64,000 nucleotides of DNA. Origin: Blastocatellia bacterium (GTDB taxonomy: Bacteria > Acidobacteriota > Blastocatellia > UBA7656). This document shows positions 1-64,000 of the stretch, one piece after another. The DNA is taken from contig CAVXWP010000009.1 in the NCBI GenBank assembly GCA_963765495.1, positions 809,240 through 873,239 on the forward strand, given 5' to 3'. The notes beneath the pieces were generated by a model that was given only the letters and a program-made list of their open reading frames with translations, ran no database searches and was not told the origin of the DNA. The position numbers and the translations under genes are program-made. Numbering within the stretch: the stretch's first letter is position 1; each line of letters opens with the position of its first letter.

Positions 1-882
1 CGCGAGCGCGTCACCGACACGCATCTTGCGCATATCCTCGAACTGCCCCGGGTGTTGCCGGAAATATTCGCAGCCGCAGCCCTCCGCGCTCGCCTCGCCG
101 GGTTCGACGGCGTAGAACTTCATTACGCGCACGCCTATACGATGGCCTCATTTTTAAGCGCGAAGAACAACCGCGAAGACGGTTACGGCGGGCCGCGCGA
201 AAACCGCGTGCGATTGCCTCTGGAAGTTTATCGAAAGGTGCGCGAGCGGGTGGGGGCCGACTACACCGTAGGCGTTCGCTTTCTCGGCGATGAGGTGATC
301 GAAGGCGGGAGCGATCTGGATGACGCCATCTATTTCGGTCTGGAATTTGCCCGCGCAGGATTCGACTATCTATCGGTCTCAAAAGGAGGGAAATTCGACG
401 ACGCGAAACAGCCTAAAGTCGGAAACGCGGTTTATCCTTACACGGGGCGAAGCGGGTATGAGTGCATGCCCACGGTGCTGTCGGACGAACGCGGGCCGTT
501 TGGCCGCAACGTCCCGCTCGCGGCGGCGATCAAACAGACGGTGAACGCGGCTGATTTTTCTACGCCTATAGTCACCTCAGGCGGGATAGCCACTTTCGAT
601 CAATCCGAAGCGATACTGCGCCGGGGAGAGGCCGACATCATAGCTGCCGCGCGACAGTCGCTTGCCGATCCTGACTGGTTTCTGAAGATGCGACAGGGGC
701 GCGGAGGCGAAATCCGCCGTTGCGAATTCACTAATTATTGCGAGGGCCTGGATCAGATGCACAAACAGGTGACCTGCAAGCTGTGGGACCGCGTGCAGAT
801 TGATGAACCGGGCATCACAAAAAGCGATGACGGTCGTCGCCGACTGGTCGCGCCCGCGTGGAAGGGCGAACAGGAAACTTAA
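1..882 (+). CDS. NADH:flavin oxidoreductase, Old Yellow Enzyme family (5' partial, continues upstream of window)
   Basis: Open frame from position 1; motifs GFDGVELHYAHAYTMASFLS and a C-terminal Cys cluster are typical of OYE/2,4-dienoyl-CoA-reductase-like flavoenzymes. Confidence 0.75.
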   Translation, partial: RERVTDTHLAHILELPRVLPEIFAAAALRARLAGFDGVELHYAHAYTMASFLSAKNNREDGYGGPRENRVRLPLEVYRKVRERVGADYTVGVRFLGDEVIEGGSDLDDAIYFGLEFARAGFDYLSVSKGGKFDDAKQPKVGNAVYPYTGRSGYECMPTVLSDERGPFGRNVPLAAAIKQTVNAADFSTPIVTSGGIATFDQSEAILRRGEADIIAAARQSLADPDWFLKMRQGRGGEIRRCEFTNYCEGLDQMHKQVTCKLWDRVQIDEPGITKSDDGRRRLVAPAWKGEQET

Positions 883-885
883 AAT

Positions 886-1003
886 GTCACAAACTGAAAT
901 CGACGAAGCAGATTATAAAGACTTCGATCGGGTCAGAGAGCAGTTTCCCGCGCTTCGAGATAAAGTCTTTCTCGACGCGGCCTGCGTGATGCGTGAGATT
1001 TGA
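886..1003 (+). pseudogene. 39-aa remnant resembling the N-terminus of a class-V aminotransferase / cysteine desulfurase (MSQTEIDEADYKDFDRVREQFPALRDKVFLDAA...)
   Basis: FP.L....FLDAA resembles SufS/CsdA N-termini; the ORF stops inside the left arm of a heptamer-repeat hairpin and the rest of the gene is absent. Confidence 0.35.
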
Positions 1004-1064
1004 GATGTCCGGCTAATAAGGAATTTGCCTTTAAGGTCACGCATCACGCATCACGCATCACGAA
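984..1064. repeat. Heptamer-repeat hairpin element: arms (TGCGTGA)2 at 984-997 and (TCACGCA)3TCACGAA at 1037-1064
   Basis: Inverted tandem heptamers read directly; same family as 25024-25116 and 57908-58002. Confidence 0.7.
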
Positions 1065-1066
1065 TT

Positions 1067-1438
1067 CTAAACTTCGTAAGTCGCCGATGTCGAAGGAGTT
1101 TCCCATACGCGCACCTTGTAAACCTTCACCCGGTCGTCGTTGATCTGTTCGGCTATCTTGTGAAGTATGAAACCGGCCAGATGCTCGGATGAGGGGTTCA
1201 TCTCGATGTCGAAGGGCTTAAGCTCGTTAAGATTCTGATGATCGAGAAAGCGCATGACCTCCCGCGCAGCCGCTTTCAACTCTCTGAAATCAACCAGCAT
1301 GCCTATATCGTCCAGCCGTTCACCGCGCACATAAACTTCGACCTTCCAGTTGTGGCCATGCAGGTTTTCGCATTTTCCGCGATACCCGCGCAAGGCATGA
1401 GCGGCGGAAAACTCTTCTTCGATCATCACCTCGTACAT
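1067..1438 (-). CDS. queD: 6-carboxy-5,6,7,8-tetrahydropterin synthase (QueD / 6-pyruvoyl-tetrahydropterin synthase family)
   Basis: 123 aa with the CENLHGHNW motif (Cx3HGH) and the EFSAAH N-terminus characteristic of QueD/PTPS. Confidence 0.9.
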   Translation of the reverse strand: MYEVMIEEEFSAAHALRGYRGKCENLHGHNWKVEVYVRGERLDDIGMLVDFRELKAAAREVMRFLDHQNLNELKPFDIEMNPSSEHLAGFILHKIAEQINDDRVKVYKVRVWETPSTSATYEV

Positions 1439-1481
1439 TATTTAATCCTCTTCATCCAACAAGCTTGTGAGGCCGCCTGCC

Positions 1482-2306
1482 TTAACTCCGGCTGACCTCT
1501 TTCAGTTTTATGTCGACCGTCGTGCCTGCGGTCTTGATCTTTGCGCGAACCGGAATGCGGTCGGCGTCCTCTGATACCCATATGGTCATCTCTCCGCTGT
1601 GGCGAACGTAGCGACCATCAAAGGCCTTCACATCCAGCCGCATGGTCTTGAATTTCCCCGCATCCACTTTTATTTCTTCCTGCTGGTCGGCTACGACTTC
1701 GATGGTATAAGTCTTAGCGCCGTCGCTCAAGGGCAACGATATCGTTTCACCCGGCTTCATCTGCTGGGTTCGTACGAAATAGATAGCCGAAAGCACATCC
1801 AGTACCCAGGAGGGCGACGCTCCTTCTTCAACAGTCGGCTCGCTCGATTCATCTGCAATGTTTCTGTCAATGTAAGTCACGCGCCCGGTTTCCCGGTTTA
1901 CGATGGATTTCTGCAATCGCCTGCGGTTTCCCTCCTCGATTTTAGTCGTGGAGGTGTAAAGCCCTATGTCTTTGGGAAAGACAACCGATGTATAACTGTT
2001 GTCGAGTTTGACGCCGAAGAGTTTAGGAAAGAACCCCCTGGAAACGGCTCTGGCATTGAGTTCCAGAAACCCGGGTTTTTGAGCCTCAGTGGGTTTCGCC
2101 ACTCTAAGCGTGATTTCGCCTATCGTGCCTGAAAATATGAGCTTTGAAAAACTGGCGTCATAAACAAGCGTCTCGCCCGGCTGGAAGGGAAGCGGCTCAA
2201 TTACCGCAGGCCCCTTCGCATCCTTTTCGACATCGGCCTGAGCGCCGATAAGAGTTGCTGCTTGAATGAATACTAGTATTAAGGCTAAAAACATCTTTTC
2301 TCGCAT
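1482..2306 (-). CDS. Secreted hypothetical protein (signal peptide; DUF3108-like?)
   Basis: 274-aa ORF with N-terminal hydrophobic signal MREKMFLALILVFIQAATLIGAQA and no internal stops; family assignment is tentative. Confidence 0.55.
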   Translation of the reverse strand: MREKMFLALILVFIQAATLIGAQADVEKDAKGPAVIEPLPFQPGETLVYDASFSKLIFSGTIGEITLRVAKPTEAQKPGFLELNARAVSRGFFPKLFGVKLDNSYTSVVFPKDIGLYTSTTKIEEGNRRRLQKSIVNRETGRVTYIDRNIADESSEPTVEEGASPSWVLDVLSAIYFVRTQQMKPGETISLPLSDGAKTYTIEVVADQQEEIKVDAGKFKTMRLDVKAFDGRYVRHSGEMTIWVSEDADRIPVRAKIKTAGTTVDIKLKEVSRS

Positions 2307-2342
2307 AATACTTATTATACCCGTTCTGCCTGTGCGGGTGCA

Positions 2343-2951
2343 TCAACCGCCGGTAGACAGAAAAAATTTGACCAGAAGCAGCGCGTAGACGATCACAAAT
2401 CCGAGCCCTGCTCGATACTCGCGATGATGCAGATAGCGCTTGAGATCAAAGCCCTTGCGAGCGCCGGGTATAGACTTGATTCCCTCTGAGGAGGAAGCCT
2501 GATAGGGTGTAATCCGAGGCAGAAAAAGCGGCACATTCCGGCTATAGTGCTCATATTCGCCCGGAAACAGTTCTCGTACGGTATCGGCTTCGGCAAACAT
2601 CACAGGCACGTAAATCAGCAGATATAGCGCGATGAAAAGGGCTACGAACCATAGCGCCCCCGTGCCGACCGCTACCCCCGCGCCCAGCAAAAGAGTGCCG
2701 AAATAAAGCGGATTGCGGGTGTGCGCGTAAGGCCCCCGAGTGGCCAGTTCCTGATTCTTTTTCAAATGCCCCGAAGCCCATGCGCGCAGGGCGAGGCCGG
2801 TAAGGGCGATGACGGCTCCGGCTATGAGTGTAAGGCTGGTCGGTCGGGCCGCTATCACAAAAAGAGGGGCCATTGCGAATCCGGCGGGCACCCTGATTCT
2901 TTGCGCCAGGGCACGGAGATGGATCATCTTTTCTTCACTTGCCTCAAACAT
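2343..2951 (-). CDS. Isoprenylcysteine carboxyl methyltransferase (ICMT) family membrane protein
   Basis: RGPYAHTRNPLYFG motif and multiple TM helices; start moved to the internal Met (MFEASEEK) to avoid overlap with the upstream gene. Confidence 0.75.
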   Translation of the reverse strand: MFEASEEKMIHLRALAQRIRVPAGFAMAPLFVIAARPTSLTLIAGAVIALTGLALRAWASGHLKKNQELATRGPYAHTRNPLYFGTLLLGAGVAVGTGALWFVALFIALYLLIYVPVMFAEADTVRELFPGEYEHYSRNVPLFLPRITPYQASSSEGIKSIPGARKGFDLKRYLHHREYRAGLGFVIVYALLLVKFFLSTGG

Positions 2952-2965
2952 AGATTTGGCTGATG

Positions 2966-4081
2966 TCAGATTCGAATTGCAGGTTCGGCGAGTCGCGCCG
3001 AGACAGCCTCTGTGACGGCGCTGACCGGGATGTCCATACATTGCCAGTGCCAGCATTTACGGCGATGGCACTCGTCGCGGCACCAGAGGTCGCGGCCTAC
3101 CGTCAGATCGCGTTTGTCGAAAGGGCCGTTGCGCTCGGGAGATGTCGGGCCGTAAATGCCGACTATGGGAGTGCGGCAGGCAGCCGCCAGATGTAGCGGC
3201 CCTGTGTCGCCGCCTACGAATAGCTCCGCCCGCCGGGCAAGAGCCGCGAATTGCTTTAGCGATGAGCGAAAGGGGCGGGCCGCGCCTGTCCGCGAACTGG
3301 CCGCTACAGCTTCGGCCAGCGCCTCCTCGCCCGGCCCGTAGGTTACAAACGATACGATCTGGCGCTCCGTCCACAACCAGTCCGCCACCTGTCCGTAACT
3401 CGAAACCGGCCAGAGCTTTGTCGGCCAGCCGCCGCCCGGGTTGAGTATGGCAAACCGTCTGCCTCGCTCGTTGATGGTTTCCATGACATAGCCTTCGTCT
3501 TCGCTGGGGATGACGATGGGAAATTCGTAGGCGGGCTGGCCAGACCGGGGATGAGTTATTCCTGACGCGCACGCGACATTCGGAGAATTTACGGCGAGGG
3601 AATCAAGGGCCGCACGGGCCAGCGCAAGATTCTTGTCAATAACATGTTTAATCTCTGCCGTCTTTACTTGATTGTTTAGAAAAAGACGACTTGCCTTTTC
3701 GCGCAGCTCGCCTGTTTCAAACCCCATCCGGCTCGCCGCCCTTGAGGCAGCCACGACCAGCCCGGATTTAATAAGCCCCTGAAAATCTATGGCAACATCT
3801 ATTGAGGATCGGGATTCATTTTTTAAGCCTCCCCGAACACGCCCGATCTGCTCACGGATGTCCGCAATAGTTGCATCGTTTAGCGGGCGCTTGCGCCAGG
3901 CGCGGGTGTCAACCTCTATCAATTCATCTATGGCGGGACAGTCTTTAAGAATGGCGCTCGCACGCCGCTCTACCACCCACGAGATGTGAGCGTCAGACAA
4001 ATTTCGCCTGATCTCAGCCGCCGCCGGCAGCGTATGAACCACGTCGCCTATCGAACTGAGCTTGACTATCAATATTTGCAT
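2966..4081 (-). CDS. Glycosyltransferase family 9 (ADP-heptose:LPS heptosyltransferase-like)
   Basis: N-terminus MQILIVKLSSIGDVVHTLPA is the canonical GT9 start; C-terminal GGDTGPLHLAAA motif. Confidence 0.85.
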   Translation of the reverse strand: MQILIVKLSSIGDVVHTLPAAAEIRRNLSDAHISWVVERRASAILKDCPAIDELIEVDTRAWRKRPLNDATIADIREQIGRVRGGLKNESRSSIDVAIDFQGLIKSGLVVAASRAASRMGFETGELREKASRLFLNNQVKTAEIKHVIDKNLALARAALDSLAVNSPNVACASGITHPRSGQPAYEFPIVIPSEDEGYVMETINERGRRFAILNPGGGWPTKLWPVSSYGQVADWLWTERQIVSFVTYGPGEEALAEAVAASSRTGAARPFRSSLKQFAALARRAELFVGGDTGPLHLAAACRTPIVGIYGPTSPERNGPFDKRDLTVGRDLWCRDECHRRKCWHWQCMDIPVSAVTEAVSARLAEPAIRI

Positions 4082-4222
4082 CGTATCCGGGTAAATAGAG
4101 ACTTTCGAAAAATCGCAAAGAGAGATTATACCACCTACCTCCCTCCTTAATTCATTACCCGAGTCGGCACAAGTACTGAAAGCGGCAACTGCTTCCGCCC
4201 GGATTTCTCTAATCCTCAATTC

Positions 4223-4420
4223 CAAAAATTGGTAACACTTTTGGCCACTCATCTGAAATGATCCGGCAGATACATTACTCCGTTTCCATATGTTTTGTAA
4301 TATATAAATCATTCAAATTTGGCAATTTATCTTACTTAAGTCTTCTTTTACAGATGTTTTCCGGATGTGGCAGTGGTTGTTGGTTATCCAAATATTTGGA
4401 ATTTAATTCAAATATTTGGA
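4223..4420. promoter_or_regulatory. Three copies of palindrome TCCAAA-(A/T)n-TTTGGA (4223-4236, 4387-4400, 4407-4420) in the divergent region upstream of the TonB-dependent receptor gene
   Basis: TCCAAATATTTGGA is a perfect 14-bp palindrome; related TTCCAAAATTTTGGAA recurs upstream of the paralogous receptor at 10697-10712. Confidence 0.45.
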
Positions 4421-4720
4421 TAAATTCAATAAAATTGATCTTCATTGAGGAACAAGAGAAAGCGAGCTAAATAGAGTTATAGCTAAGTTAAGCTCCCAAA
4501 CGGGTTTTCAGGTATAGGAATTGCCTGTATTGAACCGACTCAGGGGACATCCAGAGAGATTATGGGGCAATGCAACAAAGGTACTCACCGACTTTAGATA
4601 CGAGTGTATTTGGTCAAGCACAGGCTCCATTTTTATCAGTATTTCAAGGATAAGCTACTCCCCAAACTCTGTCGGTGAGCAAGACCAAACAATTCAACTA
4701 TTTATGAAGGAGGAGAATCC

Positions 4721-7700
4721 GTGAATAGAATCCTATCGATAAAAGGTTCTTTCCGTAAGGTGAGCAGCTTTCTCATGCTCATCGCTCTCCTGATCGGCCC
4801 CGGCTCTGCATTTTCAGCCCTGGCCTCTTCTCAGGAGATTTCCGGTAGCATTCAGGGGACGGTCAAGGACCCGGCCGGAGCAGTCATCCCCGATGCTTCC
4901 ATCACTGCTACGAGTGATAGACAAACCTTTAAGACCACATCCGACTCTGCTGGCAACTACACCATCTCGGCCCTCCCGCCGGGCAATTATGTAGTTACGG
5001 CATCGGGCTCCGGCTTCAAGTCGGTCAAGCGCGAGAATGTGCCTGTCGTACTTGGAAAGACCTTGCAGGTAAACTTCGACATGGAAGTTGCTGTAAGTGG
5101 AGAAGAAGTGACGATCACGGCAGCCGACGAGCCGCTGGTGGACGTGACCTCTACAAAGACGGCTACAAACGTGACCCAGCAAGAGATCAACGTCATACCG
5201 AAATCACTCAACTTCTCTTCGCTGATTCAGGTAGCCCCCGGAACCCGCGCTGAATCGAAATCAGGTGGATTCCAGATTGATGGAGCATCCGGCTCAGAGA
5301 ACGTCTTTATCGTAGACGGCGTGGAAGTTACCAGAATTGACGATGGAACTCTTGGCCGAACCAAGAACATTCCGAACGATTTCGTAAAGGAACTTCAGAT
5401 CAAGAGCGGCGGATATGAAGCAGAGTACGGCGGAGCGACAGGCGGAGTTGTAAACGTAGTGACCAGAGGTGGGACGAATGATTTCCACGGGGAACTGCGA
5501 TTCGAGTACACGTCTGACACGTTCCGAGCCGAAGACAACCCGACCTTGAGGCTTGCTCCGCAAGATACAGACACATTCGAGTACTTCCATAACCGGGACG
5601 GGAAGGACAAGACACGATTTTTCAGCCCGATCATCAACATCGGCGGGCCGATAGTCAAGGATCACGTATGGTTCTACACGAGCTATGCGCCACAGTACAC
5701 AAGGACGACACAACGGACCGATCTAATCCGTGTCAACCCGGGCGTGGGAGTAGATTCGCTCGACACTCGCTTTATCACGACGCGAGAAAAAATCGACTAC
5801 TTCCTGGGACGGCTTGACTGGGCCGCAAGCGACAGGCTTTCGGTATACGGCAACTTTATCAACAGCCCGATCAAATCCGAAGGTCAGCAACTGGGCGCTG
5901 AAGTCACAGGCTCTACGGCCTTCAATGACATTCGACTCGGCGAAAAAGGCGGCTACGTCCCGGCGTGGCAGGCAGCATTCGGAGTGAACTATTCGGCGAC
6001 GGATCACCTGATCCTGAGCTTCCGAGGCGGCCACACCTATCTCAACGATAAGGGCGGTTCCTACGACATTCCCGTAGGCATCCCGCTCTACACGATATCG
6101 GCTGCCTGCGCTCCTCCGCTCAACGGATGCGCTGCCGGTTCAACAGCTACGGGCACGCCGATCATACAGACCAACTTTGCAACGGCCTTCAACATCACTC
6201 GCCGTACGAACCTCAACTTTGATGCGACCTACATCACGAGGTTCCTCGGCCAGCAGCACACCTTCAAGGGTGGCTATCAGGTCAACCGCCTCAGCAACAA
6301 GGTCAACGAAGGCTATCAGGGCGGGATCATCAACTTCTACTTCAATCGTTCATATCTGGGCGAGCGAGGAACCTATGGTTATTATCGAACGACCGACTTC
6401 GGAACCGTAGGCGATGTCAACAGCAAAAACCAGGGTTTCTTCGTTCAGGATCAGTGGCAGATTCATCCTCGCTTGACCGCAAACATCGGTCTCCGCATTG
6501 AGAATGAGTTCCTGCCCGCATTCCCGATTGACACAACCTTCCACCCGACCATTCCAGCCGACGCGCAGATTTCGACCAAGCCGATTGATTTTGGCTGGGG
6601 CGACAAGATCGCGCCGAGAGTCGGATTGGCCTGGGATGTATTCGGAACCGGAAAGCTGAAAGTCTACGGCAGCTTCTCAATATTCTATGACACGATGAAG
6701 TATGAGCTTCCACGCGGCTCGTTCGGCGGCGATCACTTCATCAGAACATGGTACACGCTCGATACACCGAACTTCACGAGCATCAATCTCGGCAACACGC
6801 CGGGCAACATCATCGACGGACCGCTTGATTTCCGCGTACCGTCAAACGTAGTGCTTGCCGGTGAGCGGCCCACGATTGACCCGAACCTCAAGCCCACTAA
6901 AGAGCGAGAGTACACCTTTGGCGGCGACTATGCGCTGGGCACAAATCTTGTTGCAAGCGCACGATTCACCCGCAAGAGGCTTGACCGAACGATAGAAGAC
7001 ATCGGTGGGCTCGACGCGGCGGGCAACGAAGTGTACACGATAGGCAACCCGGGATTTGGAGTATCGATAACGGACTTCAATCCGCCGACGCCGAAGGCGG
7101 TACGCGAGTACACAGGGTTGGAATTGAGGCTCGACAAGAGGTTCACAAACAACTGGTACGCGAATCTGTCGTACACCTACAGCAAGCTGTATGGAAACTA
7201 CTCCGGGCTGGCCAGTTCGGATGAGAATGGACGAACAAGCCCGAACGTAAACCGCTACTTCGATTTACCGGAGCTTGTGTATGACACACATGGACAGCAG
7301 GTACTCGGCCGGTTGGCAACGGATCGACCGAACACGTTCAAGGCATTTGCCAGCTATCAGTTCCACTACTGGGGAATGAGTACGGACATCGGCGGTACGC
7401 AGTTGATCTACCAGGGCATACCGATCTCGACGATCCTATCGGAGCACGTCGGAGGGGGCGGAGCGGAAATCTATCCCGAAGGCCGAGGCGATCTGGGGAG
7501 AACAGAGGCGTTCACACAGACTGATCTGGTGATCAATCACCTGATCAAGCTGACGGAGAATGTGAAGCTGCGTTTCTCGATGAACGTATTCAATCTGTTC
7601 GACGAGAGAAACCAGACCAACATCTTCGCCAACTATCTTGCGGCGGGCCAGGTAGTGCAGTACGGAAATGCAAATGATTCGTTTGATGTAGCATTTCCGA

Positions 7701-7834
7701 TCTTCATCAACTCGAACGGAGATTGGCAGCAGAGAATCGCGAATCAGGGTCTGGTTGTTGACCCCCGGTTTGGCCAGGCCAACACCTTCCAGGCACCGCG
7801 CGAAGCTCGCTTCGCAGTCGGCGTCCAGTGGTAA
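4721..7834 (+). CDS. TonB-dependent outer-membrane receptor with N-terminal carboxypeptidase-regulatory-like domain (GTG start, RBS GGAGG)
   Basis: 1037 aa; signal peptide, CarbopepD_reg-like domain (GNYTISALPPGNYVVTASGSGF), plug-like region and long beta-barrel; GAAGGAGGAGAATCCGTG start context. Confidence 0.85.
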   Translation: MNRILSIKGSFRKVSSFLMLIALLIGPGSAFSALASSQEISGSIQGTVKDPAGAVIPDASITATSDRQTFKTTSDSAGNYTISALPPGNYVVTASGSGFKSVKRENVPVVLGKTLQVNFDMEVAVSGEEVTITAADEPLVDVTSTKTATNVTQQEINVIPKSLNFSSLIQVAPGTRAESKSGGFQIDGASGSENVFIVDGVEVTRIDDGTLGRTKNIPNDFVKELQIKSGGYEAEYGGATGGVVNVVTRGGTNDFHGELRFEYTSDTFRAEDNPTLRLAPQDTDTFEYFHNRDGKDKTRFFSPIINIGGPIVKDHVWFYTSYAPQYTRTTQRTDLIRVNPGVGVDSLDTRFITTREKIDYFLGRLDWAASDRLSVYGNFINSPIKSEGQQLGAEVTGSTAFNDIRLGEKGGYVPAWQAAFGVNYSATDHLILSFRGGHTYLNDKGGSYDIPVGIPLYTISAACAPPLNGCAAGSTATGTPIIQTNFATAFNITRRTNLNFDATYITRFLGQQHTFKGGYQVNRLSNKVNEGYQGGIINFYFNRSYLGERGTYGYYRTTDFGTVGDVNSKNQGFFVQDQWQIHPRLTANIGLRIENEFLPAFPIDTTFHPTIPADAQISTKPIDFGWGDKIAPRVGLAWDVFGTGKLKVYGSFSIFYDTMKYELPRGSFGGDHFIRTWYTLDTPNFTSINLGNTPGNIIDGPLDFRVPSNVVLAGERPTIDPNLKPTKEREYTFGGDYALGTNLVASARFTRKRLDRTIEDIGGLDAAGNEVYTIGNPGFGVSITDFNPPTPKAVREYTGLELRLDKRFTNNWYANLSYTYSKLYGNYSGLASSDENGRTSPNVNRYFDLPELVYDTHGQQVLGRLATDRPNTFKAFASYQFHYWGMSTDIGGTQLIYQGIPISTILSEHVGGGGAEIYPEGRGDLGRTEAFTQTDLVINHLIKLTENVKLRFSMNVFNLFDERNQTNIFANYLAAGQVVQYGNANDSFDVAFPIFINSNGDWQQRIANQGLVVDPRFGQANTFQAPREARFAVGVQW

Positions 7835-7869
7835 GAGAGTAGTCTTATTAAGTGAAATTCTTTTCACTT

Positions 7870-7903
7870 GCCCGCCCTCTCAGTGAGGGCGGGCAATTTT
7901 ATT
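7870..7903 (+). terminator. Rho-independent terminator (GCCCGCCCTC-tcagt-GAGGGCGGGC followed by AATTTTATT)
   Basis: Perfect 10-bp GC stem plus T-rich tail immediately after the receptor stop. Confidence 0.8.
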
Positions 7904-8165
7904 GAGTGCCCGCCTTATTACGAGCCTCGATTATTCTCGCTTCGCAGCAATAGCGTTTTATATGAATGGTTGGGAATGGGAGTCAGAGGCGGGGTCGCAT
8001 CGACCTGTTGAAATATCGGGCAGGTAGTCGGTAATGACCGGCAGAGAGCGAGATAACCTCGCCGATTATGCTTTTGTGGATGAGCGAAAGTGACCCTTCT
8101 TTTAGCGATCACTTTCCATGTCGCTCGCTACTTTCTCAGCCGCTACTTTCTCAGTCGCGGGGCGG

Positions 8166-9185
8166 TCAATTCTTTTGATTTGCTTTCTCGCGCAACTGCA
8201 CGATCAGGCTTTCGTATTTCTGACGCTGAGCCGTCTGATGCTCAGTCGGCGGGATGGTCTTCAAATAAGCATCCAGGACATCGGCCGCTTCTTTATACTG
8301 CTTGTTGTCGCTATAGAGAGTGGCGAGATAGAGGTAGGCATCTTTTACATCTTCCCCGCCGATTTCAATAGCTTTTTTCAAAAACTGCATAGCTTCCATT
8401 TTTGTATCCTTTGCCTGAGCCAGGACTATTCCCAGTTGCATATTTGTATAAGCCGAATCGGACTTGAGTTCCACTGTGCGCCTGAGCATCTCTATCGCAC
8501 GGTCTCGCTCGTTCAAACTGAAGAGAGTATAACCGAGCAGGTAACAGCTCTGCCAGCTGTCCTTATTTACTTCGACTGCGTGTTCAAGAATCGGCCTTGC
8601 CGCCTCGAACTGATTGCGCTTTACATATTCGAGTCCCATCACCTCAAGCGCGTCATAGTAATCGGGAAAGATTTTGACCGAACTCTTAAAAGCCGCAATC
8701 GCCTCATCGAAAGAGCCCTGTTCCAGGCTTTTCACGCCTTTAAGGTATTCATCTTTGGCTTTAGCCGGGACATCCTGATAAAAGACCAGACCGGGCGACG
8801 CACCCGCTTTTTCGTCTCGTTTTGCCTCTTTTACTCTCAGCACGAAATCAACGCGGAAGACCTCGCCGCCCCGATTGCTGACGGTAAAGGGGTTGACCTC
8901 GACTCTCTCGGTTTGCCGCTCGAAATCCGATCCCGCAGGCTCGACCCTCACATAGAAGGTCCCCGCAGTCAGGTTGTTAAACCTGTAGCGCCCGGCGCTG
9001 TCGGTATAGACCATTCTGAGTTCCGAATAGCCTTCGTTGAGAAGCGATACGCGGGCATTTTGATAGGGTTGATTCTTGGTCGTAGTGACCCGCCCGTCTA
9101 TGGTATTGCGCCCCTGAAAAGCAGAACTGCCGATCAGAGGTTGCCAAAACGTGAGTGCTAGCGCGATGAAAAAAACTGCTGGCAT
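8166..9185 (-). CDS. Secreted protein: carboxypeptidase-regulatory-like domain + TPR repeats (paralog 1 of 3)
   Basis: Signal peptide MPAVFFIALALTFW; GRVTTTKNQPYQNARVSLL...GTFYVRVEPAG domain, then TPR-like repeats; paralogous to 9387-10436 and 14285-15346. Confidence 0.75.
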   Translation of the reverse strand: MPAVFFIALALTFWQPLIGSSAFQGRNTIDGRVTTTKNQPYQNARVSLLNEGYSELRMVYTDSAGRYRFNNLTAGTFYVRVEPAGSDFERQTERVEVNPFTVSNRGGEVFRVDFVLRVKEAKRDEKAGASPGLVFYQDVPAKAKDEYLKGVKSLEQGSFDEAIAAFKSSVKIFPDYYDALEVMGLEYVKRNQFEAARPILEHAVEVNKDSWQSCYLLGYTLFSLNERDRAIEMLRRTVELKSDSAYTNMQLGIVLAQAKDTKMEAMQFLKKAIEIGGEDVKDAYLYLATLYSDNKQYKEAADVLDAYLKTIPPTEHQTAQRQKYESLIVQLREKANQKN

Positions 9186-9304
9186 AACTTTAATTCTCCA
9201 GGTTCCGTCGTCCACAAAATATGATGAGTGATTGGTTGAACACATTCTATCAGAAAAGCTCTTGCGGTTCTATTTATGATTGAGAGAGAAAGCGGGTGGG
9301 CAAA

Positions 9305-9349
9305 GAATAAAAATGGTTCGAGTCGGCAAAAACTTCGCCGACTCGAACC
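9305..9349 (-). terminator. Rho-independent terminator for the 9387-10436 gene (13-bp stem GGTTCGAGTCGGC/GCCGACTCGAACC with T-run on minus strand)
   Basis: Perfect inverted repeat preceded on the plus strand by AAAAA. Confidence 0.7.
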
Positions 9350-9386
9350 TGTTACTGTCGAGGCCGCAGGCGCTGCTGTATTCAGA

Positions 9387-10436
9387 TCACTTCTTTGTCG
9401 CAGCCGCTTTCTCTCTCAGTTTTTCTACAATCTTTTTGAACTGTTCGATCTGGGCTTGAACTTTCTGGTCGCCGTTTTTCGGGAGGGTTTTAATATAAGC
9501 CTCAAGCGCGTCGGCCGATTCGCTATATTGCTGATTCAGATTATACAGCTTGGCAAGTTCGAAATAGGAATCGGGCACCTGGCTGCCCGCCGCATCGGCG
9601 ACCTTCTTCAGTCTCTGAATCGCCTCTTCCCGTGTTGTCTTGTCTTCGGCCAGCGTCATCCCGAGCCGCATGTTGGCGTTTATCGAATCGGGGTTTAGTT
9701 CAAGCGCCTTTCTGAGCGCGCCTATGCCCTCCTCTCGTTGTTTCAATTCAAGCAGGGTGACGCCGAGCGAGTAAAAGGCCCTGTAGGCATCTTTATTTAT
9801 CTCAACTGCGTGAGCCAAAAGCGGGCGCGCAGCCTCATATTCTTGTCGTTTGAGATACTCTGTGCCGAGCATTTCAAGAGCGTAAAAGTAATCCGGGAAA
9901 AGCTCTATGGCCTTCTTCAGCGAGGCCGCCGCCGAATCGAAATCATTCTTATCGAGGCTCTTCATACCTTTCATAAACTCTTCCCTGGCAGGGTCCGGGA
10001 TTTCCTGATGAAAGGTTGTGGCGTCTGCGCCCGTTGGACCTTTGGCGGCGTTCGTGGTTTTTGGCTGGAATCTGAACTCGACCCTGAATATCTCACCGCC
10101 GCCCGTGGTGCTCATGCCGATAGGGTTGACTTCGACCCTTTCGGTCTGCTGATCGTATTCGCCTCCGATTGGTTCTACCCTGACGTAAAACGTTCCGCGC
10201 GGCACGCCCTGCAATCGGAAGCGCCCGGCTCCGTCCGTGTAGGCCAGCCTGAGTTGGCCGTAGCCGTCATCCAAAAGAAAGACGCGGGCATTTTCAAGAC
10301 CCTGATTGTTACCGACCGTCACCCGACCTTCGATAGTGTTAGACGAAGGCCGAATACTTGTATCCTGAAGGATTGGATTGATCGTTCCGCCAAAACCGAC
10401 AAAGACCGATAAGCTGAAGAGAAAGACTAGAAACAC
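9387..10436 (-). CDS. Secreted protein: carboxypeptidase-regulatory-like domain + TPR repeats (paralog 2 of 3)
   Basis: Same architecture and conserved blocks (FPDYYDALE, INANMRLGM, YLYLAKLY) as 8166-9185. Confidence 0.75.
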   Translation of the reverse strand: MFLVFLFSLSVFVGFGGTINPILQDTSIRPSSNTIEGRVTVGNNQGLENARVFLLDDGYGQLRLAYTDGAGRFRLQGVPRGTFYVRVEPIGGEYDQQTERVEVNPIGMSTTGGGEIFRVEFRFQPKTTNAAKGPTGADATTFHQEIPDPAREEFMKGMKSLDKNDFDSAAASLKKAIELFPDYFYALEMLGTEYLKRQEYEAARPLLAHAVEINKDAYRAFYSLGVTLLELKQREEGIGALRKALELNPDSINANMRLGMTLAEDKTTREEAIQRLKKVADAAGSQVPDSYFELAKLYNLNQQYSESADALEAYIKTLPKNGDQKVQAQIEQFKKIVEKLREKAAATKK

Positions 10437-10676
10437 GGTGAAATCCTCCTAAAGAAATGTATTTGCGGATGCGAAGAAACTGCTAAACGGCGCGCCTATT
10501 CTAGCAGATATGTCGATACCAATCTATCAGGGTCAGGGCAAAATCAGCGCCGTCGAGCCATCTGCGGCAAATCTCGCTCCACGAAGGGAGAAGGACTTCA
10601 AGTCGCAAGGGATTTGTCATTTTCATTGAGCCTGGCTCAAAGCCGCCACCTACTGGCGGCAATAGATAAAAGATCA

Positions 10677-10712
10677 TCCAAAATTTTGAATGAAATTCCA
10701 AAATTTTGGAAA
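10677..10712. promoter_or_regulatory. Palindromes TCCAAAATTTTGAA / TTCCAAAATTTTGGAA upstream of the second (pseudogenised) TonB-dependent receptor
   Basis: 16-bp perfect palindrome; same half-site as the sites at 4223-4420. Confidence 0.45.
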
Positions 10713-10968
10713 GCCTACGAACTTTACAAACGAATGGAAAGAGGCTGAAAAGAGCTAAGTAAAAGATATTACTATCTTAACCTGAAACGCTGAATCTTGG
10801 GTATCAAAGTTGCCAGGAAGGGCGGCTACGGGGAATTCCTATAATATTGCGAATGAACAAAACCGAGGCTCCGAACTTCGCAGTAGGATAGGAAAGCTAC
10901 TTCCCAATCTTAGCTAGAGATCAAAGACCTAAAATTTAGGATATCTGTATTTAGAAGGAGGAGAATCT

Positions 10969-13900
10969 GTGAAAAGAGTTTCATCACTAAGAGGTTATTA
11001 CCGTAAGGTGAGCAGCTTCTTTTTGCTCTTGGCTCTCTTGATCGGCCCCGGCTCTGCATTCACAGTGCTGGCGTCGCAGGAGGTAAGCGGCAATATCGAA
11101 GGTACATTGAAAGACTCAAGTGGAGCGGTCATCCCCAATGCAGCCGTCTCTGCAACGAGCCCGCAGCGCACCTATAACGCAACCACCAATGACGAGGGCT
11201 ATTACAGGTTTAACAACCTGCTGCCGGGCGTCTATACGGTCACGGCCAGCGGTACCGGCTTTGGCACGGTCAAGCGAGATGAAGTAACGGTCGAGCTTGG
11301 GCGCACGCTGCAAGTAAACTTTGAATTGAAGCCTGTTGCTTCGGGTGAGTCGGTCACTGTAACCGCGTCAGACGAGCCAATCGTTGACATTACCTCGAGC
11401 AAAACGGCCACCAACATCAGCAAAGAGAAGATTGACATCCTGCCGAAAGCCAGCCTCAACTTCTCATCCGTGATTGATGTCGCTCCCGGCGCTCGCAACG
11501 AGCCTCGTTCGGGGCAGTTCCAGATTGACGGCGCGTCAGGCTCCGAGAACGTCTTTGTTATCGACGGCGTCGAAGTCACTCGCGTCATCGGTGGTACGCT
11601 TGGCTCGACCAAGAACATACCCGTTGATTTCGTTCAGGAAGTTCAGATCAAGAGCGCCGGTTATGAAGCGGAATTCGGCGGCGCGACAGGCGGCGTTATC
11701 AACGTCGTGACAAAAGGCGGAACCAACGAGTTCCACGGCGAGGGTCGTCTTGGAGTACAGCTCCGACACCTTCCGCGCCGAAGACAACCCGACTCTGAGG
11801 ATCGTTCCGTCCGACCCGACGGCGCAGACCTTTGAGTATTTCAATAATCCGAGCGGCAAGGATGATACACGGTTCCTGAATCCGACCTTCCTGCTCAACG
11901 GACCGATCATCAAGGACAAGCTCTGGTTTTCAATCGGAGCCGCGCCCGAATACACCAAGACGACCCGACTGGTTCGCCAACTCACTCCCGTCATCTCGGG
12001 TGATCCCACAAGAACTCTGATCAATTCACGCCCGATTACCCAGAGAGTGCGCAACGATTACAACATCGTTCGTCTTGACTGCCTCGCCGTCGAGCAAGCT
12101 GTCGGTTTACGGCAACTTCATTCACACTCCTTTGAAGACCGAAGGGATCTTGAACTTCGGCTCTTTCACTTCCGGGTTCGATACAACAAGCGCTACTACG
12201 CTTACCGAATCCGCGTTATGATTTCCAGGGCGGTTACACCCCTGCATGGCAGGCTTCTTTTGGCGCGAACTATAGCGTCACCCCGCACCTGATCGTCGCT
12301 TTCCGAGGCGGCCACACATACTTTAATGACAAGGGCGGCAGCTATGACATCCCGGTCAATACGCCGAACCTGATCATCAGCGTTCCGTGCACTTCGACCA
12401 GCAACAATGCCGGCCCGTCCAACTGCACGCCGTTTACGACCTGCAACCGGTGCGAGCATCGTCACAAACCAGACGACCTCGTTCGACATCACTCGTCGTA
12501 CGAACCTCAACTTTGACGCCACCTACATCGGTCGCTTGCTCAATCAGCAGCACACGATCAAGGGCGGCTACCAGACAAACAGGATCAGCAATGATGTTTT
12601 GTTCGGTTTTTCAGGTGGCAGATTCCAGTTCGTCTTCGGACGAGCCAGACCCAGCGGACCGAGGTACCTACGGATATTACGTTGCTGACGAGTTTGCGCG
12701 TTCAGGGTAAGGTCAGCAGCAGCAACCAGGGCTTCTTTATTCAGGACTCCTGGCAGGTTCATCCGCGTCTAACTCTGAACCTCGGTCTGCGCGTCGAGAG
12801 TGAATTCCTTCCTTCGTTCCCGATTGACCGCGCCGGTCACCCGGATATTCCCGAAGGTCATCGAAGCCTCAACCAAGCCGATTGATTTCGGATGGGGCGA
12901 CAAGATTGCTCCGCGTATCGGCGGCGCGCTTGACGTTTTCGGCGATGGCCGATTGAAGATTTCCGGCAGCTACTCGGTATTCTTTGACACGATGAAGTAC
13001 AACCTGCCGCGCGGTTCGTTCGGCGGCGAAATCTTCCTCCGCACTTTCCGCGAACTGAATACGGCTGATGTCTCGGGAATCAGTCTCACGAATCAGCCCG
13101 GCAGAATCATTTCGAAGGTCCGGCAGACCTTCGCTTCCCGGCCAACGTCAATCTGCCCGGCGAGCGTCCCGGCATCGACCCGGACCTCAAACCGTATCGC
13201 GAGCACGAGTTCTCTTTTGCCGGCGATTACACTTTCGGTCGCGACCTCGTTGTCGGCGCGCATTTCACCCGCAAGGTGCTTGATCGCGCAATCGAAGACA
13301 TAGGCGGCGTCGACCCGGTAACGGGAACCGAATTCTTCACAATCGGCAACCCCGGTCGCGGGATTGCCGTGGATGCATTCGATCCTCCGACACCGGATGC
13401 GATTCGTGAATACACCGGATTAGAGCTTCGCGTTGACAAACGCTTCTCGAATCACTACTACTTCAATGGTTCTTACCTGCACAGCAAGCTGTATGGTAAC
13501 TACTCCGGTCTTGCAAGCTCGGACGAAAATGGTCGTACGGACCCGAACGTCAACCGCTACTTCGATCTGCCGTTCCTGAACTTCAACACGGATGGCTCGG
13601 TGCAAAAGGGTCGCCTGGCGACAGACCGCCCGAACACCTTCAAGTTCTTTGGTGGCTACCGTGGAGATTTCAACCTGTTCGGTAAAGGCATGAGCTTTGA
13701 CGTAGGCATTGGCGAGCGCATTTATCAGGGTATCCCGCTCTCGACAGAAGTTCCGACATGGTTGAAGCCGGAAGCGGCGCGGCGGCATTTCTTGCCGGAC
13801 GTGGCGATGTCGGTCGGACCCCCTGGTTTACGCAGACCGACGTGCTCTATACCCACTATATAAACGTGAGCGAAAATGTGAAGCTTCTGTTCCGCATCAA

Positions 13901-14123
13901 CGTGAACAACCTGTGGGATGAGCGCAATGCGACGGATCAGTTCCGCACCCTGCTCGGACCCGGCCAATCGCTGTTCTACCCGGATCTTGCGACCTTTACA
14001 TCGGGTCAGGATTTCCGGCAGCGGATTGCCGACCAGCATCTGGTCACAGACCCGCGCTTCCTCCAGCCGAACGTCTTCCAGACACCGCGTGAGGCGAGGA
14101 TCGCTTTCGGAGTCAAGTTCTAG
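10969..14123 (+). pseudogene. TonB-dependent receptor paralog disrupted by at least 6 frameshifts (fragments 10969-11835, 11750-12292, 12407-12688, 12682-12885, 12800-13303, 13276-13863, 13758-14123)
   Basis: Successive ORF fragments in different frames each align to consecutive parts of the intact receptor at 4721-7834 (for example NVFVIDGVEVTR, TDRPNTFK and the FGVKF C-terminus); same GTG/RBS start context. Confidence 0.8.
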
Positions 14124-14155
14124 TACTGAATCTCAGCACAAGAACTCTTCTTGTC

Positions 14156-14187
14156 GGCCCGTCCTCGAAAGGGGACGGGCTTTTTTG
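14156..14187 (+). terminator. Rho-independent terminator (GGCCCGTCC-tcgaaagg-GGACGGGC + TTTTTT)
   Basis: GC stem plus T-run directly after the receptor pseudogene. Confidence 0.75.
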
Positions 14188-14284
14188 GGTCTGTAGTAGA
14201 CCTCAATCAAGTAGACAGGGGATTTCAGGCGAGGCTTTCACTGTCTGAAGGTGTTTATGCTGAAGAATTACTGTGTGGAAAGGT

Positions 14285-15346
14285 TTATGATCTGGCCTTC
14301 TGTCTCATTTGATCGAGGACTTTTTTATACCGTTCGCGTAACTGCGTTTCGGCTTCGGGATTGAGCTTGATATAGGTTTCCAAGGCGCTGACCGCTTCCT
14401 TATATCGTTCCTTCTCGGCATAAAGCTTTGCCAGATAGAGATAAGCGTCTGGAACCTGCTTTCCGGCCAATGCTGCCACTTTCTCGAAAGATTTTAGGGC
14501 TTCTGCATAGGTCTCCTTGTTATTGACTAAAATCATCCCCAATCGCATATTGGCATTGATCGAATTGGGATTTATTTCAATCGCCCGGCGCAGCGCCTTG
14601 ACCCCCTCATCCGCCTGTTTAAGCTCAACACGCGCAACCCCAAGATAGTAATAGCTGGGCCAGGCATTTTTGTTGATTTCTGTAGCGTGCTCAAGTATCG
14701 GCACTGCCGAGTTGAAATCGTGTCGTCTCACGTATTCTGAACCGAGTTGCTCAAGAGCGTCATAGTAATCCGGGAACAACTCAAGGGCCTGTTTCAGCGA
14801 TTCAATCCCCCTATCGGCATCGTTCTCTTCTATGCTTTTTATGCCGGCGGCATATGCTCTCCTTGCCGCCTCGGGCACTTCCTGATAAAAGACGGCTTCG
14901 CTTGATCTCGCAGTAGCGCCACTCTTTTCATCGCCCGGCAGTCTTCTCGGCTTCAGTATAAAATCCGTGCGGAATATCTCTCCGCCTCTCCCGCCGCTCC
15001 GGCCATTTATGGCCACGGCTTCGATTCGTTGTGATTGTCGCTCGTACATGCCATCGGTCGGGTCTACCAGGATATTGTAAGTGCCTGATGCGACTCCCCT
15101 GAAGGTGAAGCGCCCGGAACCATCCGTATAAACAGTGGCGATTTCAGAGTATGCATCGTTTTGGAGAAAGACGCGCGCGTTGACTATCGGGCGGCGTTCA
15201 GGCGTCATGACCTGCCCGTCAATTGTGTTTCGCGCTTGAGCGATTGCGCCCACGGAAAAGAACTGTCCGCCCGCAAATACCATAGCGATAAACAATGATG
15301 TAATCACGTGCTGTACCTCCCGCAAAGCGATTGATTTGAACGGCAT
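14285..15346 (-). CDS. Secreted protein: carboxypeptidase-regulatory-like domain + TPR repeats (paralog 3 of 3)
   Basis: Same architecture as 8166-9185 and 9387-10436. Confidence 0.75.
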   Translation of the reverse strand: MPFKSIALREVQHVITSLFIAMVFAGGQFFSVGAIAQARNTIDGQVMTPERRPIVNARVFLQNDAYSEIATVYTDGSGRFTFRGVASGTYNILVDPTDGMYERQSQRIEAVAINGRSGGRGGEIFRTDFILKPRRLPGDEKSGATARSSEAVFYQEVPEAARRAYAAGIKSIEENDADRGIESLKQALELFPDYYDALEQLGSEYVRRHDFNSAVPILEHATEINKNAWPSYYYLGVARVELKQADEGVKALRRAIEINPNSINANMRLGMILVNNKETYAEALKSFEKVAALAGKQVPDAYLYLAKLYAEKERYKEAVSALETYIKLNPEAETQLRERYKKVLDQMRQKARS

Positions 15347-15563
15347 CTGATCTGTGCGACGGGCGGCCTGATCCTCAAGACCGGCTTTATCTCGTCATCT
15401 ATGTCGGATTTCAAAGATAAGGCAAGACCTGTTTTTGCCGCGAACTCAGTATTGGAAGAAAGATCATTCTAGCAGAAAAGGAAGCAATCACTCTACACTG
15501 TATTGCGCAAACCGCACGGTCATCACTCTCCTGCTTTTTAATTCGTATCGGCGCGGGTGAAAC

Positions 15564-17519
15564 TCAACCTTGAGAAGATTCTCCCTTGAGCCGGGCGCGC
15601 AGTGTTTCAAGATGCTGGGTCTCTCTTGCCGCGTCCGGCGCGTTCGGTTGTAGTTGCAAGTACCGGCTCAATTGCTCTACGGCTTCCTGCACTCGCCCCC
15701 TATCGGAATAAGCATAGGCCAGAAACTTATAGGTCTCGGCGTATTCGGGCTCTTGCTGCCGCGCGATTTCGAGAAAACGTATGCCGTTTTGCGCGTCGCC
15801 CTCCTTGATATAGGTCGCGCCCATGTGAAAGTTGCTTATGAACAGGTCGGGCTGAATCGCCAGCGCGCGCGCGAAAAAAGCGCGTGCGCGTGCATAGTTC
15901 TTCAATTCGGTATCGAAGGTATAGACGTGTCCGAGCGTATCCCACAGCGCCGGAGATCTATCATTCAGGCTCAGGCCCTTCTCAGCCAACTCGATGGCCC
16001 GGTCGAGATGCGAGCGATCTTTCGTTTGCGTGTACACCTCGATATGCGCCGGGGGCAGATTGGTCAAAACTATATAGTTGCTTGGATCAATCTCCAGACA
16101 TTTTTCAAGTTCTTCAACGGCTTTGTCATATCGTTTCTCTTTTATGTATTTGTGGCCGAGTATGTAGTGAGGCATTAGCTGTTCGTCCGCCACCTCCAGA
16201 CCGTGGGTATAAAGCGCCATATCATCCTTCCATACAGGATTCTGGGCGAGGGATTTCCCGGTCATTAAGAGGCAGATGATTGCTACGATTCCCGCCTGTG
16301 CAACCTTGCGATTGCCGATGGAAAACCATTCTTCAAACGGCACTTTCACAAGCGCCAGAGCTATCAGTAAAGAAAACCCGATTGAAGGCAAATAGACGTA
16401 ACGCTCCTGCACCATGAAGGCTTCGGCGAAGGCGCGAAGATTCAACACAGGCAGCAGGTGGATTGCAAACCACAGCAGGCCGAATCGAGCGATCTGTGAT
16501 CTTCGCAAAGGCCACATCCCGAGCGTGAGTGCGATCAGCCCGACGGCGGGCAAAATGAAACGCGCGCTCAACGCGCTTTGAACCATAGGCGTTTCATGGA
16601 ATAAAGAAAGATCAACAGGCCAGAACAAAAGCCCCAGATACTTGCAGATTACCAGAGGAATTGTCAGCACAACTTCCAGGTTAGTGCCGTGCGTAAATGA
16701 ACCGTCATTGAGCCAGAACCCTAAAGCGTTGCGCCTACAGACGAGGTAGAATGCTATGGGCACTATGAATATCGCCGCATTGATCGCCGACTGTTTTATC
16801 CGCTCCAGAAGAGGCTTTTCCAGATTGATGACGAATATTTCGTAGGCCGCGATGAAGATCGGAAGAGAGATGGCCGACTCTTTTGTGAAGGCCGCCAGCA
16901 GGAAAAAACCAAACGCTCCCGCCAGATATTTCGATCCCCCTTTTTCGCGATAGATCATGTAGAGATAAAATGCCGCCAGCATAAATACAGCGAGCAGAGG
17001 ATCGCTGATGCCGCAAAGCCAGGCTATTGATTCGCTCCGCAAAGGGTGAACTGCGAACAAGACCGCCGCAATCGCCGTCATCTTCAGGTCGCCCGTGATT
17101 CTTTCAAGTATCAGGAATGCCAGATAAACGACCAGCAGATGGACGAGTATATTGGCTACGTGCCAGCCGAACGGGTGGTCTTCAAACATCCACCAGCAGA
17201 CCATCTGGTAAACCGCAAACACCGGGCGGTAATATGCCGAAGTGGGGCCTGTGTCTTTGTTCGGATCCTTGTCCTGAAGCACACGGTAAAACCATAGCTC
17301 TTTTGTGAATACCGTGGGTATATTGGAAAAGTTGCGAACGAGTTTATTTTCAAGGATAAAAGTATTGTCGTCGTAGGCGAATTGATTAAAGACCGAGTTT
17401 GAGAATGCCAGAAACGTGATGCCAAGTATTATCCCTATCACCCATCGCCGTGTAGTATGTGACTCTGAAACGGCGTGCCGACGTTCCTTCTTTGTGCGCA
17501 CGCGACTCTTCTTGCCCAT
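15564..17519 (-). CDS. Polytopic membrane protein with C-terminal TPR repeats (TMTC/PMT-like GT-C glycosyltransferase candidate)
   Basis: 651 aa; N-terminal about 400 aa with many TM helices and an early DD motif (FAYDDNTF), C-terminal TPR repeats. Confidence 0.6.
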   Translation of the reverse strand: MGKKSRVRTKKERRHAVSESHTTRRWVIGIILGITFLAFSNSVFNQFAYDDNTFILENKLVRNFSNIPTVFTKELWFYRVLQDKDPNKDTGPTSAYYRPVFAVYQMVCWWMFEDHPFGWHVANILVHLLVVYLAFLILERITGDLKMTAIAAVLFAVHPLRSESIAWLCGISDPLLAVFMLAAFYLYMIYREKGGSKYLAGAFGFFLLAAFTKESAISLPIFIAAYEIFVINLEKPLLERIKQSAINAAIFIVPIAFYLVCRRNALGFWLNDGSFTHGTNLEVVLTIPLVICKYLGLLFWPVDLSLFHETPMVQSALSARFILPAVGLIALTLGMWPLRRSQIARFGLLWFAIHLLPVLNLRAFAEAFMVQERYVYLPSIGFSLLIALALVKVPFEEWFSIGNRKVAQAGIVAIICLLMTGKSLAQNPVWKDDMALYTHGLEVADEQLMPHYILGHKYIKEKRYDKAVEELEKCLEIDPSNYIVLTNLPPAHIEVYTQTKDRSHLDRAIELAEKGLSLNDRSPALWDTLGHVYTFDTELKNYARARAFFARALAIQPDLFISNFHMGATYIKEGDAQNGIRFLEIARQQEPEYAETYKFLAYAYSDRGRVQEAVEQLSRYLQLQPNAPDAARETQHLETLRARLKGESSQG

Positions 17520-17977
17520 TTGATACCTGTATTTGAAGTGATGTTAATTAATTCCCTAAATTCACTTGCCCTGGTAATTTATTGTGCGGGAAATGTTATC
17601 GCAGCCTATGAGGGGTGTCAAATGGGTGGAATACGTATGCCTCGCGTTTATGGTTGAATGAAATTTCCTCAACGATCTTGCCGGGAGCTGAGCTTTGGAT
17701 GGGACGCTACTTGACGAAACTGCTCCCGGCTAAGTAGAGTAAGGCGCACAGCAGGAATAGGACTGATAGAGCCTGTTTCATAATTCTGAGCGTCCTTTCG
17801 AATGCTAAAACCGAGAGTCGTTATGGACAGTTTTTAGAAACGAATGCATTGCTCCTCATCGGGCAGTGGAATTCCTGATCTGAAAATGCAAGAGTCTGTG
17901 GCAGGGCTCGCCGAGAAAACAGACCCGTTGCATCGGTGAAGTATGATCAATCGGGGTAATCAAGGGGTAGTTCCTTA

Positions 17978-18727
17978 ATGAACATCAATGAGTATGAAGA
18001 GATGTACAGGCTTGAGAATTTTTACTGGTGGTTTGTCGCCCGCCGAAAGTTGCTCAGACAATTAATCACGGAGATTGTCGGCAAACTCGATAAACCCGCT
18101 ATTTTGGATGTAGGTTGTGGGACCGGCATGAATTTTTCGATCCTCTCACAATTTGGAAATACCTTCAGCAGCGACGCATCGGAAGAGGCGCTTAAATTCT
18201 GCAAGTCGCGATCCATGAACGGCCTTGTTTGTTCCCGATCCGAAGCGCTTCCTTTTTCCTCAGAGAGCTTCGATATAATAACCGCGCTCGATGTGCTGGA
18301 GCATATTGATGACGATCTGAAGGCGATGGGAGAGTTGCGGCGCATCATGAAGAGCGAAGGGAGGCTGGTCATTACGGTTCCCGCTCACGGGTTTCTCTGG
18401 AGCGAACACGACGAAGCGCTGCATCACAGACGCCGCTACTCGGCTTCCGAACTCAGAAACAAACTGGTTGCTTCGGGCTTTAAGGTAGAGCAGATGAGCT
18501 ACTACATAACGATTCTCTTTTTCCCGATTCTCGTCATGCGTTTCCTTCAAAGCCTGCGAAAGAATTCAATCTATCCTAAGACATCTCACATCATCTTGCC
18601 GGGCTGGCTAAATTCTTTTCTGATAGGTCTGCTCGATTTCGAACGGATATTGCTCAAGTGGATTCGCCTTCCAATCGGCGTCTCGATAGTCTGCCTCGCA
18701 AGAAAAAGCGACGACCATTCTTCCTGA
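17978..18727 (+). CDS. Class I SAM-dependent methyltransferase
   Basis: LDVGCGTGMN motif I and DIITALDVLEHIDD motif. Confidence 0.8.
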   Translation: MNINEYEEMYRLENFYWWFVARRKLLRQLITEIVGKLDKPAILDVGCGTGMNFSILSQFGNTFSSDASEEALKFCKSRSMNGLVCSRSEALPFSSESFDIITALDVLEHIDDDLKAMGELRRIMKSEGRLVITVPAHGFLWSEHDEALHHRRRYSASELRNKLVASGFKVEQMSYYITILFFPILVMRFLQSLRKNSIYPKTSHIILPGWLNSFLIGLLDFERILLKWIRLPIGVSIVCLARKSDDHSS

Positions 18728-18972
18728 ATCCAACCGAGGACAATTTTGAGCCGCTATTGGCCCCTCCTGCCGCCTTATCGCCCTGCCTTCGACCAGCAAA
18801 AGGCGGGGAGAGAAGCCTCCTGCATTTGATTTGAAAAGCCGCCTTTTTGGGATTAAAGTGGCCTTATATTGCTTACTTGAGCGAAGCGGACTGCTTGTGA
18901 AGGTTCCAGAGCATTGTTTATCAGAGCATTGTTTAAACGGTCTGGCGTGCCGGACCCCACGAAAGGCCAACG

Positions 18973-20469
18973 ATGAATATCTTACTTTTATCAATGCCCG
19001 ACTCATTCGAGCACATGCCGACAGTCGCCATAAGAATGCCCAACGGAGCGCTCGCCTCACTTGCCGGCAACATAGACGCGCATCATAGAGTCGCAATCGC
19101 AGACCTCGTGCTTGCCCAACGAAATGTGCGCGAGACCGTCGAGCGGCTTGTGCGCGAGACCCGACCCGACCTCCTCGGGCTTTCGATCATGTCGTTTCAG
19201 CGCAAGACCGCCAAAAAGATCATAGATTTTGTGCGCTCGATCAGTCCCGGTCTGCGCGTAGTCGTGGGCGGGTATGATCCGAGCCTTGCCGCCGAAGCCT
19301 ATACCGATCAGGGTTCCGGCGAGGTCGATTTTATAGTGCGCGGCGAAGGCGAGATCACCTTTCGCGAGCTTTTGCGCGCTGTGGAAAATGAAAGCGGGTT
19401 TGATCATATTCAGGGTCTCTCATACAGAAGCGGCGACCGCTTTTATCACAACCCGGAACGCGCGGTAAGTTCACTTGAAGGCGCGGAGATTCGCCTGCCC
19501 AACCGCGCATCTCGCGTGCTTCATGGCTACACTATGCTTGGCCGACAGGTCGATGTGATAGAGACCTCGCGTGGCTGCACCTTTGATTGCAGTTTCTGTT
19601 CGATCATCGAGATGCACGGACGTAATTTTCACACCTATTCTTTTGATCGCGTAATCGCCGACATACGCGATGCCTGTGCGCACGGCGCGCGCTCGATCTT
19701 TATCGTGGACGACAACATAACGCTCAACGTGCGGAGGTTCGAAGCCCTTTGCGAGGCGATCATCGAAGCCGGGCTGAATCACATCGATTACATCGTGCAG
19801 GGGATGACTTCGGCAATCGCCAACCACGGCGAAACACTCGCCCCGTTGATGCGAAAAGCAGGATTTCGATATGTCTTTCTCGGCATCGAAAACATACTCG
19901 AAGATGATCTTCAGTTCCTGCGCGCAAGCTCGAAAAACAGCAAACGCGAGCAGGGGCACAGGACGGGCAACGCGACCTTGCAGGCCATAGAGTATCTCCA
20001 CCGGAACAAGATGTATGTCGTCGGCGGGTTGATAGTGGGAAACCCGGACGACACCCGCCAGTCCATCGAAGCCAATCTGAAATTCGCCCGGCGCTATATT
20101 GACTGGCCTTACATCCAGCACCCGACGCCTTATCCCCGCACTCCTATGACGAAAGAGTTTCGAGACCGTGGATTGATAATCAATGAAAACCTTGAAGAGT
20201 ACGACGGGACCACGGCAGTTGTAAAAAGCGAGCACCTGTCGGCCGAAGAGATCGAATTCATGCGGTGGAAAGAGGATCGCTGGATGAAGGTGCGCCACAT
20301 GCCCGTAGCGCTCTTTCACGACCCGGTCTTTGTCTTAAAGAACGCGCCGCAGATGTTTGCGCATACTTTCCGTGGCAGTACGATCAAGACCGTGATCGGG
20401 CTTGAAGACGAGCGCAAGGCATTCGAGCGATACCGCGCCCTCAGAAAAGCCGAGAGAGCCTATATCTGA
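18973..20469 (+). CDS. B12-binding domain radical SAM protein (class B radical SAM methyltransferase-like)
   Basis: N-terminal cobalamin-binding-like region, CTFDCSFCS (Cx3Cx2C) radical SAM motif, about 500 aa. Confidence 0.75.
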   Translation: MNILLLSMPDSFEHMPTVAIRMPNGALASLAGNIDAHHRVAIADLVLAQRNVRETVERLVRETRPDLLGLSIMSFQRKTAKKIIDFVRSISPGLRVVVGGYDPSLAAEAYTDQGSGEVDFIVRGEGEITFRELLRAVENESGFDHIQGLSYRSGDRFYHNPERAVSSLEGAEIRLPNRASRVLHGYTMLGRQVDVIETSRGCTFDCSFCSIIEMHGRNFHTYSFDRVIADIRDACAHGARSIFIVDDNITLNVRRFEALCEAIIEAGLNHIDYIVQGMTSAIANHGETLAPLMRKAGFRYVFLGIENILEDDLQFLRASSKNSKREQGHRTGNATLQAIEYLHRNKMYVVGGLIVGNPDDTRQSIEANLKFARRYIDWPYIQHPTPYPRTPMTKEFRDRGLIINENLEEYDGTTAVVKSEHLSAEEIEFMRWKEDRWMKVRHMPVALFHDPVFVLKNAPQMFAHTFRGSTIKTVIGLEDERKAFERYRALRKAERAYI

Positions 20470-20485
20470 CAGAGATCAAACCGGG

Positions 20486-21754
20486 CTATTTTATCTTGAT
20501 TACCGAGATTGTGAGGTCGTCTTCGGGGCCGCCCGCCTCCGATGAGAATTCCCGCACCGCGTTTACGACAGCCTGGCAGATTTCGTGTGCGCGGAGGCTG
20601 GCTGTTTCACGCACGACCCGTTCCAGCCCCTCGATCTCGAATGCCTCGTCGCGTTCGTTTGCGGCTTCGGTCACGCCGTCGGTGTAGAGCACGAGTATGT
20701 CGCCCGACTGGAAGTCTACGACCGATTCCGAGTAATGGGAGTCTTCAAATATGCCGAGCGGGAGGCCCCCGTCTTTAAGCAGCTTGCTTGTCGAGTCGGC
20801 GCGCAGGAGCAGGGGCGGATTGTGACCCGCGTTGATGTAGAGCAGTCGTCTGTTGTCCGGGTCTATCAACCCATAAAAAGTAGTGATATAGCGATCACCT
20901 GCCGTAGTCTCGTAGATCAGGCGATTCACCCGCGCCATCACAACTCGCATGGCCAGTTCGTTCATCACAGTGGCGTGAATGTATGCCCGGAAAGTGACCA
21001 TTATGAGCGCCGCCGCAAGCCCCTTGCCCGAAACATCCGATATCAATATGCCGAGTCTCTCCGAGACCGAATCTATAAAATCGAAATAATCGCCCCCGAC
21101 TTCGCGCACAGGAATCGTGGTGCCCGCGATGTCGAATCCTTTTATGAGTGGAAAGGCACGCGGCAGCAGGCTTTCGACCACCTTGCGCGCAAGCTCGATC
21201 TCGCTTTCGGCCCGCCTTTGCCGCATAACCTGACGATAAAGCATGGTGTGGTCGATTGCAGAAGCGGCCAGAGAAGCAAACATCGTGAGGAGTTCAAGGT
21301 CGCGCTCGTCATAGCAATTGATCCTGTCGGATTCCAGATTTATAGCGCCTATGACTTTACCGTCGGCCCGAATGATGGGGGCGGCGATCTCGGAAAGAGT
21401 TTCGGCGCGGGCCTTGACGTAGCGCTTGTCACGCTTTACATCGTTTACCACCTCTCCCGTGCCGTGCTCTATCACCCAGCGGATTATGCCGCTCGGAGAG
21501 GCGAGATAATCTTCGACTATGGCCGAGGGGGGATAGCCGCGAGCCTTCAATTCATAAACGGCCTCGGTCTTTGAATCCACGAGGCAGACGACCGCCGCCG
21601 AATACTCCATCAACTCTTCCAGAGAATCGAATATAGTTTCGGTCACTTCATCGATATCGGGCGAGGAACTGATTTTTCGCACCGCCTGAATGAGCGTTTC
21701 GATCCTCTTTTCGGTCACAGCCATCTGTGTAGTCTCAACTCTGCCTGCGGTCAT
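20486..21754 (-). CDS. GAF domain + PP2C-type serine phosphatase (RsbU/SpoIIE family)
   Basis: C-terminal PP2C motifs (GDYFDF, DVSGKG, LYTDGVTEA) and N-terminal GAF-like region. Confidence 0.8.
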   Translation of the reverse strand: MTAGRVETTQMAVTEKRIETLIQAVRKISSSPDIDEVTETIFDSLEELMEYSAAVVCLVDSKTEAVYELKARGYPPSAIVEDYLASPSGIIRWVIEHGTGEVVNDVKRDKRYVKARAETLSEIAAPIIRADGKVIGAINLESDRINCYDERDLELLTMFASLAASAIDHTMLYRQVMRQRRAESEIELARKVVESLLPRAFPLIKGFDIAGTTIPVREVGGDYFDFIDSVSERLGILISDVSGKGLAAALIMVTFRAYIHATVMNELAMRVVMARVNRLIYETTAGDRYITTFYGLIDPDNRRLLYINAGHNPPLLLRADSTSKLLKDGGLPLGIFEDSHYSESVVDFQSGDILVLYTDGVTEAANERDEAFEIEGLERVVRETASLRAHEICQAVVNAVREFSSEAGGPEDDLTISVIKIK

Positions 21755-21972
21755 AATCGCAAAACAAATATGCTAGATGCTTGCGCCCGTAATAGCAAGA
21801 GAAGACCTGCATGATTTTTGTCGGTGGTAATCTAATTTGCCTCTCGCTTGAAAAGGAGTATAATCGCCCTGAACGGGGTGTTAATTTTAAGAATAAAGTT
21901 TTAACCGTCTCAGCCCTGCTGATGTTGGAGACACAAGAGAAAATCCCGGCGGGCTTTGCAAGAGGAGGGCGT

Positions 21973-23058
21973 ATGAAATTCTATAGAATCAACCTGGCAG
22001 CACTGGCCATTCTCTTCGTGTTCTCGACCGCCTTCGGACAATCGCGCAAGCCAATCTCGCCCGAAGAGCAGAGCCAATACCTTGTCTCGATCAAGGCCGG
22101 CGCTATCAATTTTGCCGAAGGCGATGTCTCTTTCAAACGCGACGAAACCGGCTGGGGCACTCTGATTATGGGCGATGATCTGCGCGACGGCGATGTGGTG
22201 AAGACCGGCGCGGACGGCCACGTAGAGATATTGCTCAATCCCGGTTCTTATCTGAGGTTGAGCGAAAACACCGAACTCGTCTTCACAGACACGGCCCTTG
22301 ACGCCCTGAACCTTAAACTCGTCAGGGGCGCGGCCATCGTAGAGGCATCCGTGGTCGAAGAACCTATAGCGGTTGTGACCTCCGGCGCGGAATATTCCAT
22401 ACAGGAAAAAGGGCTTTATCGGATCAATGTGAATCAGGACGGAAGCTCCGAAATCTTTGTTCGCAATGGCAAGGTTATGGTGGCGGGCACAAAGGTCAAA
22501 AAAGGCAAGAAGGCTTTGATCGCCGGTTCCACGCCGGTCGTTACAAAGTTTGATAAGAAGGAAGAGACCACTTTTGACCTCTGGAGCAAGGACCGCGCCA
22601 GGACTCTGATAGCGGCAAACAAGCAGTTGTCGAATCGAAGGCTGAAATCGACTCTCGCAAACTCCAATGTCTTAGGCATGTGGCTGTACGATCCAGTGAT
22701 GGGTTTTTGCACATTCCTGCCCGGGTATGGTGGTTTTTCTTCACCATACGGATGGGGTTATTCCAGATATAATCCTTACTGGTACAACTACGGCTGGGGA
22801 TACAGCGGCGGATATTATAACGGCGGAAGCTCAAGCGGCGGACAAAATACTGGAACGGGCGGCGGAACCGCAAGCAATCCCGGAACCGGAACGGGCGGCG
22901 GACACAAAGGCGGACACAAAGGCGGCGGCGCGGCTGGCCCTCCGCGTCTGCCAAACCCCGGAAGAGGCAGAGATTTCGGCGGCGCTCCAAGCATTCCAAG
23001 AACCGAGATGCCTGCGCCAAGCTCGGGCGGCGGGAAAGGCCACAGACACGGTAACTGA
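21973..23058 (+). CDS. Secreted FecR-domain protein with Gly/Tyr/Trp-rich low-complexity C-terminal tail
   Basis: Signal peptide MKFYRINLAALAILFVFSTAFGQ; FecR-like block GDVVKTGADGHVEILLNPGSYLRLSENTELVF; tail with GWGY/GGHKGG repeats; RBS AGGAGGG. Confidence 0.65.
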   Translation: MKFYRINLAALAILFVFSTAFGQSRKPISPEEQSQYLVSIKAGAINFAEGDVSFKRDETGWGTLIMGDDLRDGDVVKTGADGHVEILLNPGSYLRLSENTELVFTDTALDALNLKLVRGAAIVEASVVEEPIAVVTSGAEYSIQEKGLYRINVNQDGSSEIFVRNGKVMVAGTKVKKGKKALIAGSTPVVTKFDKKEETTFDLWSKDRARTLIAANKQLSNRRLKSTLANSNVLGMWLYDPVMGFCTFLPGYGGFSSPYGWGYSRYNPYWYNYGWGYSGGYYNGGSSSGGQNTGTGGGTASNPGTGTGGGHKGGHKGGGAAGPPRLPNPGRGRDFGGAPSIPRTEMPAPSSGGGKGHRHGN

Positions 23059-23099
23059 GGCCGGTTGATACGGGATCGAATACAAGTTCGAATAAGATT

Positions 23100-23131
23100 A
23101 GGCGCTCTTCAAGGGGCGCCTTTCTTTTTTT
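23100..23131 (+). terminator. Rho-independent terminator (AGGCGC-tcttcaaggg-GCGCCT + TTCTTTTTTT)
   Basis: Hairpin plus long T-run just after the FecR-like gene. Confidence 0.75.
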
Positions 23132-23139
23132 CTGTCCGG

Positions 23140-24543
23140 CTCACCTGCTTTTAACCATCCGTAGCGAGAAGTCCCCTGCTCTTTAGGCGGGGGATGAATC
23201 GCGGCGGTACTAACTGAGATTTGGTACTGCTATGAACGTGTTTCGTGCTATAATGATGACGGCTCAAATCAGCACTTGCGATGCCAATCTGAGCCTCACC
23301 GATGCCGACTATAGGAGAGTCAACATGGCTGATGGAATCATAACACAAAGAGCCTACCGCTACAGAATCTATCCCTCTCACGCTCAAATCACACGACTTG
23401 AACAGACGCTTTCCTACTGTGCGGAGTTGTATAATGCGGGCCTTCAAGAAAGAAGAGACGCTTACCGGATAGCTCGAAAGTGTATCTCTTACAAAGAGCA
23501 GCAAAACCAGCTTCCAGAAATCAAAGCTGTTCGACCTGAGTGGAACACGGTGCATTCTCAGGTATTGCAGGATGTTCTCAAGCGACTTGATAAGGCTTTC
23601 GATGCGTTCTTTCGCAGAGTCAGAAGCAAGCAAGGCAAAGCCGGATTTCCGAGATTCCGCGCCCGCTCTCGCTATAATAGCTTCACCTATCCTCAGTCTG
23701 GATTTGCAATAGAGAATGGCAAGCTTAGACTTTCTAAAATCGGCCGCATCAAAATCAAACTCCATCGCCCGATTGAGGGTGCTATCAAAGGATTGACTAT
23801 CACGCGCAGTTCCACGGGCAAATGGTTTGCCTGCTTCACAGTAGAACAGGTAATCAATCCAGAGCCGCATAAGGGCAAGGCTGTAGGCGTGGATGTAGGT
23901 ATAAAGACCTACTGCACATTGTCTGACGGAACTGAGATTGATAACCCGAAGTTCTTTAGAGTGGAGGAAAAGAACCTTGCCAAAGCACAGCGCAAACTCT
24001 CTACCTTCAATAAAGGTTCTGATGAGTATCGGAAGCAGCGCAAGGTAGTAGCTCGCATTCATGAGCGAATCACAAATAAGCGAAAAGACTTCGCGCATCA
24101 ACTCTCTCATTACTTCGCTATTACTTATGCACTGATAATCTTTGAGAAGTTGAATATCAGAGGCATGGTGAAAAACCATTGCCTCGCCAAATCCATTCAG
24201 GATGCCAGTTGGAATCAGACTATTCAGTATACGACCTACAAGGCAGCATGGGCCGGGGGTATGTCGCTGAGAGTCAATCCAGCAGGCACAAGTAATACGA
24301 CTCACTGCTGCAAGGCGAAGGTTGATATTACGTTGGCAGATCGTGTAATCCATTGTCCTCAGTGTCATCGAACTATAGGCAGAGATGAAAATGCATCTCT
24401 GAATATTTTGAGTCTGGGATTACAGACTCTTGGCCTTAGCGCCATAGAAGCCGCTTCCTTTGGGTAGCGGAATAGTCACTCAACCGCAAATAGGGATAAA
24501 ATTGGCCTCGGAATGGAAACCGGAAGGCGGGTCCGGAACCTTT
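23140..24543 (+). mobile_element. IS200/IS605-family element of the single-ORF (IS1341-like, tnpB only) type; ends approximate
   Basis: Contains tnpB only, no tnpA; bounded by an upstream terminator and the start of the next gene; exact LE/RE not determined. Confidence 0.55.
23325..24467 (+). CDS. tnpB: TnpB (OrfB) RNA-guided endonuclease-like transposon protein, IS605 family
   Basis: N-terminus RAYRYRIYPSHAQITRLEQTLSYCAELYN (OrfB_IS605), RuvC-I GVDVGIKTYCTLSDG, C-terminal zinc ribbon CPQCHRTIGRDENASLNI; RBS AGGAGAG. Confidence 0.9.
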   Translation: MADGIITQRAYRYRIYPSHAQITRLEQTLSYCAELYNAGLQERRDAYRIARKCISYKEQQNQLPEIKAVRPEWNTVHSQVLQDVLKRLDKAFDAFFRRVRSKQGKAGFPRFRARSRYNSFTYPQSGFAIENGKLRLSKIGRIKIKLHRPIEGAIKGLTITRSSTGKWFACFTVEQVINPEPHKGKAVGVDVGIKTYCTLSDGTEIDNPKFFRVEEKNLAKAQRKLSTFNKGSDEYRKQRKVVARIHERITNKRKDFAHQLSHYFAITYALIIFEKLNIRGMVKNHCLAKSIQDASWNQTIQYTTYKAAWAGGMSLRVNPAGTSNTTHCCKAKVDITLADRVIHCPQCHRTIGRDENASLNILSLGLQTLGLSAIEAASFG

Positions 24544-25020
24544 ATGGCCTACATCGTAGACGGCAACAACGTAATGGGTCAAACGCCGGGCTGGCATCGC
24601 GACAAATCCGGGGCGCGCCGAGGGCTGCTTGAGCAACTGGCCGCTTTCGCGCATGTCAAAAAGGCTCGCGTAACGGCCGTATTTGACGGCGCTCCTGACG
24701 AGGGCGTGCCGGAGGGGTCTGCCTATCACGGCGTCAAAGTGCTTTACGCTAAGAGGGGATCGGATGCCGACACTCGAATCGAACAACTCGTAGAGTCGGC
24801 CCGTGATCGGCGCGGGCTGATCGTCGTCACATCGGATCGACGGCTTGCGCACGCGATTCGCTCGCTCGGCGCATCCGTCCTGCGGTCGGGAGAGTTCAGG
24901 AATTTGATCGAAGAGGTGATTGCCGGTCGCCCGCTCGCCGAAGACGGAGAGCAGTTCGATCTCGGAGATATGAATGAGTGGCTCAGATATTTCGGCGCTT
25001 CGCCCGAAGACGATGTGTGA
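24544..25020 (+). CDS. NYN/PIN-like domain protein, YacP (Rae1)-like
   Basis: MAYIVDGNNVMGQ N-terminus and about 158 aa length match YacP-like NYN proteins. Confidence 0.65.
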   Translation: MAYIVDGNNVMGQTPGWHRDKSGARRGLLEQLAAFAHVKKARVTAVFDGAPDEGVPEGSAYHGVKVLYAKRGSDADTRIEQLVESARDRRGLIVVTSDRRLAHAIRSLGASVLRSGEFRNLIEEVIAGRPLAEDGEQFDLGDMNEWLRYFGASPEDDV

Positions 25021-25023
25021 TGG

Positions 25024-25116
25024 GTGATATGTGATACGTGATACGTGATTCGTTGTCTTGATTGCCATCTCCGGTCACGCATCACGAATCACGTATCACT
25101 TACCCTGTATCACGAA
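25024..25116. repeat. Heptamer-repeat hairpin element: arms (GTGATAY)4 and TCACGCA-TCACGAA-TCACGTA-TCAC
   Basis: Inverted tandem heptamers starting at the stop codon of the NYN gene. Confidence 0.7.
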
Positions 25117-25129
25117 GGAGGTAATAGGC

Positions 25130-26791
25130 ATGGCTTACGAACGGCCTCGAGCTTACCGCGATGTAAGGGTAGGCGAATTGCTCACGCTGCTTGCGCGAGA
25201 CTACCCGCAGAACGAGGCGCTGATTTATCCCGACCGCGAGCTTAGATACGATTTCAGTCAGCTTGAATGGTTCGCCCGCCAGATAGCCAGAGGGCTGTTG
25301 AGCATCGGTGTAGAGCGGGGCGACCGCGTGGCCCTGTGGGCGCATAACATCCCGGAATGGGTCGTCTTGCAATTCGCCCTCGCAAAGATCGGAGCCATAC
25401 TCGTTACCGTAAATACCAGCCTCCGCGCTGCGGAAATCGAATACCTGCTCAGGCAATCGGAGACCAGCACGCTCATCACCGTGGCGGGCTTTCGCGATCT
25501 TGATTATGTAAAGACCATCTACGAGATCATCCCCGAATTGCGCGGGGCGAAAGAGGGCGCGCTCCATTCAATGAAGTTCCCCTATCTTCGCAACATAATT
25601 TATATCGGCGATGAGCATCCGGGTGGGATGCTCCGTTACGACTCTTTGCTCGACCGTTCGGGGCGGGTGAGCGATGATCAGCTAAACGCCCACTCGGATA
25701 TGCAGGACCTCGACGACGTGATAAACATGCAGTACACCTCGGGCACAACGGGCTTTCCAAAAGGGGTTATGCTGACGCATCGCAACATAGTAAACAACGG
25801 CTACTGGCTGGCCGAAGGGCTTGCGCTCACTTCAAGCGACAGGTTGTGCGTGCCCGTGCCTTTCTTTCATTGCTTCGGCTGTGTGATCGGAGTGCTGGGT
25901 GCTTACACTCACGCGGCTGCGATGATTCCGCTTGAATACTTCGACCCGTTGCGAGTGCTTCAATACGTGGAACGCGAAAGATGTACAGCCCTTTACGGGG
26001 TGCCGACCATGTTCATAGCCGAGCTTGAACAACTCGATTATCACTGTTTCGATATGTCGAGTTTGAGGACGGGCATAATGGCGGGCTCGCTGTGTCCCGA
26101 ATCGCTCATGCGAAAAGTGATGGAAAAGATGAACCTGACCGAGATGACCATCGCCTATGGATTGACCGAAGCCTCGCCCGGAATAACGCACACGCCGCGA
26201 GATGACAGCATCGAGTTGCGTACGCAGACCGTAGGCCGCGTGATGCCCGAAATGGAAGTCAAAATCATCGACCCGGCCACGGGCGAAGAATGCCTGCCCG
26301 GCAAATCCGGTGAGTTGTGCTGTCGCGGTTACAACGTGATGAAGGGGTATTACAACAACAAACAGGCCACAAGTGAGGCGATTGATGAAGAAGGATGGCT
26401 GCACACGGGCGATCAGGCCAGTATGGATGAGCGGGGGTATGTCAGGATCACCGGGCGTATAAAAGACCTGATAATTCGCGGCGGCGAAAACATCGCGCCA
26501 AAAGAGATTGAAGACCTGTTGCGCACGCATCCGAAGATCGCCGATGCCTATGTTTATGGTGTGCCCGATGAACGCTACGGCGAAGAGGTCGCCGTGGCTG
26601 TCCGCCTAAAGCCCGGCGAGACGGCAACCCCGGATGAAATCCGCGCATATTGCGAAGGCCGCATAGCCAAATTCAAATATCCGCGCCACATCCGTTTCGT
26701 CGAATCATTCCCCATGACGGCTTCTGGCAAGGTGCAGAAGTTCAAGCTGAGAGAAATGCATGCTCGGGGGCCGGGGGCCGGGGACCAGTAG
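25130..26791 (+). CDS. AMP-dependent synthetase/ligase (acyl-CoA synthetase family)
   Basis: [15 protein letters not shown]-binding motif, [13 protein letters not shown], and C-terminal lysine motif [10 protein letters not shown]; RBS GAAGGAGG. Confidence 0.9.
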
Positions 26792-26947
26792 GTGGGGGCC
26801 GGGAAGCATAAGATTACTTTTCGCTTGCTAACTCCAATAGCAAATCAGCAAGCGACATTATAAAGTACGCTTAGCCTTGATTGGTAAACCGGCCCCTGAT
26901 CCCCGGCCCCCGGCCCCTACCTTATGGCCCCTGACCCCCGGCCCCCA
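26766..26947. repeat. GGGGCC/GGCCCC-rich palindromic element: left arm GGGGGCCGGGGGCCGGGGA inside the 3' end of the synthetase ORF; right arms GGCCCCTGATCCCCGGCCCCCGGCCCC and GGCCCCTGACCCCCGGCCCCC; nested 8-bp hairpin CGCTTGCT/AGCAAGCG in the loop
   Basis: Read directly; same repeat family occurs in-frame at 47736-47902. Confidence 0.7.
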
Positions 26948-26949
26948 GT

Positions 26950-28488
26950 TCAGTGCTTGATCTTTTCCCAGTATGTCTGCAAATCGAAAGCGGGACTGGT
27001 CTCCGGCGTGTGGCACGCCGCACACGTGGATTTCATGTCGCTTATGTGGCCGTACCCTTTGGCAGGTTTTGCTATGTGCTCGCCTGCCGGGCCGTGGCAC
27101 GCCTCGCATTGTACGTGTTGAAGTTGAGGCAGATTGTTCTCGCTTATCAAAGTTCCTTTTTGCAGCCCGCTCGCGTGACAGTTCAGGCAACTCGGTTCAA
27201 ACTCCGCAGGCTTGAAGACGACAGGCCCCGTCGCCCGCGCGTGCAAAGTGTTTGCCCACTTTACATATTCCTGGGTGTGACACTGAGAACACGCCGAGGC
27301 TGAGGCATAGACATCTCCGTGCTCTGCGCTTTGGGGCGAATCCGCGGAATGTCTGCTTCGCTGCATTCTGGTGCTCGCCTGCCAGTCGAGCAATATCTTT
27401 TTTGATGTCTTTCTGAAATTGATTTCCGCCTCATTAGCCTGATTGATAGGCCCGACCGCGCCCGGCGCATCGGGTACCAGATCGTCGAGCACGATCTGAC
27501 GGTCTTTGATTGAAAATCTGCCCCGCTCGTCTCGGTAAAATCTAAGCTCGCCGAGCGCCCTGGTTTCATAAGGCGTAAAGGCTACGAGGGTCTGCCCCGC
27601 GTCATAGGAACGAGTGATTATATCGCCGTTGCCCGCTATGATGACATCGATGTCGGGGACCTGCCGGGCTATGTTGAGCGCCTCGGTCGTCGAGACGTGC
27701 GCGAGCGCCACAAGGAAATCAGATTTCTGTTTTGCCTCTGCTACAGACTTGCGGGCGGCTTCTACGGGGTCGATGATCTTGAGACCGCGCGGCGGTGCGG
27801 GCTGCGCGCCTGTAAGACCCAGAAAGGCCACCCGCAGAGGTTTCGTCAAAGATGATTCCTGGCTCTGGCGGACGGGGATTTCTCGAACGACGAACGGCTG
27901 AAGAAGGGCGCGGTCACCCGAATCGCTTGCGATGTTGGCCGACACGAGGCGGTTGAATATCGAATAAGTGTCGCTTGGATGAGCGGCATCTGTTTGTTTG
28001 AGCGCATCGGCTATATAGGCCAGGTCTTTCGCCGCTATGTTTACGGCGTCGAACCCGACCTGTTCATAGGCCTTGAGTATCATCTCGTTCATCACGGCAG
28101 CATCGGCCCGGAGATAGCCGTGAGTGTTGCGTCTGTCGGAGAGGAAGTTGCCGGTATCAACGACGAGCGCCGGTATCTTATCGAATTTTTCTCGGAATAC
28201 CTTAGTATAGCCGACACGCCGTGCCAGCCCCCCTACGCGGGGCCCCTTTCAACCACAGGTTCCGAGTTCGCCGTGAGTATCGCCTCCGAAATGAATGACG
28301 AAGGCGGCCCCGTCGTCCGCCCCGAGCCTTTCGGCAAGCGGCACACCCGTGGCGACGAGTTCGGTCTTACGCTCGGCAGGTTCCTGCGAGGCGCTTGTCT
28401 GCTGGAAGGGCAGGTAAGAGCATAAAAAGGCAGCGATCAGCGTGATAGCCGATAACTTGATGCGTTTGATTAGAGTTTTATGATGCAT
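26950..28488 (-). CDS. Secreted metallophosphatase/5'-nucleotidase-like domain fused to a tetraheme cytochrome c domain; reading frame contains one in-frame TGA (28249-28251)
   Basis: The two ORFs 28249-28575 and 26950-28095 are in the same frame, separated only by the TGA. Upstream part has a signal peptide and GDTHG motif; downstream part has four CxxCH motifs (CSQCH, CLNCH, CEACH, CAACH). Confidence 0.6.
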
Positions 28489-28780
28489 TGAGTTCAACCC
28501 GTTCGGTAAAAATCCTTTTGTTACGGTGAAAAAAGTCGAGTAAAAGACTCTAATTGATCCGGCATCGCTCCGCAAGCATTCGCGCCCGTCCCGGCCTGTT
28601 CCAATTTCTCTTGCTTACATTTTGGGAAACAGAACTATCCTGAGATGCTCTCAGTTTGTTTGCAACAACCCTGGAATTTGTATTGATCGGTTTGTTCTTT
28701 TGTAGTACGCTCCCGACAGATTTGGTGAAAGCCCCCGCTCGGCCCATTGGCCGGGTGGGGTTTTCTTTTTGGGGGAACGC

Positions 28781-29815
28781 ATGAATCAGGAAATTCTAAA
28801 TCAGTTCCTTGCTGTGGCCGTCAAGAATCGCGCCTCAGATGTGCACCTCCAGGTAGGCGAACATCCACTGCTGCGCATAAACGGTCTTTTGACCCAGGTA
28901 AAGTACCACCCGCTCACGTCCGATGATATGCGTTCCATAGTCTCTGCGCTCGCCGGGCGTGAGAGATTCGAAAGCGACTTTCACAGAAGGAATGAATTCG
29001 ACACCTCCTACGAAATCGCGGAAATCGGACGCTTTCGCGCAAATATCTTCAGACAGCGAGGCCATTACGGCGCGGTGCTGCGCGTAGTCCCGCTCGAAAT
29101 AAAGACTTGTGAAGAACTCCACCTGCCGCGCGTCTATGAAAAGATCGCGCACCTCAGTCGCGGGCTTGTGCTGGTTTCGGGCGCTACCGGGAACGGCAAA
29201 TCCACCAGCGTAGCCGCCATCGTCGAACACATAAATCGCTCGCGAAAGGCTCACATCGTGACCATCGAAGAGCCTATAGAATTTCTCTTCAAGAATAAGA
29301 AATCTGTCATCTCGCAAAGAGAAATAGGCACAGACACCGACAGCTTTGCAGACGCGCTGCGCTCGGCAATGCGCCAGGACCCGGATGTGATCTATGTAGG
29401 CGAAATCCGCGACCGGGAAACCATCGACATCGCGCTCAAGGCCGCTGAAATAGGGCATCTCGTGATCTCTACGATTCACACGCCCGACGCGCAACGGACC
29501 ATAGGGCGTTTGATCAGTTTCTTTCCCGCCGAAGAGCATATGGCCGTGCGCGAGCGGCTGGCTCAAAACCTGATGGCCATTACAAGCCTGCGGTTGCTGG
29601 CAAGCTGCAACGGCAGCGGGCGACTCCCCGCCGTAGAAGTCATGCTTGTCACGCGCAGCATCGAAGAGTGTATTCGCAACCCTGAAAAGACCGGAGAGAT
29701 TCAGCAGTATATTCAGAAAGGAACCGAGCTTGGCATGCAGAGCTTTGATCAACATCTGGTCGAGTTGTTGCAGCAAGGCAAGATTTCTATAGATACGGCT
29801 AAACTCGCCGGGTAG
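28781..29815 (+). CDS. pilT: Type IV pilus retraction ATPase PilT/PilU family
   Basis: Walker A GATGNGKSTS, Asp box and His box, about 345 aa. Confidence 0.85.
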   Translation: MNQEILNQFLAVAVKNRASDVHLQVGEHPLLRINGLLTQVKYHPLTSDDMRSIVSALAGRERFESDFHRRNEFDTSYEIAEIGRFRANIFRQRGHYGAVLRVVPLEIKTCEELHLPRVYEKIAHLSRGLVLVSGATGNGKSTSVAAIVEHINRSRKAHIVTIEEPIEFLFKNKKSVISQREIGTDTDSFADALRSAMRQDPDVIYVGEIRDRETIDIALKAAEIGHLVISTIHTPDAQRTIGRLISFFPAEEHMAVRERLAQNLMAITSLRLLASCNGSGRLPAVEVMLVTRSIEECIRNPEKTGEIQQYIQKGTELGMQSFDQHLVELLQQGKISIDTAKLAG

Positions 29816-29871
29816 TGCTAAGAAAGTAATGCTGGTGAAGACTAGCTCAAGGAACACTTTCCATCCAACCT

Positions 29872-29955
29872 GGCCTAACTCGTCATTCCAGCGGACGCGC
29901 ATGCCAACCGCTCGCGTTCCATCAGCTACCGGCGCGCCGCTGAACTCGTCGTTAG
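29872..29955 (+). repeat. attC-like recombination site 1 (R'' GCCTAAC ... R' GTTAGGC, 84 bp imperfect palindrome)
   Basis: Integron core / inverse-core consensus RYYYAAC...GTTRRRY; internal L boxes TTCCAGCGG / CCGCTGAA with unpaired spacer. Confidence 0.6.
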
Positions 29956-30014
29956 GCTTCCCTTGCCAAAGCAGGCACCAGACATTCAATTTCAAATAGG
30001 CTATTATACTAACG

Positions 30015-30488
30015 ATGGGAAAGACGGCTATCTATATCGAAACGAGTGTTGTCAGCTACCTTGTGGCAAGGCCAAGCCGCGACCTTATTGTTGCGGCACA
30101 CCAACAAATTACCTCTGACTGGTGGCATAGCCATAGCCATCAATATGATCTTTTTATTTCACAAATCGTCCTTGATGAATCAAGAGCAGGCGATAAAGAG
30201 ATGTCGAACAAGAGACTTGCTGCTATACAAGACTTGTCGCTTCTGGATATTAATGAAGATGTTATTCAACTCGCTGAACATCTTGTGAATTCTAATGCTG
30301 TTCCTCAGAAAGCAGCACAGGATGCTCTACACATTTCTACAGCATGTGTAAGTGGCATGGATTATCTTCTCACCTGGAATTGCAAACACATCGCAAATGC
30401 AAAAATGCGAAATCAAATTGAAAAAGTGTGCCGAGAAGCGGGTTACTTGCCGCCAATCATATGCACTCCTGAGGAACTGGAGGGTTAA
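30015..30488 (+). CDS. PIN-like domain protein (DUF3368-type?), putative toxin
   Basis: MGKTAIYIETSVVSYLVARPS N-terminus and LTWNCKHIAN C-terminal motif typical of a PIN-like family. Confidence 0.6.
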   Translation: MGKTAIYIETSVVSYLVARPSRDLIVAAHQQITSDWWHSHSHQYDLFISQIVLDESRAGDKEMSNKRLAAIQDLSLLDINEDVIQLAEHLVNSNAVPQKAAQDALHISTACVSGMDYLLTWNCKHIANAKMRNQIEKVCREAGYLPPIICTPEELEG

Positions 30489-30490
30489 GT

Positions 30491-30682
30491 ATGTGGAATG
30501 ACCCCATAGTAGAAGAAACCCGTAGAGTACGAGAAGTCTTAGCATCAAAGTTTGACTATGATGTTAGACTACTGGGCCAATACTATAGATCTCAACAGAT
30601 AAACGAAGGGCGGACTATCGTACGCAGGCAACCAAAGGATCGAGCACAAAGAGTGGAAGAAAGTCCTGTGGTTATGGACCAA

Positions 30683-30688
<6 letters not shown>
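30491..30688 (+). CDS. Small hypothetical protein, translationally coupled partner of the PIN-like gene
   Basis: 65-aa ORF starting 2 nt after the PIN stop; its TAA stop lies within attC 2. Confidence 0.5.
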
Positions 30689-31379
<691 letters not shown>

Positions 31380-31592
31380 ATACACGAATAATTCTTCTAT
31401 TTCGTGTGCTTCGTGTATTTCGTGGTTCACTTTTTGTTAAGACAGAATTTCTAAACCGAGAATTGCTGACAAGACAAGCCCTTTGTTATCAGTGTCATCA
31501 AGAAGGTGATTGAAATGCTTAATTACGAACCGATAAAGAATCGGCTTTGGGTTGTTGAGGAGACTCGAATAAGAATTCGCGGGGAGAAAGAA

Positions 31593-32602
31593 TAGATGAT
31601 CCGAGGAATAAGAAGGACTTTGGTAAACTATTCGCATGACAATCGAACAAATCAACAATCTCAAACCTGCAAGACTCCGCGCCTTGACCCGCATGACGAC
31701 AAACGCCCTTCAACAATTGTTGTCTACTACCGTGCCGGTCTTGGTTCATCTCCGTCAACAGGCCAAACTTCTTCGCCCTGATCGCAAACGCGCTCTCGGT
31801 GGCGGTAGAAAACCCAAACTCACTCCTTCTCAGGAGGTCTTGCTCGTTCTCATCTACCTGCGTCACAACCTCGCTCACGCGCGTTGTCGCAGCCTTGTTT
31901 GGTGTTAGCGCCGACACCTCCGAGAATCTCTTTCACGAGATTGTCCCCTTGCTCAGAGAACTCTTTCCCTCCAATCGCTTTGAGGCACAGAAGAGGTTTC
32001 GAGGTCAGGAACCGAGCCTCAAAATCCAAGAGATTGACCGAATTCTCATCGACAGTTTTGAGACGCCAATACCCCGCCCCTCCAATTATGAACGTCAAAA
32101 ACGGGTATATTCTGGTAAAAAGAAATGCCACACGCTCAAGAGCCAAGTAGAGAGTGATCGAAAGGGAGAAGTGCTGGGTATCAGAGGAGGGCATCGCGGG
32201 CCAGCATCGGATAAGCGAGTATATGAAGCCAGTGGAGTGGGGGAGAAATATCGAGAAGCGAGCAAGCAAGGGGATTTGGGATATCAGGGCACAGAGGGAA
32301 TCGAAGTACCACACAAGAAGCCGAAAGGAGGTGAGCTAAGTGATGATGAGCGAGAGGAGAATCGAGCGAAGGCGAGTGTGAGGGTACAGGTAGAACACGG
32401 CATAAGAAGAGTGAAAGGATTCAAGATCATGAGAGAGAAGTATCGGCTGGCAATGGGGTTGTTCCCGATGGTAGCGTCGGCAGTAGTCGGATTGGTACAT
32501 CTCAACCGAATCCTTATGTAAGCAGACTGCAAAGGGTGAAGTGTGCCCATCTGACGGTGGGTCGCCCAAGCACGCTTCATTTTTTATTTATCGGATCATC
32601 TA
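31593..32602 (+). mobile_element. IS5-family (DDE_Tnp_4 / PIF-Harbinger-like) insertion sequence with 12-bp terminal inverted repeats TAGATGATCCGA
   Basis: IRs at 31593-31604 and 32591-32602; internal transposase ORFs. Confidence 0.65.
31636..32521 (+). pseudogene. IS5-family DDE_Tnp_4 transposase split by a +1 frameshift near 31880 (HTH part 31636-31908, DDE part 31799-32521)
   Basis: N-terminal HTH_Tnp_4-like LGGGRKPKLTPSQEVLLVLIYLRHNL and C-terminal DDE_Tnp_4-like YSGKKKCHTLKSQVESD are in different frames. Confidence 0.6.
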
Positions 32603-32703
32603 ATGAGAGTGTCGACTTGGATGTGGCCTGGCGATTGCACATAATTTGAAGATAGATTGTTTCCTATAAGTATGGGATTACAATCAAGAGACGGCACGCG
32701 GCA

Positions 32704-33474
32704 GTGGAGGAAAGGAGAAAAAGATTGAAGACCGTTGCCCAAAGATCGAGAAAACGACTGACGGTGATGGTTCTTTCCTGTCTGTTTGTTATCTTTGCGT
32801 CGGTCTTCTTGATGAATCTCGAATCGCCGGGCAGCACCGATACGGGCGAGCCGACGCCTATCTACAAACCTGTTCTCGCCCCGTCTCCTCCAGAAAGCGC
32901 GCCTCATCCGAGCCGGGCCGACAATATGCAATCTGAGCAGAAGCCCAGAGAGCCTCAACCTGCCACGGGGTCCGAGGTCGGTGTGCAACCTTTGTCTGCG
33001 GCGGCGAGCAGTGTCGGCAATGCTGATCTCACTTACCTTGGCACAAGGAATCTGCTCATACCCGTTCAGGGCGTAGCCGCAAATCAGCTACACGACTCTT
33101 TTTACGAAGGGCGCTCGGAAGGAAGAACGCACGAAGCGCTCGACATCATGGCCCCCAAAGACACGCCCGTTCTCGCAACGACTGACGGGGTTATAAGAAA
33201 ACTGCACGAGAGCGTGAGGGGCGGCATTATGATTTACGAGATGGACCCTTCGGGGCTTTATGTATATTACTACGGCCACCTGTCGCGCTATGCAGACGGC
33301 CTGAGCGAAAACAAACAGGTAAAACGCGGAGAGATAATAGGCTACGTGGGCGACACCGGAAATGCGGGTGCGGGAAACTATCACCTGCACTTTGGCATTT
33401 CGAAATGCAGCGCGCCGGGCAAGTGGTACGGTGGCGACCCGATCAATCCTTTTCCTTTGCTCGGTGGAAGGTGA
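32704..33474 (+). CDS. M23 family metallopeptidase (LytM domain), membrane anchored
   Basis: HEALDIM...YYGHLSRY...GYVGDTGNAGAGNYHLHFGI motifs. Confidence 0.85.
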   Translation: MEERRKRLKTVAQRSRKRLTVMVLSCLFVIFASVFLMNLESPGSTDTGEPTPIYKPVLAPSPPESAPHPSRADNMQSEQKPREPQPATGSEVGVQPLSAAASSVGNADLTYLGTRNLLIPVQGVAANQLHDSFYEGRSEGRTHEALDIMAPKDTPVLATTDGVIRKLHESVRGGIMIYEMDPSGLYVYYYGHLSRYADGLSENKQVKRGEIIGYVGDTGNAGAGNYHLHFGISKCSAPGKWYGGDPINPFPLLGGR

Positions 33475-33597
33475 TTCTTCCCACCCCCTCGGCCCGATTC
33501 AATACACCAACGTACTCAATAAGAACGACAGCGCAAACAACGGGGCCGACGCTTTCAAGAGCGCCGGCCCGATTAAAAATTGAGCTTTTATGGATTC

Positions 33598-34107
33598 TTA
33601 CCAATCGTTGTTCTTGATGCGTTTTTTGATCTTGCGTTTGACCAGGTCTCGCTTCAACGGGCTTAAGTATTCAATGAACAGATCGCCATCCAGGTGATCC
33701 GTTTCGTGTGCCACACACCGCGCTTCAAGGTCCATCAGGTCGAGCGTGAAAGGGCTGCCGTTAAAATCCTGAGCGCGAACCACGAGGCGTTGGGGGCGTT
33801 TCACCTGAAAGAAGATACCCGGGAAACTCAGGCACCCTTCTTCGCCTACCTGCTCCCCTTCTTCGGTTTCGATCACAGGGTTTATCAACGCCAATTTCTG
33901 CGGTCTATTCTTGCCACTGCTGCAATCCATAACGAACAACCGCTTGAGCACGCCTACCTGAGGAGCCGCAAGCCCTACGCCCGGCGCTCCATACATAGTC
34001 TCAAACATATTGTCTATGAGCCGATGCAGGTCTTCATTAAATTCCGTAACCTCTTCAGCGCGTTTTGTGAGCACCGGGTCGCCGTATTTAACAATATCTA
34101 AAATCAT
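33598..34107 (-). CDS. def: Peptide deformylase
   Basis: [18 protein letters not shown] and HETDHLDG motifs. Confidence 0.95.
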
Positions 34108-34445
34108 CTCTCTATTTCGAACTCCTTCTGTCTCTCTTCGAGCTGTCGCCGCTCGGCAAGTTTCTCGCTGAGCAGATGCTTGATAACAGCGGTTCTGGCC
34201 CTGAATCCGGTCACTTCTCGCCAGGCTACGAGGGCCAAACCTATCAATATTATAACAGCACCTACAATGGTATGCGTAGCATGTCCTATGGCGAATCCAA
34301 TGAAAATTATGGTCACAAGCAAAAGATAATAAAATATACCGTGGGTCCGCGTAGAGTTGATAGACTGGCGAAGTTCATCCACCTCGTGGTCTATCTCTTC
34401 CAACCTTTTCGTCGGCCCATGCTGATCGCGGCTCGTGCTTATCAT
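34104..34445 (-). CDS. Small membrane protein, hypothetical
   Basis: 113-aa ORF with two predicted TM helices, 4-nt overlap with def. Confidence 0.5.
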
Positions 34446-34467
34446 ATATTCACCCCTCGCACAGGTC

Positions 34468-35643
34468 TCAGTATCGTTTGAGTTGTTCGAGATAGCTCTC
34501 GAAGTTTCGCTTCATCTCTCCTGTGCTGTCGCCGCCAAATTTCTCTCGCGCGGCATCGGCAAGCACAACAGCCACCATCGCCTCGCCGATCACGCCCGCC
34601 GCCGGAACCGCCACTATGTCGGAACGCTCAAAAGCCGCGACTGACTCTTGCTTGCTCACTACGTCAACGCTTGAGAGCGGCTGTCTCAGAGTCGAGATAG
34701 GCTTCAGATGGCCGAGCACTCGCACCTCTTCGCCGTTCGTGATGCCGCCTTCGATACCGCCCGCGCGATTCGTGGGCCGCGTAAATGTGCGTTCCGTATG
34801 ATTATACCCGATCTCGTCATGTATCTGCGAGCCTGTAGCCCGGCTGACCTCCACGCCCGCGCCTATCTCGACCGCCTTCACGGCAGGCACGCACATAATA
34901 GCCTGGGCCAGCCGCCCGTCAATCTTGCGGTTCCACTGCACGTGCGAGCCGAGTCCGGCAACTACGCCACGCGCCACGACTTCGAATATCCCTCCGAGCG
35001 TATCCTTCGCTTCTTTGGTCGAATCAATCAAGGCGATCATCCGTTGCTCGACTTCTTTATCCACACAGCGCAGTTGAGCGTCATCCGCGATGGCTACGAT
35101 CTGGTCCCAGTCAGCCGTTAATGGGATTTCGGGCACGCCGCCGATCATAGCCGTGTGGCTTGCTATCTCGATGCCGATCTCTTTGAGGAGCAGTTTAGCG
35201 AAGGCCCCTACGGCAACGCGAGCGGTTGTTTCCCTTGCGCTCGCTCGTTCGAGTATGTCGCGCAGGTCGTGCGTATCGTATTTGAGCCCGCCCGCAAGAT
35301 CAGTGTGGCCGGGCCGGGGCCGCGTCACCCTGCGCGCTCGCTTCTCTTCGGCAAAATCTGTCGGAGTGACGGCCATCACATCCTGCCAGTTCTGAAAATC
35401 CCTGTTGTGAACCAGAAAAGAGACGGGTGAGCCGAGAGTGCGCCCGTGACGCACGCCCGAAAGGATTTCAACTTCATCGCTTTCGATCTTCATGCGCCCG
35501 CCGCGACCGTAGCCTTGCTGTCGCCGCCATAACTGATGGTTGATGAACTCTACATCAACCGCCAGCCCTGCGGGCAGCCCTTCTATTATGGCTACAAGCC
35601 CTTTGCCGTGTGATTCTCCCGCTGTGATGAAGTTGAATTCCAT
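34468..35643 (-). CDS. aroC: Chorismate synthase
   Basis: [14 protein letters not shown]-terminus and conserved GGxSxGxR-type motifs throughout. Confidence 0.95.
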
Positions 35644-35866
35644 AACTCCTGTTCCCAACCATTCATATCAAATGCGGGGATTCTATCAATCGAGCCGCTC
35701 GCATCACAAGGAGCGCATAAGTGGCGCACCGAATCAGAACCGCCGGATATTGATTACAAGTAAATTTGAACGGACCGTAAAGCCTAATAGTCCGGGACGG
35801 ACGCGGATTCGACGGATTAGCGCGGCTCAGATCATATTCCGCCGGGTCCTGATCGAGTAGTGATTT

Positions 35867-37852
35867 TCATGACATTTCGATCTCGCGGTTTCGCAGGTAC
35901 TTGAGCTTGTCACGCAATTCGGCGGCGCGCTCAAACTCCAGACGTCCGGCGGCGGCGCGCATCTCGTGTTCCAGGCGCTCGATAGTCTCGCCGAGTTTGT
36001 CGGGCGAATATTCTTCGATCTCATCGAGATTTAATGGCACTTTGAAATAGTCGGCTTCGACTATGGAAACGAGCGTAGAATCGATCGCCTTCACGATTGA
36101 TTGAGGCGTGATGCCGTTTTCGCGGTTGTAAATCGCCTGCTTCTCGCGGCGGCGCTGAGTCTCGCCAATTGCGCGCCGCATGGAATCGGTTACGCGATCC
36201 GCGTAGAGTATGGCTTTGCCGTTTATGTTGCGAGCGGCGCGGCCTATCGTCTGAATGAGCGACATCTCCGAGCGCAGGAACCCTTCTTTGTCGGCGTCAA
36301 GTATCGCGACAAGCGAGACCTCGGGCAAATCCAAACCCTCGCGCAGAAGGTTTATCCCTACCAGCACATCGAAATCGCCCGCGCGCAAATCTCGCAGTAT
36401 CCTTATGCGATCAAGTGTAACGATCTCCGAATGCAGATAGCGCACGCGCACGCCCAGTTCGGCGTAGTATTCGGTGAGGTTTTCGGCCATCTTCTTGGTA
36501 AGCGTTGTGACGAGCACGCGCTCGTTTCTCGACACCCGTTCGCGTATCTCGTTCAGCAAATCGTCTATCTGCCCTCGCACGGGACGCACGTCTATCTCAG
36601 GGTCTATCAACCCCGTAGGCCGTATAACCTGCTCGACCACCTCGCCGCCCGTTCGGGTCATCTCGTAAGGGCCGGGCGTGGCGGAAACAAAGATTACCTG
36701 ATCGATTCTGCGCTCCCACTCTTCAAAGTTGAGCGGGCGGTTGTCCATGGCCGAAGGCAGGCGAAACCCGTACTCTACAAGCGTTCGTTTGCGCGACTGA
36801 TCGCCCGCGTACATGCCCCGGACCTGAGGAACCGTCTGGTGGCTTTCATCCACAAGCACGATAGCATCGCGCGGCAGGTAATCGAGCAAGGTCGGCGGCG
36901 GCTCGCCCGGCTGTCGCCCCGTCAGGTGGCGTGAATAGTTCTCGATTCCGTGACAATAGCCAAGTTCCTTGAGCATCTCAAGGTCATAAAGCGTTCGCTG
37001 ATGAAGGCGCTGGGCTTCCAGTACGCTGCCTCGCTCGATCAACTGCGGCTCCCACTCTTCCAGTTCCTGCTTTATGGTCTTTATCGCCCGTCTGATAGTG
37101 TCCTGCGACATTACGTAGTGAGTCTTCGGATAGATCGGCAACCTGTCGTGACGCTCTATCACCTCGCCCAGCAGCGGGTCTATCGTGGAAATCGAATCGA
37201 TTTCATCGCCCCAGAATTCTATGCGTATCGCCTTGTCCTGATAGACCGGATAGATCTCGACCACGTCGCCGCGCGCGCGGAAACTGCCGCGCTCAAACGC
37301 CACATCGTTGCGCTGGTATTGAATCTCCACGAGCCTTTTCAATAGCGCCGTGCGTGACAACTGCTGGCCTCGCTCTACGAAAACCACCATGCCGTAATAG
37401 GCATCCGGGTCCCCCAGACCGTATATGCAAGAGACGCTGGCTACGATCACGCAGTCACGCCGTTCAAACAGGCTCCGCGTGGCCGACAGCCTCAGCCGGT
37501 CGATCTCTTCATTGATCGTAGCCTCTTTCTCGATGAATGTGTCGGTAGAGGGAATGTAAGCTTCGGGCTGATAGTAGTCATAATAACTAACAAAATACTC
37601 TATGGCGTTATGAGGAAAAAAAGATTTGAACTCCTGATAAAGCTGCGCGGCAAGTGTCTTGTTATGAGCCATGACAAGCACAGGCCGGTTGATATGCTCG
37701 ATGACGGCGGCAAGCGAAAACGTCTTTCCGCTCCCGGTCACGCCGAGCAGCACCTGATGCTCGGCCCCTTCCCGGATGCCGCGTACGAGTTGCTCTATTG
37801 CCTGGGGCTGATCTCCCTGGGGCACATAATCCGATACGAGTTTGAAATCCAT
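35867..37852 (-). CDS. uvrB: Excinuclease ABC subunit B
   Basis: GVTGSGKT Walker A, full-length UvrB homology, C-terminal UVR domain. Confidence 0.95.
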
Positions 37853-38028
37853 TGATCGCCTTTCTCTGTCTGTCTGTCGCGCCGCTTCAAATCTGAGCGC
37901 CAGCGACGACGCATACGGTAACACCCGTTTGAGAGATTATACAGGCAGTCGAAAAGGGCAAGCAATCGAGGTAAAACAGACCGCGATGAGAAAAAAAATT
38001 GCCTGAATATAGATGGTTCGGCGATGTT

Positions 38029-38057
38029 CTCTTGACATTAAAACTCACGATGTCGAT
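38029..38057 (+). promoter_or_regulatory. Sigma-70-like promoter candidate (TTGACA-17 nt-GATAAT) upstream of purC
   Basis: Near-consensus -35/-10 with 17-bp spacing. Confidence 0.4.
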
Positions 38058-38205
38058 AATGCGACTTGCCATCACAAAACCAAAAAAATCGATAGCATAT
38101 ATCCTCGCAAATTGACAGTTTTACTCTGATAGAAAGGACAAAACAATTAGTAAAGTAATCACTCAAACCGACATCCCCGGCGTAGAGCTTTTCCGGCGCG
38201 GCAAG

Positions 38206-39033
38206 GTGCGTGATGTTTATGCCGTTGAAGACAAGCTGCTCATTATTGCGACCGACCGCATCTCGGCCTTCGACGTAGTGCTTCCGAGTGCCATCCCGCG
38301 CAAAGGCGAAGTGTTAACAAAGCTTTCGCTCTTCTGGTTCGATTTCTTCAAAGACAGGGTAGCCAATCACCTGATCACGACCGATGTTGATTCGTATCCG
38401 TCTCCGCTTGCCGATTACCGCGATCAGATCGAATCTCGCTCGATGCTTGTCACGCGCGCTGATGTGTTCCCTATAGAATGCGTGGCGCGTGGCTATTTGA
38501 GCGGGTCGGGCTGGAAGGAGTATCAAAAGACGGGCGAGGTCTGCGGCATAAAATTGCCCTCCGGGCTCACCGAATCCGACAAGCTCTCCGAGCCTATTTT
38601 CACCCCGGCTACTAAGGAAGAGACCGGACACGATATAAACATCAGCGAGCGCGAGATGGCAAACCGCATTGGCGAAGAAGCGACCCGAAAGCTCAAAGAG
38701 TTGACGCTTACCATCTACTCCGAAGCCGCCCGATATGCCTTGAGCCGGGATATAATCATCGCCGATACCAAGTTTGAGTTCGGCGAAAAAGACGGGAAAA
38801 TTCTTCTGGTAGACGAAGTGCTGACTCCGGATTCATCGCGATTCTGGCCAAACGAAACATACGCGCCGGGTCGCGCCCAGCAATCTTTTGATAAGCAGTA
38901 CGTGCGCGATTATCTGGAGACTCTCGATTGGAACAAACAACCTCCGGGGCCAAACCTCCCCGATACGGTGGCAGAGAAGACCAGCGAAAAATACCTTGAG
39001 GCATACAGCCTGCTGACGGGCCGGGAAATTTGA
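38206..39033 (+). CDS. purC: Phosphoribosylaminoimidazole-succinocarboxamide synthase (SAICAR synthetase); true start may lie about 45-60 nt upstream at a non-canonical codon
   Basis: PurC motifs throughout; conserved GKVRDVY block is encoded upstream of the first GTG with no in-frame ATG/GTG/TTG. Confidence 0.85.
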   Translation: MRDVYAVEDKLLIIATDRISAFDVVLPSAIPRKGEVLTKLSLFWFDFFKDRVANHLITTDVDSYPSPLADYRDQIESRSMLVTRADVFPIECVARGYLSGSGWKEYQKTGEVCGIKLPSGLTESDKLSEPIFTPATKEETGHDINISEREMANRIGEEATRKLKELTLTIYSEAARYALSRDIIIADTKFEFGEKDGKILLVDEVLTPDSSRFWPNETYAPGRAQQSFDKQYVRDYLETLDWNKQPPGPNLPDTVAEKTSEKYLEAYSLLTGREI

Positions 39034-39042
39034 GAGATATTA

Positions 39043-39108
39043 GGTTTTGGATTTTGGATTGGCCGGACACAATCGGGCCCGGTTTTTCAAGTCCAAAATC
39101 CAAAACCT
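39043..39108 (+). terminator. Compound hairpin after the purC stop: AT-rich 19-bp outer stem (AGGTTTTGGATTTTGGA... / ...TCCAAAATCCAAAACCT) with inner GC hairpin and TTTTT
   Basis: Inverted repeat read directly; inner GGGCCCGG followed by TTTTTC. Confidence 0.45.
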
Positions 39109-39124
39109 AATGTCGGGAACGGTA

Positions 39125-39649
39125 ATGACGGTTCTCGATTACTTCGTTCTGATTGTCGTCCTGGCATCTGTAGTCTCAGGAGTCACAAAAGGTATTCTCA
39201 AAGGCATTATTTCGATAATCTCTGCGCTGGCCGGGCTGGTTGCAGCCGCCTATCTGTATACGTATGCGGCAACCCTGTTTAGCCGTTTTACCGAGACGGC
39301 GCGGGCGGCAAATCTTCTGGGGTTTGTGGCAATCTTTTTGCTTGTGCTCATTGCCGGGAGCCTTTTAGCAAGACGGCTGCGCGGCTTGCTAAAGCGTGCC
39401 AGGCTCAATTGGATAGATCGCGCTCTGGGAGCCGTTTTCGGGCTCTTGAGGGGCTGGCTCATCTGCTCGGCTATATACCTGGCGTTGACTGCTTTCCCGG
39501 TACGGCTCGACGCAGTCGAGCGAGCCATGTTTGCGCCCGCGCTCCTGGAAGGGACGCGAGTAATCGCCTATTTGACTTCACGCGAGTTGAGAGATCGGTT
39601 TCTGGATGGTTACAGGTCTGTACAGAATTTGTGGGAGCAAAAAACTTAG
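39125..39649 (+). CDS. cvpA: CvpA family (colicin V production) membrane protein
   Basis: Four TM helices and CvpA-like sequence. Confidence 0.7.
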   Translation: MTVLDYFVLIVVLASVVSGVTKGILKGIISIISALAGLVAAAYLYTYAATLFSRFTETARAANLLGFVAIFLLVLIAGSLLARRLRGLLKRARLNWIDRALGAVFGLLRGWLICSAIYLALTAFPVRLDAVERAMFAPALLEGTRVIAYLTSRELRDRFLDGYRSVQNLWEQKT

Positions 39650-39688
39650 AAAACAAAAAACTGTGCCCCCGCGATTACAGGAGATGCT

Positions 39689-39988
39689 ATGACGATGAAG
39701 GCCCGGTTAGAAACGCTTGTGACTGAGATGGTTGAGAGGGGAATTCTTTTTGAGGATGCGGTTGCGGAATTCGAAAAACATTTCATTCTTTCTGTGCTTG
39801 ATCGGACTAATGGCAATATGTCAAAGGCCGCCGAAGAGCTTCGCATTCACCGCAACACATTATCCAAGCGCATAGAAAAATATTATCAGAACGGTAATAT
39901 GACGGACGGCCATCGCCGCCTGCCTCGCACGCGAAAAAAATCTCAAACCAGGCGAGTGGCAAGCGCCCCCACGCGTAAAAGAAGATGA
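39689..39988 (+). CDS. Small Fis-type HTH DNA-binding protein
   Basis: GNMSKAAEELRIHRNTLSKRIEKY helix-turn-helix (HTH_8-like). Confidence 0.6.
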   Translation: MTMKARLETLVTEMVERGILFEDAVAEFEKHFILSVLDRTNGNMSKAAEELRIHRNTLSKRIEKYYQNGNMTDGHRRLPRTRKKSQTRRVASAPTRKRR

Positions 39989-40080
39989 GAAACCGGCAGA
40001 TAAGACGTGGCAAGCAGAAGCCGCTTAACCGGATCGCTCTTTCAAATGAGAACGACTTTTGATGGCACCCCGGCCCGGCT

Positions 40081-41130
40081 TCACAGGATTAAGTTCAAAT
40101 CGCCAAACTCGTGCCATAAATAACCTTCTCTTACCGCCTCTTCGTATGATTGCCTTATCTCTTCCGCAGGCAAAAACGCCGTCAATAGATCGAGGTGGCT
40201 GGCCTCGGGCTCGTGCAAACCTGTGAGCAGGCCATCCACACCCCTCAGAATGTGATCGGATGTTATCCGTAGTCGCGTGTATCCGTGACCTGATTGCACG
40301 AATCCCTCTTTATCGGCGGTTGACTCTATGGCTCTCACAACCGTTGTGCCCACAGCGATGACGCGCTTGCCCTCGGCGCGAGCGCGGTTTATCTTGTCGG
40401 CCGCCGTTTCGCTTATCATGTACTCCTCTTCCGAAGCCGGATGCTGCGCGTCAAGATCGTCATCCATATAAGATGACAACCCCGTGTGCAACAATATGTA
40501 AGCCGTCTCGACGCCCCGGCGTTTCAGATCAAAAAGCAGTTTCCAGGTAAAAGCCCGCCCCGCCGACGGCATCTCGGCAGAACCCGGCTCCTGCGCGTAT
40601 ACGGTTTGATAATAATCCAGGTCCCACGGCGCCGATACGTATTCGTAGCGAACAGGCCGTCCGAGTCTGTAGATCGAATCTACAAGCTCGGTTCCGCTTT
40701 TTGAGAAGCGTAACCTCCAAAGTCTGGGAATGTTTTCGTCGCGGTCATAAACCGATCCCGCCAGCCCTTCGCCGAAGTCTATCTCCATTCCGCCCCTTAA
40801 CCCGCACGAGAACGGGTCTCCGTCCTCACACAACAGCAGCGCAAGCCACGAATCATCAGGCAAATGCTCGGCCAGCCGGACCTCAATGCAAGGCCCGCCC
40901 AGCACGCGGCAACCCTTTAAGGAGGCGGGAAGCGTGCGGCTGGTGTTGAAAACCAGGAGATCACCCGAGCCTATGAATTCCCCTAGATGATCGAAGCGAG
41001 TGTGAACAACTCGCCCCGTTTTGCGATCATTGACCATCAGCCGGACTCTATCGCGTGCAATGCCTCGGCGCTCAGGCGGCTCTTTCGCCTGAAGCTCAAG
41101 TGGGAGTGTGAAATGAAATGGAGTAGCCAT
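40081..41130 (-). CDS. queA: S-adenosylmethionine:tRNA ribosyltransferase-isomerase
   Basis: 349 aa; GTTVVRAIES and LLTGLHEPEASHLDLL motifs. Confidence 0.9.
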   Translation of the reverse strand: MATPFHFTLPLELQAKEPPERRGIARDRVRLMVNDRKTGRVVHTRFDHLGEFIGSGDLLVFNTSRTLPASLKGCRVLGGPCIEVRLAEHLPDDSWLALLLCEDGDPFSCGLRGGMEIDFGEGLAGSVYDRDENIPRLWRLRFSKSGTELVDSIYRLGRPVRYEYVSAPWDLDYYQTVYAQEPGSAEMPSAGRAFTWKLLFDLKRRGVETAYILLHTGLSSYMDDDLDAQHPASEEEYMISETAADKINRARAEGKRVIAVGTTVVRAIESTADKEGFVQSGHGYTRLRITSDHILRGVDGLLTGLHEPEASHLDLLTAFLPAEEIRQSYEEAVREGYLWHEFGDLNLIL

Positions 41131-41161
41131 ATTCGCTCCTGCATCAAATTAACCTGCGAAA

Positions 41162-41932
41162 TTAACCTGCATCGGCCGACAGCTTCTTATCCGAGCGCCC
41201 CCAGTCTTCCTCCTGCGCCTGGAATCTTTGCCCGTTCACTTCCCGGCTTTCATCCGAGGCCAGATAGATAAATACATCGGTCACATCGGCGGGATCGGCC
41301 CACTGAGTCGGGTCTTCCTCCGGTTCGGCGGCCCTATGCATATCAGTGTTCATCTCGCCGGGGTCCACCCAGTTGATGCGCACACCCGATTCGTCGAGTT
41401 CCGCAGCCCAGGTCTCGGTCATTCCCTCAATACCGAATTTAGATATACCGTAAGCGCCCCATCCGGGATAACCTACACGCCCCGCGTCACTCGTCACGTT
41501 TATAATTGATCCGCCGTGTTCGAGCATGGCCGGCAACGCCTTTTTGATTATCAGGTACGGAGCGATCAGATTTACATCTATTACCCGGCGGAAGTCTTCG
41601 AGCGGATAATCGAGCAGATAAGGCATCGGTGTGGGGCCGAGGTCAGAGGCATTGTTTACGAGCACATCAAGGCGGCCTCCGAATTCGGCAAGCGTAGTCG
41701 CAACGACACGCTCGACATCTTCCTGACGGCTGAGATCCGCTTCTATCGCTACGACCTTCGCGTCGGGCGCAATCTGCTTGATTCTGTCCCGGACGCCTTT
41801 TAAGGCTTCAAGGTTACGCGCTGAGATGGATATGCCGCTTGCGCCCTGTCGGGCGAAATCAATGGCGAGTTGCTCTCCCAGCCCCTTTGAAGCCCCCGTA
41901 ATCATTATGTGTTTGCCCTTAACTCTATCCAT
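41162..41932 (-). CDS. SDR family oxidoreductase
   Basis: ITGASKGLG cofactor motif and YGISK catalytic motif. Confidence 0.85.
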   Translation of the reverse strand: MDRVKGKHIMITGASKGLGEQLAIDFARQGASGISISARNLEALKGVRDRIKQIAPDAKVVAIEADLSRQEDVERVVATTLAEFGGRLDVLVNNASDLGPTPMPYLLDYPLEDFRRVIDVNLIAPYLIIKKALPAMLEHGGSIINVTSDAGRVGYPGWGAYGISKFGIEGMTETWAAELDESGVRINWVDPGEMNTDMHRAAEPEEDPTQWADPADVTDVFIYLASDESREVNGQRFQAQEEDWGRSDKKLSADAG

Positions 41933-42030
41933 AATTTCCTCCTGGCCTGACAGAGGGCCTTGGCCCTCTGTCAACTCTTCTCACGAAAATCCCGGCACGA
42001 ACGCCCCCCGGCACAATCTAGCTTGCGCTT

Positions 42031-42059
42031 CATTGCCCCTCATTGCCCTTCATTGCCCT
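42031..42059. repeat. Tandem 10-bp repeat CATTGCCC(C/T)T x3 immediately downstream of trxA
   Basis: Read directly. Confidence 0.8.
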
Positions 42060-42389
42060 TTACTGGATGTGTCTTTCGAGAACTTCCGAGAGCACATCCT
42101 TGCTGACTGCGCCGACTACGCGATCCTCTTCTTTGCCGCCCTTAAACAGTATCAGCGTAGGAATCCCTCGCACGCCGTAGCGCCCCGCCGTTTCATGATT
42201 TTCGTCCACGTTCAGCTTTACGACCTTCGCCTTGCCCTGATACTTCTCCGCAAGCGCTTCAACGGTCGGAGCTATCATTCGACACGGTCCGCACCATGTC
42301 GCCCAGAAATCCACAAGTACCGGCTGCTCCGATTGAAGCACATCCGTTTCAAAACTGTTGTCGCTCGTGTCATTAACGTAATTGCTCAT
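42060..42389 (-). CDS. trxA: Thioredoxin
   Basis: WCGPC active site, about 109 aa. Confidence 0.9.
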   Translation of the reverse strand: MSNYVNDTSDNSFETDVLQSEQPVLVDFWATWCGPCRMIAPTVEALAEKYQGKAKVVKLNVDENHETAGRYGVRGIPTLILFKGGKEEDRVVGAVSKDVLSEVLERHIQ

Positions 42390-42457
42390 GCTTTGTCTCC
42401 TTACCAAATATTTGTAACTGCTTCTGCTACAGATCGGATCAAAAAAATTTCAGACCA

Positions 42458-42892
42458 TCATTTCTTTGACTTCGACTGCTTCCTGACGGATTCGAGTATT
42501 TCCTCAACCGTAATCTCTGATAAAACCTGTTCCATAGCCGTTTCGACTCTGCTTAACACATCACCGAGCACCGGCGCGATGTTTGCGCCTATGCGGCAGC
42601 CGGGGTCAGGCGGCTGCCGATGCAGAGAGAATATCTCTCCTCCTTCGACCGCCCTATACACATCGAGAAGGCTTATCTGGTTCGGAGCGCGGGTTAGCTT
42701 CGAGCCGCCGTATGCGCCCGTCTGCGATGTGATAAGCGAGGCTTTTGAAAGTGCCGACATAATCCGTCTTATTACAACCGGATTCGTGTTAACGCTACAG
42801 GCCATGTCTTCCGACTTTAATTGCTCATCGTCGTAATAAGCCATCAGCGCCAACATATGTACGGCCACCGCAAAACGACTGCTTCCTGACAT
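42458..42892 (-). CDS. Rrf2 family transcriptional regulator
   Basis: N-terminal wHTH AVAVHMLALMAY...VNTNPVVIRRIMSAL typical of Rrf2/BadM. Confidence 0.8.
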   Translation of the reverse strand: MSGSSRFAVAVHMLALMAYYDDEQLKSEDMACSVNTNPVVIRRIMSALSKASLITSQTGAYGGSKLTRAPNQISLLDVYRAVEGGEIFSLHRQPPDPGCRIGANIAPVLGDVLSRVETAMEQVLSEITVEEILESVRKQSKSKK

Positions 42893-42907
42893 ATCATCCC
42901 TCTTTAC

Positions 42908-42938
42908 TGTAACAAGTATAGTTACAAATCAAAATTTG
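42908..42938. promoter_or_regulatory. Putative Rrf2 operator: palindromes TGTAAC-N7-GTTACA and ACAAAT-CAAA-ATTTGT immediately upstream of the Rrf2 gene
   Basis: Two overlapping perfect inverted repeats within 50 bp of the regulator start. Confidence 0.4.
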
Positions 42939-43254
42939 TCAAGGCCCAATTTTAGGCGATCCAATTTTTTGACTCTTCGAGCAATGGACAGAAAAAGAGT
43001 AATAAGGTTTATTTGAGCGAATGGAGGAGGGGAACAGGCCACGGATGCCGCGGATCAGGCGGATTTATGCGGGGCCGATCATATGATGACTAATCCGCGA
43101 AAACACGTCTGATCCGCGTTTATCCGTGGCCTATTTCTATTTTGCCTTTCAAAATTTTGGAAATCTGAATGAGTTTGCCCTACTGCTAACTGTTGCACCG
43201 AGTCCAGGTTGCCAGCTTGCGCTACCCGAGCGGCGCAAGATAAACTCTTGCCTT

Positions 43255-44307
43255 ATGGCGACAACCGAGAGTGCTCAACTGTACTTCAAGCAAGCCAAAA
43301 TGATCGGGCCGGTAGTATCGAATCCGCCGGTCTGTTTGTATCTGGAAACAACCAACCGATGTAATCTGCTCTGCCAGCACTGCCCTCGCACATTTGCTTC
43401 GGTCGAGCGCCCGGCCGATCTTTCATTCGAGCAGATGAAGCTGATCGTCGAACAGGTGCCCAACCTCAAGCAGGCAGTTCTACACGGCATCGGCGAGCCG
43501 TTAATCAACAAAGAATTGCCCGCTATGATCAGCTATCTGAAGGAGCGAGGCGTCTATGTTCTGTTCAATTCCAACGGCACGATGCTCTATCCGCACATTC
43601 AGAGACAGTTGATTGACAGCGGTTTGGACGAGTACCGCGTATCGCTCGACGCAGCGGACGCGAAAACATTCGCAAGGGTTAGGGGGCTTCCCCGTTTCGA
43701 TCTGATTGTCAAAAACGTGCGCGAGCTTGTTGCGCTGAAGAAGCAACTTGGCATAGAGCATCCGCGCCTGTCGCTCTGGCTTGTAGGGATGAAAGAGACG
43801 CTCGCCGAGCTTGTGGCCTTTGTCCAGCTTGCCCACGATATGGGCGTAGGCGAAGTCTATTTGCAGAGGCTGGTTTTCTTTGACGACCAGCAGAACGGGC
43901 AAGGGTTTGCCCGACCCGACCAGGCGCTTTTCGGCACGGTTGATGAGGAAGAGGCGCGATTGATTGCCGAAGCCCATATGATAGCCGATGAACTGGGGGT
44001 GACGTTTCACGCATCGGGGGCGACTACGCCAGAGCAAAGCCTGATGCCCCGCGACGATGATCAGCCGTGGAATCTGTGCCGACGCCCCTGGACGTTGATG
44101 TACATAACGGCTAACGGCAATGTGCTGCCGTGCTGCATTTCGCCCTTCGCCGAACGCGATTACGATTCGCTCATTTTAGGCAATGCGTTCGAGCAGCCTC
44201 TGATGGACATATGGAATGAACATCTCTATCAGAAATTCAGAAACGATCTTCAAAGCGATCACCCGCACAGCGCGTGCAAAAACTGTGGCGTGCGTTGGAG
44301 CCTGTAG
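43255..44307 (+). CDS. Radical SAM protein with C-terminal Cys-rich (SPASM-like) domain
   Basis: CNLLCQHC (Cx3Cx2C) near the N-terminus; C-terminal CRRPW...CCISP...CKNCG cysteine cluster. Confidence 0.8.
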   Translation: MATTESAQLYFKQAKMIGPVVSNPPVCLYLETTNRCNLLCQHCPRTFASVERPADLSFEQMKLIVEQVPNLKQAVLHGIGEPLINKELPAMISYLKERGVYVLFNSNGTMLYPHIQRQLIDSGLDEYRVSLDAADAKTFARVRGLPRFDLIVKNVRELVALKKQLGIEHPRLSLWLVGMKETLAELVAFVQLAHDMGVGEVYLQRLVFFDDQQNGQGFARPDQALFGTVDEEEARLIAEAHMIADELGVTFHASGATTPEQSLMPRDDDQPWNLCRRPWTLMYITANGNVLPCCISPFAERDYDSLILGNAFEQPLMDIWNEHLYQKFRNDLQSDHPHSACKNCGVRWSL

Positions 44308-44361
44308 TCGGTGAGCCCTTTAACACGCCGGGCACGACCCTGTAAAACAGGAGATGATTTG

Positions 44362-45189
44362 ATGAGACGAGTGTTTGTGATGGCAACGATGATTTTGGCG
44401 GCTTTGCCAATCGTTGCTTCGAGTCAGACAAAGACCAGACGCCCGCGCCGCAACGTGCGCCCCGGCCTGAGCCTGGAGCAGACCCTGAAGAAGATGGAAG
44501 GCGAATTGTTCGAAGCCTTCAAACAGCGCGACCGGGCGGCGCTTGATCGGTTGATGACCCCGGATTACATGGCCACAAATCAGGACGGGTCGACGAGCAA
44601 TAAGGCGGAGACTCTTGAGGCGTTCAAAAACGACGCGGTTTCAATCGAGTCATTCGAGACCGAAGATGTTTTGGTGCGCCCTTTGGGAAATACGGCCATC
44701 ATAACCGGCCACTCCAGGTGGAAAGGCCGCAGAGGCGGACAAGAAGCAAGCGGGCAGTTTCGCCATACAGGAGTGTGGGTCAAGCGTCAGGGGCGATGGC
44801 AGATCGTGTCGTGGCAAGAGACAGCGATAAAGGAACGAGCCGTGATCGGGAAGGAAATCACTACACCTACGGGGTTGAAATACATCGATCTGGTCGAAGG
44901 CACGGGAGAGAGCCCAAGACCCGGTCAGATGGTCACGGTAGATTATACGGGCACGCTCGAAAACGGAGAAAAATTTGATAGTTCGCTTGACAGAGGCCAG
45001 CCTTTGATTTTTCAGATCGGTGTCGGGCGCGTTATCAAAGGGTGGGATGAAGGCGTTATGAGCATGAAAGTAGGCGGCAAACGCAAGCTCATCATACCCG
45101 CGCAACTCGGCTATGGGGAGAGGGGCCGGGGCATGATTCCGCCAAACGCGACTTTGATCTTCGAGGTGGAATTGCACGGAGTGAAGTGA
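44362..45189 (+). CDS. Secreted DUF4440/SnoaL-like domain fused to FKBP-type peptidyl-prolyl cis-trans isomerase
   Basis: C-terminal FKBP motifs ([47 protein letters not shown]). Confidence 0.8.
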
Positions 45190-45237
45190 TTTGAGATTTG
45201 AAATCTCAGATCTGCTTACCCGGATTGAAGTTTTGCC

Positions 45238-46236
45238 ATGAGTGGGGAACATAAACACGAGCACAAACACTCTCACGGTTCAGCAAACAACCGGCGCAGA
45301 CTCTCTGTTGTGCTCGCGCTCACATTCCTTTACATGCTGGCGGAGGCAATCGGCGGGTATTTAACAAATTCGCTCGCGCTGTTGTCGGACGCGGGTCACA
45401 TGATGACCGACGTTGCCGCGCTCTCGCTGGCGCTGCTCGCGTTATGGTTCTCGACTCGGCCGATCACACCAAAGAAGACATACGGCTATTACCGTATGGA
45501 GATACTTGCGGCGCTCGCAAACGGCGTGGGTCTTGTAGTCATTTCGCTGCTGATTTTTTACGAAGCTCTGCATCGCATCAAACAGCCTCCGGCAGTCGAA
45601 GGTTTCGAAGTGACGCTGATCGCGATTGGAGGGCTGGCAATCAACGGAGTGAGCGTGTGGATGTTGCACGCGGCGTCTGCGGAAAACCTCAATATGCGCG
45701 GCGCGTTTCTGCACGTCATCAGCGATGCGCTCGGCTCGGTGGGTGCAATCACGGCGGGGCTTTTGATTTGGCTGAAGGGGTGGACGATCTCCGATCCGAT
45801 TATAAGCATCGCCATGTGCCTGCTTATAATCTACGGCGCGTGGCAACTCATACGCGAATCGGTAAACGTTCTGCTGGAAGGAACGCCGTCTCATATAAAC
45901 ATACTCGCGGTCATAGAGGCCATGCACGAAATCGAAGGCGTCACAAGCGTACACGACCTACACGTATGGACGATCAGTTCGGGCAACGAAGCGCTTTCGG
46001 TTCACGTTACGATTGAGCCGGGCGCATCGCACAAGGAAACCCTCGAAGCGCTTCAGTATAGGCTGCGATCAGGGTTCAAAATAGGACACCTGACCATACA
46101 GGTGGAATCGCCGGACGAGCCGGTTGTGGACAACGTCAAGCTTTACAAGATCAACCCAAGGAGCGAAACCTACACGGATGCGCCAAGCACTAGCGGTAGC
46201 CGCAAAAGCGCCGCAGCCCGGAACAGTAAAGACTAG
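45238..46236 (+). CDS. Cation diffusion facilitator family transporter (CzcD/ZitB-like)
   Basis: His-rich N-terminus, six TM helices, HMMTDVAALSL and HVISDALGS motifs. Confidence 0.85.
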   Translation: MSGEHKHEHKHSHGSANNRRRLSVVLALTFLYMLAEAIGGYLTNSLALLSDAGHMMTDVAALSLALLALWFSTRPITPKKTYGYYRMEILAALANGVGLVVISLLIFYEALHRIKQPPAVEGFEVTLIAIGGLAINGVSVWMLHAASAENLNMRGAFLHVISDALGSVGAITAGLLIWLKGWTISDPIISIAMCLLIIYGAWQLIRESVNVLLEGTPSHINILAVIEAMHEIEGVTSVHDLHVWTISSGNEALSVHVTIEPGASHKETLEALQYRLRSGFKIGHLTIQVESPDEPVVDNVKLYKINPRSETYTDAPSTSGSRKSAAARNSKD

Positions 46237-46885
46237 GCTGCACTCACTTCTTTCCATTGACGACGCGACCGAATTGTATCGCTGCTTTCTCAAAGATACT
46301 CTTGCGCTGATGGAAAGCGTCCCCGAAACCGAAACCGTGATATCTTACACGCCCGCCGGGGCCGAACACCATTTTGAAGGAATAGCCTCAGGCAACCATC
46401 GCCTCCTGCTGCAACGCGGCGAGAGTTTTGGAGACAAGCTCTATCACGCGCTCGCGGATTTGCTGAGAGAAGGGTTCCGAAGCGCCGCCATTATGGACGC
46501 CGACAGCCCGACTTTGCCTCCCCGGTATCTGGCGCAGGCATTTGAAGAACTGGCGCGACCGGGCGACCGCGTAGTCCTCGGCCCCGCCCTGGACGGAGGC
46601 TATTACCTTATAGGGATCAAGCAACCACACAGACAACTCTTCGAGCGAATAACATGGTCGACCGAGATGGTTCTCGCCCAGACCATCGAGCGCGCAAGAG
46701 AGATAAACCTCGAAGTGTCGCTGCTTCCCGAGTGGTATGATGTAGACAACGTCACCGAATACGAGCGACTGATGGAAGAGATAAAAACCGCCGCAAACGA
46801 AAGGACCGACTTGAACGGGTTTGCGGCAAATACCCGGCGTTTCATCCTGTCGCGCCGGTCGCAATATCAGGCAGACGGGAAGTAA
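46178..46885 (+). CDS. DUF2064 family transferase (TIGR04282-like, rSAM/selenodomain-associated transferase 1 family)
   Basis: N-terminus ALAVAAKAPQPGTVKTRL is the hallmark of DUF2064; overlaps the CDF 3' end by about 59 nt. Confidence 0.6.
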   Translation: MRQALAVAAKAPQPGTVKTRLHSLLSIDDATELYRCFLKDTLALMESVPETETVISYTPAGAEHHFEGIASGNHRLLLQRGESFGDKLYHALADLLREGFRSAAIMDADSPTLPPRYLAQAFEELARPGDRVVLGPALDGGYYLIGIKQPHRQLFERITWSTEMVLAQTIERAREINLEVSLLPEWYDVDNVTEYERLMEEIKTAANERTDLNGFAANTRRFILSRRSQYQADGK

Positions 46886-48456
46886 TGACAAGTCATTCGA
46901 AGCTCTTGCCAGGCGGTGTCGAGCGAGAAATGCTGACCTTCATAATATTCAAGGTCTCGCTTGTCGCTCTCGGCATTTTGAGCCTTGCGCTTTATCACAT
47001 CAGCGCGCCTCTTTACCGCTATTCGCCGGGCAACGTAACCTACATCGCCACCTTTATCGGCCAATTCGCGTTTTACCTTCTGGCCTGTTACGCGGTTACT
47101 CGCTTTCGCGCAACAGACGCGGCCCGCAATTTATCATCGGTCACGATTTTCACGCTGATGATAGTGCTGATGTTTGCGGCGGCTTTTCGCGCAAGGCTTG
47201 TGACCGAGCCGCCCTTCCTGTCGAGCGATGTTTACCGCTATATCTGGGACGGTCGCGTGCAGGCATCGGGCATCAACCCTTACCGTTACATTCCGGCAGA
47301 AGAGGAACTGGCTCCTCTGCGAGACGACCTGATCTATGCCAACATAAATCGCAAGGATTTCGCGCATACGATCTATCCACCCGTAGCGCAGGCGATATTT
47401 TTGGCCTCATACCTTGTACGGCCATCGAGCGTGACGACATTCAAAGTAACGATGAGTTTGTTTGACGCGCTTGCGGCGCTGGCCATAATGCTTGCGCTTG
47501 CGCGGGCAAGGATGGACCCCGCGCTTGTCATCTTTTTCGCATGGCATCCACTGGTAATCTGGGAAGGCGCGCACAGCGGTCATATCGAATCGGCAAGCAT
47601 GGCGTTTCTGGCGCTCGCGCTTCTCTGTTGGACCTATGAAAAACGCGCTCTTACCGGCGTAGCCCTCGCGCTCGCAACCCTGGTCAAACTCTATCCGATC
47701 ATGCTGCTGCCGGTGTTTGCCGCGGCGAAATTGCCGCAGGGGCCAGCTTCGCAGGGGCCAGCTTCGCAGGAGCCAGGGGCCGGGGGCCAGCTTCGCAGGG
47801 GCCGGGGGCCGGGGGCCGGGGGGCTGGGGGCTGGGGATGAGAAGAAAGCTACAGGCAAGAAAATTGACCTGATAAACCTACTGGCCCCCGGCCCCCGGCC
47901 CCTGCTCCATCTGGCAGCTGCATTTATCCTCACGATCATAATCGCGTATCTGCCTTATCTGAGCGTAGGCGCGAAAGTGATAGGATACCTGCCGGGATAT
48001 TTGAAAGAAGAAGGATATATGCACGCCGGGAATCGCTATTTTCTGCTGAGCCTCGTGCGATGGTTTGTCCCTTTGCCGACTGCCGCATACTCTGTTTTTT
48101 CGGCCCTCGCTCTACTGGGGTTCGGCGTGTGGCAGCTATTGAAACCGAAACGCAACGTTACGGATGTCGCTCGCGGAGCCGCTCAGTTGATAGGGCTTTT
48201 CATGATACTCAGCAGCCCTCGCTATAGCTGGTATGTAGCGTGGATAATTCCATTTCTCTGCTTTGCGCCACGGGCGGCCTGGCTATATCTGACCGGCGCT
48301 TCGGTCTTGCTTTATCTGCTCTGGTTCACGACCGATTATCCCAATATCCCTTTATGGCTGGGCGCGGCGATTTATGTGCCGGCCCTCGCGCTGTTTATCA
48401 GGGATAGGGTCAAGATAAAAGTTGTGAAAGAGAAGGCAAGCGCGTCACAGGCTTGA
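46885..48456 (+). CDS. Polytopic membrane protein, DUF2029 / GT87-like glycosyltransferase family, with a low-complexity loop insertion encoded by a GGGGCC-type repeat
   Basis: Many TM helices; loop PQGPASQGPASQEPGAGGQLRRGRGPGAGGLGAGD...LLAPGPRP is encoded by repeat DNA at 47736-47902. Confidence 0.6.
   Translation: MTSHSKLLPGGVEREMLTFIIFKVSLVALGILSLALYHISAPLYRYSPGNVTYIATFIGQFAFYLLACYAVTRFRATDAARNLSSVTIFTLMIVLMFAAAFRARLVTEPPFLSSDVYRYIWDGRVQASGINPYRYIPAEEELAPLRDDLIYANINRKDFAHTIYPPVAQAIFLASYLVRPSSVTTFKVTMSLFDALAALAIMLALARARMDPALVIFFAWHPLVIWEGAHSGHIESASMAFLALALLCWTYEKRALTGVALALATLVKLYPIMLLPVFAAAKLPQGPASQGPASQEPGAGGQLRRGRGPGAGGLGAGDEKKATGKKIDLINLLAPGPRPLLHLAAAFILTIIIAYLPYLSVGAKVIGYLPGYLKEEGYMHAGNRYFLLSLVRWFVPLPTAAYSVFSALALLGFGVWQLLKPKRNVTDVARGAAQLIGLFMILSSPRYSWYVAWIIPFLCFAPRAAWLYLTGASVLLYLLWFTTDYPNIPLWLGAAIYVPALALFIRDRVKIKVVKEKASASQA
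47736..47902. repeat. GGGGCC/GGCCCC palindromic element (15-bp tandem CAGGGGCCAGCTTCG x3, then GGGGCCGGGGGCCGGGGGCC... / GGCCCCCGGCCCCCGGCCCC arms) embedded in-frame in the DUF2029 gene
   Basis: Read directly; same family as 26766-26947. Confidence 0.7.
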
Positions 48457-48516
48457 TAACCGGGTGTGCTTGATAGAAACTTATTTTCCACATTTTTGCG
48501 AACCGGGGAGAATTGA

Positions 48517-49326
48517 ATGCCTACTTTAGATCAGGAATTTGACTTTGATTTCAACGAGCGATCCCTCGAAGGCCGGGTGATTTTAGTGGCGGGCGGAACA
48601 GGCGGTCTCGGAAGCGCCACGGTCGCATTGCTCGCGCGCGAAGGTGCTCAGCTCGTAGTCGGATATTGCAGCAACCGCGACCGGGCAAGGGCGCTCAAAC
48701 AGGTAGTCGAAGCCGCATACGATACTACTCTTCATCTGGTTGAAGGAGATATTTCCGATCCCGACCAGCGCAGGCGTTACATCGAAACAGCCGACCGGCT
48801 AGGAGATGGCCTCTATGGGCTGATCTGTTTCACAGGCGACCCGGCTCGCGTGAAATTCGAGGAGATGACCGATGAAGACATGCAGGCTTCGATGGAAGAG
48901 AATTACATCGCGCCCGTGTTGCTTGCGCGGCAGGCGGCTGAGAGCATGAAGCGCCGGGGCCAGCAGGGCGCAATAGTGTTGACTTCGACCATGCAGGCAG
49001 TGGCGGTCTTTGAATCGAGTGTAAATTACGCAGGGCCGAAAACGGCTCTGATACAGGCAGCACGCATAATGGCCAAGCAGGCGGGCGGGCCCGCCGACAT
49101 TCGTGTGAACGTGATAGCGCCCGGGGTCAATCGCGCAGGGATGGCGATGAAGTCAATCGAGTCGGGCAAATATGACTTCTTCATCGATCAGGAAGTCATT
49201 CCACGCTTCGGTCGCCCCGAAGATATTGCTCGCGTCGTGCGCTTGCTCGTCGAGCCTGATAATTACATAACCGGCCAGGTAATCACCGTAGACGGCGGGC
49301 TGACCCTGCGGCGAGATCGTGGATAA
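48517..49326 (+). CDS. SDR family oxidoreductase
   Basis: AGGTGGLGSA cofactor motif and SDR fold. Confidence 0.8.
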   Translation: MPTLDQEFDFDFNERSLEGRVILVAGGTGGLGSATVALLAREGAQLVVGYCSNRDRARALKQVVEAAYDTTLHLVEGDISDPDQRRRYIETADRLGDGLYGLICFTGDPARVKFEEMTDEDMQASMEENYIAPVLLARQAAESMKRRGQQGAIVLTSTMQAVAVFESSVNYAGPKTALIQAARIMAKQAGGPADIRVNVIAPGVNRAGMAMKSIESGKYDFFIDQEVIPRFGRPEDIARVVRLLVEPDNYITGQVITVDGGLTLRRDRG

Positions 49327-49379
49327 AGATAGCCCCTTGCCCGTACGGCGGTCTATAGACAAAAACCAGAAGGAGCAAA

Positions 49380-50957
49380 ATGCGAATTAATTTTCGGTTT
49401 TTCAACAAGAGTGTAATCACGAGCCTGATTCTGATTGTGGCCGTTTCCTGTATGGGGGCGCAGCAGAAGAGTGTCCGGCAATCGGCTCTGACCCGGAGCA
49501 GGCAGGCGACTCTTGATCATATCTCCGCTTCGTCGCTCGAAGGCCATCTGTCATTTATCGCCTCTGACATGCTCGAAGGGCGCAACACTCCATCAACGGG
49601 GCTCGATACTGCCGCTCTGTATATTGCCGCGCAGTTTCGCCGCGCAGGTCTCGAACCCGCGGGCGATGATGGTTATTTTCAAACGGCCAACTGGCTTGTT
49701 TCAGAGCGTACGCCTGATGGGTTTGAGCTAAAGTTTGATACCGGGAAAGAGACTATCAAGGTCGATAAGGATCGGGTGAGCATTTCTCTTAATCAGGCCC
49801 TCGATCTTTCGCGCGCTCCTTTGCTCAAGGTGAATTATGAAGATTCTGCGGCTATCTCGGCGCTTGGCGTTGATGCGCAGGGAAAGGCGATACTGACCGA
49901 GATACCCGATTTTCGCAAAGCAGACCGTTCTCGACGGGGCGAACTGTATCAGGCCAGAAGCCAGTTCATGAGGAAGATGGGAGAGGTTAAAGCGGCTGTG
50001 ATTATTTCGATTGACCGGAGCAGTCCGACCGGCACAGGCCCCGCGTCCAGCCGGTTGATAGACCCCGAAAACCGCCGAGATATCGCTTCAACCGCTTCAA
50101 CGCCTTTCATCACCGTTCACGATCCGGCAGTAGTAAAAATGTATGACTCGATGGCATCTGCATCGAATACGGGTACGGTCTCTATTCATCTTGCCGCGCC
50201 TGACGAGCACCCCGTCAAGCTGCGCAATGTCATAGGCATCCTGCGCGGATCGGACCCGCAGTTGAAAGATACTTATGTGCTGGTCACAGCGCATTACGAT
50301 CATATTGGCGTGGACCCGAGTCTTCCGGGCGACAAAATATTTAACGGCGCGAACGATGATGGGAGCGGCACGGTTTCGGTCATCGAGATAGCATCGGCCC
50401 TGGCCACGCTGAAGGCGCGACCAAAACGGACCCTTGTTTTTATGACCGTCTTTGGCGAAGAGAAAGGGCTGCTCGGCTCGCGTTATTACGGACGGCACCC
50501 GATCTTTCCAATCGAGAAGACTGTAGCCGACATCAATCTTGAACAGGTAGGCCGCACCGACAGCACCGAAGGGCCGCAAATCGCTAATGCCTCGCTGACG
50601 GGTTTTGATTATTCCGATGTAGGGGAGATTCTGAAACAAGCCGGCTCGCTTACAGGCATCACCGTCTATAAGCATGCCCAGAATAGCGATGCCTATTTTG
50701 GCCGCAGCGACAACCAGGCGCTTGCCGATCAAGGTGTCCCCGCTCATACGCTGTGCGTGGCTTTCGATTACGCCGACTATCACGGCGCGGGCGATCACTG
50801 GGAGAAAATAGACTATGCAAACATGGCTAAGGTAGACCGCATGGTAGCTCTCGCGCTCATAATGATTGCCGATAGCCGGGACGCGCCAAAGTGGAATGAA
50901 GCAAACCCAAAGACCGCCCGCTATGTGAAGGCATGGCAGGAGCACCACGGGAAGTAA
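49380..50957 (+). CDS. M28 family peptidase (secreted aminopeptidase)
   Basis: NVIGILRGSD, VLVTAHYDHIG, GANDDGSGTVSVIE and FGEEKGLLGSRYY motifs. Confidence 0.85.
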   Translation: MRINFRFFNKSVITSLILIVAVSCMGAQQKSVRQSALTRSRQATLDHISASSLEGHLSFIASDMLEGRNTPSTGLDTAALYIAAQFRRAGLEPAGDDGYFQTANWLVSERTPDGFELKFDTGKETIKVDKDRVSISLNQALDLSRAPLLKVNYEDSAAISALGVDAQGKAILTEIPDFRKADRSRRGELYQARSQFMRKMGEVKAAVIISIDRSSPTGTGPASSRLIDPENRRDIASTASTPFITVHDPAVVKMYDSMASASNTGTVSIHLAAPDEHPVKLRNVIGILRGSDPQLKDTYVLVTAHYDHIGVDPSLPGDKIFNGANDDGSGTVSVIEIASALATLKARPKRTLVFMTVFGEEKGLLGSRYYGRHPIFPIEKTVADINLEQVGRTDSTEGPQIANASLTGFDYSDVGEILKQAGSLTGITVYKHAQNSDAYFGRSDNQALADQGVPAHTLCVAFDYADYHGAGDHWEKIDYANMAKVDRMVALALIMIADSRDAPKWNEANPKTARYVKAWQEHHGK

Positions 50958-51146
50958 AACCGTGGCAACTGAATTTTAGTTTTCCTCAAACGGATTAGCT
51001 CATATTAGGTCAGATCCGCGTATATCCGCCGCATCCGCGTCCGTCCCGGCCTATTAACCCCGCCTTTCATTCAAATCCATCTGCACCGATCTCTCGGGGT
51101 ATGATTTAGAGGCTGTGACCGCAAATATGCAAAACTCGTCTAAGGG

Positions 51147-51322
51147 GGAGCATGCTCAGGGCTATTGCAAAGTAGCTTGACATGTATGGTAGGGGCAGGG
51201 CTTGTCCCTGCCCGGATCGCCCGAAGGGCGATGACTGTCATCGCGCTTACGCGCGATTCGGGCAGCCACAAGGGCTGCCCCTACATTTTTGCTCGACTTT
51301 GCAATAGCCCTGGGAGCATGCT
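51147..51322. repeat. Highly structured intergenic element: 27-bp terminal inverted repeats (GGAGCATGCTCAGGGCTATTGCAAAGT / ACTTTGCAATAGCCCTGGGAGCATGCT) enclosing four internal hairpins
   Basis: Read directly; internal hairpins GGGCAGGG/CCCTGCCC, ATCGCCC/GGGCGAT, ATCGCGC/GCGCGAT and GGGCAGCC/GGCTGCCC. Confidence 0.7.
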
Positions 51323-51404
51323 AAAGCAGATTTCCCCATGTCTGCTCGCTCCATTACAATACAAACAGGACGCTGTGAGCAGATGTCGGTAGCAATCGAG
51401 GATT

Positions 51405-52043
51405 ATGCAGCTATTGCTTGCAGTGCTCATAGAGTTCTGGAGTCTCCTCAGAAAACTCGGGGGGCTTGGCCTGATCCTTATGGGTTTTCTTGACAGTTCC
51501 GTCATTCCAACCCCGGGCGGGTTGGATTTGCTGACCATCGTGCTTGCGGCGGGGCAAAAAACCTGGTGGCCTTATTATGCCGCGATGGCTGTTGCCGGGT
51601 CGGTTATCGGCGGGTATCTGAGCTATGAACTTGGGCGCAAGGGCGGTGAAGAGGCCATTGAAAAAAGAATGTCCAAAAAGAAATTTGACCGCGTATGCCG
51701 AGCCTTCGAGAAATGGGGATTCGGAGCCGTCTTTGTACCCACGATCCTGCCTCCCCCTTTTCCGATAGGTCCGATTTTTATGGGCGCGGGGGCGCTTGAT
51801 TATCCGCTCAAAAAATTCCTGCTCGCGCTCACCGCAGGCCGCGTCATCAGATTCACTATAGTCGCTTACATGGCTTCAAGATATGGCCAGTACGTAATAA
51901 AGTTCTTCTCAGATAATTACGTGATGATACTCCTGATAATCGCGGGGCTGACGGCAGCAGGAGGCTTAGCCTTTTTTCTTTTCCGCTCACACGACAAACA
52001 AACCAAAAAGAAAGCGTCCGATGCCACGGCAAGCGGAGATTAA
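51405..52043 (+). CDS. DedA/YqaA family membrane protein
   Basis: GFLDSSVIPTPGGLDLL motif and 4-5 TM helices. Confidence 0.7.
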   Translation: MQLLLAVLIEFWSLLRKLGGLGLILMGFLDSSVIPTPGGLDLLTIVLAAGQKTWWPYYAAMAVAGSVIGGYLSYELGRKGGEEAIEKRMSKKKFDRVCRAFEKWGFGAVFVPTILPPPFPIGPIFMGAGALDYPLKKFLLALTAGRVIRFTIVAYMASRYGQYVIKFFSDNYVMILLIIAGLTAAGGLAFFLFRSHDKQTKKKASDATASGD

Positions 52044-54178
52044 ATGACCGGCACAGGGACGGCCATCTCTTCTCCGCCAACAGGCGCAAGTGGAATTATT
52101 AACCGGAACTCGGTTCCGTGGCCGTCGCGTGCGGGGCTCTTGAGTTCTATAATGCCGCCAAGCTCAACGATACGGCGCTGAACTATGGCAAGTCCCAATC
52201 CCGTGCCTCTGGACTTGGTGGTATAGAAAGGCTCGAACACCCGGCGCTGATCTTCTTCGGGAATGCCCGGCCCCGTGTCTGTGATCGTAAGCATCACGCT
52301 GGACGAAGACGGGGTGCCTCTCTCCGAGTGGGTCTTTTGCCTGTCGAATTCCACGCTCGCAACCACGGCGACCTCTCCCCCCTCGCCCGTTGCCTGAAGA
52401 CCGTTGAGCACAAGATTGCCGAGCGCCTCGCGCACCGCCGAGGCCTGCGCGCCTGTAAGCGTCACATCCTGATCAACCACAACGTTCAGCGCGACGCGCA
52501 GTTCGCGAGCCTCTTTGCCAATGAGTGCCATCGTGGAGTCGAGCAATTCCGACATCGACACGGGGCGGCTGTCTTGATGATTTGGGCGCGAGAAGGCGAG
52601 AAGTTGCGAAACAGTCCGGTTGAGGCGATCTATTTCGCTGACGATCAACTCCAGATCACGGTCGTATTCCTTGAGCGACTCTTCTTCGCGCATCACCTGG
52701 GCTATGGATTTGATCGAAGAGAGCGGGTTTTTGACTTCGTGCGCTACGGTAGCGGCCATCTGTCCAAGCGTAGCCAGTCGCTCGCGCGCGGCAAGCTCAC
52801 GTTCGAGTCGTATCTTTTCTTCTACAAGCAGGCAGCCTTCGACTTCGATGGCTACCTGCCCCGCCAGCACATCGAGAATAGATCGCTTCTCAGATGTCAA
52901 CGTCTGAGCTTCGGCCTCTATTATCATCAGCCCTATAACTTTGTTTTCGCGTCTGAGGCCGTAAGCGATGCTCGCGCCCAGTTCCGTCAAATCCTCGTCC
53001 GTCTCGATCATATCCGATTGCCAGAGGCGGAGCTTTTCAATCAGCCGCCGCTCGGGGCCTTCGGCGAGCGTAGCGATTGAAGGGACTACGCGAACCCGCG
53101 CCAGATCAAGCCCCCGGCGAATGATCTCTTCCGTGTACCGCACAACCGCGTCGAGTTCACCAAGCCCCGCAGTGCCTGCCGACACCTGTCGCACAACGTC
53201 GCGGTACAACCCGATCTCATGAGCAAACAGGCGATGCACCATTCTCTCGATCACCCGTATGACGGGACCGGCCAGCGCGACCATCCCGAGTATCAATATC
53301 GCTTCGATCACTCCGGGCCGCGACCCAAATCGCTCGACAAAAAATTGATCCAGTTGCCTCACGCCGTAAGTGTAAACCGCTATAAAGACGACCGCGAATC
53401 CCGCGTACATCAAGCTGTCTTTTATGATGATGTCCACTATCTTGTAGCGATAGACGTAGTAGGCCACAAAGAAAGTCGGCAAAAGCGACAGCAAAATGTA
53501 GGCTACCCAGAGAAAATCGTTCGGGCCTGAGCGACGCAACCCGACTATGGCGAATTCGAACCCGCCTATGATGAACAGGAAAATGGCGAGCAATTTGAAG
53601 AACGCTCGCTCGCGTGTGGCAGATATATTTAGGCGATCCTTGATCACCCAGTCAATTGCCGACGCCGACCAGAAGGCATACATCCACCATACGGAATAGG
53701 GAATAAGCAATCTTCTGAGCTTTACAAAAAACAACTGGTAATCGCCGGTATTGATCAGGTAGATCGCATAAGGCAGCACGATCATCGGCGCATAAAAAGC
53801 CAGCCCCGCGATTCGGGCCTGCCTCTCGCTTGCAGTCCGATTCTTATTAAATGAACTCCAGACGGCAAAGTGCGCGTGAAGTAGCGCGGAAGGGACCAGC
53901 GCTACGCCGATCATAGTAATGGTATCCCAGACTCTCAAAAGAGAGGTTAGCCGCTCGCTGCCAAGCAGCAGAAGGTGCAGCATAGTGAGCATATTTCCGA
54001 GAAACCACCCGCCCAGACAAAGACCCAGCAATACGAATGTGCGTTCGGCAAGCGTCATATGCTCGCGTGCGCCCAGCCGCCTCTTCCAGATCAACCAGGC
54101 GATGTAGAGGTGCAGCGCCGCCCCGGTGGCGAATCCTACGAGCTTTAATATTTCAAGCAGTGACATAACCGAAGACAA
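52040..54178 (-). CDS. Sensor histidine kinase with N-terminal multi-TM sensor region
   Basis: HisKA H-box ATVAHEVKNPLSSI and HATPase_c G-boxes (DTGPGIPE, GTGLGLAIV). Confidence 0.85.
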   Translation of the reverse strand: MSSVMSLLEILKLVGFATGAALHLYIAWLIWKRRLGAREHMTLAERTFVLLGLCLGGWFLGNMLTMLHLLLLGSERLTSLLRVWDTITMIGVALVPSALLHAHFAVWSSFNKNRTASERQARIAGLAFYAPMIVLPYAIYLINTGDYQLFFVKLRRLLIPYSVWWMYAFWSASAIDWVIKDRLNISATRERAFFKLLAIFLFIIGGFEFAIVGLRRSGPNDFLWVAYILLSLLPTFFVAYYVYRYKIVDIIIKDSLMYAGFAVVFIAVYTYGVRQLDQFFVERFGSRPGVIEAILILGMVALAGPVIRVIERMVHRLFAHEIGLYRDVVRQVSAGTAGLGELDAVVRYTEEIIRRGLDLARVRVVPSIATLAEGPERRLIEKLRLWQSDMIETDEDLTELGASIAYGLRRENKVIGLMIIEAEAQTLTSEKRSILDVLAGQVAIEVEGCLLVEEKIRLERELAARERLATLGQMAATVAHEVKNPLSSIKSIAQVMREEESLKEYDRDLELIVSEIDRLNRTVSQLLAFSRPNHQDSRPVSMSELLDSTMALIGKEARELRVALNVVVDQDVTLTGAQASAVREALGNLVLNGLQATGEGGEVAVVASVEFDRQKTHSERGTPSSSSVMLTITDTGPGIPEEDQRRVFEPFYTTKSRGTGLGLAIVQRRIVELGGIIELKSPARDGHGTEFRLIIPLAPVGGEEMAVPVPVI

Positions 54179-54337
54179 TAAACTTCAACTGGATGGCAAG
54201 TCAGGTCTAAACGCTACGGCTTACTGTAAACGTCGGCGGAAAGAAATGTCAAAGCCCTTTGAGGGCGAGCGAGAATCCGCGTGGCCTGATCTATGATATG
54301 TGGATACAATGTCAGGGCGGGAATCAAGGATCAGCAA

Positions 54338-55024
54338 ATGAAGGCCACCGACAAAGAAGAGACTCTCAAGGCTTATGAGCGCCACGCCTCATCGGTAGAC
54401 GCGGAGTTTCACCGTGTCTTCGAGCAGTTTGCCGACCGCATGCAGTGCGGTAAAGGCTGTTCGATGTGTTGCAGTCAGATGTTTTCGATCTCGCTAATCG
54501 AAGCCGCCTACATATCTCGCGCAGTAAAAGCTATGCCCGAAGAGCGCCGCCACCGCCTGCGCGCCTCGGCTCGCGATTACATCGCAAAGGCCAGAAAATT
54601 GACCTTAGACAACGATGAAGACGACGGCGAAGAAGCCATAACGCCGCGCCCCGGATTGAGACTTCCCTGCCCGGCGCTCATCGATGATGCCTGCTCGATC
54701 TATGATGCGAGGCCGCTCATCTGTCGCAAGTGGGGCATACCGCTTTTCAATCCAAAAAAGCCTGTGGAACTTCAAGCCTGCGAGCTGAATTTTCGCCCCG
54801 GCGAAGAGGTTGATATAACCGGATTGCTCGAACCCCAGGTGTCGCTGCTGGAAGAGTGGGTCGAACTCAAAGACCAGACAAGAAAAACTCTTCGCCATCC
54901 GAAGATGACAACTACCGTGGCTGAAGCGATAATGTATGACTTTGAAGATATCTTATTTAACGAAGAAGAAGGACAAAGAAAACATGGTTTTGAAGCTGCA
55001 AGAACTGAGACGATACGTGATTGA
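54338..55024 (+). CDS. YkgJ family cysteine-cluster protein (CxxCxxCC)
   Basis: CGKGCSMCC motif. Confidence 0.65.
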   Translation: MKATDKEETLKAYERHASSVDAEFHRVFEQFADRMQCGKGCSMCCSQMFSISLIEAAYISRAVKAMPEERRHRLRASARDYIAKARKLTLDNDEDDGEEAITPRPGLRLPCPALIDDACSIYDARPLICRKWGIPLFNPKKPVELQACELNFRPGEEVDITGLLEPQVSLLEEWVELKDQTRKTLRHPKMTTTVAEAIMYDFEDILFNEEEGQRKHGFEAARTETIRD

Positions 55025-55274
55025 TAATCGAGTTGAAATCAAATTCAGCGACCCCGATTCCAGCCACCAGTTCCTACTCAACAACAAGGGGCAGATAAAG
55101 ATTTTAAGCGAAGACAAGGATTCCCGCCTTGAGGATATTTTTGCCTCTGTTCAAACCTTTGAGGTAATCAATGAAGATAAGACGCAGCAGATGTCGCGGG
55201 CGGCTCTGGCCGAGGCAGTCGGCGAAGCGTTCAAGCGGCGCGGATTTGCCGCCTGGAAAGATGAGGAAGAGTAA
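54984..55274 (+). CDS. Hypothetical small acidic protein
   Basis: ORF only; overlaps the 3' end of the preceding ORF in a different frame. Confidence 0.3.
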   Translation: MVLKLQELRRYVIDNRVEIKFSDPDSSHQFLLNNKGQIKILSEDKDSRLEDIFASVQTFEVINEDKTQQMSRAALAEAVGEAFKRRGFAAWKDEEE

Positions 55275-55333
55275 TTCAAAAAGGCCACCGAGATATTTCG
55301 GTGGCCTTTGTTGTTTTCAAATCAGAGGTCAGG

Positions 55334-57460
55334 TTAGTCGCCAAAACCGGCTCTCTCCTCCTGCGCCTGCCCCTTCCCCTTGCTTCCCATCTGCACCAGC
55401 TTCCCTTCCACCTTCGGCCCTACTCCCAACTGTACCAACTTCGCCTCCGGCTCCCCGCTCTCTTTCAATACGTGCTGCCGGTACAACTTCGCCATCCTCA
55501 AGTTCTCCGCTTCGCTCAACTTCGCTGCCCTCGCCCTCTGCTTCTCTTCCCTCGCCGTCTTCGCTATCCCTAACTCGTCCAGGTCGTGTTGCACTTCCCT
55601 CGTGATTATCTCTTCCTTCAACACCAGATTGTGCTCTACACTGTTTAACTCTACTGCTCTCCCTCCCGCAAATATCTCGTGCCTCCCGTACTCCTCATAC
55701 CACTTCGTCAAACTCGCCGTCATGTGCATCTTCTCTACTATGTTCCTCCACCCTATCCCCGTGTTGTATGCGCAGAAACTTATCTCCCCTTCCTGCGTCG
55801 CATACGGGATTATGCACCTCTCCGTCCGCCGAAAATCATAGTTGAACAAATCCTGAAACCACATCCCCGCTATGAACAGGAAGTTCCACCTGTCTGCTCT
55901 CCTCTTCTCTATGTCTTCCTTCGTCCGGTCTCCTGAAACCTTCCCATAATTCTTCCCCGTCGCTCCCCACGTCTTGTCAAACTTCGTCAACAAATCCTTT
56001 AACTTGAAATGCGTCGGCGACTGGTACGGGTCGTAGTTCTTCATCAAGGCCAGGGCCATCCCCACTATCGACAGCCACTTCCCTCTCCCAGCATCGTTGA
56101 CCTTCATCACATCCTTCGCCAACTGCTCCCCGTCCAAAAACGCCGTCACTGGCACCGACTCCTTCGTCTCCTTGTCCACCATGATCGCCATACCTACTCC
56201 ACAATTCGGATGGCATCCACAACTCAACTGCCCCCAGTCCGCCTCTGGCCCGTGCACCAGATCCGACCAGTCTGAAAATGTGCTCATAAACGAGATCGGA
56301 AACCAGTCTCTCACTGGCTCTCCCAGCCCCGTCTGTTTCTTCACATCGTGCGCCAGGTGCGACAGCGTGTATCTCTGCGCCATTCTCCGCTCGTCCGTGA
56401 TCGCCTCATCTCGCCCCGTGAACGAAACGGGCTGGAACGACAAAAACGAGGTCTTCTTTGGATTATCTAGCGCAAACTGGATTATCCGCCCCACCTGCTC
56501 GTTGTTTATCCCGTTTATGATCGTTGTCACTGGCACAATCTCCACTCCCGCGCTGTGGAGGTTCTCGATTGCTCGCAACTTCACATCAAAGAGGTTCCCG
56601 ACTTTTCTGTGCTCGTTTGCAGCGTTGCCGATCCCATCGAATTGCAGATACGCATATCTCAGCCCCGCTTCTGCCGCTTGACGCGCAAACTCGGCGCTCT
56701 TTGCAAACTCTATCCCGTTTGTAGCCGCCTGCACGCTGTTGTAGCCAACCTTGCGTGAATACCTGACGGCATCCAAAAAGTAGGGCGAAAGCGTTGGCTC
56801 CCCGCCCGAAAACTGAACGCTCAACTGGCGGCGGGGCTTGATAGAAATCGCGTTGTCGAGCATGGTCTTGATGTCATCCCAGGTGAGTTCGTGAACAAAG
56901 CCAACCTGATTGGCATCCATAAAACAGGGGTCGCACATCATGTTGCAGCGATTTGTGAGATCTATCGTAAGGACAGAGCCGCGCCCGTATTTTATGGTAG
57001 AAGAGCCGTGATCGTGAAGGGTCTCGTCGTTGTGAGCGCGGATGTCAGAGCCAGGAAAGACCTGTTCAAGGTGTTTGAAGAAATCGGCGTCGATAGCCAT
57101 GATGTCTTCGAAGTGGCCGTGTTTAGGGCAATCCTTGACCATGAGGATATTGCCGTCGCGTTCGATGATCTGGGCCTTGATTTCGCCGATGCGTTCATTT
57201 TTGAGGATATCGACGGGAAGAATGCCGTCGAGGACCTGCTGGCGGATTTCGGGAACGCAGCGAGGGCAGAGGGAATCGGTAGTGCGAGGCCAGCCGAGAG
57301 GAGGCTTGACCTTCTGATAGGATTTCAAGAGAGGCTTATCGCTCCAGGCAGGAGTGAAGGAGGGATTCTGTTTGATGCGATTGAATCTCTCGAACAGGGC
57401 CCAGGAGCCGCGAGCGGCCAAGGTCAATCCTTTTTCAACATACTTTATTGGCTTGTGCAT
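55334..57460 (-). CDS. Large radical SAM protein (708 aa) with N-terminal Cys/His zinc-ribbon-like motif and long C-terminal extension; family not recognised
   Basis: TIDLTNRCNMMCDPCF (Cx3Cx2C), upstream CPRC...CPKHGH, additional CGCHPNCG cluster, Lys/Glu-rich tail. Confidence 0.75.
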   Translation of the reverse strand: MHKPIKYVEKGLTLAARGSWALFERFNRIKQNPSFTPAWSDKPLLKSYQKVKPPLGWPRTTDSLCPRCVPEIRQQVLDGILPVDILKNERIGEIKAQIIERDGNILMVKDCPKHGHFEDIMAIDADFFKHLEQVFPGSDIRAHNDETLHDHGSSTIKYGRGSVLTIDLTNRCNMMCDPCFMDANQVGFVHELTWDDIKTMLDNAISIKPRRQLSVQFSGGEPTLSPYFLDAVRYSRKVGYNSVQAATNGIEFAKSAEFARQAAEAGLRYAYLQFDGIGNAANEHRKVGNLFDVKLRAIENLHSAGVEIVPVTTIINGINNEQVGRIIQFALDNPKKTSFLSFQPVSFTGRDEAITDERRMAQRYTLSHLAHDVKKQTGLGEPVRDWFPISFMSTFSDWSDLVHGPEADWGQLSCGCHPNCGVGMAIMVDKETKESVPVTAFLDGEQLAKDVMKVNDAGRGKWLSIVGMALALMKNYDPYQSPTHFKLKDLLTKFDKTWGATGKNYGKVSGDRTKEDIEKRRADRWNFLFIAGMWFQDLFNYDFRRTERCIIPYATQEGEISFCAYNTGIGWRNIVEKMHMTASLTKWYEEYGRHEIFAGGRAVELNSVEHNLVLKEEIITREVQHDLDELGIAKTAREEKQRARAAKLSEAENLRMAKLYRQHVLKESGEPEAKLVQLGVGPKVEGKLVQMGSKGKGQAQEERAGFGD

Positions 57461-57622
57461 AACTATCTCCTAGTAATGTGCGAAGCCTCAAAAACATATT
57501 TCCAACTTCGCTGTTGCTGTCAGAATTTAAGCACAGCGGATCAACCGGATAACCGCTTCCCGATTGCGCCAGTGCCTGGCAAATACGTTCGTCCCCGAAT
57601 CGAAAAAAGCTCCGGCGAAAGC

Positions 57623-57904
57623 TCAAGCCAGATATTCGGCAAGCTCCCGCTCAAGTTCTTCCGGGCCGACCTGCTCACCCCGATTAAGCCGGTCCAGAGT
57701 GCGATCAATTACGGCCTTCGCTTCATCCTTGTGGTCCTCACTCAAGAACCCATCGAGGAAATGATCCCCCGCGAGGGCGTGGTTGATCTCCGATTCCTTG
57801 TTGTGCTCGTCCAACTCCGTGAAGTAGACAACCTTGTATTTGCGGTTGTAGCTGGCTTCACGATAAACCTCAAACATTATCTTTTCCGAATTTCGCATAC
57901 TCAA
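57623..57904 (-). CDS. Hypothetical small protein
   Basis: 93-aa ORF downstream of the activase operon. Confidence 0.4.
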   Translation of the reverse strand: MSMRNSEKIMFEVYREASYNRKYKVVYFTELDEHNKESEINHALAGDHFLDGFLSEDHKDEAKAVIDRTLDRLNRGEQVGPEELERELAEYLA

Positions 57905-57907
57905 AAC

Positions 57908-58002
57908 GTGACCAGTGACGCGTGATTCGTGAAAAGGGAATCAACTGATGACGATTCGGGTCCCTGAAAATCACGCATCACGCGTCACTGGTCACGAATC
58001 AC
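57908..58002. repeat. Heptamer-repeat hairpin element: arms GTGACCA-GTGACGC-GTGATTC-GTGA and TCACGCA-TCACGCG-TCACTGG-TCACGAA-TCAC
   Basis: Read directly; about 25-bp arms, about 38-nt loop. Confidence 0.7.
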
Positions 58003-58006
58003 TTTC

Positions 58007-61000
58007 CTAGTCTCCCGAAGCGCCTATCTGATACTGTGGCACATTGCCTGAAAGCACGGGCAGCGAAATAATTGAACCTCGCCGCGAACTGGCTTTCTCT
58101 TCTGCCTCGGCCTGCAATCGCAGAAGACGCTCGAATTCGGCAAGCTTCTCTTCCAGCGTCCTTACCTTGCCTTTGTTCTTGATCATGTCTTCACGATAGC
58201 GCTTGAGGAAATAACCTATCGTCTCGACTCTGATCTTGATAGAGCCGGTCGGTTTATTTTCGTCTATGTCCTTGAAGCAGAAGTAAGGCGTACCCGCATT
58301 CTGAACGGTCTCTTCGACCACGGTGTAAATCGGCGCGTCGTGGCCGCATTTGAACGACGAAAGCTCCAGCGCTACTAGATTCGGATGGCGCGCCGTGTAT
58401 TTCGCGGCCCAGATCTTGCGGCTGGTGTTTTCCGAATAGGAATTCTTCCACGCATCCTGAATGTCCATCGGATGCTTGATTATTCCCGCCCGCACTTCGT
58501 CGCCAAACAACCGCCACAGTATGTCGTCATCTATCGGCAGCGAGTCCATAGTAAAGACCGGGTATCCAAGCTTCTGGAACTCTTCAAGTATCTCGTGATT
58601 GATGCCCGGATCGTTATGATAAGGACGACCAAGCATCACGACTCCAAGCCCGTCTTCGGCTTCGAGTTTTTCGAGCACCTCGCGGCCCGCGCCGCGCAGC
58701 GTCACATTATAGAGAGTATCGAGCGCCTTGAATCCTTCTTCGATGGCCCGATGATTCTCCTCCTGCGTGAGACCTAGCAGGTCTTTGAATACTTCATACA
58801 TCTGCTTTTCAAGCAGTGGCGGCTCATCGAGATTCAGAATCGGGTCAAGGTATCTGGTGCCCAATTGCGCAAACAGATCGCCCTCTTTGATGAATGCCGC
58901 CTTGACCGCTTCGGGCGTTGCCGTGACGGTAGGGCATGCGCGGCTGCCCTGCGTGTTGACAAGATCGGTGGGCAGAGCGTCTATCATCGGGAAGAAGATA
59001 AAATCGAGCGGCTTCTTTTTGTGATGAACCTGGAGCAGGTTGTGAACGTGCGGTATGCCCACCTTTGACGGGAAGCACGGATCGATGGCCCCGCGTTTCG
59101 CGCCTTCTTTGTAAAGCTGCTCGGTTGTGTAATCGGAATAAACCAGATTCTGCGGTTTGACTCCGAGGCTTTCAAAGTAAGCCGAAACAAACGGATTGAT
59201 CGAATACTGATTAAGAACGCGCGGAATGCCTATGCGCAGGGACTCGCGTTTCTTGAGCAATTCGTTGCGCTGTTTCTGCGACTTTGTGAAAGCATATTTA
59301 TGAGCCGGGTCCGCCACCTTCTGCGGATTGTAGCTGCGCCATGCGGCTTTGGCCGCGATCTCGACAAAGTTCGGATTTGCGGACTTCATCGAATCGAGCC
59401 CCTTCTTGATGACCCGCATATCGGCCACGTCTTCGACCAGCCCCTTCTCGCAAGAGTTGCCTACGATAAGGCGCTGCACGCCCGGCAGGATCGGAATCTT
59501 CGATTTGCGCGGCGGTTCGGTGCTCTCTTTATCCGACACCTTCACGTCAATAAAGGTGCGCAGACATTTGTTCTTGCAGAAGTAACACCTGGTGTCCTCA
59601 TTGCGATGCGTGACATAGGTGATATCCTCGACGCTCTTCAATCCGATAAAGCTTGTCCGGCGACCGTTTTCCCAGAGTCTTACCGCTTCGATTGCAGCCC
59701 CAATCGCGCCCGATTCGCCGCAGTGCTCGTGGACTATGATTCGCGGCTGGATATCTTTGCCCTTAAAGCGCGACTCGATAAAATCAACCTGAGACTTGAC
59801 CGCCGCGAGGTTGTGCTGAGTGCCGCCCTGCAAGACGAAGTTTGTACCGAGCGCGGCGATGTTTGGTATCTGCGAAACATAGAGCCAGATGTTTTTCGGA
59901 AGCACGGCGGCAAGACCCGCCATGATCTCTTCGGGCTTCCAGCCCTGTCGCTGAAAGTCAACAATGTCGGATTGCATAAAGACCGCGCATCCGTAACCGA
60001 ACGTGGGCATCGCCTGCGCGCTGAAGGCTATGTCGGCGTACTGCTCTACCTGCATGCCAAAACCTTCGGCCGTCGATTGCAGGAAGTAGCCGTTTCCAGC
60101 CGAGCATTGCGTGTTCAATTTGAAGTCTTTGACCTGACGATTCTTCAGGATTATCAGCTTGATGTCCTGTCCGCCCACGTCAACGATCACATCCACATCT
60201 TTGTAAAACTGCAAAGCGGATTCGGTATGCGCGACCGTCTCGACTAAAGCGACATCGGCGTTGAGCGTGTCTCTCAAAATGTCTTTTGCGTATCCGGTAG
60301 TGCCTACGCCGAGTACGTTGAGAGTTGCGCCCTGATCGGTTACCTGCTTTTCGAGTTTGCCGAAGACTTCCATGGTGTCTTCTATCGGGTTGCCTTTTGA
60401 CAGTTGATAAGTCTTCACAAGAATCTTGCGGTCCTTATCGAGCAGCACGGCTTTCGTAGAAGTCGAGCCGCCGTCCAGACCTATGAAACCTTCAACGACC
60501 TGCCCCGGTTCAAAAGTGGCGGGCGTGAACTTCTTGCGCTTGTATCTCTCCTTGAATTCCAGCAGATCCTTTTCGTCTTCCGACAGTCCCTTTCCTCCGG
60601 CCTTCTTCTTCTCTTCGATGCGACCGTAGGTGATGTAATACTCAAGATCGGCAGTGCCGCGATAAACGCCTATACTATCGTCTTCGGACTTGCCGAATTC
60701 GACAGCGCCGAGTGCCGCGAAGTACTGCGCGTTTTCCGGCACTTTTATCAGGTCTTTCGGGTCAACCCCTTCGGGCAGCGGATAGTTGCGCTCTTCCCAC
60801 ACCTTCGGGATATTGGACTTCCAGCCTTCGACCATGCCCCGGATGTATGTATTGGGACCGCCAAGCAGCAAAACGTGCGGGCGCAGGGTGTTGCCTCGCG
60901 TAAGCACGGCGAGGTTCTGGCCTATGATCGCTTCAAACAGCGAGGCCATAAGCTCAGAAGGCGGCACGCCCATTTTCTGAAGCGAGTTGATGTCGGTTTC

Positions 61001-61543
61001 GGCAAACACGCCGCACTTGCCCGCTACCGGATGGAGCTTTATATCGTAGTAGCCCATGTCGCAGAGCTTGTCGGGCGGGATGCGGAGTTTGGCGTTGATC
61101 TTATCGATGACCGCGCCGGTTCCGCCCGCGCATTTGTCATTCATCGAAGGGATTTTTTTCTTCTTGCCGGTTTCCGGGTCTTCCTTGAATATGATGATCT
61201 TGGCGTCCTGACCGCCAAGTTCGATGACCGAACCGGCTTCGGGGTAAAGTTTTTCGACCGCAAGCGATACGGCGTTGACCTCCTGCACAAACTTGGCCCC
61301 GATCATGGTCGCAACGTTTCCGCCTCCCGACCCTGTGATGAATATCCTCACGTTTTCTTTGGGAATCGGGAAATCGGCTTCGATGCGCTTGAGGAATTCC
61401 AGGCATTTTTCGGGCTGTTTGGTATCGTGACGCTGATAATCCTGCCATAGGATTTCGTCTTTTACGGGGTCTACAACTACCGCCTTGACGGTCGTCGAAC
61501 CAACATCCAAACCTATGTATAGTTTTTCGTAGTCTTGACTCAT
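58007..61543 (-). CDS. Fused CoA-substrate-specific enzyme activase (two BcrAD/BadFG/HgdC-type ATPase domains) with C-terminal dehydratase-associated domain (YjiL/YjiM-like)
   Basis: Two acetate/sugar-kinase-fold ATPase domains (LDVGSTTVKAVVVD, GLDGGSTSTKAVLLD) and a long C-terminal domain; 1178 aa. Confidence 0.75.
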   Translation of the reverse strand: MSQDYEKLYIGLDVGSTTVKAVVVDPVKDEILWQDYQRHDTKQPEKCLEFLKRIEADFPIPKENVRIFITGSGGGNVATMIGAKFVQEVNAVSLAVEKLYPEAGSVIELGGQDAKIIIFKEDPETGKKKKIPSMNDKCAGGTGAVIDKINAKLRIPPDKLCDMGYYDIKLHPVAGKCGVFAETDINSLQKMGVPPSELMASLFEAIIGQNLAVLTRGNTLRPHVLLLGGPNTYIRGMVEGWKSNIPKVWEERNYPLPEGVDPKDLIKVPENAQYFAALGAVEFGKSEDDSIGVYRGTADLEYYITYGRIEEKKKAGGKGLSEDEKDLLEFKERYKRKKFTPATFEPGQVVEGFIGLDGGSTSTKAVLLDKDRKILVKTYQLSKGNPIEDTMEVFGKLEKQVTDQGATLNVLGVGTTGYAKDILRDTLNADVALVETVAHTESALQFYKDVDVIVDVGGQDIKLIILKNRQVKDFKLNTQCSAGNGYFLQSTAEGFGMQVEQYADIAFSAQAMPTFGYGCAVFMQSDIVDFQRQGWKPEEIMAGLAAVLPKNIWLYVSQIPNIAALGTNFVLQGGTQHNLAAVKSQVDFIESRFKGKDIQPRIIVHEHCGESGAIGAAIEAVRLWENGRRTSFIGLKSVEDITYVTHRNEDTRCYFCKNKCLRTFIDVKVSDKESTEPPRKSKIPILPGVQRLIVGNSCEKGLVEDVADMRVIKKGLDSMKSANPNFVEIAAKAAWRSYNPQKVADPAHKYAFTKSQKQRNELLKKRESLRIGIPRVLNQYSINPFVSAYFESLGVKPQNLVYSDYTTEQLYKEGAKRGAIDPCFPSKVGIPHVHNLLQVHHKKKPLDFIFFPMIDALPTDLVNTQGSRACPTVTATPEAVKAAFIKEGDLFAQLGTRYLDPILNLDEPPLLEKQMYEVFKDLLGLTQEENHRAIEEGFKALDTLYNVTLRGAGREVLEKLEAEDGLGVVMLGRPYHNDPGINHEILEEFQKLGYPVFTMDSLPIDDDILWRLFGDEVRAGIIKHPMDIQDAWKNSYSENTSRKIWAAKYTARHPNLVALELSSFKCGHDAPIYTVVEETVQNAGTPYFCFKDIDENKPTGSIKIRVETIGYFLKRYREDMIKNKGKVRTLEEKLAEFERLLRLQAEAEEKASSRRGSIISLPVLSGNVPQYQIGASGD

Positions 61544-61628
61544 CGTCTACTCCAACTCTTTCTTTTCGTCGTTCATTGGCCGGTGGCCAGTCGTTATTCA
61601 CAACCGGCCACCGAACACTGACCACTGC

Positions 61629-63431
61629 TTAATCGGCGGCGTAGCTGGATGCGCGTTTGCCTTTATCTTTCGCCATCAATTCGGAAACGTGCATGACAAA
61701 GTTGGCCGCCGAGCCGATCACACCCTTGTGGTGCGGCACATGGTAGAGGCCGCTTTGAAGCTCGGGGTGTTCATCAGCATAGGCGCGCACCTCGTCGAGC
61801 GTGAGGCCGGTCTGCTCAAGTATGCGGGCCATCTCCTGTTTGGCCTTCACCTTAGCTTCGCCCAGAGCCATCTGCACGCGGCTGTGCGCATTGATCTCGC
61901 CCTCGCCCGATGTCTCGATTGGCAGGTAGATCATGTCTTTATACTGATTGACGACCGCCGATTGAGCGCCGTCTGATTGCGTGGAAGGCATACAGCCGAA
62001 CGGCTTGAGCGACAGGACCATATGAGCGAGGTCTTTGTTGGAGTAGTAAATATTCTTTGCGACTTCGAGGTGTCCTTCGCCGCCCGCCGCCCGCGAATTG
62101 TAGTAAGGATGAGCCGCTCGCTGAAGTTCGTACTGATCTACAAGCTCGTGCGGCAGGTTATTGAGCGCCTCGCGCAGGCGATTCCACTCGCGTTTGAATA
62201 TCGCTTCGGCAAGCGTAAGCTGGGTTGTCGCCTTGCGGACCTTCATCTCGTTCTTGAGTCGCTTGTCGATTCTCCAGGCCGGCGGCATCGCTTCATCTTC
62301 GCTTACGCCCTTGCGGTCAACCTTCTGCTGCTTGGCCTGATGAATCAGGTACATAATCCACGTTCCGATTGGCTCGACTATGACCTGCGCGCCTTCGCGT
62401 TCGAGGAACTTGAACATGTTGAAGTTGCCGTCGCCTTCTGTGGTCTGAGCCCAGAATTCGCCCGTGACCTTGACGATGGGCTTGACGCGGGTGCGGTCTA
62501 CCTTGACGGTTGCAAGCCGGTCGCCCACGGCCTTGAAGGCCGAGGTGTATTCATCGCCGAACAACTGGTCTACGAATTTGCCAATGTACTCGGCCGTGCC
62601 GCCGACCTTTGGCAGGTTCTTGAGGAAGCCGCCCGCTTTGCCCTCAAGCGTAAACGAACGATGCTTGCGATAGACTTCGCGCAGAAGTTCGAGCGACTCT
62701 TCCATAGCGGTGTTGGTATCGCCCTCGCTCAACTCGTAGGGTCGGATTTGATAGCAGGCATCGCCGATCAGATCGCCCATGTTCAGCGCGTTCAGGATCG
62801 CGAGGAAGAAGTCTACGTTTAGCTCAAGCCCGGCTTCGGCCTCGGCCTGATTCAATCCGCCGGATTGCTGAAACAGCATTACGCGGAATCCCTCGAAGCC
62901 GGAATTGCGAAGCGCCAGCCGGTATTCGCTCTCATACATCCCAAAGCGGCACGGACCGCAAGCGCCCGCCGTGAAGAAGACATAGTTGTCTATAATATCC
63001 TGGCGAGACAGGCCCTGCTGTTCGAGCGATTGAAGATACTGCACAAGATTTCCGACCGTGAAATAGGTGGGATTGCACTGGCCGTTGTTGCCGTATTCTT
63101 TGCCCAACTGGAAAGCAGCTACGTTGGGAGTGGGCAGATACTGACATTTGTAGCCGAGCCCTTCGAGCGCACCCTGTATCAATCGCTCGTGCCTCCAGGT
63201 CAATCCGCCGAACAGGAGCGTCGTATAGGCTCGTTGCTCCTTCGTAAAAGTGCGCTCGACCGGCTTTGCGAAGTGTTCAACGCTCTTTTCCTCGATGCCC
63301 AGTTCCTGCAAAAGTCTCAATCTCTCCTGTGCCAGCTTCTTTTGAATCGTTTCTTCTTTGGACGAGATTTGAACCAGTGATTGCAAAGACTCCGGCTGCG
63401 CGCCAGACTGCCTTTCCGTACTTGCGCTCAT
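61629..63431 (-). CDS. 2-hydroxyacyl-CoA dehydratase family (HgdB/YjiM-like) protein
   Basis: 600 aa; Cys residues GACGPCRFG typical of the HgdB-like family; operonic with the activase gene. Confidence 0.65.
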   Translation of the reverse strand: MSASTERQSGAQPESLQSLVQISSKEETIQKKLAQERLRLLQELGIEEKSVEHFAKPVERTFTKEQRAYTTLLFGGLTWRHERLIQGALEGLGYKCQYLPTPNVAAFQLGKEYGNNGQCNPTYFTVGNLVQYLQSLEQQGLSRQDIIDNYVFFTAGACGPCRFGMYESEYRLALRNSGFEGFRVMLFQQSGGLNQAEAEAGLELNVDFFLAILNALNMGDLIGDACYQIRPYELSEGDTNTAMEESLELLREVYRKHRSFTLEGKAGGFLKNLPKVGGTAEYIGKFVDQLFGDEYTSAFKAVGDRLATVKVDRTRVKPIVKVTGEFWAQTTEGDGNFNMFKFLEREGAQVIVEPIGTWIMYLIHQAKQQKVDRKGVSEDEAMPPAWRIDKRLKNEMKVRKATTQLTLAEAIFKREWNRLREALNNLPHELVDQYELQRAAHPYYNSRAAGGEGHLEVAKNIYYSNKDLAHMVLSLKPFGCMPSTQSDGAQSAVVNQYKDMIYLPIETSGEGEINAHSRVQMALGEAKVKAKQEMARILEQTGLTLDEVRAYADEHPELQSGLYHVPHHKGVIGSAANFVMHVSELMAKDKGKRASSYAAD

Positions 63432-64000
63432 AGATTTCCTCCTTAACTTTCTAGGTGCCTTTCCTTAGCAATTAAAAAAACGTCTGCCAGTGTGATTTGG
63501 AGAGTGGCTATTACGAACGGCTCCGGCCAGCTCAATTGATGAGCGGTCGCGCTGCCAATGATTGCCGGACCCCCTGTCATATTCTTCTTGCTATCGTTTC
63601 TTACCATTCGCCGATCATACTAATCAGGCTTTGGGACGAACATTACTGCAAATAGCGTCCGTCAGGTGAAATGCTTGCGAATTATACAGATGTGAGAAAA
63701 AAATCCGTCGGTTTACAGTGGCAAGTTGCGCGCCACAATTCCTAAGAGAATATTCCTGTTGCCGACGATCATCCCTGAAAGGCGTTTCTCTAATTATTAC
63801 TGCAATTAGCCATCTGCAAAAGAGATTCACAAATAAAACGCCTGACCCGATCAGGGAACGCTGTGCCTCCAAATGACCCATGCGCTTTTAGAGCCCTCTT
63901 GAAGGCGTCAGTTTGACCCGACATCCTTTTAAGGTCTTTCGTGGCCTTAAAGCGGCGTGTCCTATTGACTCATAGCAAGCAATTACAGCATTTACGAGCT

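What the first reader, a model, noticed from the sequence alone, without database searches (positions are those of the whole stretch)
55334..57460. A 708-aa radical SAM protein with N-terminal zinc-ribbon-like Cys/His motif and an extra C-x-C-x3-C cluster
The radical SAM core (CNMMCDPCF) sits about 180 aa into the protein. It is preceded by CPRC...CPKHGH and followed by a CGCHPNCG cluster and a long Lys/Glu-rich tail, so the architecture is unusual. One candidate is the lipid-modifying radical SAM enzymes (Tes / membrane-spanning-lipid-synthase-like) reported in Acidobacteria, but I cannot confirm that from sequence alone. Neighbouring genes are a YkgJ Cys-cluster protein and a histidine kinase.
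Basis: inference. Interest (0 to 1): 0.5.

Follow-up and report, generated by a model that had tools for sequence, protein, structure and literature searches.

The report
Acidobacterial Tes-like lipid synthase operon
This gene encodes an Acidobacteria-specific variant of the archaeal tetraether lipid synthase (Tes) that lacks one of Tes's iron-sulfur clusters, and it lies in a recurring gene cluster with a PlsA/Ger-like candidate ester-to-ether reductase, giving a testable candidate gene set for how soil bacteria make the membrane-spanning "brGDGT" lipids used as palaeoclimate proxies.

Summary
It is a clear homolog of archaeal tetraether synthase Tes/GDGT-MAS (PDB 7TOL E=2e-64; AlphaFold model vs 7TOM TM 0.87; next family, MoaA, E~1e-8).

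It is a distinct clade rather than a canonical Tes:
- It scores 319 bits on the curated Tes model (cutoff 450).
- It lacks the CX3CX2CX2H ligands of the N-terminal [4Fe-4S] cluster.
- It keeps the rubredoxin-like site, the SAM site and the C-terminal cluster residues (plus Met and Tyr).
- It has conserved N- and C-terminal extensions.

The clade is 75-86% identical across at least 597 relative-encoding stretches found in species-representative genomes; the 80 best are almost all Acidobacteriota.

The main new point is context. The gene ends a co-directional string: 600-aa protein I, then 1178-aa protein H, then a ~91-aa protein, then the Tes homolog. H has two BcrAD/BadFG ATPase domains plus DUF2229, the architecture of PlsA/Ger. 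This module precedes a Tes-family gene in 8 of 8 neighbourhoods sampled. The Tes partner is the query type, an intermediate type, or a canonical Tes (551 bits).

Best reading: a membrane-spanning lipid synthase coupled to an ether-forming system. Enzymatic function is unproven.

The parts
55334..57460 (-). Tes-homolog (TesH): 708-aa radical SAM protein of an Acidobacteriota-specific Tes/GDGT-MAS-like clade
   Evidence: ORF. NF045702 Tes model 318.9 bits, cutoff 450. 7TOL E=2e-64, 34% identity over 460 aligned positions. AF2 model pLDDT 81, pTM 0.80. Foldseek 7TOM TM 0.87 over the target.
57098..57289 (-). Rubredoxin-like (Zn_ribbon_HMPTM) domain, aa 58-121. C65, C68, C111 and H114 correspond to MJ0619 C9/C12/C33/H36, but with a 42-residue spacer instead of 20.
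   Evidence: Pfam PF23545. Alignment to 7TOL. Ligand motif from Lloyd et al. 2022. Invariant in 77 orthologs. Loop expansion seen in alignment A1.
56992..57046 (-). Region (aa ~139-157) where archaeal Tes carries the [4Fe-4S]N ligands C73/C77/C80/H83. Here it reads DIRAHNDETLHDHGSSTIK, with no Cys.
   Evidence: Alignment gives gap/H151/S154/K157 at the ligand positions. There is no Cys between residues 111 and 172. pLDDT is below 50 at 142-149. The motif is present in canonical representatives and absent in the query clade.
56471..56959 (-). Radical SAM core, aa 168-330: C172/C176/C179 and the GGEPT motif. Of the MJ0619 5'-dA-contacting residues, F180 lies in this core; K286 also falls in it but is an R-to-K substitution; Q343, S346 and R350 lie just downstream.
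   Evidence: Pfam PF04055. Mapping onto MJ0619 F106/R210/Q268/S271/R275.
55772..56221 (-). C-terminal auxiliary-cluster region, aa 414-563. C420, C549 and C563 align with MJ0619 C338/C455/C470. M533 aligns with the labile Met439 and Y553 with the conserved Tyr459. C414 and C416 are additional Cys.
55337..55663 (-). C-terminal extension absent from archaeal Tes, aa ~600-708: a poorly conserved linker, a moderately conserved long helix (632-668), then a variable Lys/Glu-rich tail ending in a conserved GFGD.
   Evidence: Conservation profile. AF2 secondary structure and low pLDDT. C-termini of homologs.
57623..57898 (-). ~91-aa conserved protein of unknown function (listed by the ORF listing as a 93-aa ORF from a TTG at 57904; the ATG at 57898 fits homologs better).
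   Evidence: 53-76% identical orthologs lie in the same position in L083-L087, and a small ORF follows H in L088/L089. No Pfam hit and no PDB hit.
58007..61543 (-). Protein H, 1178 aa: two BcrAD_BadFG ATPase domains plus DUF2229. This is the 'BBD' architecture shared with PlsA and Ger (glycerol ester reductase).
   Evidence: Pfam and NCBIfam. Ger architecture as described in the literature. 78-88% identical orthologs always lie next to a Tes-family gene.
61629..63431 (-). Protein I, 600 aa, in no curated family. Its predicted fold weakly resembles the catalytic subunits of 2-hydroxyacyl-CoA dehydratase and benzoyl-CoA reductase, so it is a candidate PlsR-like partner of H.
54293..55024 (+). 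CxxCxxCC (YkgJ-type) Cys-rich protein, convergent with TesH. It is a recurrent flank of the cluster.
   Evidence: PF03692. 68% identical orthologs flank the cluster in L083 and L087.
54936..55274 (+). 112-aa ORF (probably ~96 aa from an internal ATG), a conserved partner of the CxxCxxCC gene.
   Evidence: 41-52% identical 96-aa ORFs lie next to the CxxCxxCC gene in L083 and L087. No Pfam hit.
55280..55309 (.). 13-bp-stem hairpin between the convergent 3' ends, a likely bidirectional terminator that closes the I-H-91aa-TesH transcription unit.
   Evidence: No comparable terminator was found between I, H, the 91-aa gene and TesH on the minus strand.

Best explanation
TesH is a Tes/GDGT-MAS-type radical SAM enzyme and is the acidobacterial candidate for the membrane-spanning-lipid synthase.

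Proposed mechanism, by analogy with MJ0619 (inferred): the radical SAM [4Fe-4S] cluster cleaves SAM. The 5'-deoxyadenosyl radical abstracts H from the terminal methyl of a lipid tail, here most plausibly an iso-C15 acyl or alkyl chain of a glycerophospholipid. The substrate radical is parked on a sulfide of the C-terminal [4Fe-4S] cluster. A second SAM-derived radical on a second tail attacks it and forms the tail-to-tail Csp3-Csp3 bond. The product is an iso-diabolic-acid-type C30 chain.

This clade would do so with the rubredoxin-like Fe site and two, not three, [4Fe-4S] clusters.

In this genome the gene is the last of a probable operon, I-H-91aa-TesH. H plus I form a PlsA/PlsR- or Ger-like ATP-driven reductase module that would convert the glycerol ester bonds of the same lipids to ethers. 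Together the cluster would make ether-linked membrane-spanning lipids (iso-diabolic acid glycerol ethers or brGDGT-type lipids).

Shown here: homology, fold, retention or loss of cofactor ligands, distribution, and gene linkage. Inferred: substrate, chemistry, cluster count, co-transcription, and the role of H and I.
For: 1. Family and fold. Tes is the top curated family. 7TOL E=2e-64. Foldseek 7TOM/7TOL E~5e-36 with TM 0.87-0.88, against 1e-8 and TM ~0.5 for the next family.

2. Catalytic apparatus retained and invariant. This covers the CX3CX2C motif, the 5'-dA contact residues (F180, Q343, S346, R350), C420/C549/C563, M533 (= Met439) and Y553 (= Tyr459).

3. Slot equivalence. Orthologous I-H-small-protein modules (H 78-88% identical) are followed by a Tes-family gene in 8 of 8 neighbourhoods. 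The partner is the query type in the window, L083, L084 and L087. It is a 51% intermediate in L085. It is a canonical Tes with the full [4Fe-4S]N motif, scoring 551 bits (above the 450 cutoff), in L086, and a 93-99% identical protein carrying the same motif in L088 and L089.

4. H has the BBD architecture that the literature gives as the conserved core of Ger, the experimentally shown ester-to-ether reductase. The predicted fold of I is closest to dehydratase and benzoyl-CoA-reductase catalytic subunits.

5. Distribution. At least 597 relative-encoding stretches in species-representative genomes at 75-82% identity, the 80 best kept almost all Acidobacteriota, spanning Blastocatellia, Terriglobia, Bryobacterales and Vicinamibacterales and including cultured Acidipila rosea. 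This matches the near-universal iso-diabolic acid of subdivisions 1, 3, 4 and 6. No Mss homologs are reported for the phylum, and 'stringent' Tes homologs are reported in only 3 of 14 producers.

6. Most genomes have TesH without an adjacent I-H. This fits the literature report that Tes alone accompanies tetraesters while Tes plus Ger accompanies brGDGTs (Chen et al. 2025 as cited).

7. In L081, plsY and gpsA lie 1-3 kb upstream.

8. There is no transmembrane segment. The N-terminal helix is strongly amphipathic (muH 0.54), as expected for a peripheral lipid enzyme.
Against: - No experiment on any bacterial Tes homolog is available in the searched literature. A 2026 preprint calls them 'not experimentally validated'.
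- A distant Tes homolog from Thermoanaerobacter ethanolicus made no membrane-spanning lipid in E. coli.
- The protein falls below the curated Tes cutoff (319 vs 450 bits) and lacks the [4Fe-4S]N ligands. The role of that cluster is unknown, so its loss could mean different chemistry or a different electron supply.
- Most Blastocatellia are aerobes, whereas radical SAM and BCR/HAD-type enzymes are oxygen-sensitive.
- Ether lipids of cultured subdivision 4 strains were previously attributed to the elb cluster, and Ger homologs were reported absent from those strains.
- H was not compared directly with Tmari_0479 or PlsA, because no sequence was available.
- Co-transcription is inferred only from gene order and gaps of 85-162 bp.
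- Which three Cys ligate [4Fe-4S]C in MJ0619 was inferred from family conservation and was not read from the paper.
Confidence: 0.6

Rival explanations
1. TesH acts on membrane lipids but performs a different radical modification from tail-to-tail coupling. Examples would be cyclopentane ring closure, a mid-chain cross-link (H-shaped brGMGT-type), or another C-H functionalisation. In this reading the canonical Tes type (Koribacter, Solibacter, L086) is the true coupler.
For: It is below the curated Tes cutoff and lacks one cluster. It has a clade-specific Cys (C414) and extensions. Solibacter usitatus is reported to carry two Tes homologs, which suggests a division of labour. Archaeal MA_1114, a second Tes paralog, made only trace macrocyclic archaeol.
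Against: It occupies the same operon slot as the canonical Tes, and the two were never seen together in the 8 clusters. The substrate-radical-handling residues (C-terminal cluster Cys, Met, Tyr) are retained. Its phylum-wide distribution matches iso-diabolic acid, whereas canonical-type homologs are reported in only 3 of 14 producers. It shows no similarity to GrsA- or Gms-type enzymes beyond the radical SAM core.
Confidence: 0.2
2. The I-H module is not an ester-to-ether reductase. It is instead a dedicated ATP-driven low-potential electron-delivery ('archerase') system, or another auxiliary system, that serves the radical SAM enzyme. The small 91-aa and CxxCxxCC proteins would act as carriers. 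The cluster would then make ester-linked membrane-spanning lipids only.
For: BcrAD/BadFG ATPases are ATP-coupled electron activators (established knowledge of the BCR/HAD family). Linkage to a Tes-family gene is strict, 8 of 8, whatever the Tes type. Tes chemistry needs two low-potential electrons per C-C bond. I has no detectable HGD-D or DUF2229 domain. A Cys-rich YkgJ-type protein recurs nearby.
Against: H carries DUF2229 and I has a dehydratase-like fold. So the module contains catalytic-type subunits and not only activators, exactly as in PlsA/Ger, which by itself makes ethers in E. coli. Most acidobacterial TesH genes have no adjacent I-H, so TesH does not generally need it nearby.
Confidence: 0.12
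3. TesH has a non-lipid function, for example cofactor or peptide modification (the family's older annotation was a pterin methyltransferase), and the linkage with the BBD system reflects an unrelated reductive pathway.
For: Source annotations include '7,8-dihydro-6-hydroxymethylpterin dimethyltransferase'. The related TrsS family scores 209 bits. The function of most BBD-type proteins is unknown. No conserved lipid genes flank TesH in most genomes.
Against: The pterin annotation of MJ0619 was superseded by the structural and enzymological demonstration of GDGT-MAS activity. The TrsS score is far below its cutoff (490) and below the Tes score. A protein that passes the curated Tes equivalog threshold sits in the same cluster slot.
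Confidence: 0.06

Closest known systems
Archaeal tetraether synthase Tes / GDGT-MAS (MJ0619, PDB 7TOL/7TOM; Maeo_0574, MA_1486; NCBIfam NF045702)
   Same: Same overall fold (TM 0.87 over the target). Same rubredoxin-like 3Cys+His site. Same radical SAM CX3CX2C and SAM/5'-dA contact residues. Same C-terminal auxiliary-cluster Cys trio, labile Met and conserved Tyr. 34% identity over 460 residues. Soluble or peripheral, with no transmembrane helix.
   Different: No [4Fe-4S]N ligands (CX3CX2CX2H replaced by H/S/K). The rubredoxin loop is expanded (X42 vs X20). A conserved ~60-aa N-terminal extension includes an amphipathic helix. A ~130-aa C-terminal extension is present. There is an extra Cys at 414. 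It scores 319 bits against the 450 cutoff. It comes from a bacterial host whose lipids are iso-branched acyl or alkyl chains rather than phytanyl ethers.
Canonical-type bacterial Tes homologs (Ca. Koribacter versatilis and Ca. Solibacter usitatus, 40-42% identical to MA_1486; here represented by L086/L088/L089 and P0181-P0197)
   Same: Same family. In L086/L088/L089 the same operon context (I-H-small protein-Tes). Proposed in the literature for the same role, brGDGT or iso-diabolic tetraester synthesis.
   Different: Those proteins keep the [4Fe-4S]N motif and pass, or nearly pass, the curated Tes threshold (447-593 bits). They are ~540-625 aa and only ~34% identical to the query. In L086/L088/L089 the cluster is preceded by a PAS histidine kinase and a sigma54 regulator, and in L086/L088 also by a B12 radical SAM gene. 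None of these is seen next to the cluster in this window.
Ger (glycerol ester reductase, Tmari_0479) and PlsA/PlsR plasmalogen synthase. These are compared with the neighbours H and I, not with TesH.
   Same: H has the two BcrAD_BadFG domains plus DUF2229 ('BBD'), which the literature gives as the conserved core of Ger and the PlsA part. A second subunit-like protein (I) with a weak dehydratase/BCR-like fold is encoded adjacently.
   Different: The system is split into two genes in the order I then H. I has no detectable HGD-D or DUF2229 Pfam domain. An extra ~91-aa protein, and usually a TPR protein, belong to the module. No direct sequence comparison with Ger or PlsA could be made here.
Mss (bacterial membrane-spanning lipid synthase of Thermotoga and Thermoanaerobacter)
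   Same: A radical SAM enzyme postulated to use the same cluster-assisted Csp3-Csp3 coupling and producing diabolic or iso-diabolic acids. It has the same proposed physiological role.
   Different: It is a different radical SAM family. The literature reports no Mss homologs in Acidobacteria, and it has so far been found only in anaerobes. It was not compared by sequence here.

Membership tests
Tes / GDGT-MAS (tetraether lipid synthase) | Radical SAM CX3CX2C cluster and SAM/5'-dA binding residues | tested here: met
   C172/C176/C179. F180, Q343, S346 and R350 are identical to MJ0619 F106/Q268/S271/R275, and R210 becomes K286. PF04055 E=7e-19.
Tes / GDGT-MAS (tetraether lipid synthase) | N-terminal rubredoxin-like mononuclear Fe site (CX2C...CX2H) | tested here: met
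   C65, C68, C111 and H114 are invariant. PF23545 E=9e-13. The spacer is 42 residues instead of 20.
Tes / GDGT-MAS (tetraether lipid synthase) | N-terminal auxiliary [4Fe-4S]N cluster ligated by C73, C77, C80 and a His | tested here: not met
   The aligned positions are gap/H151/S154/K157, and there is no Cys between residues 111 and 172. The motif is present in canonical representatives and L086/88/89 and absent in the whole query clade.
Tes / GDGT-MAS (tetraether lipid synthase) | C-terminal auxiliary [4Fe-4S]C site with labile Met439 and conserved Tyr459 | tested here: met
   C420/C549/C563 align with C338/C455/C470, M533 with Met439 and Y553 with Tyr459. All are invariant in 77 orthologs. 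Which Cys are the actual ligands was inferred from family conservation.
Tes / GDGT-MAS (tetraether lipid synthase) | Overall four-domain fold | tested here: met
   AF2 model pLDDT 81. Foldseek 7TOM E=5e-36, TM 0.87 over the target, 546 aligned columns. The [4Fe-4S]N subdomain region is low-confidence.
Tes / GDGT-MAS (tetraether lipid synthase) | Score at or above the curated equivalog cutoff of NF045702 (450 bits) | tested here: not met
   318.9 bits. Clade relatives score 299-318, the canonical type 447-593, and L086 551.
Tes / GDGT-MAS (tetraether lipid synthase) | Catalyses tail-to-tail Csp3-Csp3 coupling of lipid chains | not testable with these tools
   This requires enzymology or genetics. 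The literature states that bacterial homologs are not validated.
TrsS radical SAM (seleno)protein (NF045646) | Score at or above the curated cutoff (490 bits) | tested here: not met
   208.9 bits, covering the radical SAM half only, and lower than the Tes score.
Mss (bacterial membrane-spanning lipid synthase) | Sequence homology to Thermotoga/Thermoanaerobacter Mss with its six conserved blocks | not tested
   No Mss sequence or model was available in the tools. The literature reports no Mss homologs in Acidobacteria.
Ger / PlsA-PlsR (for neighbours H and I) | Two BcrAD_BadFG activation domains followed by DUF2229 (BBD) | tested here: met
   H has PF01869 twice (aa 8-~300 and 354-620) and PF09989 at 770-1002. 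Architecture definition.
Ger / PlsA-PlsR (for neighbours H and I) | Dehydratase-type (HGD-D / PlsR-like) component | tested here: inconclusive
Ger / PlsA-PlsR (for neighbours H and I) | Direct sequence orthology to Tmari_0479 or C. perfringens PlsA/PlsR, and ester-to-ether activity | not tested
   Reference sequences could not be obtained with the tools. Activity needs experiment.

The most novel reading that the evidence does not exclude
The window carries the co-transcribed core of a bacterial pathway for ether-linked membrane-spanning (brGDGT-type) lipids. The first part is a Tes variant that achieves Csp3-Csp3 tail coupling with only two [4Fe-4S] clusters, which would show that the surface [4Fe-4S]N cluster of archaeal Tes is dispensable. 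The second part is a new split Ger-type reductase with two previously undescribed subunits (the 600-aa protein I and the ~91-aa protein). If so, uncultured Blastocatellia (subdivision 4) would be genuine brGDGT or ether-lipid producers through this operon rather than through the elb cluster. The query-type TesH alone would be the long-sought iso-diabolic acid synthase of the whole phylum.
Probability: 0.35. Interest if true: 0.8.

Novelty: new variant of a known kind. Interest (0 to 1): 0.62.

Why it matters
brGDGTs are among the most widely used terrestrial palaeotemperature and pH proxies. Even so, their biosynthetic genes and source organisms have been debated since the lipids were discovered about two decades ago.

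The literature searched here:
- proposes bacterial Tes homologs as the coupling enzyme,
- reports no Mss in Acidobacteria,
- finds 'stringent' Tes homologs in only a minority of iso-diabolic-acid producers,
- notes only genome-level co-occurrence of tes with ger.

This analysis adds three things:
1. The phylum-wide acidobacterial homolog is a distinct, extremely conserved clade missing one Fe-S cluster. Identity or score cutoffs tuned to archaeal Tes can therefore miss it, which affects every metagenomic survey of 'brGDGT potential'.
2. It is physically linked, in a recurrent operon, to a PlsA/Ger-like module and to several uncharacterised proteins.
3. Canonical and variant Tes types are interchangeable in that operon.

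Together these give a compact gene set that can be cloned and tested: TesH, I, H and the 91-aa protein, and in relatives a small radical SAM and a B12 radical SAM as candidates for methylation or cyclisation. They also provide a natural experiment on what the third cluster of Tes is for.

Tried and rejected
1. Synteny from the TesH side. None of the window's neighbours is adjacent to TesH in the 80 best genome-contig loci, and de novo clustering found no widely conserved neighbour. I first concluded the gene was stand-alone. I revised this when H-centred look-ups showed the cluster in 8 of 8 cases.

2. Exact-sequence contig look-up of the window's own protein failed. The taxon is therefore inferred from best hits only.

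4. Sigma54 promoter upstream of I. There is one 10/12 match at -304 in the window, but nothing is conserved in L083-L087. I did not claim it.

5. TPR gene. It is present between the small protein and Tes in L083-L085 and L087, but there is no gene or remnant in the window.

6. The small radical SAM partner (307-373 aa) adjacent to TesH in many Blastocatellia is absent from the 64-kb window. The window's SPASM and B12 radical SAM genes are not its orthologs.

7. Rfam found no RNA family in the window.

8. Supplementary Table S21 of Sahonero-Canavesi et al. and the paper of Chen et al. 2025 are not held. I could therefore not check which cultured strains carry which Tes type, nor read the Tes/Ger correlation at first hand.

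9. The 91-aa protein has no PDB relative.

10. The histidine kinase at 52040-54178 is not part of the recurrent neighbourhood.


Full report
OBSERVATION

The ORF lies at exactly 55334..57460 on the minus strand and encodes 708 aa.
- CPRC at residues 65-68.
- CPKHGH at 111-116.
- The radical SAM motif CNMMCDPCF at 172-180.
- CGCHPNCG at 414-421.
- A C-terminal 118 residues rich in Glu, Lys and Arg.

The protein has only 11 Cys. All 11, together with H114, H417, M533 and Y553, are invariant in 77 acidobacterial orthologs. Pfam finds Radical_SAM (168-330) and Zn_ribbon_HMPTM (58-121). The named neighbours (a CxxCxxCC/YkgJ-type protein and a histidine kinase) are correct.

WHAT IT IS: FAMILY AND FOLD

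- The best curated family is the tetraether lipid synthase Tes (NF045702, E=5e-95). The score is 318.9 bits, below the 450-bit equivalog cutoff. The second family, TrsS, scores 209 bits against a cutoff of 490.
- The only strong solved-structure match is GDGT-MAS/Tes of Methanocaldococcus jannaschii (7TOL, E=2e-64), covering query residues 93-579. Identity is 34% over 460 aligned positions.
- An AlphaFold2 model built on a 22-sequence alignment is confident (mean pLDDT 81, pTM 0.80).
- The model's best structural matches are 7TOM and 7TOL (E=5e-36 and 1e-34; TM 0.87-0.88 normalised to the target). The next family, MoaA, is at E~1e-8 and TM~0.5.

The protein is a Tes homolog.

COFACTOR SITES COMPARED WITH THE CRYSTAL STRUCTURE

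Lloyd et al. 2022 describe four metal sites in MJ0619:
- A rubredoxin-like Fe (C9X2C12X20C33X2H36).
- [4Fe-4S]N (C73, C77, C80 and a His).
- The radical SAM cluster.
- [4Fe-4S]C, with three Cys, the labile Met439 and a conserved Tyr459.

Mapping through the HMMER alignment gives the following.
- The rubredoxin-like site is kept (C65, C68, C111, H114), with a 42-residue spacer instead of 20.
- The radical SAM Cys are kept. The 5'-dA contact residues are kept as F180, Q343, S346 and R350, with K286 in place of R210.
- C420, C549 and C563 align with the three C-terminal Cys conserved across the family. M533 aligns with Met439 and Y553 with Tyr459.
- The [4Fe-4S]N ligands are absent. The aligned positions are gap/H151/S154/K157, and there is no Cys at all between residues 111 and 172. 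This loop is also the one internal low-confidence stretch of the model's N-terminal half (142-149).

C420 is a canonical ligand position. The C416 position is Cys in many canonical Tes proteins, although it is Ser in MJ0619. Only C414 is specific to this clade.

Relative to Tes, the protein therefore has one cluster-binding motif fewer, not one more. It also has:
- A conserved N-terminal extension (residues 31-60 are 82% conserved, and helix 2-29 is amphipathic).
- A C-terminal extension whose last ~50 residues are variable but end in a conserved GFGD.
- No transmembrane segment.

A DISTINCT, VERY CONSERVED ACIDOBACTERIAL CLADE

The 120 best database relatives are 79-100% identical. Where they are named, they come from Blastocatellia or Acidobacteriota MAGs.

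A scan of one genome per species found at least 597 stretches encoding relatives. The 80 best are 75-82% identical and span Blastocatellia, Terriglobia (including cultured Acidipila rosea), Bryobacterales and Vicinamibacterales.

An exhaustive search of 50%-identity cluster representatives gave 621 clusters at E<=1e-30 and a graded series of full-length relatives. Aligning them splits the family:
- Representatives with the CPxxCGxCxxH ([4Fe-4S]N) motif score 447-593 bits on the Tes model.
- The query clade lacks the motif and scores 299-319 bits.
- One intermediate representative (P0134) scores 414 bits.
- More degenerate relatives score 204-251 bits. One of these is from Terriglobus roseus and has also lost the C-terminal Cys.

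GENOMIC CONTEXT

At first the gene looked stand-alone. None of the window's neighbours is adjacent to it in the 80 loci, and no neighbour is widely conserved.

The upstream genes on the same strand changed that view:
- A ~91-aa ORF (57623-57898).
- H (58007-61543), 1178 aa, with two BcrAD_BadFG ATPase domains plus DUF2229.
- I (61629-63431), 600 aa, in no curated family.

H is itself 78-88% conserved in acidobacterial MAGs. Looking from H outward, all eight neighbourhoods examined (the window and L083-L089; seven are independent, because L086 and L088 are 99% identical) show the same order: I, H, a small protein, usually a TPR protein, then a Zn_ribbon_HMPTM/radical SAM gene.

Other recurring elements:
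- The CxxCxxCC protein and the adjacent ~96-aa ORF recur next to the cluster in L083 and L087, at 68% and 41-52% identity.
- A 307-373-aa radical SAM gene flanks TesH in many Blastocatellia but is missing from this window.

In the window, the intergenic gaps within the string are 85, 108 and 162 bp. No strong terminator lies within it. A 13-bp-stem hairpin at 55280-55309 closes it. About 570 bp of non-coding DNA precede I.

THE KEY COMPARATIVE RESULT

The I-H-small-protein module stays orthologous across clusters (H 78-88%, I 61-79%, small protein 53-76% identical). The Tes-family partner, by contrast, is swapped:
- Query type in the window, L083, L084 and L087 (81-83% identical to the query; L087 scores 318 bits).
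- A 51%-identical intermediate without the N motif in L085 (317 bits).
- A canonical Tes with CPQQCGLCNMH in L086, L088 and L089 (34% identical to the query; L086 scores 551 bits, above the curated cutoff).

In those last three loci the cluster is preceded by a PAS histidine kinase and a sigma54 response regulator. In L086 and L088 it is also preceded by a B12-binding radical SAM gene.

Occupying the same slot as a protein that passes the Tes equivalog threshold is the strongest evidence here that the query type does the Tes job in the same pathway.

WHAT H AND I ARE

Sahonero-Canavesi et al. define the conserved core of Ger (the ester-to-ether glycerol ester reductase, shown by expression in E. 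coli) as two PF01869 domains plus PF09989, abbreviated 'BBD'. A 2026 preprint states that Ger comprises PlsA plus PlsR, and that BBD-only hits represent the PlsA part. H has exactly this architecture.

I therefore treat I-H as a PlsA/PlsR- or Ger-like module. Membership is only partly tested.

MECHANISM PROPOSED

TesH is most likely the acidobacterial membrane-spanning-lipid synthase. By analogy with MJ0619, the steps are:
1. SAM cleavage produces a 5'-dA radical.
2. The radical abstracts H from a terminal methyl of a lipid tail.
3. The substrate radical is parked on a sulfide of the C-terminal cluster.
4. A second SAM-derived radical on another tail attacks it and forms the tail-to-tail bond.

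For Acidobacteria the natural substrate is an iso-C15 chain and the product an iso-diabolic-acid-type C30 chain.

The I-H module would reduce the glycerol ester bonds to ethers. The cluster would then yield ether-linked membrane-spanning lipids.

The distribution fits this model:
- TesH is phylum-wide, like iso-diabolic acid in subdivisions 1, 3, 4 and 6.
- The literature finds no Mss in the phylum, and 'stringent' Tes homologs in only 3 of 14 producers.
- The I-H linkage is restricted to some lineages. This parallels the report that Tes alone goes with tetraesters and Tes plus Ger with brGDGTs (Chen et al. 2025, as cited; the paper itself is not held).

What is shown: homology, fold, retention or loss of ligands, distribution and gene linkage. 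What is inferred: substrate, chemistry, number of clusters, co-transcription and the role of I-H.

CAVEATS AND RIVALS

Caveats:
- No bacterial Tes homolog has been validated in the literature searched.
- A distant Tes homolog from Thermoanaerobacter ethanolicus was inactive in E. coli.
- Two membership features fail: the curated score and [4Fe-4S]N.
- Blastocatellia are mostly aerobes.
- Ether lipids of cultured subdivision 4 strains were attributed to the elb cluster, and Ger homologs were reported absent there.

Rivals:
- A different lipid modification by the variant clade (about 0.2).
- I-H as an ATP-driven electron-delivery system for Tes rather than an ester reductase (about 0.12).
- A non-lipid function (about 0.06).

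NOVELTY AND VERDICT

The general idea, that acidobacterial Tes homologs make brGDGT-type lipids, is already in the literature. The finding is therefore not categorically new.

What appears new relative to the papers searched:
- A phylum-wide clade lacking one Fe-S cluster, which falls below the curated Tes cutoff and so may be missed by stringent identity or score thresholds.
- Its physical operon linkage to a split PlsA/Ger-like module with uncharacterised subunits.
- The interchangeability of canonical and variant Tes in that operon.

I classify it as a new variant of a known kind, with interest 0.62. A specialist would not be greatly surprised. However, the finding turns a long-standing open question, the genes for bacterial membrane-spanning ether lipids, into a compact and directly testable gene set.

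Noticed in passing
L081:6198-7223, L082:8924-9847, L083:2859-3884, L084:12112-13233, L087:16588-17595 (also L001-L003, L038): A 307-373-aa radical SAM protein that reaches no NCBIfam cutoff lies immediately next to TesH in many Blastocatellia. The copies are 67-77% identical to each other. It is absent from this 64-kb window. It is a candidate for a further lipid modification such as cyclisation or methylation.
   Followed up: partly
L086:2192-7539, L088:185-5532, L089:2219-5372: In the lineage where the I-H module is linked to a canonical Tes, the cluster is preceded by a PAS histidine kinase and a sigma54-dependent response regulator. In L086 and L088 it is also preceded by a 582-aa B12-binding radical SAM protein, a candidate methyltransferase. 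This hints at regulated (possibly redox- or oxygen-dependent) expression.
   Followed up: partly
L081:4029-5722: plsY (G3P acyltransferase) and gpsA (glycerol-3-phosphate dehydrogenase) lie 1-3 kb upstream of the small radical SAM plus TesH pair in one Blastocatellia contig. This is a glycerolipid context.
   Followed up: no
window 55337-55351 and homologs P0002-P0108: The variable Lys/Glu-rich tail of TesH ends in a conserved C-terminal motif, (A/P/S)(G/A)FGD, in the window protein and most (not all) homologs inspected. Its significance is unknown.
   Followed up: no
P0137 (Terriglobus roseus DSM 18391, WP_014786616.1): This is a 624-aa relative, 41% identical, that lacks both the [4Fe-4S]N motif and the C-terminal cluster Cys (239 bits on the Tes model). 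It is a degenerate paralog in a cultured iso-diabolic-acid-producing genus. Whether T. roseus also has the query-type gene could not be checked.
   Followed up: no
window 18973-20469 (+): A 498-aa B12-binding radical SAM protein lies 35 kb from TesH. It is only 25% identical to the cluster-linked B12 radical SAM of L086.
   Followed up: partly
window 43126-44307 (+): A 393-aa radical SAM/SPASM protein. Its best NCBIfam hit is the tungsten-cofactor oxidoreductase maturase model, far below cutoff. It is not an ortholog of the TesH-linked small radical SAM.
   Followed up: partly
window 10969-14123 (+): Six short co-directional ORFs, the first carrying CarboxypepD_reg and Plug domains. They look like a frameshifted or fragmented TonB-dependent receptor (compare the intact 1037-aa gene at 4721-7834). 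This is either a pseudogene or an assembly error.
   Followed up: no
window 23232-24467 (+), 31799-32521 (+), 30001-32000: A TnpB/IS605 OrfB-type gene (Cas12f-like TNB domain) and a DDE transposase. The transposase lies beside the lowest-GC stretch of the window (0.449, against ~0.53 elsewhere).
   Followed up: no
window 8166-9245, 9387-10436, 14285-15346 (all -): Three paralogous ~350-aa proteins that combine an N-terminal CarboxypepD_reg domain with TPR repeats.
   Followed up: no
window ~63735 (about 304 nt upstream of the start of gene I): A single sigma54-like -24/-12 element, TGGCGCGCAACTTGCC (10 of 12 consensus positions; six such matches in the 128 kb of both strands). It is not conserved upstream of I in L083-L087.
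   Followed up: yes
L075 (CAZTKA010000081.1) and P0374/L088 (GCA_035575015.1): Contigs carrying typical acidobacterial TesH or H genes (75-79% identical) are labelled 'uncultured Bordetella sp.' and 'Alphaproteobacteria bacterium'. This is probably mis-binning or misclassification, or else horizontal transfer.
   Followed up: no
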